Of a stretch of DNA of 37,632 bases, positions 1 to 37,632 are shown one piece after another (the stretch's first letter is position 1; each line of letters opens with the position of its first letter). The position numbers and the translations under genes were made by a program. Origin of the DNA: Acidobacteriota bacterium. Lineage in GTDB: Bacteria; Acidobacteriota; Vicinamibacteria; Fen-336. The stretch covers positions 1 to 37,632 of the forward strand of contig QHVP01000105.1 of assembly GCA_003222295.1 (NCBI GenBank), written 5' to 3'. The notes below the pieces were generated by a model. That model had not been told where the DNA came from, did not search any database, and saw only the letters and a list, made by a program, of their open reading frames with translations.

Positions 1-1
1 C

Positions 2-880
2 GATCTCTGTGTCGCGGACTTCCTTCACTCCATGCCCAACGTGCCGACGGATCGCGGCCTGCCCGTGCTCCTCTTCGAGCACAACGTCGAGCATCTCATC
101 TGGAAACGCCTGGCCGACATCGACACGCAGCCATGGCGGCGGGCCTTGCTGGAGGTCGAGTGGAGGAAGATGCGTCGCCGCGAACTCGAGGCCTGCCGGC
201 GGGCCACGCTCACCGTCGCCGTGTCGGAAGCGGACCGCGACGTGCTCGCCGCCGCTGCCCCCGGTGCCCGTGTTTGCGCGGTGCCGACGGGCGTGGACAC
301 GTCGTACTTCAGCCCGAACGGGTACCAGCCCGTGACCGCGCGCCTCGTTTTCACGGGGGCGCTGGAGTGGTACCCGAACGAAGACGCGATGCTCCACTTC
401 GTGGGCACCATCTTGCCCATCATCCGCGGGCAGGTCGCCGACGTGTCGCTGACCATCGTCGGACGCAAGCCATCGGCGCGCCTGCGGGCATTCGTGGAGG
501 GTGTGCCAGGAATAACCATCGCCGCCGACGTGCCTGACGTGCGTCCCTACATGGGGCAGGCCGCCGTCTACGTCGTGCCGCTGCGGGTGGGTGGAGGGAC
601 GCGCCTCAAGATCTTCGAGGCTCTGGCCATGCGCATGGCCGTCGTCTCCACCACGGTGGGCGCGGAGGGCCTGCCCATGGTGCCCGGCGAGCACTATCTG
701 CGCGCGGACGAGAGCGACCGCTTCGCGGCGGCCGTCGTGGAGCTACTGCGCAACCCGGAGCGGCGAGAGGCCATCGCTCGCGCCGGGCGGCGGCTGGTCG
801 AAGAGCGCTACACCTGGCCCCAGGTGGTGCGCGAGTTCGCCACCCGCTGCGAGGAAGCAGTAGCGGTCCATGCGGGTTAG
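2..880 (+). CDS. Glycosyltransferase family 1 (GT4-type), 5' end outside window
   Basis: The frame is open from the window edge (codons from nt 2). The translation shows the C-terminal GT-B half typical of GT1 enzymes (VYVVPLRVGGGTRLKIFEALAMRMAVVSTTVGAEGL). Stop TAG 878-880 overlaps the next gene by 11 nt. Confidence 0.85.
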   Translation, partial: DLCVADFLHSMPNVPTDRGLPVLLFEHNVEHLIWKRLADIDTQPWRRALLEVEWRKMRRRELEACRRATLTVAVSEADRDVLAAAAPGARVCAVPTGVDTSYFSPNGYQPVTARLVFTGALEWYPNEDAMLHFVGTILPIIRGQVADVSLTIVGRKPSARLRAFVEGVPGITIAADVPDVRPYMGQAAVYVVPLRVGGGTRLKIFEALAMRMAVVSTTVGAEGLPMVPGEHYLRADESDRFAAAVVELLRNPERREAIARAGRRLVEERYTWPQVVREFATRCEEAVAVHAG

Positions 881-2168
881 CGTCTTCGGCCTCGGCTACG
901 TCGGCTGCGTGACCGCGTCCTGCCTCGCCCGCGAAGGGCATGACGTCGTCGGCGTCGACACCAATCCGGACAAGGTCCAGATGGTCAACGCCGGAACCTC
1001 CCCGCTCGTCGAGCCGGGACTCGGAGAGCTGCTGGCGGCGGGGGTCAGGCACCGCCGGCTACGAGCCACTGGTTCGGCGCCGCAGGCGGTGGCGGCGAGC
1101 GACCTCGCCCTCGTGTGCGTCGGGACGCCGAGCCGTCCCAACGGGCAGCTCGACGTCTCCGGCCTCGAGCGCGTGATGGCCGACATCGGCGGCGCCTTGC
1201 GGGATCGGCACGATCCTTTCCAGGTCGTCATCCGCAGCACCATGTTGCCCGGCACCACCGACGCCGTGGTCGTGCCCGCGCTCACCTCCCGCCTCGGAGG
1301 GGCGAGAACACCCGTGGTGCGCGTGGCCGTGAATCCCGAGTTCATGCGCGAGGGATCGTCGCTTCACGACTTCTCCCGCCCCCCTTTCACCCTGGCCGGC
1401 GCCACCGACGCCGAGGCGATCGCCGCCCTGCGCACCCTCTACGCCGGAGTCGAGGCGCCGTTCATCAGCACGGATATCGGGACGGCAGAGATGGTCAAGT
1501 ACGTCTCGAACGCCTTCCTCGCCCTCAAGATCTGCTTCGCCAACGAGGTCGGGGACGTGTGCGAGGCCCTCGGGGTGGACGCCCAGGAGGTGATGCGGAT
1601 CTTCCTGATGGACCGCCGCCTCAGCGTGTCCGAAGCCTATCTGCGCCCGGGCTTCGCCTTTGGTGGCTCCTGCCTGCCCAAGGACGTGCGCGGGCTCCTC
1701 TACGCCGCGCGGAACGCCGACGTGGTGCCAGCCGTGCTTTCCGCGATCCTGCCCTCCAATGAGTCGCAGATCCGGCGAAGGGTGGAGGAGGTCCTGGCCA
1801 CCCGAAAGCGTCGCGTCGGGGTGGTGGGGCTCTCCTTCAAGCCCGGAACGGACGACCTGCGTGAGAGCCCGCTGGTCGCGCTCGTGGAGGCCCTGCTCGG
1901 CAAGGGCTGCGACGTCCGCATCCTGGATCACAACATCTCGCTCGCCCGCCTCGTCGGGGCCAATCGCCGCTACATAGAGGAGGAGATCCCGCACGTGTCA
2001 TCCCTGATGTGCGAGAGCGCGGACGAGCTCCTGGCCCACGCCGAGATCATCGTCGTGGGCCACCGGTCGGAGGACGCGGACGCGGTGCTGGCCGCGATGG
2101 AGCCGCATCACGTCCTCATCGACCTCACGCGGAGTCGGGTGCCCGTGCCCGGCCGCGCGGCGGTATGA
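870..2168 (+). CDS. algD: GDP-mannose 6-dehydrogenase (UDP-glucose/GDP-mannose dehydrogenase family, AlgD-like)
   Basis: 432-aa ORF. It has the N-terminal Rossmann motif MRVSVFGLGYVGCVTASCLA, the catalytic Cys context RPGFAFGGSCLPKDVRGL, and GANRRYIEEEIPHVSSL near the C-terminus. As I recall the sequences, these parallel Pseudomonas AlgD much more closely than Ugd or WecC-type members. Length matches AlgD. Confidence 0.85.
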   Translation: MRVSVFGLGYVGCVTASCLAREGHDVVGVDTNPDKVQMVNAGTSPLVEPGLGELLAAGVRHRRLRATGSAPQAVAASDLALVCVGTPSRPNGQLDVSGLERVMADIGGALRDRHDPFQVVIRSTMLPGTTDAVVVPALTSRLGGARTPVVRVAVNPEFMREGSSLHDFSRPPFTLAGATDAEAIAALRTLYAGVEAPFISTDIGTAEMVKYVSNAFLALKICFANEVGDVCEALGVDAQEVMRIFLMDRRLSVSEAYLRPGFAFGGSCLPKDVRGLLYAARNADVVPAVLSAILPSNESQIRRRVEEVLATRKRRVGVVGLSFKPGTDDLRESPLVALVEALLGKGCDVRILDHNISLARLVGANRRYIEEEIPHVSSLMCESADELLAHAEIIVVGHRSEDADAVLAAMEPHHVLIDLTRSRVPVPGRAAV

Positions 2169-2968
2169 CCGCTCCGCACGGGGTCCCGTCCGACAACCCC
2201 CACCTCCAGGCCCGGGAGTTCTTCGACCGCATCGCCGACGACTATCGCACCCGTTCCCTGACCGCCGTTTACAACGTGAGCTCCCTCAGCTTCCGGCGGC
2301 GCCAGGACACGGTCACGCGCATGCTGCTCCGCACTCCCCCCGGTGGGCTGGTGCTCGACTACGGCATGGGGCCGGCGGTGTTCGGGCCGGCGGCGGCCGC
2401 GCACGGCTTGCGTTACGTCGGTATCGACATCTCGGAGCGCATGGTGCAGATGGCGCGCGAACTTCAGCTGCCCAACGCGGAGTTCCACGTGGGCGACCTG
2501 AACAGCCTCGGCCGCTACACCGCGCAGGCGGACACCGTGCTCTTGATCGGCCTCATCGACTATCTGCAGGAGCCCGGGGACGGACTACGCCGCCTGGCCC
2601 GCTGCGTGAAACCGGGGGGGCGCTTGATCATGTCGTTCCGCAACCACGTCTCCCTGCCGCGGGCGACGCGCAGCGCCGCCAAGCAGGCGTGGCGCCTCTG
2701 GCGGCGAAGCCGCGGCGCGGCGCGCACCGCCTTTGCCGCGCCCGTACTCGAGAACTCGTTCGTGCCCGGCCGCGATCTCGCGCCCGTGCTGAGGGCGGAA
2801 GGCTTCGACGACCCGGTCGTCGAGTTCCTCGACTGCTCGCCCGTGCTCTTCAACCTCCCGTTACCGCGCCGTGTGTGGGAATGGTGGCGCCGGGCGGACG
2901 AGGTCCTGGGCCGCCGCGCCCCGACGCTGCTCTGCGCATCGGGAGTGCTGATGGCAGAGAAGCGCTGA
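2165..2968 (+). CDS. Class I SAM-dependent methyltransferase
   Basis: ATG 2165 overlaps the algD stop (ATGA). It has motif I VLDYGMGPA and VKPGGRLIMSF. The 52 Arg/Gly-rich codons upstream in the tracked ORF (from 2009) overlap algD and were trimmed. Confidence 0.8.
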   Translation: MTAPHGVPSDNPHLQAREFFDRIADDYRTRSLTAVYNVSSLSFRRRQDTVTRMLLRTPPGGLVLDYGMGPAVFGPAAAAHGLRYVGIDISERMVQMARELQLPNAEFHVGDLNSLGRYTAQADTVLLIGLIDYLQEPGDGLRRLARCVKPGGRLIMSFRNHVSLPRATRSAAKQAWRLWRRSRGAARTAFAAPVLENSFVPGRDLAPVLRAEGFDDPVVEFLDCSPVLFNLPLPRRVWEWWRRADEVLGRRAPTLLCASGVLMAEKR

Positions 2969-2984
2969 AGCAGCGCCCACGTCG

Positions 2985-3572
2985 ATGGCCTACGCCTGCC
3001 TGATGTACCACTCGCTGTCCGATGGCCCTCACCCCGACCTTCTGTACCCTCGCTACACCACTACCCGGGCCCGTTTCGAAGAGCACCTGCGCGCCCTGGG
3101 CGGCGACGGCTTCCGCCTGGCTGACTTCCGGGACCTCCGGCGCCGGCTGGATGCGGCGGGGGGCCTCCCCGACCGCTATTGCGTGCTCAGCATCGACGAC
3201 GGCCACCGCAGCGGTCTCGAGATGGCGGAGGTCATGGTCGCGGCGGGGGTCACCGCCACCTTCTTCCTGACCATGGACTATTGCCGGCAGCGCGACGACT
3301 TCCTGAAGCCGGCCGAGGTGCGCGAGCTGGCCGCGGCCGGATTCGACTTCGGGACGCACGGCGCCAGCCACCGCGCGCTCTCGCGCATGCCGCGGCCGCG
3401 GATGCGGGCCGAGCTGGCCGACAGCAAGGCCTGGCTCGAGGACATCCTCGGGGACCCGGTCGAGGCGATGTCCCTGCCCGCCGGACAGGGGGACGACGAC
3501 GTGTACGTCGCCGCCTATGAGTCCGGGTACGGGCTGGTCGGCAACTCGCGCGAGCAGCTGAACGAGCCCTGA
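2985..3572 (+). CDS. Polysaccharide deacetylase (NodB/CE4 family), ending at an in-frame TGA. The same frame continues with coding-like composition to 3749.
   Basis: Motifs seen: MYHSL, LSIDDGHRS, ATFFL, FGTHGASH. After TGA 3570-3572 the same frame stays open for 58 more codons with almost exclusively G/C third positions. It ends in a TGA (3747-3749) that overlaps the next gene's GTG as GTGA. Confidence 0.75.
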   Translation: MAYACLMYHSLSDGPHPDLLYPRYTTTRARFEEHLRALGGDGFRLADFRDLRRRLDAAGGLPDRYCVLSIDDGHRSGLEMAEVMVAAGVTATFFLTMDYCRQRDDFLKPAEVRELAAAGFDFGTHGASHRALSRMPRPRMRAELADSKAWLEDILGDPVEAMSLPAGQGDDDVYVAAYESGYGLVGNSREQLNEP

Positions 3573-3745
3573 CCCGCGCCGCGCCCGGTGAACCGCTTCG
3601 TGGTCCTGGCCGGCCACGGCGCGAGACAGGTGTGCCGGATCGCCGGGGGGTCGCGTGCCTACGTGTGGCGGCGGCGGGCGCGGGCCGCCCTCCTGTATCT
3701 GCCCAAGGTCCTGCTGCGCACCTACGACGCGACCCGCGGCGAACA

Positions 3746-4594
3746 GTGAAGATCACGACGGACTGGCGGCGGCACCTCCACGACATCCGGACGCAGGAGA
3801 TCGAGCTCATCTTCTCGGCCTGCTCGCCGCGTGCCTTCGGCGAAGGCCTGGAGCTGGGGGCGGGCGATGGCTTCCAGAGTGCGCTCCTCAGCCGTTACGT
3901 GGCGCACCTCACGAGCACCGACTATGACGCCGCCATCGGGTCGTTGCCGTCCTCCCCGTCCGTCACCTACCAGGTCGGTGACGCGGAAGAAGTGGACAAG
4001 GCGTTCCCGGCATCCCACTTCGATCTCGTGTTCTCCTCGAACCTGCTCGAGCACGTCCCCGACCCCGTGCAGACGCTGAGAGGCGTCGCCACCATCCTGA
4101 AGGACGAAGGGATTACCATCCACGTGATTCCCAATGTGTTCTGGAAGCTATCCTCGATCGCTCTCTACATGCCCTACCGCTTCGCCACGCTGGTGGAGCG
4201 CATGACGCAGGCGACGCGGATGCAGGAAAGCGGCCACCAGCCCGTCAACAACCCGAAGACGCCGCGGCCGCGGCGATCGTTTCTCGCGCGGCAGCTCTGG
4301 CCGGAGCCGCACGGAGTCTCGAAGACGAACCGCGAGGAACTGCGCGCCTTCTCGCGCTCGCGCTGGCGCGAGGCCTTCGAGCGGGCGGGGCTCAGGGTCA
4401 TCACGATCTCGAGAGGACCGGTCGCTTCCGGGTACGGATTCGGCTTCGACTCCCTGCGAACGGGCCTGCGGCGTCTGGGCCTGGCCTCGGAGTATGTCTA
4501 CGTGGCGGCCAAGGCCGGTCGCACCAGCCCCTACGAAACCTTCTTTCGCAGCGTACGAGCCGGTCCCCTCGGGCGAGCGGAGAGACGATCGTGA
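3746..4594 (+). CDS. Class I SAM-dependent methyltransferase (Methyltransf_11-like)
   Basis: It has motif I LELGAGDGF, FDLVFSSNLLEHVPDP and LKDEGITIHV. I chose GTG 3746 as the start (GTGA overlap) because the tracked start at 3632 lies in Arg/Pro-rich sequence that overlaps the deacetylase frame. Confidence 0.75.
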   Translation: MKITTDWRRHLHDIRTQEIELIFSACSPRAFGEGLELGAGDGFQSALLSRYVAHLTSTDYDAAIGSLPSSPSVTYQVGDAEEVDKAFPASHFDLVFSSNLLEHVPDPVQTLRGVATILKDEGITIHVIPNVFWKLSSIALYMPYRFATLVERMTQATRMQESGHQPVNNPKTPRPRRSFLARQLWPEPHGVSKTNREELRAFSRSRWREAFERAGLRVITISRGPVASGYGFGFDSLRTGLRRLGLASEYVYVAAKAGRTSPYETFFRSVRAGPLGRAERRS

Positions 4595-7470
4595 TCGGCG
4601 GCAGGGCGGAGAGCCGTGATCCGGATACGCCCGGGCGTGGCGCGGCGCTCCGCGCCCCGCGGGTCGCCTTGGCGATCCTCGGCCTCTTCACCCTTGATCC
4701 TCTCCGGGCGGCGCCGTCTCCCCGTCCGACCGCGACCGTCGCCGAGCGCCCGCGCCTGCAGGCGGATACCACTCCTTTCGCGGCGACGACGGCCACCGTG
4801 ATCGTCCGCGCGGGCGACGATCTTCAGGCCGCCCTCGACCTGGCCCGACCCGGCGACGTCCTCGTCCTCCAGGCCGGAGCCACCTTCACCGGTCCCTTCA
4901 CCCTTCCCGAGAAGCGGGGCCAGGGCCCGGCATCATGGATCACCATACGCAGCAGCACCCCGGACACGGCCCTGCCGCCCGGAATCCGAATCCACCCTCG
5001 TCAGGCCGCGCAGCTCGCGCGCCTCGAAGCGGCCTCGGGCTCGGTGATCTCCGCGGCCCCGCGCGCCCACCATTTCCGCCTGGTCGGCCTCGAGCTGCGG
5101 CCGGCCCCGGGGACGTTCCTGTATCAGGTGGTGGACCTCGGTGGGGCCGCATCCTCGGCGGAGGACCTGCCTCGTTACGTCGTCATCGACCGCTGCTACC
5201 TCCACGGCGATCCCGCCCGCAGCGGACGCCGCGGGGTGGCCCTCAACTCCGCAACCTCCGCGGTGGTGGACTCCTACCTGTCCGACTTCAAGGAGCTGGG
5301 CGCCGATTCCCAGGCGATCGCGGGGTGGAACGGCCCCGGCCCGTTCAAGATCGCCAACAACTATCTGGAGGCGGCGGGAGAGAACGTGATGTTCGGCGGG
5401 GCCACCCCGGCCATCGCCGGCCTCGTCCCGTCGGACATCGAGATCCTTGGAAACCATCTGGCCAAGCCGCTGACCTGGCGTGCCGGAGACCCCGCCTTTC
5501 AGGGTGTGAGCTGGTCGGTGAAGAACCTCTTCGAGCTGAAGAACGCACGGCGCGTCCTGATCGACGGCAACCTCATGGAGCACAACTGGGTGCAGTCGCA
5601 GGACGGATTCGCGGTCCTGTTCACGGCGCGAGACGAAGCGGGCGCGGCCCCGTGGGCGGCGGTCGAGGACGTGACCTTCAGCAACAACACGGTCCGTCAC
5701 ACCGGATCGGGGGTCAACCTCATCGGTCACGGCGGAAGGACCGCGGTCACACGCAGGATCCTCATCCGCAACAATCTGTTCGACGATGTGAGCGGCGAGA
5801 GGTGGGGTGGGAGCGGCCGCCTCCTCCAGATGGTGGAAGGGGCGGACGACATCGCCTTCGACCACAACACGGCGCTCCAGACGGGCAGCCTCGTGATCGC
5901 CGACGGTGCGCCCCACGCGCGATTCGCCTTCACCAACAACATCGCGCCCCACAACGCCTACGGGGTGATCGGGAGCGGGAGCGCATCTGGCCTGCCCACG
6001 CTCCGCGCGTTCTTCCCGGGTGCCCGCTTCGAGGGCAATGTCATCGTCGGAGGCCAGGCCGAGAGATATCCGCCGGGAAACTTCTTCGCTCCGTCGCTGG
6101 AAGCGATCGGGTTCGACGGGGCGGCGGGCGACTATCGTCTGGGCGTCACCAGCCCTTATCGGCGAAGCGGCACCGACGGCACGGACCCGGGTGCCGACTT
6201 CAGCGAGCTCCTTGCCGTGGCCGCCGTGCCCAGCGCCTCCTTCGCGATCCCTTCCACGTCGGGGCCGGCGGCCGGGGGCCCTGCCGCGAGGATGTGGAAT
6301 CGAGTCCGCACGCGGGCCCGGGAGGCGGGCTGGCCGCGGGCAGTGTTCTGGTCCGCGGTCGTCCTGCTCGCCTATCCGTATGTCGCCTATCCCCTGCTCA
6401 TCTGGGCCTGGGCCGCCGTGCGTCCGCGACCCCCGCGCATGGGAGCGGAGCCATCGGTGACGGTGGTCATCGTGGCTCATGACGAGGAGGAGCGAGTACA
6501 GGAGCGGATCGATAACGTCCTCGCCCAGGACTATCCGCGGGACCGTCTCGACGTCGTGCTCGCGTCCGACGGCTCTGCCGACCGAACGGCTGAGCGAGCT
6601 CGCGCCCACGGCGGAGCGGGGGTGGAGGTACGGAGCTTCGATCAGAGGCGCGGAAAGCCTTCCGTCCTCAACGACGTCGTCCCGCAGGCCCGTGGTGAGG
6701 TGGTGCTGCTCGCCGACGTCCGGCAGCGCTTCGATGCGGGCACCGTGCGCGCGCTCGTCTCGTGCTTCGCCGATCCGCGCGTCGGGGCCGTGAGCGGGGA
6801 GCTGGTACTCACTTCGCCTTCCGGCGGTCACGGGGTCAGGGATGGTGTCGACCTCTACTGGCGTTACGAAAAGGCGATTCGCCGCCACGAGAGCGTGGTC
6901 GATTCGACGGTCGGGGCCACCGGCGCCATCTACGCCATCCGCCGCGACCTGTTCGAGCCGCTGCCGCCGGACACGGTCCTGGACGACGTCCTCATCCCGC
7001 TGCGCATCGTCGGCCGCGGATATCGCGTGCTCTTCGAGCCGCGCGCCGTCGCCCACGACGCGGCGGCATTCGGCTCGCGCCAGGAGTTCGGGCGCAAAGT
7101 CCGCACCCTGGCCGGGAACTTCCAGCTCTTCTCCCGACACCCGTGGGTCCTGGGGCCCTTCCGGAACCGCCTTTGGTTCCAGACCGTCTCCCACAAGGCC
7201 TTGCGCCTCTTGACTCCGCTCCTCCTCGCCGCCGCCTTCGCCGCGAACATCCTTCTCGCGCGGACGCCCTTCTATCGCCTGCTGCTCGCCGGGCAGGCAT
7301 CGTTCTACGCGGCCGCCCTGGCGGGCGCGGCGCTCGGAAACGGAAGGCGCCGCCTTCCGCTGCTTTCCGTGCCCTTTGTGATCTGCCTGCTCAGCTGGGC
7401 GACGGTCGTCGGCTTCTTCCGTTTCCTCGCCGGCCGGCAGCGCGTGACGTGGGATCGGGCGTCCGCGTAG
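4591..7470 (+). CDS. Fusion protein: signal/anchor, right-handed beta-helix (pectin-lyase-fold-like) domain, TM segment, glycosyltransferase family 2 core, three C-terminal TM segments
   Basis: A single 959-codon frame starting at GTG 4591 (GTGA overlap). The N-terminal half has a repetitive beta-helix-like pattern (NNYLEAAGENVMFGG, GNHLAKP, DGNLMEHN, SNNTVRH, RNNLFDD, DHNTALQ, TNNIAPHN) and ends GDYRLGVTSPYRRSGTDGTDPGADF. The C-terminal half has GT2 motifs VTVVIVAHDEE, ASDGSADRT, LLADVRQ, GATGAIYAIRRDLF, LDDVLIPLRIVGRGY and RKVRTLAGNFQ. Hydrophobic helices flank the GT2 core. Confidence 0.8.
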   Translation: MIGGRAESRDPDTPGRGAALRAPRVALAILGLFTLDPLRAAPSPRPTATVAERPRLQADTTPFAATTATVIVRAGDDLQAALDLARPGDVLVLQAGATFTGPFTLPEKRGQGPASWITIRSSTPDTALPPGIRIHPRQAAQLARLEAASGSVISAAPRAHHFRLVGLELRPAPGTFLYQVVDLGGAASSAEDLPRYVVIDRCYLHGDPARSGRRGVALNSATSAVVDSYLSDFKELGADSQAIAGWNGPGPFKIANNYLEAAGENVMFGGATPAIAGLVPSDIEILGNHLAKPLTWRAGDPAFQGVSWSVKNLFELKNARRVLIDGNLMEHNWVQSQDGFAVLFTARDEAGAAPWAAVEDVTFSNNTVRHTGSGVNLIGHGGRTAVTRRILIRNNLFDDVSGERWGGSGRLLQMVEGADDIAFDHNTALQTGSLVIADGAPHARFAFTNNIAPHNAYGVIGSGSASGLPTLRAFFPGARFEGNVIVGGQAERYPPGNFFAPSLEAIGFDGAAGDYRLGVTSPYRRSGTDGTDPGADFSELLAVAAVPSASFAIPSTSGPAAGGPAARMWNRVRTRAREAGWPRAVFWSAVVLLAYPYVAYPLLIWAWAAVRPRPPRMGAEPSVTVVIVAHDEEERVQERIDNVLAQDYPRDRLDVVLASDGSADRTAERARAHGGAGVEVRSFDQRRGKPSVLNDVVPQARGEVVLLADVRQRFDAGTVRALVSCFADPRVGAVSGELVLTSPSGGHGVRDGVDLYWRYEKAIRRHESVVDSTVGATGAIYAIRRDLFEPLPPDTVLDDVLIPLRIVGRGYRVLFEPRAVAHDAAAFGSRQEFGRKVRTLAGNFQLFSRHPWVLGPFRNRLWFQTVSHKALRLLTPLLLAAAFAANILLARTPFYRLLLAGQASFYAAALAGAALGNGRRRLPLLSVPFVICLLSWATVVGFFRFLAGRQRVTWDRASA

Positions 7471-7471
7471 C

Positions 7472-8317
7472 GTGTCCACCTCTGTGCGGATCGGCCTCGC
7501 CCAGCTCTTGGTGGAAGGGGGCGAGGCCGCGCGCAACCTCGACCGTGCGGCGGCCCTGGTCGCGCAGGCGGCCGCGTTGGGTTGCCAGATCGTCCTGCTC
7601 CCGGAGTGCCTCGACCTCGGCTGGACCCATCCGAGCGCGATGCACGAGGCCCAGCCCATCCCGGGTCCGATCAGCGAACGGCTGGGTGCGCTCGCGCGGG
7701 AGTTCGGCATCTTCGTCTGCGGGGGACTGACGGAGCGCGAGGGCGACCGCACCTACAACACCGCCGTCCTTCTCGACCCCGCGGGCGCGCTGCTCCTGAA
7801 GTACCGGAAGATCAATCTCCTCGTCGTGGAGCAGCCGTACTACTCGGTGGGCCGCTCGCTTTCGGTGGTGGAGACCGCGCTGGGCGTGGTCGGCGTGAAC
7901 GTCTGCGCGGACAACTACGCCGACTCCCTCGCCATCGGCCACACCCTGGCCCGGATGGGATCGCAGATCATCCTCTCGCCCTCGTCCTGGACGGTCGACT
8001 ACTCGATCGGCGAGGGGGAGGATCCGTACGGACAGAAGTGGATCGCGCCGTACACGCTGCTGGCGCGTCTCTACGACCTCGTGATGGTCGGCACGACCAG
8101 CGTCGGCTACATCGTGGGCGGACCCTACGAGGGAAAGAAGATGGTCGGCTGCTCGCTGGTCGTGAACAAGGACGGGGTGCTGGCCCGCGGCCGCTACCTG
8201 GAGTTCGCGAGCGACCTCGTGACGGTCGACGTGCCCGTCCCCGTGCGGCCCGAAAAGGGGACCGCCATCGGCGAGATGCTGAAGCGGAAGGGCTACCGCT
8301 TTGACGGACTGGCTTGA
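7472..8317 (+). CDS. Carbon-nitrogen hydrolase (nitrilase superfamily)
   Basis: GTG start one nt after the upstream stop. The Glu-Lys-Cys triad contexts are IVLLPECLD, LLKYRKINL and VGVNVCADN. At 281 aa the length is typical for the family. Confidence 0.85.
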   Translation: MSTSVRIGLAQLLVEGGEAARNLDRAAALVAQAAALGCQIVLLPECLDLGWTHPSAMHEAQPIPGPISERLGALAREFGIFVCGGLTEREGDRTYNTAVLLDPAGALLLKYRKINLLVVEQPYYSVGRSLSVVETALGVVGVNVCADNYADSLAIGHTLARMGSQIILSPSSWTVDYSIGEGEDPYGQKWIAPYTLLARLYDLVMVGTTSVGYIVGGPYEGKKMVGCSLVVNKDGVLARGRYLEFASDLVTVDVPVPVRPEKGTAIGEMLKRKGYRFDGLA

Positions 8318-8362
8318 TCCCCCGCCGGGGACGCTTCCCTTCCTCGACTCCTCACCGATGTC

Positions 8363-8391
8363 TTGACACCGGCGAGCCGCCCGCGTAACCT
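8363..8391 (+). promoter_or_regulatory. Sigma-70-like promoter candidate: TTGACA, 17-nt spacer, TAACCT
   Basis: The -35 element is at 8363-8368 and the -10 at 8386-8391. It lies in the 88-nt gap upstream of ATG 8406. Confidence 0.35.
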
Positions 8392-8405
8392 CCGCTCGCC
8401 GAGTC

Positions 8406-9626
8406 ATGCGCGCATCCGCGGCCGAGCCCATAGAAGCCTTCCCGCCGCCGCCGGTGACGCCTCTCGCCGACGGCGCCTACCGCCTCTGCCGCCGGTGCAT
8501 CATGGACACCAGCGCGGAGGCGATCACCTTCGACGCAGATGGCGTCTGCAGCTTCTGCAAGCTCCACGACGCGCTCGACCGCTTGTACCCGGCGGGAGCG
8601 GAAGGGGAGCGGCACCTGCGCACCCATCTCGAACGCATCCGCCGCCAGGGCCGCGGGGCGCGCCACGACTGCATCCTGGGCCTCAGCGGAGGCCGCGACA
8701 GCACGTACATGCTGTACCTGGCCGTCAAGGAGTGGGGCCTCCGCCCCCTGGCCGTCCACTTCAACGACGGCTTCGACAATCCGGTGGCCGGCGAGAACAT
8801 CAAGAACGCCGTCGATCGCCTCGGTGTCCCCCTGCGGACGATCACCTCCGACTGGCGGGAGTCCAAGGACATCCGTATCGCGTTCCTGCGCGCGTCCACG
8901 CCCACGCTGGAGACGGGAACGGACCTCGGCATCTTCGCCGCCCTCTATGGCGCGGCAGCGCGAGAGGGGCTGAAGTACGTCCTCACCGCGCACTCGTTCC
9001 GCACGGAGGGGATCGCCCCGCTGACCTGGACCTATGTGGATGGCCGCTACCTCGACGCGGTGCACCGCCGCTTCGGCACCGTGCGCCGCCGGCGCTGGCG
9101 GCCCGGGGATCCCGGCTTCAACCTCGGGCTCCGCCATCTCGCGTACTACATCCTGATGCGCGGCATCCGTGCCCTCACGCCGATGTATCACGTCGACTAC
9201 GTGCGGAAGCAGGCGGAGTCCGTGATCACCCACGAGCTCGGCTGGCAGAACCCCGGAGCACACTACTTCGACGATCTCTACCAGAGCCTGCTCTGGCACG
9301 TCCATCGCGTGAAGTTCGGCATCGACAAGCGTCGCTTCAACTATTCGGCGCTCGTGCGGGCGGGGCAGCTCGGTCGCGTCGAGGCCCTGGAGCGAATCCG
9401 CCAGGTGTACTTCGTAGAGGATCCGAAATTTGTCGGTCTCTGCGTGAAGCGGCTGGGCCTCACCCCGGGCGAGCTCGAGGAGATCCTCGCCGCTCCTCCG
9501 CTCTCCTTCCGCGACTACCCGAACGACCTGCGGATCCTGGCCCTACTCGAGCCCCTCGTGTGGCTGGCCAGCCGCCTGCAGCTGGTGCCGCTCGCCACCT
9601 ACGACAAGTTCTTCCGCTGCGGCTGA
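8406..9626 (+). CDS. N-acetyl sugar amidotransferase (PP-loop ATP pyrophosphatase; WbuX/WbpG/PseA-type)
   Basis: It has an N-terminal Cys cluster (CRRCIMDTS...DADGVCSFCKLHD) followed by the PP-loop motif ILGLSGGRDSTYMLY. Length is 406 aa. The architecture matches the TIGR03573-type family as I remember it. Confidence 0.8.
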   Translation: MRASAAEPIEAFPPPPVTPLADGAYRLCRRCIMDTSAEAITFDADGVCSFCKLHDALDRLYPAGAEGERHLRTHLERIRRQGRGARHDCILGLSGGRDSTYMLYLAVKEWGLRPLAVHFNDGFDNPVAGENIKNAVDRLGVPLRTITSDWRESKDIRIAFLRASTPTLETGTDLGIFAALYGAAAREGLKYVLTAHSFRTEGIAPLTWTYVDGRYLDAVHRRFGTVRRRRWRPGDPGFNLGLRHLAYYILMRGIRALTPMYHVDYVRKQAESVITHELGWQNPGAHYFDDLYQSLLWHVHRVKFGIDKRRFNYSALVRAGQLGRVEALERIRQVYFVEDPKFVGLCVKRLGLTPGELEEILAAPPLSFRDYPNDLRILALLEPLVWLASRLQLVPLATYDKFFRCG

Positions 9627-9629
9627 GAA

Positions 9630-9666
9630 CCCTCGCCTCCGCGCCCGCGCCGGGCGCGCGCGAGGG
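9630..9666 (+). terminator. GC-rich compound hairpin downstream of the amidotransferase gene (terminator-like, weak U-tract)
   Basis: CCCTCGC (9630-9636) pairs with GCGAGGG (9660-9666). Inside, GCGCCCG (9641-9647) pairs with CGGGCGC (9651-9657). Only TT follows the hairpin. Confidence 0.35.
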
Positions 9667-9696
9667 TTGACGGCTCGCGCCGCCGAAGGGTATATT
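9667..9696 (+). promoter_or_regulatory. Sigma-70-like promoter candidate: TTGACG, 18-nt spacer, TATATT
   Basis: The -35 element is at 9667-9672 and the -10 at 9691-9696. ATG 9707 lies 11 nt after the -10, so the mRNA would be leaderless or nearly so. Confidence 0.45.
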
Positions 9697-9706
9697 CGCG
9701 CCTTTC

Positions 9707-10676
9707 ATGGCAGCCCGATCTGACATCCCCTAGCCACATCTTCATCACCGGAGGCGCCGGCTTCATCGCCTCCCACCTCATCGAGAGGCTCGTCGATCGC
9801 CATCGCATCACCATCTACGACAACCTCCACCGCAACGCGTTCCGGTACACGCGCCTGCAGGGCCACCGCAACCTGACCTTCGTCGAAGGCGACGTCCTGG
9901 ACGCGGAGAAGCTCGCCGCTTCCATGGCCGGCGCCGACACCTGCGTGCATGCGGCCGCCATCGCCGGCATCTACAGCGTCGGCAAGAAGGCCACGCTGAC
10001 CATGAAGGTGAACTTCCTCGGCTCGTATCACGCGCTGGAGGCGGCGGTGCGCAACGGCGTCCGCCGCTTCGTCGACTTCTCCACGAGCGAGGTCTACGGC
10101 CCCTTCGTGTACCGCGGCAAGGAGACGGACGAGACGACGCTGGGGCCGGTGGGGGAGAAGCGTTGGGTCTACGCCGTCAGCAAGCTCGCGGGCGAGCATT
10201 TCGCTCACTGCTACGCCGAGGAGTACGGCCTCGCCGTCACCTCCGTGCGTCCCTTCAACGTGTACGGCCCCCGCCAGATCGGAGAGGGCGCGGTACAGCA
10301 GATGGTGCGGCGGGCCCTCCGCGACGAGGACATCACCGTGTTCGACGACGGGACCCAGATCCGATCCTGGTGCTACGTGACCGACTTCGTGGACGGCCTC
10401 GAGAAGGCCCTCGTCCGCGAGGACGCCGCCAACGAGTCGTTCAACCTCGGCAACCCGCAGGCGACCATTACCGTGCTCGGCCTCGCCCAGACGATCGTGC
10501 GCATGACGGGTTCGCGCTCCCGCGTCGTGTTCAAGCCGCACCCGGGTCCCGAGGTCCAGATGCGCGTCCCCGACATCTCGAAGGCGCGCAGGCGGCTGGG
10601 TTTCGACCCCCGGGTCGGCCTCGAGGAAGGCCTGGGACGGTGCATCGAGTGGTACCGGGAGAACCCCGACGCCTAG
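9707..10676 (+). CDS. NAD-dependent epimerase/dehydratase (extended SDR), with its start region out of frame (ATG 9707 is +1 relative to the body)
   Basis: The body frame encodes IFITGGAGFIASHL (Rossmann motif, nt 9738-9779), YAVSKLAGE (YxxxK) and RPFNVYGPRQ. That frame has no ATG, GTG or TTG between the upstream stop (9624-9626) and 9924. ATG 9707 sits just after a promoter-like element but runs into TAG at 9731. Confidence 0.8.
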
Positions 10677-11597
10677 ATGAAGCTCCTCGTCGCCGGGGCG
10701 TCCGGGTTTCTCGGCCGGAACCTGCTCCTGTCGCTGCCGAGGCAGGCCGCGATTGTCGCCACCTACCGCCAATCCGCCGACTTCCCCGAGTTCCTGCGCA
10801 CGAAGGACCTGGGTCACGTGCGCGCGCTGCGCGCCGACCTGTCGCGGGTGGAGGACGCGGGGGCGGTGGGTGCCGCGGGGCCGTTCGAGGCGTGCGTCTT
10901 CCTGGCCGCCAACGGCGATCCCGCGCGCTCGGTCGAGCAGCCCGGCCTCGACCTCGCCTGGAACTGCGCCAGTCTCGTGAACGTCCTGGAGCACTGCGCC
11001 TTCGGGACCCTGGTGTTCCTGTCCTCGGGCGCGGTGTACGACGGCTTCCAGGGGAAGGTGTCGCCGCAATGCTGTCCGCGGCCAAGGCTGCCCTATGCCG
11101 TCTCCAAGCTCGCCGCCGAGCGCTATCTCGAGCACTTCCAGGACCGCGGAAAGGTCGGGCGGGCGGTGGCGGTCCGATTCTTCGGCGCCTATGGGCCCTA
11201 CGAGCCGCCGCGCAAGGTCTATACCAAGCTGGTGCGGCGGTTCGCGATGGAGGGCGCGCGGCAATTCACCATTCGCGGCGACGGGAAGAACCTGATCGAC
11301 GCCATGTACGTCTCCGACGCGGTGCGCGCCCTGCAGCTCCTGCTCGAAGCGCCGCCGGCGCCCTTCGCGGTCGTGGACCTCTGCTCCGGCCAACCCGTGA
11401 CCCTGACCGAGCTGGTGCGCGAGGCCGGCCGCGCCTTCGGCCTCGAGCCCGAGATCGCGTACGAAGGCATGGTGCCCGAGCGCATCCAGTTCCGCTCGAC
11501 CGACGGCACGATGGCGGAGAGGTACGGCTTCACTCCCGCCGTCGGGTTGGAGGAGGGTCTGAGGCTCCTCCACGACCATCTCCGGAAGGCGAGCTGA
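10677..11597 (+). CDS. NAD-dependent epimerase/dehydratase family protein (SDR)
   Basis: The ATG directly abuts the upstream TAG. Motifs seen: MKLLVAGASGFLGRNL (Rossmann), YAVSKLAAERY (YxxxK), RFFGAYGP. Confidence 0.8.
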   Translation: MKLLVAGASGFLGRNLLLSLPRQAAIVATYRQSADFPEFLRTKDLGHVRALRADLSRVEDAGAVGAAGPFEACVFLAANGDPARSVEQPGLDLAWNCASLVNVLEHCAFGTLVFLSSGAVYDGFQGKVSPQCCPRPRLPYAVSKLAAERYLEHFQDRGKVGRAVAVRFFGAYGPYEPPRKVYTKLVRRFAMEGARQFTIRGDGKNLIDAMYVSDAVRALQLLLEAPPAPFAVVDLCSGQPVTLTELVREAGRAFGLEPEIAYEGMVPERIQFRSTDGTMAERYGFTPAVGLEEGLRLLHDHLRKAS

Positions 11598-11604
11598 AGG
11601 CACG

Positions 11605-13032
11605 ATGGCCGACTCCGTCGTGATCCTCGGGGCGGGTCCCGCCGGTCTGGCTTGCGCCCATCGCATACTCCGTGACTCTGGCAAGCGGGTCGTCATCGTG
11701 GACAAGGCGCCGGTCGTCGGGGGCGCCGGGGCAAGCTTCGGCTGGAAGGGCCACACCCTGGACTATGGTCCTCACGCCTTCCACACCCGCGGCGACGAGC
11801 CGGAGCAACTCGTGCGGTCGCTGTTCGCCTCCGACCCGGAGGTCCTGCTCGAAGGGCGCAAGCAGGTGCACGTCTACCTGAAGGGAAAGCGGTTCCGGTA
11901 CCCCCTGCAGGTTCGGGAGGCCCTGCTCAAGTTCAACCCGATCCTGAGCCTTCGCATCATCGCGGAGTTCGTGATCACCTCCATCTTCCACGCGCTGGTG
12001 TCGATCCCCATCGACAACTTCGAGAACTGGGGACGCACGCGGTTCGGGGGAACCCTCTACCAGATGAGCTTCGGCGACTACACGGAAAAGGTCTGGAAGA
12101 CGAGCCCGGCCAAGATCTCGGAGAAGTTCGCCTCCGAAAAGATCCAGGGCTTCAACTTCGTGAACCTCGTGAAGCGCCTCCTGCGCATCGGCGGCCAGGT
12201 CACCGAACCCTATTACCAGACGTGGATCTACCACCGCCACGGTTCCGGCCGCATCTATGACCGGATGGCGCAGGAGATCCGGGCCCGGGGCGGGGAGATC
12301 CTCCTGGGCGCCGACATCAAGGCCATCCCCATCGACGACAAGCGCGTACGCTGCGTCTCCATCGAGCAGGGAGGCGCGCCGCGCGGGTTGCCCTGCGAAA
12401 CCCTGGTGAGCACCATCGGCCTGCCCCAGCTCGTGAAGCTGATGGGGGACGGCGTTCCTTTCTCGGTGCGCCACGCCGCTTCCAAGCTCGCCTACACCTC
12501 GCTCGTCCTCGTCTACCTGGAGTTCGACGTGGAACGGGTCAGCGACGACCACTGGTTCTACCTGCTCGAGAAGGAGTTCGCGTTCAATCGTGTCACCGAG
12601 CAGAAGAACCTGAGCCCGCACACCATGGAGCCGGGCAAGACCGTTCTCAGCCTCGAGCTCACCTGCCGCGTCGGTGACGACCTCTGGCGCAAGTCGGACG
12701 AGGAGGTCTTCGAGCTTGCCAAGCAGGACTGCCGCCGGATCCACTTCGTGCCCGTGGAGCGCATCACCGGTTACGTCGTCAAGCGCGTCCCCAACGTCTA
12801 CGAGATCTACTACAAGCACTTCGATCAGCATGCCGACGTCGTGCTCGGCCACCTCCGCGAGCTCGAAAACGTGGTGAGCATCGGGCGCCGCGGCCTTTTC
12901 CTGCAGGGCGACATGCACCAGGCGGTGGAGATGGGGCTGGCCATGGGTTCGCTCCTCGCCGCCGAGACCCCGGATCGTGACGGCGTGCGGCGCTTCTACG
13001 AGCGCTACGTCCGTTACGTCGACCACAACTAG
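11605..13032 (+). CDS. FAD-dependent oxidoreductase (amine-oxidase / UDP-galactopyranose-mutase-like fold)
   Basis: It has the N-terminal dinucleotide-binding motif VVILGAGPAGLACA...VVIVDKAPVVGG, followed by DYGPHAFHT. Length is 475 aa. The exact activity cannot be told from the sequence. Confidence 0.7.
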   Translation: MADSVVILGAGPAGLACAHRILRDSGKRVVIVDKAPVVGGAGASFGWKGHTLDYGPHAFHTRGDEPEQLVRSLFASDPEVLLEGRKQVHVYLKGKRFRYPLQVREALLKFNPILSLRIIAEFVITSIFHALVSIPIDNFENWGRTRFGGTLYQMSFGDYTEKVWKTSPAKISEKFASEKIQGFNFVNLVKRLLRIGGQVTEPYYQTWIYHRHGSGRIYDRMAQEIRARGGEILLGADIKAIPIDDKRVRCVSIEQGGAPRGLPCETLVSTIGLPQLVKLMGDGVPFSVRHAASKLAYTSLVLVYLEFDVERVSDDHWFYLLEKEFAFNRVTEQKNLSPHTMEPGKTVLSLELTCRVGDDLWRKSDEEVFELAKQDCRRIHFVPVERITGYVVKRVPNVYEIYYKHFDQHADVVLGHLRELENVVSIGRRGLFLQGDMHQAVEMGLAMGSLLAAETPDRDGVRRFYERYVRYVDHN

Positions 13033-13034
13033 GA

Positions 13035-15368
13035 ATGGCCACCGCCGGCCTGTTCCTGGCCGTCGTCCTCGTGGCCGGCCTCTGCGGCTACGGGATCGTG
13101 AGCCTGCTCCTGCCCGAGGAGTACCGGGACGAGTTCGCCCTGCTGCTGATGCCGCCCGTCGGGTACTGCTTCTACTCGTGGGTCGCCTTCGACGTGTCGG
13201 GCAGCTTTGTGCTTCCCGGATACGACGTCACGATCATCGCCCTCGCCGTCGTCGCGTTTCTCGGCCTGGCCTCCCTCGTGCACCGGCGCCCCACGATGGC
13301 CATGGTGCGCGGCCTCTGGCCGACGCTGCCGGTCAGCCTCGCCGCCACCGCGATCGGACTCTGGCCCCTCTTCGCCGTGGGCGCGACGACCTTCCTCGGA
13401 GCCGTGAACCCCGACTACACCGCGACCCTGGTCGACCTCCACTACCTGGAAACGCACCCCGTGCAGGCGGCGCCTCCCTCCCGGACGCAGTACACCTATT
13501 CCTACTTCCATAACGTCATGGGCGGCATCGGCGTCGCCGCGCGTTTCGGATGCTCCTACTTCGTGATGATGGTGCGCGCGCTGCTCGGGCTCCCGCACCG
13601 TACCGCACTCACCGTGTGCATCGGCCTGTTCCTCTTCTGCATGTCGCCCTCGGTCTATTTCATGGCGCGGGTGGCCTTCGGGCTTCGCCGGAGGGCGGCC
13701 CTGATCGCGGCCGCCCTCATCATGCTCCTGAGCCCGGTCACCATGAGCTTCGTCTACTCCTACGTTGGCCAGAACTCGGGCCTGGGGGTTCTGCCCGCCG
13801 TGATCACGCTGGCCTACGTCGCGGTGCGCCGGCCGGGTTTCCGCACCGTCCTCCTGGCCACGCTGATGGTGAACGGCCTCTACGTCATGTACACGGCCAT
13901 GGTGCCGTACGTGCTGGCCCCCGTGGGCGTCGTCGCCGTCTACCTCCTGCTGACGCGCCGCCTCCGCTGGCGTGCGGCCGTCGGCATGGCCGCCGGGTTC
14001 GTGGCCGTGAGCCTCGTCCTCAACTGGGGCCTCCTGCCGTTCCTGGGGCGGGCCTTCAAGGGCTGGAACCGCCTCGTGACCCAGACCCTCCAGGGGCAAT
14101 ACTTCATCGACTTCCTGACCGAGCAATTCCTGCCCCTCTTTCTGGGGCTCATCAGCTACCCGACGAGCGCCTCCCTCTACGCACCGTACCTGACCGACAA
14201 GGGCCGCCTCCTCCTGTACTTCGTCACGGCCACCGTGATCGTCACCATGGTTGCGGTCTTCGTACGCTGGGCCCGCAGGCAACCCGATAGGCCGGCGGCG
14301 GCCCTGGCTCTCGCCTCCGCCACCATCTATTCAATCGTCTGGTACACGTATACCTTCCGGCGGCCCTACGGCTACGCGCTCTTCAAGATGTGCTCGTGGC
14401 TGCAGTTCGTCTACGTGATGCCCCTCGCCTACGCGCTCGACGAGGCTTCGGGATGGGGCCTCGCCCGCCGCGGAATCCGCCGCTGGGCCACGCGGGCCGT
14501 GTGGCCGATCTGCGTGTTCGTGCTCTTCGCGGATGCCATCTCCACCGCCCACCTGTCGCGCCTGAGCCTTGGCCACGACACCCGGCGGGGGATGATCGTC
14601 AATCTCTACGAGATGTCCGGGAACAACGACTACCTGGAGCTGGCGGACGAGGTGGGACGCCGCGTGGGCCCGCTCCGCTCGGTAGGGATGAGCTTCGTCG
14701 ACTCGATCCAGAACGAGTGGGTCGGCTACTACCTTCGCGACCTGCGCACGTCCCTCTTGGGTCACTACATCATCCCCGCCGACGACGAGAACCTGCCCAG
14801 CATCATCTCGCGCTGGGTGACCGACTACTACGGGAACGGAAACGTGGACTTCAATTACTACTTCCACGGTGCCACCGACGACTACTACCTGACCTGGAGC
14901 GACCGCCACCTGAACCGCGACATCGTGGAGCGCGACCTGCCCCCGCCGATGTGGGAGAACGGGACCTTCCGCCTGCAGCGCGCGGCCGACTGTCCGGGAT
15001 TCATCTTCACGGGGCGCGGCTGGTACCGCCTCGAGTTCCGCCACACCTGGGACTGGTGGTGGCCGGACCGCTTCCGGTGGACGGCGGAAGGCGGCGAGAT
15101 CTACATGCTTCGCGGCAAGGCCGGCCAGCCCTATCGCCTGTCCTTCTATGGGATCGTCGGCCACGGTCTCCGGAGCGAGAGCCGCACCGTCGAGCTGTGG
15201 ATGAACACCCGGAAGTTCGACGAGCTGACGATCACGGCGGCGGCGCGCGTCGTGTCCAAGCCCTTCTATCCGAGCGGTGGTGCCGATCGCCTCGTCATCC
15301 GCGTCAAGGAGCGCGTGCAGCCGCAGGCGGCGACTACCGCCGCCTCAACCTCCTGGTCGCGGGGGTGA
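13035..15368 (+). CDS. Large polytopic membrane protein with an extracytoplasmic C-terminal domain (candidate GT-C-type glycosyltransferase or polymerase). It probably continues into 15365-15796 after a frame change.
   Basis: The first ~480 aa contain more than 10 hydrophobic segments. These are followed by a soluble Trp/Tyr-rich region (GWYRLEFRHTWDWWWPDRFRWTAEGGEIYML). I recognised no family-specific catalytic motif. Confidence 0.7.
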   Translation: MATAGLFLAVVLVAGLCGYGIVSLLLPEEYRDEFALLLMPPVGYCFYSWVAFDVSGSFVLPGYDVTIIALAVVAFLGLASLVHRRPTMAMVRGLWPTLPVSLAATAIGLWPLFAVGATTFLGAVNPDYTATLVDLHYLETHPVQAAPPSRTQYTYSYFHNVMGGIGVAARFGCSYFVMMVRALLGLPHRTALTVCIGLFLFCMSPSVYFMARVAFGLRRRAALIAAALIMLLSPVTMSFVYSYVGQNSGLGVLPAVITLAYVAVRRPGFRTVLLATLMVNGLYVMYTAMVPYVLAPVGVVAVYLLLTRRLRWRAAVGMAAGFVAVSLVLNWGLLPFLGRAFKGWNRLVTQTLQGQYFIDFLTEQFLPLFLGLISYPTSASLYAPYLTDKGRLLLYFVTATVIVTMVAVFVRWARRQPDRPAAALALASATIYSIVWYTYTFRRPYGYALFKMCSWLQFVYVMPLAYALDEASGWGLARRGIRRWATRAVWPICVFVLFADAISTAHLSRLSLGHDTRRGMIVNLYEMSGNNDYLELADEVGRRVGPLRSVGMSFVDSIQNEWVGYYLRDLRTSLLGHYIIPADDENLPSIISRWVTDYYGNGNVDFNYYFHGATDDYYLTWSDRHLNRDIVERDLPPPMWENGTFRLQRAADCPGFIFTGRGWYRLEFRHTWDWWWPDRFRWTAEGGEIYMLRGKAGQPYRLSFYGIVGHGLRSESRTVELWMNTRKFDELTITAAARVVSKPFYPSGGADRLVIRVKERVQPQAATTAASTSWSRG

Positions 15369-15796
15369 AGGTGCTCCCGCCGGAGGAGCCGGTGCCGAAG
15401 CCTCGGACTCACGAGCTGCGCGACGAGGCGTTCTTCCGGGAAAGCTATTCCTTCGACGGCCTGCAGCCCAACCGGTGGGTCGGGCGGTCGATGGCGATCG
15501 CCCTCGAGCGCCCGGAGTGGGCCCGTCGTGCCGCGCTCTCGATCTTCGTCCCTGGGGTCCCACAGTTCCACTTTCCCTTCACCGTCCGAACGACCATCGA
15601 TGGCCAGCGGCGGGACCTCGTCGTCCCCCGGCCGGGGTTCTTCTCGACCACGCTGCCACTGGGGCCGGCGCGGCCGGATGGCATCGTGGAGTTGCGCACG
15701 GCGACGGATGAGGACTACGTCCCGGAGGGGGCCGACATGGAGAGCCATCCCGCCCGCTACAGCTTCCGCCTCGAGCTCCTTGGCCTGCGGCCTTGA
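15365..15796 (+). CDS. C-terminal continuation of the 13035 membrane protein (frame-shifted), or a separate 143-aa protein starting at GTG 15365
   Basis: G/C third-position content is high and the translation is protein-like (FRESYSFDGLQPNRWVGRSMAIALERPEW...). GTG 15365 overlaps the upstream TGA (GTGA). The coding-like sequence in this frame already begins upstream, at about 15329 (GDYRRLNLLVAG). Confidence 0.5.
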   Translation: MKVLPPEEPVPKPRTHELRDEAFFRESYSFDGLQPNRWVGRSMAIALERPEWARRAALSIFVPGVPQFHFPFTVRTTIDGQRRDLVVPRPGFFSTTLPLGPARPDGIVELRTATDEDYVPEGADMESHPARYSFRLELLGLRP

Positions 15797-16389
15797 CCTT
15801 GCGACGCTTTCGGCGCGCGCCCGCCCGGCCCCTCGCGCTCGCCGCGGCCTTGCTCACCGCGGCCTGTGGCAGCCGCTATCACGTGGCCGAGTGCCCAGGG
15901 GACGCGATCCCCGACCCACGGGAGTTGCAGCGCCGGCCGGGATTCGACCGGCTCCGTTACTTCCGCGGGACCGACCGGCCCACCGATCAGGTCGACTACG
16001 AGATCTGGGCGGACGGCCAGTTCGAGTTCACGGCCACCCTCACCTACCACTATCCGGCCAGCGGCGGCCACCGGAGCGACTGTGCACGCGCGGCGGCCCT
16101 CACCGTGAAGCGGCCACTGTCCGACGCGGCAAGGGAGCTCCAAAAGGAGTTCATCGGTGTCTTCGCCAGGCATCTCGGCCGCGATCTCGCGGTGGTGGCC
16201 CTGACCGCGGCCGCCTACGAGGCCATGGAGGGAGACGGCTTTCTCCAGTCACAGGCCCGCTCGTGGGGGCCTCTGGTGAGCGAGGTTGTGGGAGTCGATA
16301 GCTACCACCGCGGAGAGTTCGTCACCGTCGCATTCTACGAACCGGACTACTACCGGTCGGCGCGACCGGTCCTGAACGCCTCCCCGTGA
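15793..16389 (+). CDS. Hypothetical secreted protein or lipoprotein
   Basis: TTG start overlapping the upstream stop (TTGA). The signal-like N-terminus RRFRRAPARPLALAAALLTAACGS contains a lipobox-like TAAC. I recognised no family. Confidence 0.55.
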   Translation: MTLRRFRRAPARPLALAAALLTAACGSRYHVAECPGDAIPDPRELQRRPGFDRLRYFRGTDRPTDQVDYEIWADGQFEFTATLTYHYPASGGHRSDCARAAALTVKRPLSDAARELQKEFIGVFARHLGRDLAVVALTAAAYEAMEGDGFLQSQARSWGPLVSEVVGVDSYHRGEFVTVAFYEPDYYRSARPVLNASP

Positions 16390-17237
16390 CCGCTCTCGAG
16401 GCATCCATGCCACGGGCGGGTACGATGGTGGGTGCGGGCACGGGGACGGCGGTGCGTAGCCTCGTTCGCCACCGTCATCTTCTGTGGCAGCTCACTCGTC
16501 GAGAGCTCGCCGCGCGGTACCGCGGGTCCGTCCTCGGGTACCTCTGGTCTTTCCTGATCCCCGTCCTGATGCTGGGCGTCTATACATTCGTCTTCAGCGT
16601 CGCCTTCCGGGCCCGCTGGCCGGGACCAAGCACCAGCCGCGTCGAGTTCGCGCTCATCCTGTTCAGCGGGCTGGTCGTGTTCGCCCTGTTCGCGGAACCC
16701 CTGAACCGGTCTCCCACGCTCATCGTCTCGCAGCCCAACTACGTCAAGAAGATCGTCTTTCCGCTCGAGGTGCTTCCCTGCGTCGCCCTGGCGACGGCAT
16801 TTCTCAACGCGGCGGTCGGGTTCATCATCCTTATCGTGGCCAGCGCCTTCCTGCACGGAGAGGTGCCGTGGACGGTGGTGCTCCTGCCGGTTGCATTGTT
16901 GCCGCTGGTGCCTCTCTGTCTCGGCCTCTCATGGTTCCTGGCCGCCCTCGGCGTGTTCTTGCGCGACATCGCGCCGCTCGTGACGGTATTGACGCAAGTG
17001 CTCATGTTCATGACTCCGGTCTTCTATCCGTTGGCGGCGATTCCCGAACCGTACCGCCGCATCATCGGCCTCAACCCGCTCGCCGTGACGGTCGAGGAGG
17101 TGCGCGGCCTCGTCTTCTACGGCCGCATCCCGGATTGGACGGTCTACATGGCGTGCCTGGCCGTGGGGCTGGCGGTGGCCTGGCTGGGCCTCGCTTTCTT
17201 CCAGCGGACGCGGCGCGGTTTCGCGAATGTCCTCTGA
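16386..17237 (+). CDS. wzm: ABC-2 type polysaccharide/O-antigen export permease (Wzm/TagG/KpsM family)
   Basis: It has the family signature LTRRELAARYRGSVLGYLWSFLIPVLMLGVY followed by six hydrophobic segments. GTG 16386 overlaps the upstream stop; ATG 16407 is an alternative start. Confidence 0.85.
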   Translation: MTALEASMPRAGTMVGAGTGTAVRSLVRHRHLLWQLTRRELAARYRGSVLGYLWSFLIPVLMLGVYTFVFSVAFRARWPGPSTSRVEFALILFSGLVVFALFAEPLNRSPTLIVSQPNYVKKIVFPLEVLPCVALATAFLNAAVGFIILIVASAFLHGEVPWTVVLLPVALLPLVPLCLGLSWFLAALGVFLRDIAPLVTVLTQVLMFMTPVFYPLAAIPEPYRRIIGLNPLAVTVEEVRGLVFYGRIPDWTVYMACLAVGLAVAWLGLAFFQRTRRGFANVL

Positions 17238-18588
17238 GATCGCCGTCTCCGTCCGCGACGTCGGGAAGACCTATTACATCTACGACCGGCCGCAGGAGGC
17301 GCTGCTACGGCAGGTCTTCGGTTATCTGGCCGGGCAGCGGCTCCTGCCGCGCTCCTCCAGGCGGTGGCTGGCCGGTCGCGCGGAGCGACACGGCCGTCGC
17401 TTCGACGCTCTGCGGGAAGTAAGCTTCGACGTTCACCGGGGAGAGTGCGTCGGCATCATCGGCCGCAACGGATCCGGCAAGTCGACGCTCCTCCAGATCG
17501 TCGCGGGCATTCTCGGCCCGACCACGGGCCAGGTCGTGGTCGGGGGCCGCGTGGCGGCCTTGCTCGAGCTCGGCAGCGGGTTCAACCCGGAGTTCAGCGG
17601 GCGCGAGAACCTCCTGCTGAACGGGATCATCCTGGGGGCGCGGCCGGAAGAGATGCGAGCGCGGCTTCCCGAGATCGTCGCCTTTTCGGAGATCGGCGAG
17701 TTCCTCGACCAGCCCGTCAAGACCTACAGCTCGGGCATGATGCTCCGCCTCGCCTTCGCCGTCCAGGTCAGCCTCGCGCCCGACCTCCTGATCGTCGACG
17801 AGGCGCTGAGCGTGGGCGACATCTTCTTCACGCAGAAATGCATCCGCCGGATCAAGGAGCTCGAAGCGCGCGGGACGACGATCCTGTTCGTGTCACACGA
17901 CATGGCCCTCGTGCGAGACCTCTGTCAGCGGGCCGTCTATTTGCGCGGAGGCCGCGTCGCCTATTTTGGCGCGAAGGACCGTGCAATCGCCCTGTACCTC
18001 CAATCCGGCGCGGAGGCGGCGGCCGCCCACCGGCCGAACGCGGCGTCCGTCCCCGTGTCGGGCAGCCCCGCCGACCGCTTCCGGGGTCAGGCCTGCTGGG
18101 TGGCCGACGGTCGCATCGGCGAGGGCGACGCGAGGCTGGTCACGGTGGCGGTATTGGACGGGGACGGCCAGGCCGCCCTCGATGCGACCATGGGCGACCC
18201 CCTCACCATCCGCGTCCTCTTTCAGAGTCTCAGCGGCCGCCCCATCCATGTCGCCCTTGCCTTGAAGAACCGGTACGACCAGGTGATCTTCTCCGGCGGC
18301 TCGTACACGCATCGCCTTCCCCCCGCGGCCTTCGCCGCCGGGGAATACGGCTGCTTCGAGATGAAGCTGGACTGCATGATCGAGGCGGGCCAGTACACCT
18401 TCCTGGTGGCGCTGACCCTGGCCAGTGACGCCCATCGCGGCGTCCGTACCGACGAGACACCGTGGCTGGGACCCATCTCGGTGAAGTGGAACTACGACGC
18501 TGGCCCCGCGCCGTTCTACGGGCTGTTCGGCTTGCCGACGGCGGTGCGTTTCAGGAGACCGGAGGAGGCCATGCCTGAACCGCCGTGA
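17227..18588 (+). CDS. wzt: Polysaccharide/O-antigen ABC exporter ATP-binding protein with a C-terminal Wzt_C-like carbohydrate-binding extension
   Basis: Motifs seen: Walker A GRNGSGKSTLL, signature YSSGMMLRLAF, Walker B LLIVDEALSVGD. An extra ~170-aa C-terminal beta-rich domain follows (GEGDARLVTVAVLDGDG...GEYGCFEMKLDCMIEAGQYTFLVAL). The gene overlaps wzm by 11 nt. Confidence 0.9.
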   Translation: MSSEIAVSVRDVGKTYYIYDRPQEALLRQVFGYLAGQRLLPRSSRRWLAGRAERHGRRFDALREVSFDVHRGECVGIIGRNGSGKSTLLQIVAGILGPTTGQVVVGGRVAALLELGSGFNPEFSGRENLLLNGIILGARPEEMRARLPEIVAFSEIGEFLDQPVKTYSSGMMLRLAFAVQVSLAPDLLIVDEALSVGDIFFTQKCIRRIKELEARGTTILFVSHDMALVRDLCQRAVYLRGGRVAYFGAKDRAIALYLQSGAEAAAAHRPNAASVPVSGSPADRFRGQACWVADGRIGEGDARLVTVAVLDGDGQAALDATMGDPLTIRVLFQSLSGRPIHVALALKNRYDQVIFSGGSYTHRLPPAAFAAGEYGCFEMKLDCMIEAGQYTFLVALTLASDAHRGVRTDETPWLGPISVKWNYDAGPAPFYGLFGLPTAVRFRRPEEAMPEPP

Positions 18589-18640
18589 ACCTGACCGTGC
18601 CTCGCATCATGCAGGCCGCGCCGCGTCGGGCTTCGGCCGG

Positions 18641-18659
18641 TAGAATGCCCGTTGGGAGG
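18641..18659 (+). promoter_or_regulatory. TAGAAT -10-like box plus a GGGAGG ribosome-binding site upstream of the 18665 methyltransferase
   Basis: TAGAAT is at 18641-18646 and GGGAGG at 18654-18659, with the ATG at 18665. There is no convincing -35 element. Confidence 0.3.
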
Positions 18660-18664
18660 AGTCG

Positions 18665-19421
18665 ATGAGCGAGGAAGACGGAGCGCGCGCGGCCGCCGAG
18701 CGGTTGTACGCGCCACCGCGGGAGGTGACAGACCCGTCACTCTGCTCCTTCTACCATGTCATGGACCTGCCTGGCCTCGGCACCGTGGGCGGGCAATGGG
18801 ACCTTCGGCCCACGGTCGAGGATTACCTGGGCCGCTTCGACTTTGGGGGCCGGAGGGTCCTGGACATGGGTGCGGCCAGCGGATACCTGAGCTTCGAGGT
18901 GGAGAAGCGTGGGGCCGACGTCGTCTCCTTCGACCTCGACTCCCCGGATCGGTGGGAGGTCGTGCCGTTCGCCGACCCGCGTTATTCGATCGAGGCCGTC
19001 CGCGCGCGCTATCGCCAGCTGGTGCCCGCCCGCTGGAACGCCTACTGGCTCGCCCACCGCCTGCTCGCGTCGCGCAACCGCGTCTTCTATGGAGATATCT
19101 ACGCCCTGCCGGAGGCGCTGGGCGACTTCGACGTCGTGCTGTTCGGCATGATCCTGGGCCACCTCCGTGATCCCTTCCGCGCGCTCGCCGCCGTCGCGCC
19201 GTTCGCCCGCGACGCGATCATCGTGACGCAGGCCGCGCCGCTGATCCCTTTCCGAGGCCTGCACCTCGCGCATGCTCGGTGTCCTCGGCTTCACGGTGGA
19301 GAGCGTGATTCGCGCGGCGCACGCCTGCGTCGCCCGCCAGGACCGGCAGCTGTGCTCGACGATCGTGGCCCGCCGGCATCATCCGCGCGTCGCCTCGGCG
19401 GCGGTGCCGCGCCGGGGCTGA
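18665..19421 (+). CDS. Class I SAM-dependent methyltransferase (DUF1698/CmoB-like), frame-shifted near 19245-19270
   Basis: A GGGAGG Shine-Dalgarno sequence lies 6 nt upstream of the ATG. Motif I is RVLDMGAASGYLSF, followed by FDVVLFGMILGHLRDP. The plausible C-terminus (RMLGVLGFTVESV...STIVARR, stop 19419-19421) is in the +1 frame and has high G/C third-position content. The original frame loses this bias and would run into the convergent gene. Confidence 0.65.
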
Positions 19422-19435
19422 CCGCGGCCTTCTGC

Positions 19436-21025
19436 TCACCGGCACGACTTGAGGTCCGCGCTGGTGAGATAGGCACGGACGTGTCCGAGCTCGGGACGGC
19501 CGAGGAGGTCCGGCACCGGCACCGCGCAGCCGGGGTTGACGAGGGCGAGGAACTCGGCGGCGATGCGCCCGGCCTGGCCCCGATGATGTACGACGTCGCG
19601 GCCGCCGACCGACAAGAGGGTGAGGTAGGCCGCGTCGGCGGGCAGAGCTTCCATCTCGGCCCGCCAGTCGTCTCCCCAGGAGCCCAGCGTCCAGCCGTCC
19701 AGCGCCGGTGACGGCCGCCCGAGCCGCTCGTAGAGCAAGACTCGCAGGACGTCGCAGTTGTAGGCAAGGTCGGGGAGCGGCGCGTAGAGGACGTTCGTCG
19801 CGATGACCACGTGTCGTTCCATCGGGCGGCGGCGCAGCGCGCCCGCGAGCGCATCCGCGTCGGCGGCCAGCGCGGGCAGGGCGGCCGCGGCTTGCGGCCC
19901 GATCCCGGAGGCGCCGACGGCATGACCGTAGATCTGGAACGAGAGCACGAGCGTCGAGAGGACGGTGACGAGGACGGCCCTTCCGCGGAGCGGTGGAAGC
20001 GCGCCCACCACCGCCACGCACAGGACGAAGAGAGCGGGCGCGAGCCAGACCACGAGGACGGCCGCCGGCGGCGGCGTGGCCGAAAAGACGAGGTCGACAA
20101 GGACGAGCAGGAGGAGACCGAAGAAAATCCGCCGCCTCGGGTCGGGTTGTCTCTGCCTCGGCGGACGGACCACGATGCCCACGGCGGAGGCCACCACCAG
20201 CCACGAGGCCGGCGAGTGGAGCAGGAGAGCGGACGGATAGAACGAGGCGGTCTTCCAGACTCGGCCGGGGGCGGTCACGAAGAACGCGCTCGTCTGCGCG
20301 GCCGGCGTGGACGCGGCGATCGCGCTCAGGTTGTAGGCGATGACGTCGCGCAGCGCGAGGCCGGCATAGCCGAGGGAGGCCGCGGCCACGGCGGCCCACG
20401 CCCATGGCCGCGACCGCACGCGCGCGACCAGGCGGCCCGGCCCTTGGATCCCGGTGACGAAGGCCGCGATCCAGGCGAGAGCGACCACGGAGACGGCCGG
20501 ACCCTTGGAAAGCATCGCCAGCAGCGAGAGCCACGCCGCCGCCAGTGGCCGGTCGACGAGGAGGGCGAACACGGCGGCGGAGGCCGCGAGCACCGCCGCC
20601 GGGTCGAACCGCTGGTCCAGCAGCCCCCCCGGACGGAAGACCAGGGGCGTGAAGGAGAAGAACACGACGGATGCGAGCAGGGGACGTTCCGCGGGATGGC
20701 GCGCCTCCGCCGCGCGCGCGGCCAGGAACCACACGCCCACGAGGGCAGCCCAACCCCAACCCCAGGCGGCTCGGCCGGGTCCCACGACGAGCGACGCCAG
20801 GGAGAAGAAGACGACGGACAGGAGGTTGTTGACGTCCATTCTCAGGAAGGCGACGTACTCACGGAGCCGAAGGTGCTGGAGTTCGAGCCCGCGGCTGGAG
20901 GCGCGCGCGACGAGGTTGGCCGCGTCCTGGATGGGCGGGACGTGGCCGAGGCCCCAGTAGGGGAAGATCAGCACGGCCAGGGCGAGGAGCACGGCGTAGA
21001 CGGTGGCCGGTCGGGCCCCCGTCAT
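19436..21025 (-). CDS. Polytopic membrane protein with a C-terminal soluble domain (candidate GT-C-type glycosyltransferase)
   Basis: 529 aa, with about 11-13 hydrophobic segments and then a ~130-aa soluble tail. Its ATG overlaps the upstream methyltransferase stop (ATGA). No specific family recognised. Confidence 0.7.
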   Translation of the reverse strand: MTGARPATVYAVLLALAVLIFPYWGLGHVPPIQDAANLVARASSRGLELQHLRLREYVAFLRMDVNNLLSVVFFSLASLVVGPGRAAWGWGWAALVGVWFLAARAAEARHPAERPLLASVVFFSFTPLVFRPGGLLDQRFDPAAVLAASAAVFALLVDRPLAAAWLSLLAMLSKGPAVSVVALAWIAAFVTGIQGPGRLVARVRSRPWAWAAVAAASLGYAGLALRDVIAYNLSAIAASTPAAQTSAFFVTAPGRVWKTASFYPSALLLHSPASWLVVASAVGIVVRPPRQRQPDPRRRIFFGLLLLVLVDLVFSATPPPAAVLVVWLAPALFVLCVAVVGALPPLRGRAVLVTVLSTLVLSFQIYGHAVGASGIGPQAAAALPALAADADALAGALRRRPMERHVVIATNVLYAPLPDLAYNCDVLRVLLYERLGRPSPALDGWTLGSWGDDWRAEMEALPADAAYLTLLSVGGRDVVHHRGQAGRIAAEFLALVNPGCAVPVPDLLGRPELGHVRAYLTSADLKSCR

Positions 21026-21948
21026 CGGATGGACGGTCGAGCCAACCCCGCGCGCAGCATATCCACGTGCTCGCGCCGACGCGCGAGCGCGGTCGCCCGT
21101 CCGCCCTCATGGAGCCGGGCGTCACGCACCTCGAACCCGGTGTCCTGCAGCATCGCGCGCACGGCGCCGAGTGAGGGCACGAACCAATCCCACCCGCCGA
21201 GGAGCGTGGCCGAGGCGGCCCCATCGCGCAGCGATCGGTCCTTGCGATCGCCGTATTCGCAGTACCGGCCGGCACCGTCCGCGGCCATGGTCTCCAGCAG
21301 GCATTGGCCGCCGTCCTTCAGCGCGTTGAAGACGATGCGCAGGGAGAGGACGGGGTCCGTGACGTGGTAGAGGACTCCGGAGTAGAGGACGTAGTCGAAC
21401 CGGTCGTAGAAGGACTCCTCGTCGAGCGAGAACAGCGACCGGCTCTCGACCTTCAGGTTGGCCACTCCGAACGCGTGAGCGAGGTAGGCCACGCAGTCGG
21501 CGTACTTGCGCACCTCTTCGATGGCGATCACTTCGGCGCCCATGGCCGCGAGGAGCAAGCTCGTCCCCCCCGTCCAGCAGCCGACGTCGAGCACCTTCTT
21601 CCCGTCGAGGCGCGCTTCCGGGACGCCGTGGAGGGTCATGAAGGTGGCCAGGATGTGGATGTGCCGATCCTGCATCAGCCCGGTCATGCGGAACGTCCCG
21701 AAGTCGTGGTTGTGGCCCCACTCGAACTGCACGGAAAGGTCGCGCTGGCGGGAGATGTCCTGAAAGCGCTCCCGCTGCGGGTCTCGGCGACCGGGCAGCG
21801 AAGTCACGTGCGCGCGGAACTCCTCCTCGCCCACGTTGCGGAGCTGGCCGACGGTGTAGCGCTCGCGCAGGAGACGGCGCAGATAGAGCGCCGCCTCCGA
21901 GCCGTCGTAGACGCCAAAATAGGGATGAAGGGGGACCGCGTCCGCCAT
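21022..21948 (-). CDS. Class I SAM-dependent methyltransferase (DUF1698/CmoB-like, Methyltransf_9-type)
   Basis: Start at MADAVPL (ATG 21948), preceded by AAGAGG. Motifs seen: WGHNHDFG, KKVLDVGCWTGGTS, FDYVLYSGVLYHVTDP, LKDGGQCLLET. The long Arg/Gly-rich N-terminal extension of the tracked ORF overlaps the asnB-like gene and was trimmed. Confidence 0.8.
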   Translation of the reverse strand: MADAVPLHPYFGVYDGSEAALYLRRLLRERYTVGQLRNVGEEEFRAHVTSLPGRRDPQRERFQDISRQRDLSVQFEWGHNHDFGTFRMTGLMQDRHIHILATFMTLHGVPEARLDGKKVLDVGCWTGGTSLLLAAMGAEVIAIEEVRKYADCVAYLAHAFGVANLKVESRSLFSLDEESFYDRFDYVLYSGVLYHVTDPVLSLRIVFNALKDGGQCLLETMAADGAGRYCEYGDRKDRSLRDGAASATLLGGWDWFVPSLGAVRAMLQDTGFEVRDARLHEGGRATALARRREHVDMLRAGLARPSIR

Positions 21949-22022
21949 TCCGTGCCTCTTGCTTCCGCCGGCCAGGGCGGAATCCGGATTATAAGGTCCG
22001 CCACGGCCGCGCACGGTACGCG

Positions 22023-23933
22023 TCAGGCCAGAGGCGCGGCCCGAGACGCCGCCGGTGCCTGCGCCGTAAACGCCGTGGGCAGGCGCTGCAGCCAGGCCTC
22101 GAGCGCCACCAGCGTGAAGATCTTGCGCGAGTAGTCTCCGCGGCCCCGCAGGTGCGCGGAGACGAGCGACTCCACGACCTCCGGCCGGAAGAAGCCGCGG
22201 CGCCGCAGCGTCCCCGCCGAAAGCAGATCCCCCATCCAGGGGCGGAGCGGACCGCGGAGCCACTCCCCGAGGGGCACGTCGAAACCGTGCTTGCGCCGGC
22301 GCGCGACCGCCGGCAGGTCGGCCAGCGCCCGGCGCAGGAGCCGCTTCCCGCGTCCCCACCGCACCTTGTAACCACCGGGAAGGCGGAAGGCGGATTCCAC
22401 GAGCGCACGGTCCAGGAACGGTACGCGGGCCTCGAGGCCGCGGGCCATCGTCATGCGGTCGACCTTCGCCAGCATCTCGTCGACGAGGGTGGTGCGGAGG
22501 TCGGCGCGCAGCCGGCGGTTGACCTCGTCGCCCCCCGGTTCGGTCTCGTAGGCGAGGCGCACGGGGTTCTCCGCCCACGCCCGCGCCGCCACCTCCGCCA
22601 GCTCGGGGTGGAGCAGCGCCTCCATCTCCTCGGGCACGAAGGCGGTCACGATCTCGGCGTAGCGCTCGCCCGGCGAGCGCATCCGCCGCAAGCGGCCGGC
22701 GAGCTCGCCGCGCAGACCGGGCGCGCCCAGGCGCGCCCCGCGCGCGCTGCGGGCGACGGTCATGCCCAGGCGGCGGAGGAGCGTACGCGGCGAGGTCTCC
22801 GGCTCGTGGCGCCACGGATAACCGCCGAGCGTCTCGTCGGCGCCGTCGCCGGTGAGGACCACCTTGACGTGCTCACGGGCGAGGCCGGCCAGGTGGTAGA
22901 GCGCGAAGGCGGAGGACACCGCGAACGGCTCGTCGAAGCGGGCCATGACCTCGGGCAGCGAGGACGCGTGGCCGGGACCCAGGTGGAGCTCGTGGTGCTC
23001 GGTCCCGAGCTGCGCGGACACGCGGCGGGCGTGCGGGGACTCGTCCTCGGTGCGCCCGTCGAAGCGCACCGAGAACGTGTGCAAGGGCGACGCCGACGCG
23101 TCGCGCGCGGCGCGCGTGACCGCGGTGGAGTCGAGGCCCCCGCTCAGGAACGTGCCCACGGGGACGTCGGCCACGAGGTGGGAGCGGACGGCGGCATCGA
23201 GCCGCGAGCGAAAGGCGTGCGCCGCCGCCGCGAAACCGGCGGGCCTCTCGTCCTCGGCGGGGGGACCTTCCCAATAGCGCGCCGTACGCACCGTGCCCTC
23301 TTCGACCACGGCGTAGTGGGCGGGAGGGAGCCTCGCCACACCCTCCACGATCGAAGTGCCGCCGGGCACGCTCGACTGGTACAGGTAATGTACGACCGCA
23401 GACGGGCTCACGTCCCGTGGCATCCCGCCCAGGGCGAAAAGCGCGCCCAGCTCGGATCCGAACACCACGTCGGTGTCGCGCCGGGCATAAACGAGCGGCT
23501 TGATGCCGAGGCGGTCGCGGGCGAGGAGGAGGCGCCGTCGCCGGGCGTCCCACAGGGCGAACGCGAACATTCCGTCGATCGACTGCAGCAGCCCTTCGCC
23601 CTCCTCCTCGTAGAGGTGCACGAGGATCTCGGTGTCGGTGCGGGAGCGGAAGCGGTGACCCCGCTGCTCGAGACGCCGCCGGAGCGGCTCGAAGTCGTAG
23701 AGCTGGCCGTTGTAGACGAGCCAGACGGTGCCGTCCTCGTTCGCCATCGGCTGGTGCCCGGCCGGGCTCGGATCCAGGATGGCGAGGCGCCGGCTGGCCA
23801 GGCCCAGGCCCGGCTCGGCATGGAAGCCTTGGTCGTCCGGGCCCCGATGTGAGAGCGCACGCGCCATGGCGCGCAGCTCCGCGGGATCGACGGGCGCTCC
23901 ACCCGCACGCAAGATGCCCGCGATGCCACACAT
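22023..23933 (-). CDS. Asparagine synthase (glutamine-hydrolysing) family amidotransferase, AsnB-like paralog 1
   Basis: It has the N-terminal nucleophile MCGIAG, then HRGPDD and YNGQLYDF, and the PP-loop-type motif FLSGGLDST. Length is 636 aa. Confidence 0.9.
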   Translation of the reverse strand: MCGIAGILRAGGAPVDPAELRAMARALSHRGPDDQGFHAEPGLGLASRRLAILDPSPAGHQPMANEDGTVWLVYNGQLYDFEPLRRRLEQRGHRFRSRTDTEILVHLYEEEGEGLLQSIDGMFAFALWDARRRRLLLARDRLGIKPLVYARRDTDVVFGSELGALFALGGMPRDVSPSAVVHYLYQSSVPGGTSIVEGVARLPPAHYAVVEEGTVRTARYWEGPPAEDERPAGFAAAAHAFRSRLDAAVRSHLVADVPVGTFLSGGLDSTAVTRAARDASASPLHTFSVRFDGRTEDESPHARRVSAQLGTEHHELHLGPGHASSLPEVMARFDEPFAVSSAFALYHLAGLAREHVKVVLTGDGADETLGGYPWRHEPETSPRTLLRRLGMTVARSARGARLGAPGLRGELAGRLRRMRSPGERYAEIVTAFVPEEMEALLHPELAEVAARAWAENPVRLAYETEPGGDEVNRRLRADLRTTLVDEMLAKVDRMTMARGLEARVPFLDRALVESAFRLPGGYKVRWGRGKRLLRRALADLPAVARRRKHGFDVPLGEWLRGPLRPWMGDLLSAGTLRRRGFFRPEVVESLVSAHLRGRGDYSRKIFTLVALEAWLQRLPTAFTAQAPAASRAAPLA

Positions 23934-23935
23934 GG

Positions 23936-25051
23936 CTAGCGCGGGAGGGCCGCGCTCAGCTTCTCGATGAGGGCCAGGCGTTCGCGGGCGGCGCGGTCGA
24001 GATCGCGGATGACTTGCTCCTTCTCACGAAGTTTCTCTTGCAGGGCGCGGATCGTTTGCTGCGACCCGGCGGCCGCGAGACGCGTCTCCTCGAGCAGTGC
24101 CGCCGTCTCCACCGGCAGGTCCATGTAGGCCTGGCTGAACGCGCTCAGGATGAGCGCCACCACCTCCGGCTTCACATGGCGGTTGTCGCTGGAGAACGGA
24201 GAATCAAACAGGCTCAGCGCCAGCTCATAGGAGGGAAAATAGTGGCACCGGCCGGTGGCCGCCACCTCTGGAATGGACAAGAACGCATCGAGGGCGGCGC
24301 GCAGGATGGCCTTGGAGATCGAGTTGGCCGTCACCGGCGACTGGTTGCGGAAGGTGGCGACGAAAGGGATCGGGGACAGCGTGAACACGAGCTGGAGCCG
24401 GGGGAGGAAGCGGGCGACGATGCGGTGAAGCTCGTGCAGCGCCGCCGTCGTCTCCTCCACCGTCGCCACCTTGAAGACGTGCCGCTCCGGGTCGTAGAGA
24501 CGCGCGGGAATGGACCGCCAGAGCACCTCGCCGTCGAGGCGGTCGTACCAGACCTCGGACATGCCGAGGGTGACGACCGCCACGTCGGCGTCCTCGAGGT
24601 TGGCGCGAATGTTCCGGCGGCGTTCGTCCGTCGCCTCGAAGTACTTCTTGTCCTTCGTGAACCACAGGTGGCTGGCGGGGGTGAACTCACCGAAAGCCCA
24701 TCGGAACTGCTGCACGACCACGAACGCGTTTTCGAAGGTGTTACCGAGGGACAAGAGCAGCGGCTCTTCGGAGAGGCCGTGCGCTTCGGCGGGGATGCGC
24801 CACTGGTTGTAGCCGCGCTCGCCGAGGAAGGCGATGAAGTACTCGGCGAAGCAGCTCCCGAAGGCGATCACCCGCGAAGAGCGCGAGATCAGCGGCCGCT
24901 CGGGGGCCCAACCCTGCATGACATCCGCTACCGACAGTGGCCGATCGGCGGGGTAGCGGTGGCAATGCTCGCCCCTGTACCAATGGTCTGCCTGCTGGAA
25001 GTCGAGGTCCTCGTCAGACTTCTTCCACGGCCCGATCCTGGGCTCGTTCAT
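23936..25051 (-). CDS. GSCFA-domain protein (SGNH-hydrolase-like, function unknown) with a C-terminal coiled-coil tail
   Basis: It contains the literal family motif in IAFGSCFAEYF. The last ~60 aa are heptad-like and charged (LQEKLREKEQVIRDLDRAARERLALIEKL). A GGAG lies upstream of the ATG. Confidence 0.8.
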   Translation of the reverse strand: MNEPRIGPWKKSDEDLDFQQADHWYRGEHCHRYPADRPLSVADVMQGWAPERPLISRSSRVIAFGSCFAEYFIAFLGERGYNQWRIPAEAHGLSEEPLLLSLGNTFENAFVVVQQFRWAFGEFTPASHLWFTKDKKYFEATDERRRNIRANLEDADVAVVTLGMSEVWYDRLDGEVLWRSIPARLYDPERHVFKVATVEETTAALHELHRIVARFLPRLQLVFTLSPIPFVATFRNQSPVTANSISKAILRAALDAFLSIPEVAATGRCHYFPSYELALSLFDSPFSSDNRHVKPEVVALILSAFSQAYMDLPVETAALLEETRLAAAGSQQTIRALQEKLREKEQVIRDLDRAARERLALIEKLSAALPR

Positions 25052-25080
25052 CTCGTCTCCCCGCGCATCGCGGTCTGGTC

Positions 25081-25109
25081 AAGCGTAGGACCCGACCCAC
25101 CTGAAGTCA
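25081..25109 (-). promoter_or_regulatory. Sigma-70-like promoter candidate on the minus strand: TTGACT, 17-nt spacer, TACGCT
   Basis: On the reverse complement, the -35 element is at 25109-25104 and the -10 at 25086-25081. It lies in the 89-nt gap upstream of the GSCFA gene (ATG 25051, GGAG-type Shine-Dalgarno sequence). Confidence 0.35.
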
Positions 25110-25140
25110 ATGAAGCGATCGCGGGCGGCGGGCCCCCGCC

Positions 25141-26304
25141 TCAGCGCAGCAGGAGGCCGAGGAGATCGAGAAGCCGGCCCCGCGGGCGCTCGCGCGCGGC
25201 CCCGCGGGCCACGACCTCGCGATAGAGGGAGTCGACGCGCTGAAGCTCGCGCGGCAGGAACCCGACTTCGCGCACGCGCTCGAGGCCGGTGCGAGCGAGG
25301 CGGTCGCGCAAGGCGGAGTCGGTCATCAGCCGGACCATCGTGGACGCGACGGCCCGCGGTTCGAGATCGGCGAGGAGCGCGCTCTCTCCGTCCGTGACGA
25401 TCTCCCGGTAGGCCGTCAGGCGCCCGAGCACGACGGGGGTGCCGCAGGCCATGGCCTCGAAGAGCGACTGCGGCAGGCCGTCGGAGGAGGGGAGGCTCGC
25501 CTCGATCTCCGCGAGCGAATGGAGGCCGGGCATGTCCCGCGTCGCGACCGCGCCCGCGAACTGCACGCGGTCGCCCAGACCGAGGGCGGCCACGGCCTGG
25601 CGGAGGCGCGCCGCGTATCCGGGGTCGGCGTTGTACTCGGTGATCACCAGCGCCGCGGACGGCACGTGTGCGACCACCTCCGGCATCGCTTCGACGAGAA
25701 GATGGACGTTGTAGAGGGGCTGCAGCGGCCGCGGGCTCAGGATCACGCGGTCGGCCGGGGAGAGGCGGAGGCGGCGGCGAAGGGCAGCCGCGGCCTCGAC
25801 GTCGCGGTGGAAGGTTGCGGGATCCACTCCCCACCTCACGACCTCGCACTTGCCGGCGAAGCCGCCCCAGGCCTCGAGCGCCGGCCGCAACGCTTCCGAC
25901 TTCACCAGGAGCAGGTCGGCGGCGGCCAGGATGCGGCGCGTGGCGCGCCGCTCCAGCCGGGACAGTCCGCCCGCGTGCTGTTCGGGCAAGACGTCTCCCC
26001 CCATCACCGTCACCACCAACGGACGGACGCCACTGAGGGCGGCCATCGTGCCGAGCTTGCCACCGGCATAGTGCAGGTGAAGAAGCGCGGGCCCGAAGCT
26101 CCGCAGGTCGGTCAGGAAGCCGCGGGCGGCACGGGCCGCGGCCAGCGGCCCCCGTGGCAGCGCGCGGGTACGGACCTCGACGCCGGGGGCGGGCAGGACG
26201 TCTCCCACGGTCACGAAGCGCACCTCGTGACCGAGACCGGCCACCGCCACGCTCCGCGCGATCGCATGGACGGAGCGGCCGGACCCGACCACGGCGATCC
26301 TCAT
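25141..26304 (-). CDS. Glycosyltransferase family 1 (GT4-type)
   Basis: Start at MRIAVVGSG (ATG 26304, ATGA overlap with the upstream stop). The C-terminal half has LPSSDGLPQSLFEAMACGTPVV. The tracked ORF's N-terminal 210 aa are Arg/Pro-rich overlap and were trimmed. Confidence 0.85.
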   Translation of the reverse strand: MRIAVVGSGRSVHAIARSVAVAGLGHEVRFVTVGDVLPAPGVEVRTRALPRGPLAAARAARGFLTDLRSFGPALLHLHYAGGKLGTMAALSGVRPLVVTVMGGDVLPEQHAGGLSRLERRATRRILAAADLLLVKSEALRPALEAWGGFAGKCEVVRWGVDPATFHRDVEAAAALRRRLRLSPADRVILSPRPLQPLYNVHLLVEAMPEVVAHVPSAALVITEYNADPGYAARLRQAVAALGLGDRVQFAGAVATRDMPGLHSLAEIEASLPSSDGLPQSLFEAMACGTPVVLGRLTAYREIVTDGESALLADLEPRAVASTMVRLMTDSALRDRLARTGLERVREVGFLPRELQRVDSLYREVVARGAARERPRGRLLDLLGLLLR

Positions 26305-27134
26305 CGCCGGCGGTAGCGCTCGAACCAGAAGGGCGGCGCAGCCGCGGCGAGGAAGGGCCGGGCCGAGCAGTCGTCCCGGCCGGCGCGGAGGAACAGGTCG
26401 GCATGCGGGATCGTCGCGGAGACGTCGGTGAACCCGAGCTCGGCCAGCCATCTTTCGACCTCGGCCTGGGTGCAGCGATCGTTCACGAGCGGAGACAGCA
26501 GGTCGAACGCCTGATGGGTGTCGCGACGGGGGAAGAGCCGTGCCAGCAGCGTACGCTTGGCGCGGAAGCTCAAGCCCGCGAGACCGCCGCGGACAAGGGC
26601 GAGCGCCGCCCGCTGCCACGAGGTGAGCGCGTCCGCCCCGTAGAGGTAGACGAAGAGGAGCCCGTCCGGCCGGGTCAGGCCGGCGACGTTGGCCAGGGCG
26701 CCTCGCGTGTCGCCGGTGTGGTGGAGGACTCCGAAAGAGAAGACGAGGTCGAATCGCTGCGACGCGAGGAACTCGTCGAGAGCGAGCAAGTCGAGCTGTC
26801 GCAGGACCAGGCGACCGGCCGCCACCGCGTCCGGTACCAGGCGTTCCATCTGCGCCCGGGTGGAGTCGAGCGCGCAGGCGGAGAAATCGACGGCGGTGAC
26901 GCGAGCGCCCAGGCGGAGGAGGGCAAGTGTCCAACGGCCGCCGCCACAGCCGGCATCGAGCGCGTGGCGGCCGGCGAACCAGGCCGGAGATACGCCGAGC
27001 AGCTCGCGGGCGAGGATCCGGTCGGCATTGGCGACGAACCAGCCGTCGGAGAGCATGGCGTCACCGGCCGGGATCTCGCCCCATTGGTAGTCGAAGCTGG
27101 CCAGCGTCTGCCGGCGCCGCCGTTCATGCAACAC
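26301..27134 (-). CDS. Class I SAM-dependent methyltransferase
   Basis: Motifs seen: FDYQWG, motif I ALDAGCGGGRWT, FDLVFSFGVLHHTGD. I chose the in-frame GTG 27134 (or TTG 27131) as the start; it overlaps the end of the upstream asnB-like gene. Confidence 0.75.
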   Translation of the reverse strand: MLHERRRRQTLASFDYQWGEIPAGDAMLSDGWFVANADRILARELLGVSPAWFAGRHALDAGCGGGRWTLALLRLGARVTAVDFSACALDSTRAQMERLVPDAVAAGRLVLRQLDLLALDEFLASQRFDLVFSFGVLHHTGDTRGALANVAGLTRPDGLLFVYLYGADALTSWQRAALALVRGGLAGLSFRAKRTLLARLFPRRDTHQAFDLLSPLVNDRCTQAEVERWLAELGFTDVSATIPHADLFLRAGRDDCSARPFLAAAAPPFWFERYRRR

Positions 27135-29073
27135 GGGGCGACTCGAGGCCGCGCAGCCACAGCTCGGCGGACACGAGCCGCCACAGCCCGGGGCGGCGCG
27201 ACAACTCGGTGTCCGATCCCGCGAGCCAGGACCGCAACGCGTCACCGTCGAGCCGATCCCGGAGGCGAGAGGCGGAACCGAGCCAGGCCCGAACCTCGGG
27301 CGCAATCTCGCGCAGCCAGCGCCGCTCCGGAGTAGCGAACCCGAGCTTGTCGCGGCGGCAACGGACGCTGTCCGGCACGATCCCTTTCATCGCCTCCCGA
27401 AGAACCGCCTTGGTCCACCCGTCGTGGATCAGCTCCGAGTCCGGCAAGGCGGCCGCGCGCTCCACCAGCCGGTAATCGAGGAAGGGTGTCCGCGCCTCGA
27501 CCGAGAACGCCATCGAATTGCGATCCTCGTAGCGCAGCAGCGGGGGCAGGCTGGTGGACCCGAGCCCCGCGCGCAGCTCGCAGCGCAAATCCGTGCGCGG
27601 CTGATGCCGCTCGCTGGACGCGCGGCCGTGGGCGCGAAGCTCGCGCGTCATGAGCTCGGGCGGCACCCGTCCCTGGGACGCCTGGGCGCGCACGGCGAGC
27701 GCTCGCACGGCCGCCGGCAGGGGCACCGAATGGTACGCGAGCAGGCCGAGGAAGAAGCTCCACGGCCGCCCCGTGGCCCGACGCGCGCGCGCCGCCTCGC
27801 GCAGCGCCGCCGCCACCCCGCGGCGCGCGGCCACCCCGGCCAGGTAGGGACCGTAATGGTAGTGGTAGCCGGCCAGCACTTCATCCGCCCCCTGGCCGTC
27901 GAGCAGCACCGGCACCCGCGCCTCGCGCGCGAGCGCCATCACCCTCCATTGTGAATACACGCTCGCGGAGGGGAACGGCTCATCCTGGTGGCGGACGAGC
28001 GCAGGCAGATCGCGCAGGAGGTCGGCCGAGGTCGGCGTCGAACGTCCTGGTTCCACCCCCGTGGCGGAGACCACCGTATCGATGTGCACGGACTCGTCGA
28101 GCCCCGGATCGGCATAGACGATGCTGAAACTGCGCCGGCCACGATTGCCCTCCCGGAGGCGCGCGCTGAGGGCCACGATGGACGACGAGTCGAGCCCACC
28201 ACTCAGGCAGGTTCCGACGTCGACGTCGCTGCGAAGGCGGAGCCGGACGGAATCGGCCAGGAGGTCGCCGATCTCGCGAGCGGCCTCGGGCCGCTCCGGG
28301 ACGTCGGGCAGGGTGTACCAGCGGTGGATCTCCAACGATCGTGAAGGCAGGTCGAGAGTGAGGTGATGCCCGGCGGCGAGGGTGTGGATGCCGCCGTAGA
28401 AGGTCTCCGCGTCCTCGTGGAGGGCGCCCGCGACGAGGAAGGCATGGAGCGCGCTCTCGCGCGGGCGCCGAGGCACGGCGGGATGCGCCAAGAGGCCCTT
28501 GATCTCCGAAGCAAACGCGAAAAGGCCTCCCGCCGCGTGATAGTGGAGAGGCTTCACCCCGAACCGGTCCCTCGCGCAGAAGAGCACGTTACGCTTGCCG
28601 TCGTACAGGGCGAAGGCCCACATGCCATTGAACCGCGGCAGGCATTCCGGCCCCCACTCCTGCCAGGCGGCGAGGATCACCTCGGTGTCCGTCGCGCTGG
28701 CGAACGAGTGGCCAAGGCCCTTCAGCTCTTCGCGCAGCTCGAGGTAGTTGTAGATCTCCCCGTTGTAGGTGATCCAGCGGTGCCCGTCCGCGGACGGCAT
28801 GGGGCCATGGCCGGCGGAGCTGAGGTCGAGGATCGCCAGGCGGCGATGGCCCAGGCCGAGGTCGGCCCCGGCGGGCAGTTCGGCAGGAAACGGGGGATAC
28901 CGGAGTCCGTCGACCGTGTCCCGTCCACGGTGCGCTCTCGCGCGACGCGACCCGCTCTCCACGATCACGTAGCCTTCGTCATCGGGCCCGCGATGGCGCA
29001 GCGCGGCGAGCATCGCGGGAAGCGGCCGCAAGAGGGCGGCCGACGGCGCGACCACGCCCGCGATGCCGCACAT
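27124..29073 (-). CDS. Asparagine synthase (glutamine-hydrolysing) family amidotransferase, AsnB-like paralog 2
   Basis: Motifs seen: MCGIAG, HRGPDD, YNGEIYNY, CLSGGLDSSS. Length is 649 aa. A GGGAG lies upstream of the start. Confidence 0.9.
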   Translation of the reverse strand: MCGIAGVVAPSAALLRPLPAMLAALRHRGPDDEGYVIVESGSRRARAHRGRDTVDGLRYPPFPAELPAGADLGLGHRRLAILDLSSAGHGPMPSADGHRWITYNGEIYNYLELREELKGLGHSFASATDTEVILAAWQEWGPECLPRFNGMWAFALYDGKRNVLFCARDRFGVKPLHYHAAGGLFAFASEIKGLLAHPAVPRRPRESALHAFLVAGALHEDAETFYGGIHTLAAGHHLTLDLPSRSLEIHRWYTLPDVPERPEAAREIGDLLADSVRLRLRSDVDVGTCLSGGLDSSSIVALSARLREGNRGRRSFSIVYADPGLDESVHIDTVVSATGVEPGRSTPTSADLLRDLPALVRHQDEPFPSASVYSQWRVMALAREARVPVLLDGQGADEVLAGYHYHYGPYLAGVAARRGVAAALREAARARRATGRPWSFFLGLLAYHSVPLPAAVRALAVRAQASQGRVPPELMTRELRAHGRASSERHQPRTDLRCELRAGLGSTSLPPLLRYEDRNSMAFSVEARTPFLDYRLVERAAALPDSELIHDGWTKAVLREAMKGIVPDSVRCRRDKLGFATPERRWLREIAPEVRAWLGSASRLRDRLDGDALRSWLAGSDTELSRRPGLWRLVSAELWLRGLESPRVA

Positions 29074-29092
29074 CAGCCGACTCCCGGCGAAG

Positions 29093-30229
29093 TTAGGCCC
29101 GCGCCACTCCCGCGTGGTCGAACGTGCGCACCACTCCCGCGATGCGCTCGGCCTCGGCCAGCGGGAGTTCCGGATAGAGCGGGATGCACAGGACCTCCTG
29201 CGAAAGGCGCTCCGAGACCGGCAACGCGCCGGGGCCGACGCCGGCCGGCGCCATCGCCGGCTGCAGGTGGATGGGACGGGGATAGTGCACGGCCGTCGCG
29301 ATGCCCTCCGCCTTGAGGTGCGCCTGGAGCGCGTCGCGCTCGCGCGAGCGGATGGTGTAGAGGTGCCAGGCGGAGAGGGCGCCCGCGCGCTCCCGGGGCA
29401 GGACGAGCCCGGGCACGCCGGAGAGGGCCTTCGTATAGGCCTGGGCGATCGCGCGACGCTCCCCGTTCCACTCGTCGAGATGATGCAGCTTCACACGCAG
29501 AACCGCCGCTTGCAGAGTGTCGAGCCGGCTGTTGGTCCCGAGGACGACGTTGTCGTACTTGTTGGCGCCCCCGCCGTGGTTGGCGATCTGCCGCACGCGA
29601 GCGATGAACTCGCGGTCGTTGGAGACGACCATGCCGGCGTCGCCGTAGGCTCCGAGATTCTTGCCCGGATAGAAGCTGAAGCACGCGGCGTGCCCAAGGG
29701 TGCCGGTCCGCCGGCCGCCGAGCTGGGCCCCGTGGGCCTGCGCGGCGTCTTCGAGCACCGGAATCCCGTGGCGATCGGCGATGGCCGCGATCGCGTCCAT
29801 GTCCGCGGGATGTCCATAGAGGTGCACGGGAATGATCACCTTGGTACGGGCGGTGATCGCCTTCTCCAGCCGCGCCGGATCGAGGGTGAACGTCGCTTCG
29901 TCCACGTCCACGAAGACGGGGCGGGCGCCGTTCAAGAGGATGGCCTCGCCGGTGGCGATGAACGTGTTGGCGACGGTGATCACCTCGTCGCCGGGGCCCA
30001 CACCATAGGCCCTCAAAGCGAGAATGAGGGCATCCGTCCCGTTGGCCACTCCGCAGGCGGCCGCCGCCCCGCAATAGGCCGCGAACTCCTTGTCGAGGAG
30101 CGCGCACTCCTCTCCCTTGATGAAGGCCGTGCTCTCCAGGACGCGCGCGATGGCGGCGTCGACGTCGACGCGGATGCGTGCGTATTGCGCCTTGAGGTCC
30201 ACCATGGGAATCGAACGCGACTCGGGCAT
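29093..30229 (-). CDS. DegT/DnrJ/EryC1/StrS-family PLP-dependent sugar aminotransferase
   Basis: It has VANGTDAL, LEDAAQAHG, and FSFYPGKNLGAYGDAG, which contains the PLP-binding Lys. Length is 378 aa. Confidence 0.9.
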   Translation of the reverse strand: MPESRSIPMVDLKAQYARIRVDVDAAIARVLESTAFIKGEECALLDKEFAAYCGAAAACGVANGTDALILALRAYGVGPGDEVITVANTFIATGEAILLNGARPVFVDVDEATFTLDPARLEKAITARTKVIIPVHLYGHPADMDAIAAIADRHGIPVLEDAAQAHGAQLGGRRTGTLGHAACFSFYPGKNLGAYGDAGMVVSNDREFIARVRQIANHGGGANKYDNVVLGTNSRLDTLQAAVLRVKLHHLDEWNGERRAIAQAYTKALSGVPGLVLPRERAGALSAWHLYTIRSRERDALQAHLKAEGIATAVHYPRPIHLQPAMAPAGVGPGALPVSERLSQEVLCIPLYPELPLAEAERIAGVVRTFDHAGVARA

Positions 30230-30319
30230 GTCCTGGGCTGCCTTTCCGGATAATGGCGGGCGAGAGACACGGCCTACGCGCCGCGACGAAGCCCGGGATA
30301 TTATCGCCCTTCCACGCCA

Positions 30320-31542
30320 TTGGCAACACTCGAGATCCCGGGACGTCCCCTCTCCGCGCGCGTGTGCATGTTCGTCGTCAATGGGGTGACCGTCGACGCG
30401 CGCGTGAGGCGGGAGGCGGCCAGCCTCGCCGGCGCCGGCGCGGAGGTGGTGGTCCTCGGCCTGCGCGAGCGGTCACAGCCTTCGGAGGAAACGCTCGAAG
30501 GCTTCACCGTCCTGCGCCTGCGCCGCGATCCATTCCGACGGGGGCTGGAGCGCGATCGCGGGGCCGGGGTGGTGCGCCGGCTCCTCGCCCCCGCCTCCCA
30601 GGGGTTGGCGGTGCTCGACTATTCGATCCGCGCGCTCGCGCGCGGCTGGCGCCTGGACGCGGACGTGTACCACGCGCACGACCTCGTGACCCTTCCCGTG
30701 GCGTGGGCCGCCGGCCGCCTGCGCGGGGCGCACGTCGTCTACGACGCGCACGAGCTGTTTACCGAAATCGGCCGGCTCAGTCCCTGGGCCCGCCGGCCCC
30801 TGCGGTGGCTGGAGGCATTCCTCATTCGCCGCGCCGACCGCGTCATCACCGTCAACGAGTCGATCGCGGGCGAGCTCTCGCGCCGGTACGGCGTGGCCGC
30901 TCCGCTCGTGCTGCTGAACTGCCCACGCACGGCGGGGCGAGCGTTGCGTGACGGCAGCGGACGGTTGCGGGCGCGCCTGGGCGTGGCTGCGGGCGTCCCC
31001 CTCGCCCTCTACCAGGGGATGTTCATGCCCCATCGCGGCCTGGAGAACCTCGTCCGCGCCGCGCGCGAACTGAGGCGCGCCCACGTCGCCTTCATGGGAT
31101 GGGGTCCGCTTCTCGACACGCTCCGCGCGCTGGCCGTGGTCGAAGGCGTCGGCGACCGCGTTCACTTCATGGAGGGTGTGCCGCTGAGCGATCTGCTGGA
31201 GTACACGTCGGGGGCGGACGTCGGGCTCATCCCCTATCGGAACGTCGGCCTCAACAACTACTACACGAGCCCGAACAAGCTCTTCGAGTACTGCGTCGCC
31301 GGGGTGCCGGTGGCGGCGAGCCGGTTGCCGGAGCTGGTCAAGGTCGTGGAAGGGCGCGGCATCGGCGTGACTTTCGATCCGGAGCGGCCGGCGGACATCG
31401 CGGCCGCGGTGAACGGGCTGCTGGAGGATCCGGCGCGGCTGGCCGAGGTGCGCGCCAACGTGGCACGGGCCGCCCCCGCGTTCACCTGGGAGCAGCAGGC
31501 GCCGCGCCTCCTGGATCTCTACGCGTCGCTGGAGGGCGTGAG

Positions 31543-31546
<4 letters not shown>
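30320..31546 (+). CDS. Glycosyltransferase family 1 (GT4-type)
   Basis: The N-terminal half has MFVVNGVTVDARVRREAASLAGAGAEVVV. The C-terminal half has IPYRNVGLNNYYTSPNKLFEYCVAGVPV. The start is ambiguous: TTG 30320, GTG 30362 or ATG 30368. Confidence 0.8.
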
Positions 31547-34344
<2,798 letters not shown>

Positions 34345-34399
34345 CTAGCGTCCGTACCGGCGAGAGGTCAAACGAGGCGCGGCCGGGGAGTTCGCAGCC

Positions 34400-35053
34400 T
34401 CAGCGCCGGGGCGGGCCGAGGATCGTGTCGAGGGCCGCCGAGAGGGTGGCCTCCTGCACGTCCGGAAGCGCCGCCGCCAGCGCATCGCGGTTCGGGAATC
34501 CGCCGGGGATCCCGACCGCAAGCACCCCCGCCGCCTGCGCCATCTGCACGTCCTCGGGACTGTCGCCGACGTACGCGGCCGCGGCGGCTCCCACGCCGAG
34601 CTTGTCCAGGGCGAGGAGCAGCGCTTCCGGATGAGGCTTGCGGTAGACGATGTCCTCTGCGCACACCACCACATCGAACAGCTCGGCCACCCCGAGGCTG
34701 GTCAGCTCGCGGGCGACGCGCACGCGGTCGCCGCTGGTCACGATCCCCGCCCTCAGGCGCGCGCGGCGCACGCGCCGGAGCGCGTCCCGCGCGCCTTCGA
34801 TCAGGACGACCTCCTCCTCGCAGTAATGCTCGAGCCAGCGCGCATCCGCCTCCGCCCAGCGGTCCTCCGCCAGGCCCAACGCGGAGTAGGTGAGGTGCCA
34901 GTTCGGCGAGTACGTCCGCCGAAAGGCGTCACGGTCGAAAGCGATGCCGTACGAGCCGAACAGCTTCTCGTAGCACCGGAAGCTCGCCTCCGCCGTGTTG
35001 ACCAGGGTTCCGTCCCAGTCGAAGAGGACGGCTTGCAGGCGGTGGGCACGCAT
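34400..35053 (-). CDS. HAD-superfamily hydrolase (phosphoglycolate-phosphatase-like)
   Basis: Motif I is VLFDWDGTLV, motif II IVTSG, motif IV YVGDSPEDVQMA. ATG 35053 was chosen as the start, although the frame is open further upstream with no stop (see the next feature). Confidence 0.8.
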   Translation of the reverse strand: MRAHRLQAVLFDWDGTLVNTAEASFRCYEKLFGSYGIAFDRDAFRRTYSPNWHLTYSALGLAEDRWAEADARWLEHYCEEEVVLIEGARDALRRVRRARLRAGIVTSGDRVRVARELTSLGVAELFDVVVCAEDIVYRKPHPEALLLALDKLGVGAAAAAYVGDSPEDVQMAQAAGVLAVGIPGGFPNRDALAAALPDVQEATLSAALDTILGPPRR

Positions 35054-35290
35054 CAGCGACGCACGGCCATCCAGATGCCGCGTGAACGTCCAATCGCGCT
35101 CGAGGGCCAGGCCTACCGTGACCACGGCCACCCGCGCCACCGGAGTCAGCATGAGCAGGACGATGCCCCAGCGGAGCGGCCCGGGCATGCCCAGGATCAG
35201 ACCCACCAGCAGCAGCCCGGTGCTGAGCGCGAGCCCCAGCATCAGCGCCTTCTCGATGACGTCCTCGAGATACTCGACCCGGCCCGTCAC
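35054..35290 (-). CDS. DUF1634-like small membrane protein segment, in frame with the downstream HAD gene and with no stop between them
   Basis: GTG 35290 overlaps the TauE-like stop (GTGA). The translation has two hydrophobic helices and LTPVARVAVVTVGLALERDW, which resembles the DUF1634 signature usually found next to TauE/SafE genes. The expected last helix and the stop codon are absent. Confidence 0.45.
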
Positions 35291-36007
35291 AGTGCTTCCA
35301 GGGCCATGCGTCCGCCCACCACCAGCAGCACCGCGGCCATGAAGATCTTCAGCGCCCGCGTCTCCACGCGCTGGGCCAGCCGCGCGCCGGCGATGCTGCC
35401 CGGCAACGCACCCAGCGCCACCGCGGCCGCGATGGGGAGCACGACGTCGCCGCGCGCGAAGTAGACGAAGACGGACGCCGCCGCCGTCACGCCGATCATG
35501 AAGGCGCTGGTGGCCGCGGCCACACGGATGGGCACGCCGCAGAACATGTTCAGCACGGGCACCTTGATGATCCCTCCTCCCAGCCCGAGGAGGCCGGACA
35601 CCGCGCCCGCGCCGAGCGAGGCGCCGAGGGCGAGGGGAAGGTGGCGCACGCGGTAGACGTAGGCCGTGTCCCCTTCCTGGAGCCGTCCGCCCAGCGGCCC
35701 GGGATCGACGGACGTATCCGCGATCACGTTGCGGCGCGCCGCCGAGGCCCCCGACGCTGGTCGCCACTTCGAGGGCCATGGCCAGCCGCATATTGACGAG
35801 GCCGCGGTCGAGGTTGACGGTGGAGCTGGCCGTCGCCGTCGCGATCACGGAGATGAGGCTGGCCGCGACGGCGGCGCGGATGGGCACGCCGAAGGCGAGG
35901 GTCAACAGCGGGACCAGGAACCCGCCTCCGCCGATCCCCAGCATCGCGCCCACGAGACCGGCGGCCGCGCCCGTCAGCAGGTAGACGAGCACAGGGTGTG
36001 CGGGCAT
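35287..36007 (-). pseudogene. TauE/SafE (DUF81) family anion exporter, split between two frames near 35730-35750
   Basis: The N-terminal ~90 aa from ATG 36007 read MPAHPVLVYLLTGAAAGLVGAMLGIGGGGFLVPLL...MALEVATSVGGLGGA in one frame. The C-terminal half reads YRVRHLPLALGASLGAGAVSGLLGLGGGIIKVP...ALEAL* in another. One expected TM helix between the two halves seems to be missing. Confidence 0.65.
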
Positions 36008-36065
36008 TCGTCCAGATCGTACCTTCCGCGCGGGCCGCGCGCACCGTGGCGCGTAGAATCCGGCG

Positions 36066-37415
36066 GTGCTGGACGCGCTGCCGCTCGACGCGCGGGTCCT
36101 CGCGGCGGCGGCGGCGCTGATGGCCCTCCCCGGCGTCCTCGTCGTGCGCTCCCCGTGGCGCGCGCTGCCGCTCCTCTCGCTCGCGTTCTGGGTGGCGTCG
36201 TGGACATGGCCCCTTGGCGGATCGCGCACGCAGGTCCTTCACGTCTTGCTCATGGTGTTCGGCGCGCTGGCCCTGTTCCGCATCGTGCGGCCCGGGCCTT
36301 TGCCCCGGCTCGGCCGGGCCCAGATGCTCGTCGTAGTCGGCGCGATCCTCCTCGCCGTGCCCCAGGCGCGGCGGGTCGTTCCTCCGGGGACACGGCCGCC
36401 CGTCGATGCGCTCGCGGCCGAGCTCCTGGCCTGGCACGACGGATGGCCGGCCTCGTTCGAACCGCTGAGTCCGCGGCAGCCCTTCCAGGCGAGCGGCCTG
36501 GCCGCGATCGCGGCGGACGTCATCCTCCTCACCGGCGCGCCCGCCCACCGCGCCGTGTTCGCGGTGAAAGTGGCTGCCGACGCCCTTCTGCTGCTTGCCC
36601 TCTGGAGCCTGGCCGGCACGCGCGCCCCGGCCGGACGCGCAGCGGTCGTCGCGGCGGCGGCGCTGCTGCCTGCGGCCGCCGTGGCCGAGGCCTCCGGGGT
36701 GCTCGCCTCCGCCTTCGCGGTGGAGGCGGTGGCTCTGTTTCACGATCGCCGCGGACACCCGTCCGCGTTCACGGCAGGCGCCTGCGTTGCCGCGGCGATG
36801 ACGACGGACGTCACGACGGCACCCTGCGCCCTCCTCCTGGCCTCGCTGTTTGCGCGGATCGCTCCGGACCCCGTAGTGGACGCCGCCCCGGCCTCGCCCG
36901 TGCCCGGGCGCTTGCGCACGGCGGCGTGGACGGCGGCGATGCTGGCGCTCCCACTCGTGTGGCGCGTCCCTCCGGTCGAGGCGCCGGACGCGGCCTCGCT
37001 CGCGGCCGTCGGTCTCACGGGCCTGCTCGGCCTGGCCGCGCGGCGCCGATCCGTTGCCGAGTGGCGCGTGGTGGCGTCCGGCCTCCTCGTCATGGCCGCG
37101 GGAGGTGCCTTCCTCGGGCGGGCGGCGGACGACGTCGTCACCCGCGACGAAGAGGCGGCGATGACCTGGGTCCGCGATCATGCGCGCCCGCTCGATCTGG
37201 TCTGCGCGCCCGACGTGCCCGCGGCGAGCTGGATCCCCGCGATCGCGGGCCGGCGGGCGACGGTGCCGATGGGGCGGGGATGGCCCGTGCCCGCGGGGGA
37301 GTGCGCGGTCCGGATCTCGCTCTCGGGGCTGGCCCCACCGGGCGCAGCTCCAGTCGATGCGCCCGCGTTCCGCGCGGGCCAGGCCGTGGTGTGGACGGCT
37401 TCTCAGGGGCGCTGA
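36066..37415 (+). CDS. Hypothetical polytopic membrane protein
   Basis: 449 aa from a GTG start. The frame has high G/C third-position content and about 9-10 hydrophobic segments, followed by a ~90-aa soluble tail. The overlapping ORFs in other frames translate to Arg/Gly-rich junk. No family recognised. Confidence 0.5.
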   Translation: MLDALPLDARVLAAAAALMALPGVLVVRSPWRALPLLSLAFWVASWTWPLGGSRTQVLHVLLMVFGALALFRIVRPGPLPRLGRAQMLVVVGAILLAVPQARRVVPPGTRPPVDALAAELLAWHDGWPASFEPLSPRQPFQASGLAAIAADVILLTGAPAHRAVFAVKVAADALLLLALWSLAGTRAPAGRAAVVAAAALLPAAAVAEASGVLASAFAVEAVALFHDRRGHPSAFTAGACVAAAMTTDVTTAPCALLLASLFARIAPDPVVDAAPASPVPGRLRTAAWTAAMLALPLVWRVPPVEAPDAASLAAVGLTGLLGLAARRRSVAEWRVVASGLLVMAAGGAFLGRAADDVVTRDEEAAMTWVRDHARPLDLVCAPDVPAASWIPAIAGRRATVPMGRGWPVPAGECAVRISLSGLAPPGAAPVDAPAFRAGQAVVWTASQGR

Positions 37416-37632
37416 CATCGTTTGACAGAACCTCGGTGCCCTCTCGCCGTAGAGTGCATTGAGCATCGGAGGGGACGTGCCACTGCGACGAGGTGACGGC
37501 GCGCCGAGGCCGAATCCATGCCCCCGGAGACGCCTCTCCAGCGCGGCCGATCAGGTCGGTGGCGCGTCCCCTTCCGGTGCCTTGTCCGTCCGGGTTCTCC
37601 GGCTGTCCTCTGCTATCATCCCCACGTCCCCG

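Follow-up and report, generated by a model that had tools for sequence, protein, structure and literature searches.

A beta-helix domain fused to a membrane GT2 in an exopolysaccharide locus of an Acidobacteriota soil bacterium

Related alginate, synthase and beta-helix systems

The alginate machinery of Pseudomonas and Azotobacter (AlgD, Alg8, Alg44, AlgG, AlgL, AlgX, AlgK and AlgE) is comparable in several respects to the locus described here, which lies in a stretch of 37,632 nucleotides referred to below as the window. Shared aspects are an AlgD-type dehydrogenase adjoining a membrane GT2, a periplasmic right-handed beta-helix and, as predicted for the window, modification or cleavage of a polymer outside the membrane; an ALGX/SGNH protein is also encoded two genes downstream in a relative of 82% identity. 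However, Alg8 carries an LxxRW motif which the window GT2 does not. Processive GT2 synthases such as BcsA, hyaluronan synthase (HAS), chitin synthase, NodC and PgaC resemble the window GT2 in placing a GT-A domain between TM segments and in possessing an interface helix. The topology of NodC, with one N-terminal and three C-terminal TM helices, is that of the window GT2, while channel-forming synthases have more TM helices.

PcManGT, a membrane GT2 of Pyrobaculum calidifontis (PDB 6YV7-6YV9), represents a "minimal cellulose-synthase-like fold" and shares with the window protein a GT-A core, an interface helix, three C-terminal TM helices and an Asp-Asp pair which holds the general base and aligns with D798-D799; its binding of a GDP-sugar was counted as a further likeness. 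However, it is an archaeal protein of an N-glycan pathway which has neither an N-terminal TM helix nor an extracytoplasmic domain, retains DAD where the window family has D-A-R-Q, lacks the S-H-K..R motif of that family, and is only ~25% identical to the window GT2. Published accounts describe three TM helices (PMC10569066) and a place in the archaeal N-glycan pathway, with dolichol-linked acceptors, where PcManGT may be an AglC-like uronic-acid transferase, although its function is unsettled (PMC8993221).

A right-handed parallel beta-helix of similar length is common to GH136 lacto-N-biosidase LnbX, PL6 alginate lyases and chondroitinase B, PL31 PsAly and the phage tailspike depolymerases. 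The Asn ladder and charged groove of these glycan-degrading enzymes have likenesses in the window domain, whose N-terminal cap also resembles that of PsAly and PL6 (profile E 1e-5 to 0.4). However, the cap is all that is matched at the sequence level, and catalytic residues could not be mapped.

The fused reading frame and its split counterparts

The fused gene (4591..7470, + strand; GTG start) encodes 959 amino acids in a frame without internal stop, and both this frame and the order of its elements, as given in a preliminary description of the window, are upheld by the ORF, third-position GC, homologs, AlphaFold (AF2) and Pfam. The frame has the highest third-position GC in nearly all 150-nt windows from 4575 to 7499, so that 4591..7470 is coding throughout and is no high-GC chance ORF. 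An antisense ORF (4933..7752, 939 aa) was dismissed as the usual artefact of high GC. The start codon overlaps the stop of an upstream methyltransferase gene (GTGA), and the downstream gene begins 2 nt past the stop. From N- to C-terminus, the product comprises a signal-peptide-like N-terminus, a right-handed beta-helix of ~430 residues, a disordered tether, a TM helix, a GT-A GT2 core, an interface helix and three further TM helices. The full-length AF2 model has a pLDDT of 89.5 and a pTM of 0.62, the latter meaning that no fixed docking is predicted between the beta-helix and GT2 halves.

Residues 1-41 (4591..4713, +) consist of an Arg-rich n-region followed by an 11-residue h-region (VALAILGLFTL, residues 26-36, nt 4666-4698). 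As a comparable short hydrophobic stretch lies inside the first ~70 residues of 105 of 113 homologs, the N-terminus resembles a signal peptide and not a long anchor. Net charge across the family is +0.3 before TM1, +2.5 after TM1 and +2.9 in the loop at 915-921. This bias, the signal-peptide-like N-termini and the occurrence of the beta-helix module in tandem (two copies) behind a signal peptide, in proteins without any other domain, support the proposed topology, in which the beta-helix lies on the outer and the GT2 on the inner side of the membrane.

The fusion is kept in more than 100 full-length homologs (52-82% identity). Its unfused equivalent, a gene for a beta-helix with one for a TM-GT2 after it, occurs in at least six phyla, the two modules lying in adjacent genes or a few kb apart, and the fused ORF is a joined version of this conserved pair. 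The beta-helix is a separate adjoining gene in about 15 loci of other phyla, which bears out the suggestion that it is an added module. Joining the two halves is a disordered tether (residues 549-580, 6235..6330, +) rich in Pro, Ala, Gly and Arg, with an AF2 pLDDT below 50, which is poorly conserved across homologs and holds both ATG 6292 (M568) and codon 578. The former had been put forward as the start of a stand-alone GT2. Such a start is not conserved: of 113 homologs, only 28 show a Met anywhere in the 30 residues before TM1, and P0001 and P0002, the nearest two of the relatives shown, have Leu at the position of M568.

Five codons ahead of TM1, codon 578 (nt 6322-6324) is GAG in the window and TAA in another contig, L082, which is 99.65% identical to window positions 1-6357. 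It may be argued that the two halves are truly separate proteins in the source organism, TAA being the true codon and GAG a minority variant or assembly error. The near-identity of L082 over 6357 nt lends itself to this argument, as does the bunching in the linker of six of the seven amino-acid differences of the fused gene, in a contig which breaks 30 nt beyond the TAA; three split loci (L011, L014 and L018) are also divided by one in-frame stop. However, assemblies are least reliable at the ends of contigs, P0001 and P0002 (82% identity) and more than 100 other homologs are fused and stop-free, and the change from GAG to TAA requires two substitutions, which indicates real divergence and not a single-base error in either assembly. 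We regard separate proteins in the source organism as improbable. The TAA in so similar a contig implies that fused and split states are interchangeable; the unbroken frame holds for the window, and at the strain level it may be polymorphic. The preliminary description had made the fusion hinge on whether a stop divides two genes in orthologous loci: one does in certain lineages, as well as in a nearly identical strain, but not in the more than 100 fused homologs.

The exported beta-helix domain

The expected fold of the N-domain is confirmed by an AF2 model of this domain alone (pLDDT 94, pTM 0.94) together with Foldseek, the rungs spanning residues ~69-500 and a C-terminal cap reaching to ~548 (4795..6234, +). 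The domain belongs to a large family without a name, on which Pfam places the generic PF13229 alone, sub-threshold in the window protein. Its nearest Foldseek matches are GH136, PL6, tailspikes and PL31 (E 4e-7 to 1e-4), the leading ones being weak (~12% identity, query-normalized TM-scores mostly 0.4-0.55); with TM-scores of ~0.5 at such identity, hydrolase, lyase, epimerase and mere binding are all compatible with the fold. The likeness to AlgG which had been envisaged is not borne out, as none of 113 homologs has a DPH[DE] motif and neither AlgG nor AlgE is in the top 50 Foldseek matches; in this, and in having no DPHD motif itself, the window beta-helix differs from the alginate machinery.

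Invariant residues of the domain form a charged cluster at 201-337 plus an Asn ladder. Across 244 diverse members, ~25 polar residues are invariant and concentrated on the successive rungs of this cluster (Arg/Lys/His/Glu/Asn/Trp), a pattern typical of an active-site groove, and we read the domain as a putative glycan-cleaving or glycan-epimerizing enzyme. In other contexts the module is linked to CBM6, CBM35 and Big domains, and TM segments are absent from the split beta-helix proteins, several of which end in a conserved Cys pair. A non-enzymatic role is conceivable, in which the domain would act as a carbohydrate-binding guide or scaffold like BcsB or the NosD-type beta-helices and keep glycan, nascent or already exported, close to the membrane machinery. 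While the weakness of the structural matches, the presence of NosD and the adhesin PfbA among them and the lack of any assignable known catalytic motif would suit such a role, the best of these matches are enzymes, family members bear CBM6 and CBM35 modules of their own in the manner of enzymes, and the invariant polar residues at 201-337 speak against it; we consider a scaffold very improbable.

The GT2 domain, its neighbors and its proposed role

TM helix 1 (residues 581-610, 6331..6420, +; AF2, hydropathy and positive-inside statistics) runs N-out/C-in and leads to the cytoplasmic GT-A catalytic domain (6451..7062, +), on which Pfam PF00535 covers residues 624-788 (E 4e-15) and in which D660, D664, K689, D709-x-R711-Q712 and D798-D799 are invariant. 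Interface helices follow (7075..7152, +; AF2 and conservation), one at residues 829-854 in the AF2 model, with E832..R835-K-V-R838-T839 where QxxRW would stand. Three C-terminal TM helices (862-888, 893-915 and 923-947; 7174..7431, +; AF2 and hydropathy) bring the total to four, and an invariant S867-H868-K869..R872..P876 stretch lies at their cytoplasmic entry. QxxRW was found in only 1 of 113 homologs, the motif with its acceptor-stacking Trp being absent from the other 112 and replaced by R-K-V-R-T in the window protein, and DxR (D-A-R-Q) stands where DxD would be expected; both features separate the family from the BcsA, HAS and chitin synthase class.

The closest solved relative of residues ~600-903 is PcManGT (sequence E 5e-24, profile E 1e-30, Foldseek E 1e-17, TM 0.78). 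The region made up of GT, interface helix and TM segments also gives Foldseek alignments with BcsA, HAS and Chs1 (E 1e-12 to 1e-8, 415-500 columns), with TM-scores normalized to processive synthase targets of only 0.31-0.55. PgaC/IcaA and MftF are the best NCBIfam matches, far under cut-off, and no family named for Alg8 (mannuronan synthase) is among the NCBIfam matches of the GT2. Weaker matches by structure and profile include DPMS and GtrB-type structures.

The gene at 870..2168 (+) encodes an AlgD-type GDP-mannose 6-dehydrogenase and would probably supply GDP-mannuronate. Its product matches the P. aeruginosa enzyme (PDB 1mfz) over its full length with 411 bits (E 5e-122), whereas the best UDP-glucose dehydrogenase reaches 244 bits, in agreement with the earlier AlgD-like call. 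Immediately upstream of the beta-helix gene, orthologs (50-68% identity) are found in many loci across phyla, 33 overall, including 15 of the 25 fused or adjacent loci having upstream sequence. Three genes separate the AlgD-like gene from the fused ORF in the window, and some loci, such as L002, lack an AlgD-like gene within 10 kb. It is synteny alone from which we infer GDP-mannuronate as the GT2 donor.

GT4s recur in the loci, being carried by most of those with enough flanking sequence; about 13 of 81 loci have a Wzx-type flippase gene, together in one (L002) with a Wzy_C gene, while the window itself has Wzm/Wzt. In 24 of 30 loci the GT2 has alongside it a secreted protein of ~650 aa and unassigned fold. 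Among the neighbors, a relationship to families of XrtA/PEP-CTERM loci is seen in AsnB-like amidotransferases, in GT4s and in heparinase II/III-like proteins: TIGR03108 and TIGR03087 are the best or near-best NCBIfam matches of the AsnB-like and GT4 genes, and polysaccharide deacetylase, FemAB-like, Wzx and Wzy_C genes recur. As all these matches are under curated cut-offs, the resemblance is one of relationship and not of membership. GT4s, AsnB-like enzymes and the occasional Wzx-type flippase gene distinguish these loci from the alginate machinery, as does the Pfam scan of the window ORFs (some of them matchless), in which neither a PilZ domain nor a TPR scaffold, an outer-membrane porin or an AlgI/J/F-type gene was reported.

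The preliminary description took the GT2 to polymerize and translocate a mannuronan or alginate-like chain. In such a minimal, synthase-dependent system, a four-TM GT2, probably oligomeric, would processively polymerize mannuronate from GDP-ManA and pass the chain through the membrane, and the beta-helix at the exit would epimerize or cleave it. The conserved order of AlgD-like gene, beta-helix and TM-GT2 across phyla would fit this, as would a fusion which crosses the membrane, the cellulose-synthase-like fold with its matches to BcsA, HAS and Chs1, the PgaC/IcaA and MftF matches (sub-threshold as they are) and the secreted ~650-aa protein, which could be an extra periplasmic partner. However, the GT2 has only four TM helices and neither the QxxRW Trp nor DxD, PcManGT is nearer to it than BcsA, HAS, PgaC or any other synthase, PilZ, TPR, porin and AlgI/J/F-type genes are missing from the window Pfam scans, and GT4s stand in most loci with enough flank, with Wzx-type, Wzy_C or Wzm/Wzt genes in some. 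The mannuronate link of the proposal is supported by AlgD-like synteny; the processive, translocating synthase we consider possible but doubtful.

The GT2 could instead be a polyprenyl-phosphate-sugar synthase like GtrB, ArnC or DPMS, making undecaprenyl-phosphate-mannuronate which, once flipped, would decorate a glycan outside, with the beta-helix serving in that periplasmic step. The interface helix and C-terminal TM helices would fit this, as would the weaker matches to DPMS and GtrB-type structures and the invariant basic S-H-K..R patch at the membrane entry, which could bind a lipid phosphate; however, DPMS matched less well than PcManGT and the synthases, and no conserved GT-C (ArnT/GtrC-like) partner was found among the recurring ORF clusters examined. 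We know of no beta-helix glycosyltransferase using lipid-linked donors, and this role appears quite improbable.

We favor, at somewhat short of even confidence, a mannuronate transferase acting on a lipid-linked glycan and joined to a tethered periplasmic polymer-processing enzyme, in which both the lipid-linked acceptor and single as opposed to processive addition are presumed. The missing QxxRW and DxD, PcManGT as closest relative and the GT4, Wzx-type and Wzm/Wzt genes of the loci speak for it, as does a beta-helix fold nearest to glycan-degrading enzymes, several of them uronate-specific (PL6, PL31). Observations on the other side are that a trans-membrane fusion and tight adjacency would be more directly explained by a GT2 delivering the chain itself, the alignments to BcsA, HAS and Chs1, and the distance or absence of the AlgD-like gene in the window and L002. 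On the favored reading, a Sec-type signal sequence would export the beta-helix (~480 residues), which a disordered tether of ~30 residues would link to the TM helix of a cytoplasmic GT2 of the PcManGT-like type. The GT2 would transfer one mannuronate per repeat unit from GDP-mannuronate to a polyprenyl-linked glycan lodged in the small TM bundle at the cytoplasmic face. Other proteins, of Wzx/Wzy type or Wzm/Wzt, would then export and polymerize the glycan, and the membrane-tethered beta-helix would trim, release or epimerize the mannuronate-containing polymer on the periplasmic side. If this reading, tentative as a whole, is correct, one polypeptide would span the inner membrane and unite two enzymes of an exopolysaccharide pathway.

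Reading frame, topology and arrangement of the gene pair

The open reading frame at 4591..7470 (+) is genuine despite the high G+C content of the window (~70%), in which long chance ORFs are plentiful. Across 4575-7499 its third codon position is the most G+C-rich of the three in nearly all 150-nt windows (GC3 0.76-0.94). No stop interrupts the frame. The GTG with which it starts shares bases with the stop codon of the methyltransferase gene before it, and the gene that follows begins 2 nt past its own stop. Two antisense ORFs, at 4933-7752 (-) (939 aa) and 9705-11756 (-) (683 aa), were rejected as genes: both overlap real genes, lack a family match and show the wrong GC3 phase, and at 70% G+C they are chance products.

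All five elements listed for the 959-codon frame in the preliminary description were found. An Arg-rich stretch precedes a short hydrophobic h-region (residues 26-36), followed by a right-handed beta-helix (residues ~69-500), a disordered and unconserved linker (549-578), a transmembrane helix (TM1, 581-610), a GT2 core (624-788; Pfam PF00535, E 4e-15), an interface helix (829-854) and three C-terminal transmembrane helices (862-888, 893-915 and 923-947). In AlphaFold2 models of the full-length protein (mean pLDDT 89.5, pTM 0.62) and of the N-domain alone (pLDDT 94, pTM 0.94), both halves are confidently folded and no fixed mutual orientation is predicted.

A topology with the beta-helix outside and the GT2 inside the membrane had also been proposed, and several lines of evidence support it. 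Over 113 homologs the net charge is +0.3 in the 20 residues before TM1, +2.5 in the 15 residues after it and +2.9 in the loop 915-921; by the positive-inside rule, this distribution makes the GT2 cytoplasmic and leaves the N-domain on the outer side of the membrane. A short hydrophobic stretch typical of a Sec signal peptide lies within the first ~70 residues of 105 of the 113 homologs. Furthermore, the ~480-residue module makes up secreted proteins by itself: two ~1050-aa homologs (P0014, P0021) consist of a signal peptide, two tandem copies and nothing else, while stand-alone module proteins have a C-terminal end free of TM segments, which in several cases finishes in a conserved Cys pair. 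An inside/outside division of labour between GT2 and beta-helix is well supported.

The single-polypeptide architecture recurs in over 100 proteins from the database search, 880-990 aa long, which cover 92-98% of the fused query at 52-82% identity. These stem mostly from metagenome-assembled genomes (MAGs) of Acidobacteriota or Vicinamibacterales and are annotated only generically, as GT2; a look-up of the exact sequence of the window's protein found no existing record. To survey gene order, one genome per GTDB species was scanned and our own HMMs for both halves were run on 81 fetched loci. Four arrangements emerged. A single fused ORF occurs in Vicinamibacterales, other Acidobacteriota, one Acidimicrobiia MAG and one Solibacteraceae MAG. 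In ~15 loci of other lineages, to which the claim of a single polypeptide does not extend, the beta-helix gene is directly followed by a separate GT2 gene (Pseudohongiella, Sulfurifustis, Spongiibacter, Polarisedimenticolia, Methylomirabilota, Nitrospiraceae and Natronospirales). The reverse order, GT2 then beta-helix, was seen in two adjacent loci with a more divergent GT2 and in a few more with the genes 0.8-6 kb apart. Lastly, the beta-helix gene may stand alone, often as tandem paralogs (Blastocatellia), or have a GT2 0.7-4 kb downstream, as in the complete genome of Nitrospira moscoviensis. From these arrangements it follows that the window carries a conserved gene pair in fused form.

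An in-frame ATG (6292), earlier viewed as a possible start of a stand-alone GT2, was rejected as a relic or alternative start, its Met not being conserved. Three of the ~15 split loci (L011, L014, L018) are separated by a single in-frame stop, and read-through was considered for them; this proportion does not exceed the one-in-three expected by chance, and the candidate was rejected. A near-identical contig from another metagenome assembly (L082) matches window positions 1-6357 at 99.65% identity, with 22 mismatches and no gaps. At codon 578, five codons before TM1, it reads TAA (6455-6457) in place of the window's GAG (6322-6324), with a GTG following at codon 583. Of the seven amino-acid differences in the fused gene, six map to the linker; the end of the contig comes 30 nt past the TAA. 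The relatives at 82% identity being fused, fusion is the ancestral condition here, with the split form either recent in origin or a contig-end artefact. The comparison suggests a strain-level polymorphism between fused and split forms. That the halves are two separate proteins in the window's own strain as well is improbable. Either way, fusion and fission are evolutionarily cheap.

Probable GDP-mannuronate supply and the GT2 half

The gene at 870-2168 (+) had been described as AlgD-like, and this description was borne out. Its product matches the Pseudomonas aeruginosa GDP-mannose 6-dehydrogenase (1mfz) over its full length at 411 bits (E 5e-122), as against 244 bits for the best UDP-glucose dehydrogenase, and contains the catalytic motif GGSCLPKD. 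The UDP-glucose dehydrogenase identity indicated by the best NCBIfam equivalogs was overturned by this comparison of PDB scores. Orthologs at 50-68% identity occur in 33 loci and mostly end no more than a few hundred nt before the start of the beta-helix gene. An AlgD-type gene is so placed in 15 of the 25 fused or adjacent loci having at least 2 kb of upstream sequence, and also precedes the stand-alone beta-helix in some loci. In the window, as in an 82% relative, two methyltransferase genes and a polysaccharide deacetylase gene lie between it and the fused ORF. We consider the link of the module to GDP-mannuronate well supported.

Pfam assigns the GT2 half to PF00535 (56.5 bits, cut-off 23.3) and PF13641 (46.2 bits, cut-off 27). 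Its best NCBIfam matches, PgaC/IcaA and MftF, are far under their cut-offs, and no Alg8-named family is among the NCBIfam hits. Of the solved structures, PcManGT (Pyrobaculum calidifontis) is nearest, by sequence (phmmer E 5e-24, profile E 1e-30) as well as by Foldseek (E 1e-17, target TM-score 0.78); BcsA, hyaluronan synthases and chitin synthase rank below it (Foldseek E 1e-12 to 1e-8, target TM-scores 0.31-0.55). The GT-A domain, interface helix and three C-terminal TM helices of PcManGT all have counterparts in the fused protein, and the invariant D798-D799, at the acidic general-base ("ED/DD") position, aligns with the Asp-Asp pair containing Asp223. In published accounts, PcManGT is given three TM helices (PMC10569066) and Asp223 is named as its general base (PMC12595478); a further study questions its assignment as a mannosyltransferase and suggests an AglC-like role, the transfer of uronic acid onto a dolichol-linked sugar (PMC8993221).

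The preliminary description suggested that the GT2 could both polymerise and translocate its product, which we find not well supported given the small TM bundle and two missing motifs. Processive membrane GT2 synthases carry QxxRW or LxxRW on the interface helix, a DxD donor/metal motif and a channel of approximately six or more TM helices. Unlike BcsA, HAS, Chs, PgaC and Alg8, the fused protein has neither motif. No Q..RW or L..RW is present in the window's GT2, and Q..RW was found in only one of 113 homologs, the position being occupied by an invariant R835-K-x-R838-T839. Residues 600-830 contain no D.D, and the DxD position reads D709-A/V-R711-Q712, invariant in 31 of 31 close GT2s. A further invariant set, S867-H868-K869..R872..P876, lies at the cytoplasmic entry of the TM bundle. 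The same R-K-x-R-T, D-A/V-R-Q and S-H-K..R..P motifs characterise fused and split forms, and four TM helices and one interface helix are predicted for the GT2 half in a single-chain model.

The small bundle, the lack of QxxRW and DxD, the closer kinship to an enzyme of the lipid-linked-acceptor type, and the several other glycosyltransferases of these loci, together with a flippase gene in some of them or the ABC exporter of the window, all suggest non-processive transfer of mannuronate. We propose that the GT2 would pass this sugar to a polyprenyl-linked intermediate, with acceptor and GDP-sugar donor inferred from the homolog PcManGT and the adjacent AlgD-like gene only. A role as an Und-P-mannuronate synthase seems very improbable. 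A minimal synthase, in which the GT2 itself polymerises and exports the chain, would explain most directly why this particular pair of proteins is always found together and can fuse across the membrane; against it stand the four predicted TM helices and the absence of QxxRW and DxD, and we give it real weight while judging it somewhat unlikely. Were it true, the system would be considerably more interesting.

The exported beta-helix

Pfam and NCBIfam searches with the N-domain returned only a sub-threshold match to the generic PF13229. Against the PDB, Foldseek matched it to a GH136 lacto-N-biosidase (E 4e-7), to PL6 alginate lyases and chondroitinase B (E 4e-6 to 1e-4) and, further, to phage tailspike depolymerases, the PL31 lyase PsAly (PMC6796002), PL9 and GH87. 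All of these matches are at ~12% identity, the leading ones mostly with query-normalised TM-scores of 0.4-0.55. Likeness to PsAly and PL6 at the level of sequence is confined to the N-terminal cap (profile search of the PDB: 6kfn, E 1e-5; PL6, E 0.1-0.4). The catalytic residues are Lys/Arg in PL6 and Tyr/Lys in PL31, with a cation site; among the invariant residues of the N-domain, K292, K311, K317, R321, E260, E264 and N265 are of comparable kinds. The mannuronan C5-epimerases AlgG and AlgE carry a catalytic DPH(D/E) motif on their beta-helix. The N-domain differs from these epimerases in that none of the 113 homologs has DPH[DE] in the N part, and neither AlgG nor AlgE is among the top 50 PDB matches by Foldseek.

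An exhaustive search for this beta-helix family gave 8,682 50%-identity clusters with a limit of E <= 1e-3, and the stricter limit of E <= 1e-30 left 3,654. The proteins span 511-1987 aa, and some members have extra modules (Big_7, CBM6, CBM35, fn3). Over 244 diverse members, conservation of at least 93% was seen at R133, E168, R201, H205, R214, N219, Q241, N256, N257, E260, E264, N265, D282, K292, W296, W308, K311, N312, E315, K317, R321, E330, W333, Q337 and W355, and an Asn ladder is conserved at 288/327/366/395/426/450/483. This cluster of basic, acidic and aromatic residues on successive rungs would look like a candidate active-site groove for an acidic glycan. The domain is a putative lyase, hydrolase or epimerase. 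A role as a non-catalytic guide domain is very improbable. Tandem duplication of the beta-helix within single secreted proteins was noted in four homologs (P0014, P0021, P0027, P0069), and arrays of two or three paralogous genes occur, mainly in Blastocatellia, among loci L054, L057, L070, L072, L075 and L076.

AlgL, BcsZ, PslG and PelA process their own polymers outside the inner membrane, and the exported beta-helix may likewise process the mannuronate-bearing polymer there. A non-processive mannuronate transferase joined to a periplasmic beta-helix processing enzyme is the reading we prefer, albeit tentatively.

Neighbouring genes and biological meaning

Recurrent neighbours were identified by clustering all ORFs of the fetched loci. 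AsnB-like amidotransferases (49 loci) have TIGR03108, an XrtA/PEP-CTERM family, as best or near-best NCBIfam match, under its cut-off; GT4s (43 loci) are TIGR03087-like; and heparinase II/III-like proteins (41 loci) often share a polypeptide with a GT4. Also recurrent are polysaccharide deacetylases and Wzx-type flippases. Compared with XrtA/PEP-CTERM exopolysaccharide loci, the curated cut-offs are missed (TIGR03108, 509 bits vs 817; TIGR03087, 196 vs 317). The window itself encodes two AsnB-like amidotransferases, at 22023-23933 (-) and 27124-29073 (-), with TIGR03108 as best or second-best NCBIfam match below cut-off; in the 49 related loci this family adjoins the AlgD-like gene, and its enzymes may amidate uronic acids. 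The heparinase II/III-like domains (for example L001:1955-5212 (+), L003:1314-4572 and L039:3057-5264) show a weak Alginate_lyase match, and the pairing of a lyase-fold heparinase-like domain with a cytoplasmic-type GT4 is odd for a biosynthetic locus.

A secreted protein of ~650 aa (650-740 aa) lies convergently just downstream of the GT2 (for example L002:12822-14876 (-) and L001:12918-14870 (-), with 25 further loci aligned). It has a signal peptide, a globular part that contains Cys, a Pro-rich linker and a C-terminal module of ~150 aa. Of 30 loci with the two halves fused or adjacent, 24 encode it, as against none of 42 lone beta-helix loci. No relative was found in Pfam, NCBIfam or the PDB, and no homolog in the window.

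Further features of the window touch on glycan chemistry. It encodes a Wzm/Wzt exporter at 16386-18588 (+), the Wzt carrying a C-terminal domain that binds glycan ends, together with DegT, a UDP-GlcNAc 2-epimerase and unusually many methyltransferase genes (2009-2968, 3632-4594, 18665-19711, 21022-22815 (-) and 26301-27305 (-)). Exporter and methyltransferases suggest that a second, terminally capped glycan is made. At the right end, an ATP sulfurylase (33280-34308 (-)) and a TauE/HAD fusion protein (34400-36229 (-)) hint at sulfation chemistry near the glycan locus. Genes for a CN-hydrolase and a WbuX-type amidotransferase come after the fused gene in the window; in the corresponding place, the locus of P0002, a fused relative at 82% identity, has a 340-aa SGNH/ALGX-domain protein two genes downstream and a GINT1_N/GH43-like protein. 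The ALGX/SGNH domain is the fold of AlgX/AlgJ-type O-acetyltransferases and was found in the P0002 locus only. A 777-aa ORF at 13035-15368 (+) has a good coding signal and no Pfam or NCBIfam match, and an ORF of ~930 aa without Pfam match occupies the same position, after an amine-oxidase gene, in the P0002 locus.

With the alginate system the window shares the AlgD-type dehydrogenase; in contrast, Alg44 (PilZ), the AlgK/AlgE export pair and AlgI/J/F/X domains were not reported in it. Pfam scans of the submitted window ORFs, several of them matchless, gave no PilZ, TPR scaffold, outer-membrane porin or AlgI/J/F-type domain. A bolder proposal is that AlgD-like enzyme, beta-helix and four-TM GT2 form a self-sufficient and hitherto unrecognised synthase-dependent system, in which an oligomeric GT2 would make and export a polymannuronate-type chain while the tethered beta-helix epimerises or cuts it. 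We regard this as quite unlikely; if true, Acidobacteriota, Nitrospirota, Methylomirabilota and some Gammaproteobacteria would widely share a minimal alginate-like pathway.

Neither the two folds nor the general logic is new, and public annotations are generic. Our literature searches found no description of the beta-helix-GT2 fusion, the gene pair or the beta-helix family, and nothing relevant on a GDP-mannose dehydrogenase within a PEP-CTERM locus. Soils are rich in Acidobacteriota, Vicinamibacterales among them, and to our knowledge the exopolysaccharides of these bacteria are almost unstudied. The analysis defines a conserved, cross-phylum module of three parts, namely a GDP-mannose dehydrogenase, an exported beta-helix and a small membrane GT2, which predicts that polymers containing mannuronate are made by organisms other than Pseudomonas, Azotobacter and brown algae. 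Its beta-helix family (~3,650 50%-identity clusters at E <= 1e-30), which has no Pfam model of its own, is a candidate new family of glycan lyases, hydrolases or epimerases, and its GT2 half is a bacterial counterpart of the "half-tunnel" fold of PcManGT, whose own function is unsettled. The fused gene, set beside a near-identical strain in which one stop codon would undo the fusion, offers a natural experiment on the need for physical coupling between a cytoplasmic glycosyltransferase and a periplasmic polymer-processing enzyme.

Follow-up and report, generated by a model that had tools for sequence, protein, structure and literature searches.

How would a predicted amidotransferase of acetamidino-sugar synthesis obtain its ammonia when the usual ammonia-supplying genes are not found around it? 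Acetamidino sugars are found in O-antigens and in the glycans of flagellin and capsules, and there they influence charge, recognition by the immune system and the binding of phages. Systems known for them include WbuX/WbuY/WbuZ of E. coli O145 and WbpG/HisH2/HisF2 of P. aeruginosa O5. The nitrogen source of these sugars is poorly characterised, and the structural paper on N-acetyl sugar amidotransferase (NASAT) makes no mention of a glutaminase partner (PMC10607449). The question is raised by two neighbouring genes of an Acidobacteriota bacterium, which lie in a stretch of 37,632 nucleotides (contig QHVP01000105.1), referred to here as the window. The features used below are as follows.

4591 to 7470, plus strand: upstream gene for a 959-aa protein with a GT2 domain (Pfam; residues ~621-888), given for context only
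7472 to 8317, plus strand: CN-hydrolase gene (PF00795), GTG start, 281 aa
7604 to 7906, plus strand: span of the catalytic-triad codons, Glu45 at 7604-7606, Lys113 at 7808-7810 and Cys145 at 7904-7906
8318 to 8405, plus strand: intergenic spacer of 88 nt between the hydrolase and NASAT genes
8406 to 9626, plus strand: gene for the NASAT (WbuX-like) PP-loop protein (TIGR03573), ATG start, 406 aa
8487 to 8558, plus strand: tetracysteine zinc-ribbon motif, C28, C31, C48 and C51
8685 to 8702, plus strand: PP-loop SGGRDS, residues 94-99, the ATP pyrophosphatase signature, invariant in 25 orthologues

The original prediction described a 281-aa hydrolase directly upstream of a 406-aa PP-loop protein, and both ORFs were found where it had placed them, 88 nt apart; their GC3 values, 0.92 for the hydrolase and 0.90 for the NASAT ORF in a contig of 70% GC, indicate that both are genuine genes. 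The GT2 gene stops 1 nt upstream of the hydrolase start, and its product, which carries hydrophobic segments at the C-terminus, is only a loose relative of the GT2 family that usually precedes the pair elsewhere. It had also been proposed that a promoter-like element in the 88-nt gap weakens the case for coupling of the two genes. This was not supported by a consensus scan of the gap, which found neither a promoter nor a terminator: there is a TTGACA at 8364, and the best -10 candidate, TAACCT, is weak, matching at 3 of 6 positions. In orthologous loci the hydrolase and NASAT genes are typically close-spaced, abutting or overlapping, and therefore the weak element in the gap is no argument against coupling.

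When the 406-aa protein was compared with TIGR03573 (WbuX) it aligned end to end, covering positions 2-343 of the 344 in the profile, with a score of 183.3 bits, which is under the curated cutoff of 203.2, while a NASAT of the same clade (in L025) scored 218.2 bits and is above it. The Cys-rich N-terminus and the SGGRDS PP-loop that had been predicted are both present and conserved; C48 and C51 do not vary in the orthologue alignment, and C28 and C31 hardly do. The tetracysteine motif binds Zn in LpNASAT (PMC10607449). In the AlphaFold2 model (pLDDT 82.7) residues 1-21 are disordered, and they are unconserved. LpNASAT (8WEX) was the top and the sole full-length structural match of this model, with an E-value of 5e-14 and a TM-score of 0.58-0.61 over ~389 columns, and the next matches were at a TM-score of about 0.26. 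The sequence likeness to the solved NASAT is remote (E 4e-8 over ~95 residues). PF02540 was not detected in this protein by the Pfam scan and the NadE model PRK13980 reached 16.3 bits, its cutoff being 255. Taken from profile and fold, the 406-aa protein is a predicted NASAT of the WbuX-like type, which would convert a sugar N-acetyl group to an acetamidino group.

The hydrolase matched PF00795 (CN_hydrolase) over residues 16-254 in the Pfam scan, and its 110.7 bits are well above the cutoff of 23.2. Its Glu, Lys and Cys contexts, LLPECLD, YRKINL and VNVCADN, are intact as had been read from the sequence, and Glu45, Lys113 and Cys145 are invariant in an alignment of 22 orthologues from several phyla. 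The AlphaFold2 model (pLDDT 82.8, pTM 0.87) has the alpha-beta-beta-alpha sandwich fold, and its Foldseek matches were Nit2, the PH0642 amidase, CPA and AmiF, with E-values of 1e-18 to 1e-21 and TM-scores of 0.7-0.8. The closest PDB folds were Nit2 (2w1v) and a P. horikoshii amidase with glutaramide (6ypa), at TM-scores of 0.77-0.8. Formamidase and carbamoylase folds are nearly as close as these, and so homology does not fix the substrate of the hydrolase. The invariant triad speaks for an active enzyme, and so do the nearest folds, which are those of small-amide amidases, among them the Nit2 omega-amidase and the amidase crystallised with glutaramide. The earlier concern that the hydrolase might group with an unrelated subfamily such as the Lnt-like enzymes was not borne out: it passes the NCBIfam equivalog cutoff of no named CN-hydrolase subfamily, the best score being 72 bits against 500 for nitrile_Arch, with 55 against 410 for AguB, 34 against 406 for formamidase and 27 against 133 for Lnt, and its scores with the aliphatic amidase and deaminated-glutathione amidase models are also far under their cutoffs. 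Instead, its orthologues form a tight family of their own with 60-70% identity across phyla. A specific kinship of the hydrolase to the glutaminase domain of NadE was considered and was not found in NCBIfam, PDB sequence and fold searches: the NadE model PRK13981 scored 43 bits where its cutoff is 479, and NadE is absent from the PDB sequence matches of the hydrolase at E<=1e-3 and from its top 50 fold matches. This lack of kinship counts against reading the pair as a two-subunit enzyme; recruitment of the hydrolase would have been independent.

The absence of HisH- and HisF-like genes from the window, which was part of the original prediction, was confirmed by a Pfam scan of its 26 ORFs and by tblastn of E. 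coli HisH and HisF in all six frames. That such partners sit just beyond the window had been named as a possible refutation; the window is the whole contig, and in 166 related loci, with flanks of up to ±10 kb, not one HisH- or HisF-like gene was found. Among six NASAT contexts sampled from the nearest outgroup, HisH/HisF-like neighbours (GATase and/or His_biosynth) were present in five and a CN hydrolase in none, by which the association of NASAT with HisH/HisF was verified on genomes other than those of E. coli and P. aeruginosa. Thus the anticorrelation with wbuY/wbuZ that had been suggested as a check is indeed seen, with HisH/HisF at 5/6 outgroup and 0/166 ingroup loci. NASATs repeatedly recruit glutaminase machinery: there are six HisF-NASAT fusions among the best 150 family representatives, a GATase_7-NASAT-like fusion in L042 and an AsnB-type N-terminus fused to NASAT in P0306. 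Across the family the fused partners comprise HisF, Ntn-type glutaminase domains, GT4 and LPG_synthase_TM (P0249). Neither among the 120 top-ranking homologues of each protein nor among the best 150 family representatives was a fusion of a CN hydrolase to NASAT found, and this absence among the sampled proteins counts against a two-subunit reading of the pair.

The adjacency of the two genes was examined starting from each of them. Of the 80 GTDB loci that contain a NASAT orthologue, 76 have a hydrolase orthologue (51-69% identity) on the same strand, which lies directly upstream of the NASAT in 72 and downstream within ~0.1-1.1 kb in four. Conversely, 70 of 73 informative metagenomic hydrolase loci have a NASAT within 3.6 kb, which is directly adjacent in 60 and 0.45-3.6 kb away in 10. 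The conserved adjacency for which the original prediction had asked is therefore present from both sides and across at least eight phyla, and a recurrence of ~95% puts the pairing beyond chance. The pair is distributed over Bacteroidota, Omnitrophota, Planctomycetota, Bdellovibrionota, Verrucomicrobiota, Nitrospinota, Acidobacteria and archaeal MAGs. The divergences of hydrolase and NASAT are correlated (r = 0.87 over 115 pairs), a value reached by none of 500 Mantel permutations. In Hymenobacter the two genes stand by themselves next to valS, without further sugar genes around them, and this suggests direct mutual dependence rather than shared membership in a pathway. The fact that the pair is split by other genes in about 10% of loci was counted against the two-subunit reading. 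The NASATs linked to the hydrolase group together in a single clade with a long stem and are at most ~44% identical to the nearest outside relatives sampled, and the four NASAT loci without a hydrolase are nested within this clade, two of them being recent duplicates in genomes that retain a paired copy; the linkage has a single origin. Two individual loci were also considered and dropped. In L166 the gene after the hydrolase encodes an AIR-synthase-superfamily protein that at first resembled a second, PurL-like amidine-forming client, but it carries a ThiL signature and lies in a housekeeping context; in L160 an apparent 390-aa N-terminal domain fused to a 2-epimerase is no cryptic NASAT but an artefact of an over-extended Arg/Gly-rich ORF.

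What do these two proteins do together? We consider it fairly probable that the two proteins together make up an amidotransferase of two subunits, with a glutaminase of the nitrilase type (class IV) in the place of HisH/HisF, and the hydrolase is most likely the supplier of ammonia to NASAT. With ATP, NASAT would adenylate the N-acetyl group of an amino sugar at its carbonyl oxygen, and ammonia would then displace AMP to leave a positively charged acetamidino group. The hydrolase would be the dedicated generator of this ammonia, splitting glutamine or a similar small amide with its Glu-Lys-Cys triad and handing the ammonia to the synthetase, and in this clade it would stand in for both HisH, the glutaminase, and the HisF-like protein, the channel. 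A physical complex of the two proteins and glutamine as the donor substrate are what we infer, as are the exact sugar and the choice between a nucleotide-linked and a lipid-linked substrate.

The surrounding operons give an indication of the product. The ingroup operon order is GFO-Hexapep-DegT-Hexapep-GT2-ArnF-like-CNH-NASAT and that of a Methanocella outgroup is Hexapep-DegT-GFO-GT2-NASAT-HisH-HisF; judged from gene content, the operon framework appears to be alike and the ammonia donor different. Still, outgroup and ingroup operons differ by more than a clean one-for-one swap, which counts against the two-subunit reading: DUF354 is at all six outgroup loci and Epimerase_2 at three, neither of which is a recurrent ingroup neighbour, and ArnF-like and GT-C genes appear at the ingroup loci. 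A GT2 gene precedes the pair in most loci other than those of Hymenobacter. The module is usually within Arn-like operons with an ArnC-like GT2, an ArnF-like flippase and a GT-C enzyme, the matches to Arn models being all under the curated cutoffs. The window itself is of another kind: the module is set in a polysaccharide cluster of the ABC-transporter type with a Wzm/Wzt exporter, and neither an ArnF-like gene nor an identifiable PMT_2 gene was found in it. The ingroup operons hold a route to a 3-acetamido sugar via WbpB/WbpE/WbpD-like enzymes, and a 3-acetamido sugar is the type of substrate used by the acetamidino-forming WbpG. In the Arn-like operons the 3-acetamido amino sugar would be built, loaded on polyprenyl phosphate by the ArnC-like GT2, flipped by the ArnF-like protein and then transferred by the GT-C enzyme. 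From this context the product of the module is probably a cationic acetamidino sugar that is added to an envelope glycan or lipid.

An alternative, which we regard as unlikely, is that the hydrolase is a pathway enzyme acting on the sugar substrate or product and that NASAT uses free ammonia. Candidate activities are those of an ArnD-like de-N-formylase or de-N-acetylase, of a decarbamoylase, or of an enzyme that trims an amidine or amide on a lipid-linked sugar. The Arn pathway includes a deformylase step, at the equivalent position, and in fold and sequence the hydrolase is about as near to AmiF, N-carbamoylputrescine amidase and D-carbamoylase as to Nit2. There is a formyltransferase in the L005 operon and a carbamoyltransferase (family F33) in some others, the products of which would need a hydrolase, but these transferases occur only in a minority of loci. 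The lack of a CNH-NASAT fusion among the proteins sampled also fits this alternative. Against it, the pair persists in Hymenobacter without other sugar genes and is kept elsewhere despite widely varying operon content, and the hydrolase remains 60-70% identical across phyla whatever its context, and this suggests that its substrate, glutamine for example, does not change. Moreover, a sugar-tailoring enzyme is not expected to anticorrelate cleanly with HisH/HisF.

Quite improbable, in our judgement, is a true two-subunit amidotransferase with another chemistry, in which a uronic acid might be converted to a uronamide or a non-sugar lipid-linked acceptor might be amidinated. Its basis is the divergence of the clade from characterised NASATs, as seen in the score of the window protein (183 against the TIGR03573 cutoff of 203) and in its remote likeness to the solved enzyme, and we did not find a reconstituted activity of any NASAT family member in the literature. 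The LPG_synthase_TM fusion in P0249, and the recurrence of LPG_synthase_TM and GT-C neighbours, point to a membrane-associated, lipid-linked substrate. On the other hand, an orthologue of the same clade is above that cutoff (218 bits), the fold match to 8WEX is full-length, the operons make a sugar of the type used by WbpG, and uronamide formation is normally credited to AsnB-like enzymes, and the window already encodes two such proteins. It is very hard to credit that the hydrolase is the remote glutaminase subunit of a single-domain NAD synthetase, or a nitrogen-salvage amidase, whose adjacency to NASAT is historical, because although it has a weak NadE-model match (43 bits) and possible G-subunits of NadE exist in many genomes as nitrilase homologues without an assigned role (De Ingeniis et al., PMC3376133), that score is far under the cutoff, no nadE-like gene lies beside the pair in loci with Pfam-annotated neighbours, and ~95% mutual adjacency, transfer across at least eight phyla and co-divergence demand a functional link to NASAT.

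Returning to the two-subunit amidotransferase with a class IV glutaminase, we put forward more tentatively, as a possibility somewhat short of even, that NASATs, as a second PP-loop synthetase family, independently recruited such a glutaminase as a separate subunit, that it displaced HisH/HisF and that the resulting module drives a widespread, uncharacterised Arn-like cationic acetamidino envelope pathway in Bacteroidota, Omnitrophota, Planctomycetota, Bdellovibrionota, Acidobacteria and some archaea. To our knowledge, the nitrilase-type glutaminase is so far known solely as the partner of NAD synthetase, and we found no prior link of a CN hydrolase to NASAT, WbuX, WbpG or PseA in a literature search in which subscription journals were thinly covered. 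If the proposal is true, this class of glutaminase gains a second client family, and the replacement of HisH/HisF by a CN hydrolase within otherwise similar operons would be a clear non-orthologous displacement. Hundreds of proteins annotated as "carbon-nitrogen hydrolase family protein" could then be named more precisely. The setting in Arn-like operons also points to a cationic modification of the envelope, as yet undescribed, in several phyla that have received little study. As the pair is a defined two-gene unit, small, soluble, strongly conserved and present in culturable Hymenobacter, the question of ammonia supply is directly testable.

Among known systems the closest precedent is the two-subunit NAD synthetase of T. 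thermophilus, in which the S-subunit TTC1538 and the nitrilase-type G-subunit TTC1539 are encoded in one operon (De Ingeniis et al. 2012), bind each other tightly in a 1:1 complex and use glutamine (PMC3376133). The architecture is thus less unprecedented than the original prediction implied, since a split nitrilase/PP-loop enzyme has been characterised experimentally there (PMC3376133). Both systems have a stand-alone nitrilase-superfamily hydrolase encoded side by side with a PP-loop ATP-dependent synthetase of the adenine nucleotide alpha-hydrolase superfamily, and in both a class IV glutaminase, proposed in our case, would feed an adenylating synthetase. They differ in that the synthetase here is a NASAT, with NadE models at ~16 bits, and the hydrolase is no orthologue of the NadE G-domain (43 against 479 bits); the acceptor here would be a sugar amide carbonyl whereas in Thermus it is the carboxylate of deamido-NAD, and the complex has been demonstrated for the Thermus enzyme whereas for the hydrolase-NASAT pair it is deduced from the genes. 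The fused NadE/Qns1 of M. tuberculosis and human, the paradigm of ammonia tunnelling, also joins a nitrilase-type glutaminase to a PP-loop synthetase, but in one polypeptide and not two genes, and its synthetase family and substrate differ. With the WbuX and WbpG systems the module shares the synthetase family TIGR03573 with its PP-loop, tetracysteine Zn motif and 8WEX-like fold, as well as the GFO/IDH/MocA oxidoreductase, DegT aminotransferase, hexapeptide acetyltransferase and GT2 neighbours; it differs in having a CN hydrolase instead of HisH- and HisF-like genes (in the window and 166 related loci), in forming a clade separate from the HisH/HisF-linked NASATs and in that DUF354, found in 6/6 outgroup contexts, is not recurrent. 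Finally, the sugar here would be of the di-N-acylated hexosamine type and not Ara4N, and the CNH-NASAT pair has no counterpart in the Arn (PmrHFIJKLM) pathway for L-Ara4N modification of lipid A, but the ArnC-like GT2, the ArnF-like flippase subunit, the GT-C (PMT_2, ArnT-like) and DegT are shared with it, and so is the likely outcome, a cationic sugar on the envelope.

The window spans an entire 37.6-kb contig (about 70% GC) from an Acidobacteria MAG, and GC3-filtered ORFs examined with Pfam identified it as a polysaccharide biosynthesis cluster. The CN hydrolase and the N-acetyl sugar amidotransferase (NASAT) are listed here with the other features that are located by coordinates.

7472-8317 (+), CN hydrolase, 281 aa, PF00795 match of 110.7 bits
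8406-9626 (+), NASAT, 406 aa, end-to-end match to TIGR03573 (WbuX) at 183 bits against a cutoff of 203 bits
9627-10676 (+), SDR epimerase/dehydratase immediately 3' of the NASAT gene
13035-15368 (+), polytopic membrane protein, 777 aa, at least 9 hydrophobic segments, no Pfam match
19436-21025 (-), polytopic membrane protein, 529 aa, at least 7 hydrophobic segments, no Pfam match
22023-23933 (-), full-length AsnB-like glutamine amidotransferase
23936-25051 (-), GSCFA-family protein
27124-29073 (-), second full-length AsnB-like glutamine amidotransferase
32652-35727 (-), APS kinase, ATP sulfurylase and a TauE/SafE-family fragment
36066-37415, ORF with only a marginal PEP-CTERM match (E 0.07)

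The hydrolase and NASAT ORFs are both genuine genes. The motifs quoted in the original prediction for the hydrolase and NASAT were all found in these two ORFs, whereas the promoter-like element claimed for the 88-nt gap between them was not, the scan giving no promoter or terminator match there. The predicted structure of the hydrolase (pLDDT 82.8) has the standard nitrilase-superfamily fold, and a fold search with this model placed it nearest to the mouse Nit2 omega-amidase and to a P. horikoshii amidase crystallised with glutaramide, with carbamoylputrescine amidase and formamidase scoring nearly as high; NadE was not found among the top 50 fold matches. The triad Glu45, Lys113 and Cys145 is invariant in the orthologue alignment. 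The hydrolase falls outside the known unrelated subfamilies, since every NCBIfam subfamily score was far under its cutoff, and it forms an unnamed subfamily whose substrate is not fixed by homology. The only full-length match of the NASAT model (pLDDT 82.7) was LpNASAT (8WEX; E 5e-14, TM about 0.6), other PP-loop enzymes aligning to its core only, and its orthologues share the PP-loop and the Zn-binding tetracysteine motif. Hydrolase-linked NASATs also share a conserved extreme C-terminus, Y-D-K-x-F-x-C-G (window 9606-9623 for residues 401-406), in which Lys401 never varies and Phe403 and Cys405 rarely do; this tail could reach into the active site or a subunit interface.

The pairing of the two genes is strongly conserved. 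The hydrolase family is tight, with 60-70% identity across Acidobacteria, Omnitrophota and Hymenobacter, and NASAT is 54-62% identical to its orthologues from those same genomes. Two distant orthologous pairs are those of Hymenobacter qilianensis (L001, 8001-8918 and 9003-10247) and of an Omnitrophota locus (L003, 8001-8870 and 8907-10157). When one genome per GTDB species was scanned, 268 NASAT relatives were found, and among the best 80 of these loci 76 had a hydrolase orthologue on the same strand, directly upstream of NASAT in 72 and about 0.1-1.1 kb downstream in 4. Conversely, a metagenome scan with the hydrolase returned 80 loci, in which NASAT was directly adjacent in 60, on the same strand at 0.45-3.6 kb in 10 and absent in 3, the contig being too short for judgement in the other 7. 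Thus, the predicted adjacency holds from either gene, the partner being kept in about 95% of informative loci. The taxa represented span at least 8 phyla and include two archaeal MAGs, and the pairwise distances of the two proteins are correlated (r = 0.87 for 115 distinct pairs), a value reached by none of 500 permutations. The Hymenobacter pair is found next to valS without any other sugar gene in the vicinity, which argues that the hydrolase and NASAT directly need each other and are not merely members of one pathway. A second, near-identical NASAT copy without a hydrolase occurs at two Hymenobacter loci, L062 (Hymenobacter sp. BT188) and L082 (H. roseosalivarius), where its flanking genes are PMT_2 (GT-C) and LPG_synthase_TM. 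The paired copy is next to valS, and the single hydrolase may work in trans with both copies.

NASATs usually have a HisH/HisF-like pair (WbuY/WbuZ) as their ammonia supply, and the original prediction that the hydrolase takes its place is supported by the computational tests run, although the mechanism itself is inferred. Pfam and six-frame tblastn confirmed that the window has no HisH- or HisF-like gene, and E. coli HisH and HisF probes matched neither the window nor any of 166 related loci. An exhaustive search (E<=1e-3) gave a NASAT family of 4112 representative proteins, in which the nearest relatives outside the hydrolase-linked clade are at most about 44% identical. These outgroup proteins were profiled and six genomic contexts were examined. 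Both GATase (HisH-like) and His_biosynth (HisF-like) genes were next to or near NASAT in a Melioribacter-like genome, Methanocella arvoryzae, an Altiarchaeota MAG and one further MAG, an Omnitrophota genome had a HisF-like gene at the locus, and one locus had neither; a CN hydrolase was found in none of the six. The expected anticorrelation with wbuY/wbuZ is therefore seen, such genes being present at 5 of 6 outgroup loci and 0 of 166 related ones. The Methanocella operon (Hexapep-DegT-GFO-GT2-NASAT-HisH-HisF) and the ingroup operon (GFO-Hexapep-DegT-Hexapep-GT2-(ArnF-like)-hydrolase-NASAT) have a similar framework but a different putative ammonia donor. In a neighbour-joining tree every hydrolase-linked NASAT falls in one clade with a long stem, and the four ingroup loci with no adjacent hydrolase are nested within it, two of them (L062 and L082) being recent duplicates in genomes that retain the paired copy. 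This topology fits one putative replacement of HisH/HisF at the clade base. At all six outgroup loci (L168-L173) the HisH/HisF-type NASAT occurs together with a DUF354 (PF04007) gene, and at three of them also with Epimerase_2. DUF354 is absent from the recurrent neighbours of the hydrolase-linked clade and may belong, as an uncharacterised component, to the canonical acetamidino-sugar pathway.

Domain fusions were surveyed in the 150 best NASAT-family representatives. There were six HisF-NASAT fusions, one protein (P0306) with an AsnB-type glutaminase N-terminus, one NASAT-LPG_synthase_TM fusion and many GT4-NASAT fusions. No hydrolase-NASAT fusion was seen among the 150, and this leaves the comparative evidence with its main gap. 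At L042, a hydrolase-free ingroup exception, a nearby protein (6674-8692, +) likewise joins a class II glutaminase domain to a NASAT-like region (E 3e-33). NASATs thus recruit glutaminases in several forms. The class II (Ntn, AsnB-type) domain joined to a NASAT-like PP-loop region in P0306 and the L042 protein, the latter with no Asn_synthase Pfam match, represents a third type of glutaminase coupling in this family. The GT4 unit may be N- or C-terminal (P0244, P0261, P0263, P0273, P0280 and about 20 other representatives), one protein of 1179 aa carries two, and these fusions imply that such systems couple amidination with glycosyl transfer.

Outside Hymenobacter the pair lies within a recurring operon comprising a UDP-GlcNAc 3-dehydrogenase-like oxidoreductase, a DegT aminotransferase, a NeuD/PglB-family acetyltransferase, an ArnC/PgfS-like polyprenyl-phosphate GT2, an ArnF-like small membrane protein, the hydrolase followed by NASAT, and a PMT_2 (GT-C) transferase or LPG_synthase_TM protein. 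This content suggests a route to a cationic envelope sugar, in which a 2,3-diacetamido-type sugar would be made and loaded onto a lipid carrier, the hydrolase-NASAT module would amidinate it before or after loading, and the lipid-linked product would be flipped and transferred to an envelope acceptor that would gain positive charge, as with the Arn pathway. In the main rival explanation the hydrolase would be a tailoring enzyme for the sugar, such as a de-N-acylase. We regard this as unlikely because the pair persists where other sugar genes are missing, the hydrolase is strongly conserved regardless of operon content and the pair anticorrelates with HisH/HisF. That the hydrolase donates ammonia to NASAT within a complex is, by inference, more probable than not. 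B12-binding and SPASM-type radical SAM genes (F25, F36) recur by the pair at L007 (= L003), L010, L019, L057, L077, L084 and L086, in Omnitrophota, Planctomycetia, Bacteroidales and archaeal MAG loci, and hint at further unusual sugar tailoring such as methylation.

The window differs from the other loci in that an ABC-transporter-type cluster surrounds the pair. Pfam matches there comprised GT4 and GT2 glycosyltransferases, a UDP-sugar dehydrogenase, methyltransferases, a polysaccharide deacetylase, SDR epimerases/dehydratases, an FAD oxidoreductase, a Wzm/Wzt ABC exporter, a DegT aminotransferase, the two AsnB-like amidotransferases and the sulfate-activation genes; its GT2 is only loosely related to that of the recurrent operon and is fused into a 959-aa protein. 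The 777-aa and 529-aa membrane proteins could be divergent GT-C transferases or polymerases replacing the PMT_2 of other loci. The AsnB-like and GSCFA genes, on the opposite strand of the cluster beside the DegT aminotransferase and methyltransferases, may carry out uronamide formation or another amidation of the same polysaccharide, and since APS kinase and ATP sulfurylase genes adjoin the cluster the glycan may be sulfated. The SDR Rossmann motif IFITGGAGF (about 9738-9764) is in frame but lies 5' of ATG 9924, the first canonical start; that frame offers no earlier ATG, GTG or TTG, and ATG 9707 is at a suitable distance but 1 base off frame. This arrangement points to a 1-nt indel in the assembly, a true frameshift or initiation at a non-canonical CTG/ATC codon. 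Positions 9667-9696 hold a promoter-like site, TTGACG-18-TATATT, with 10/12 matches.

The recurring operon resembles the Arn pathway, yet every Arn-model match was under its cutoff, and so we describe a resemblance and claim no membership. The LpNASAT structure paper does not discuss a glutaminase partner (PMC10607449), and no published link between CN hydrolases and NASATs was found in literature covered without most subscription journals. The nearest known parallel is the Thermus thermophilus two-subunit NAD synthetase, whose PP-loop S-subunit and nitrilase-homologue G-subunit are products of a single operon and associate in a tight, glutamine-using 1:1 complex (PMC3376133). Neither the hydrolase nor NASAT belongs to the NadE family, and therefore the pair would work like NAD synthetase and not be a member of it. 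The nitrilase-like "class IV" glutaminase has been classified as a component of NAD synthetase only (PMC3376133), and the proposed new element is a nitrilase-type glutaminase subunit serving a second family of PP-loop synthetases.
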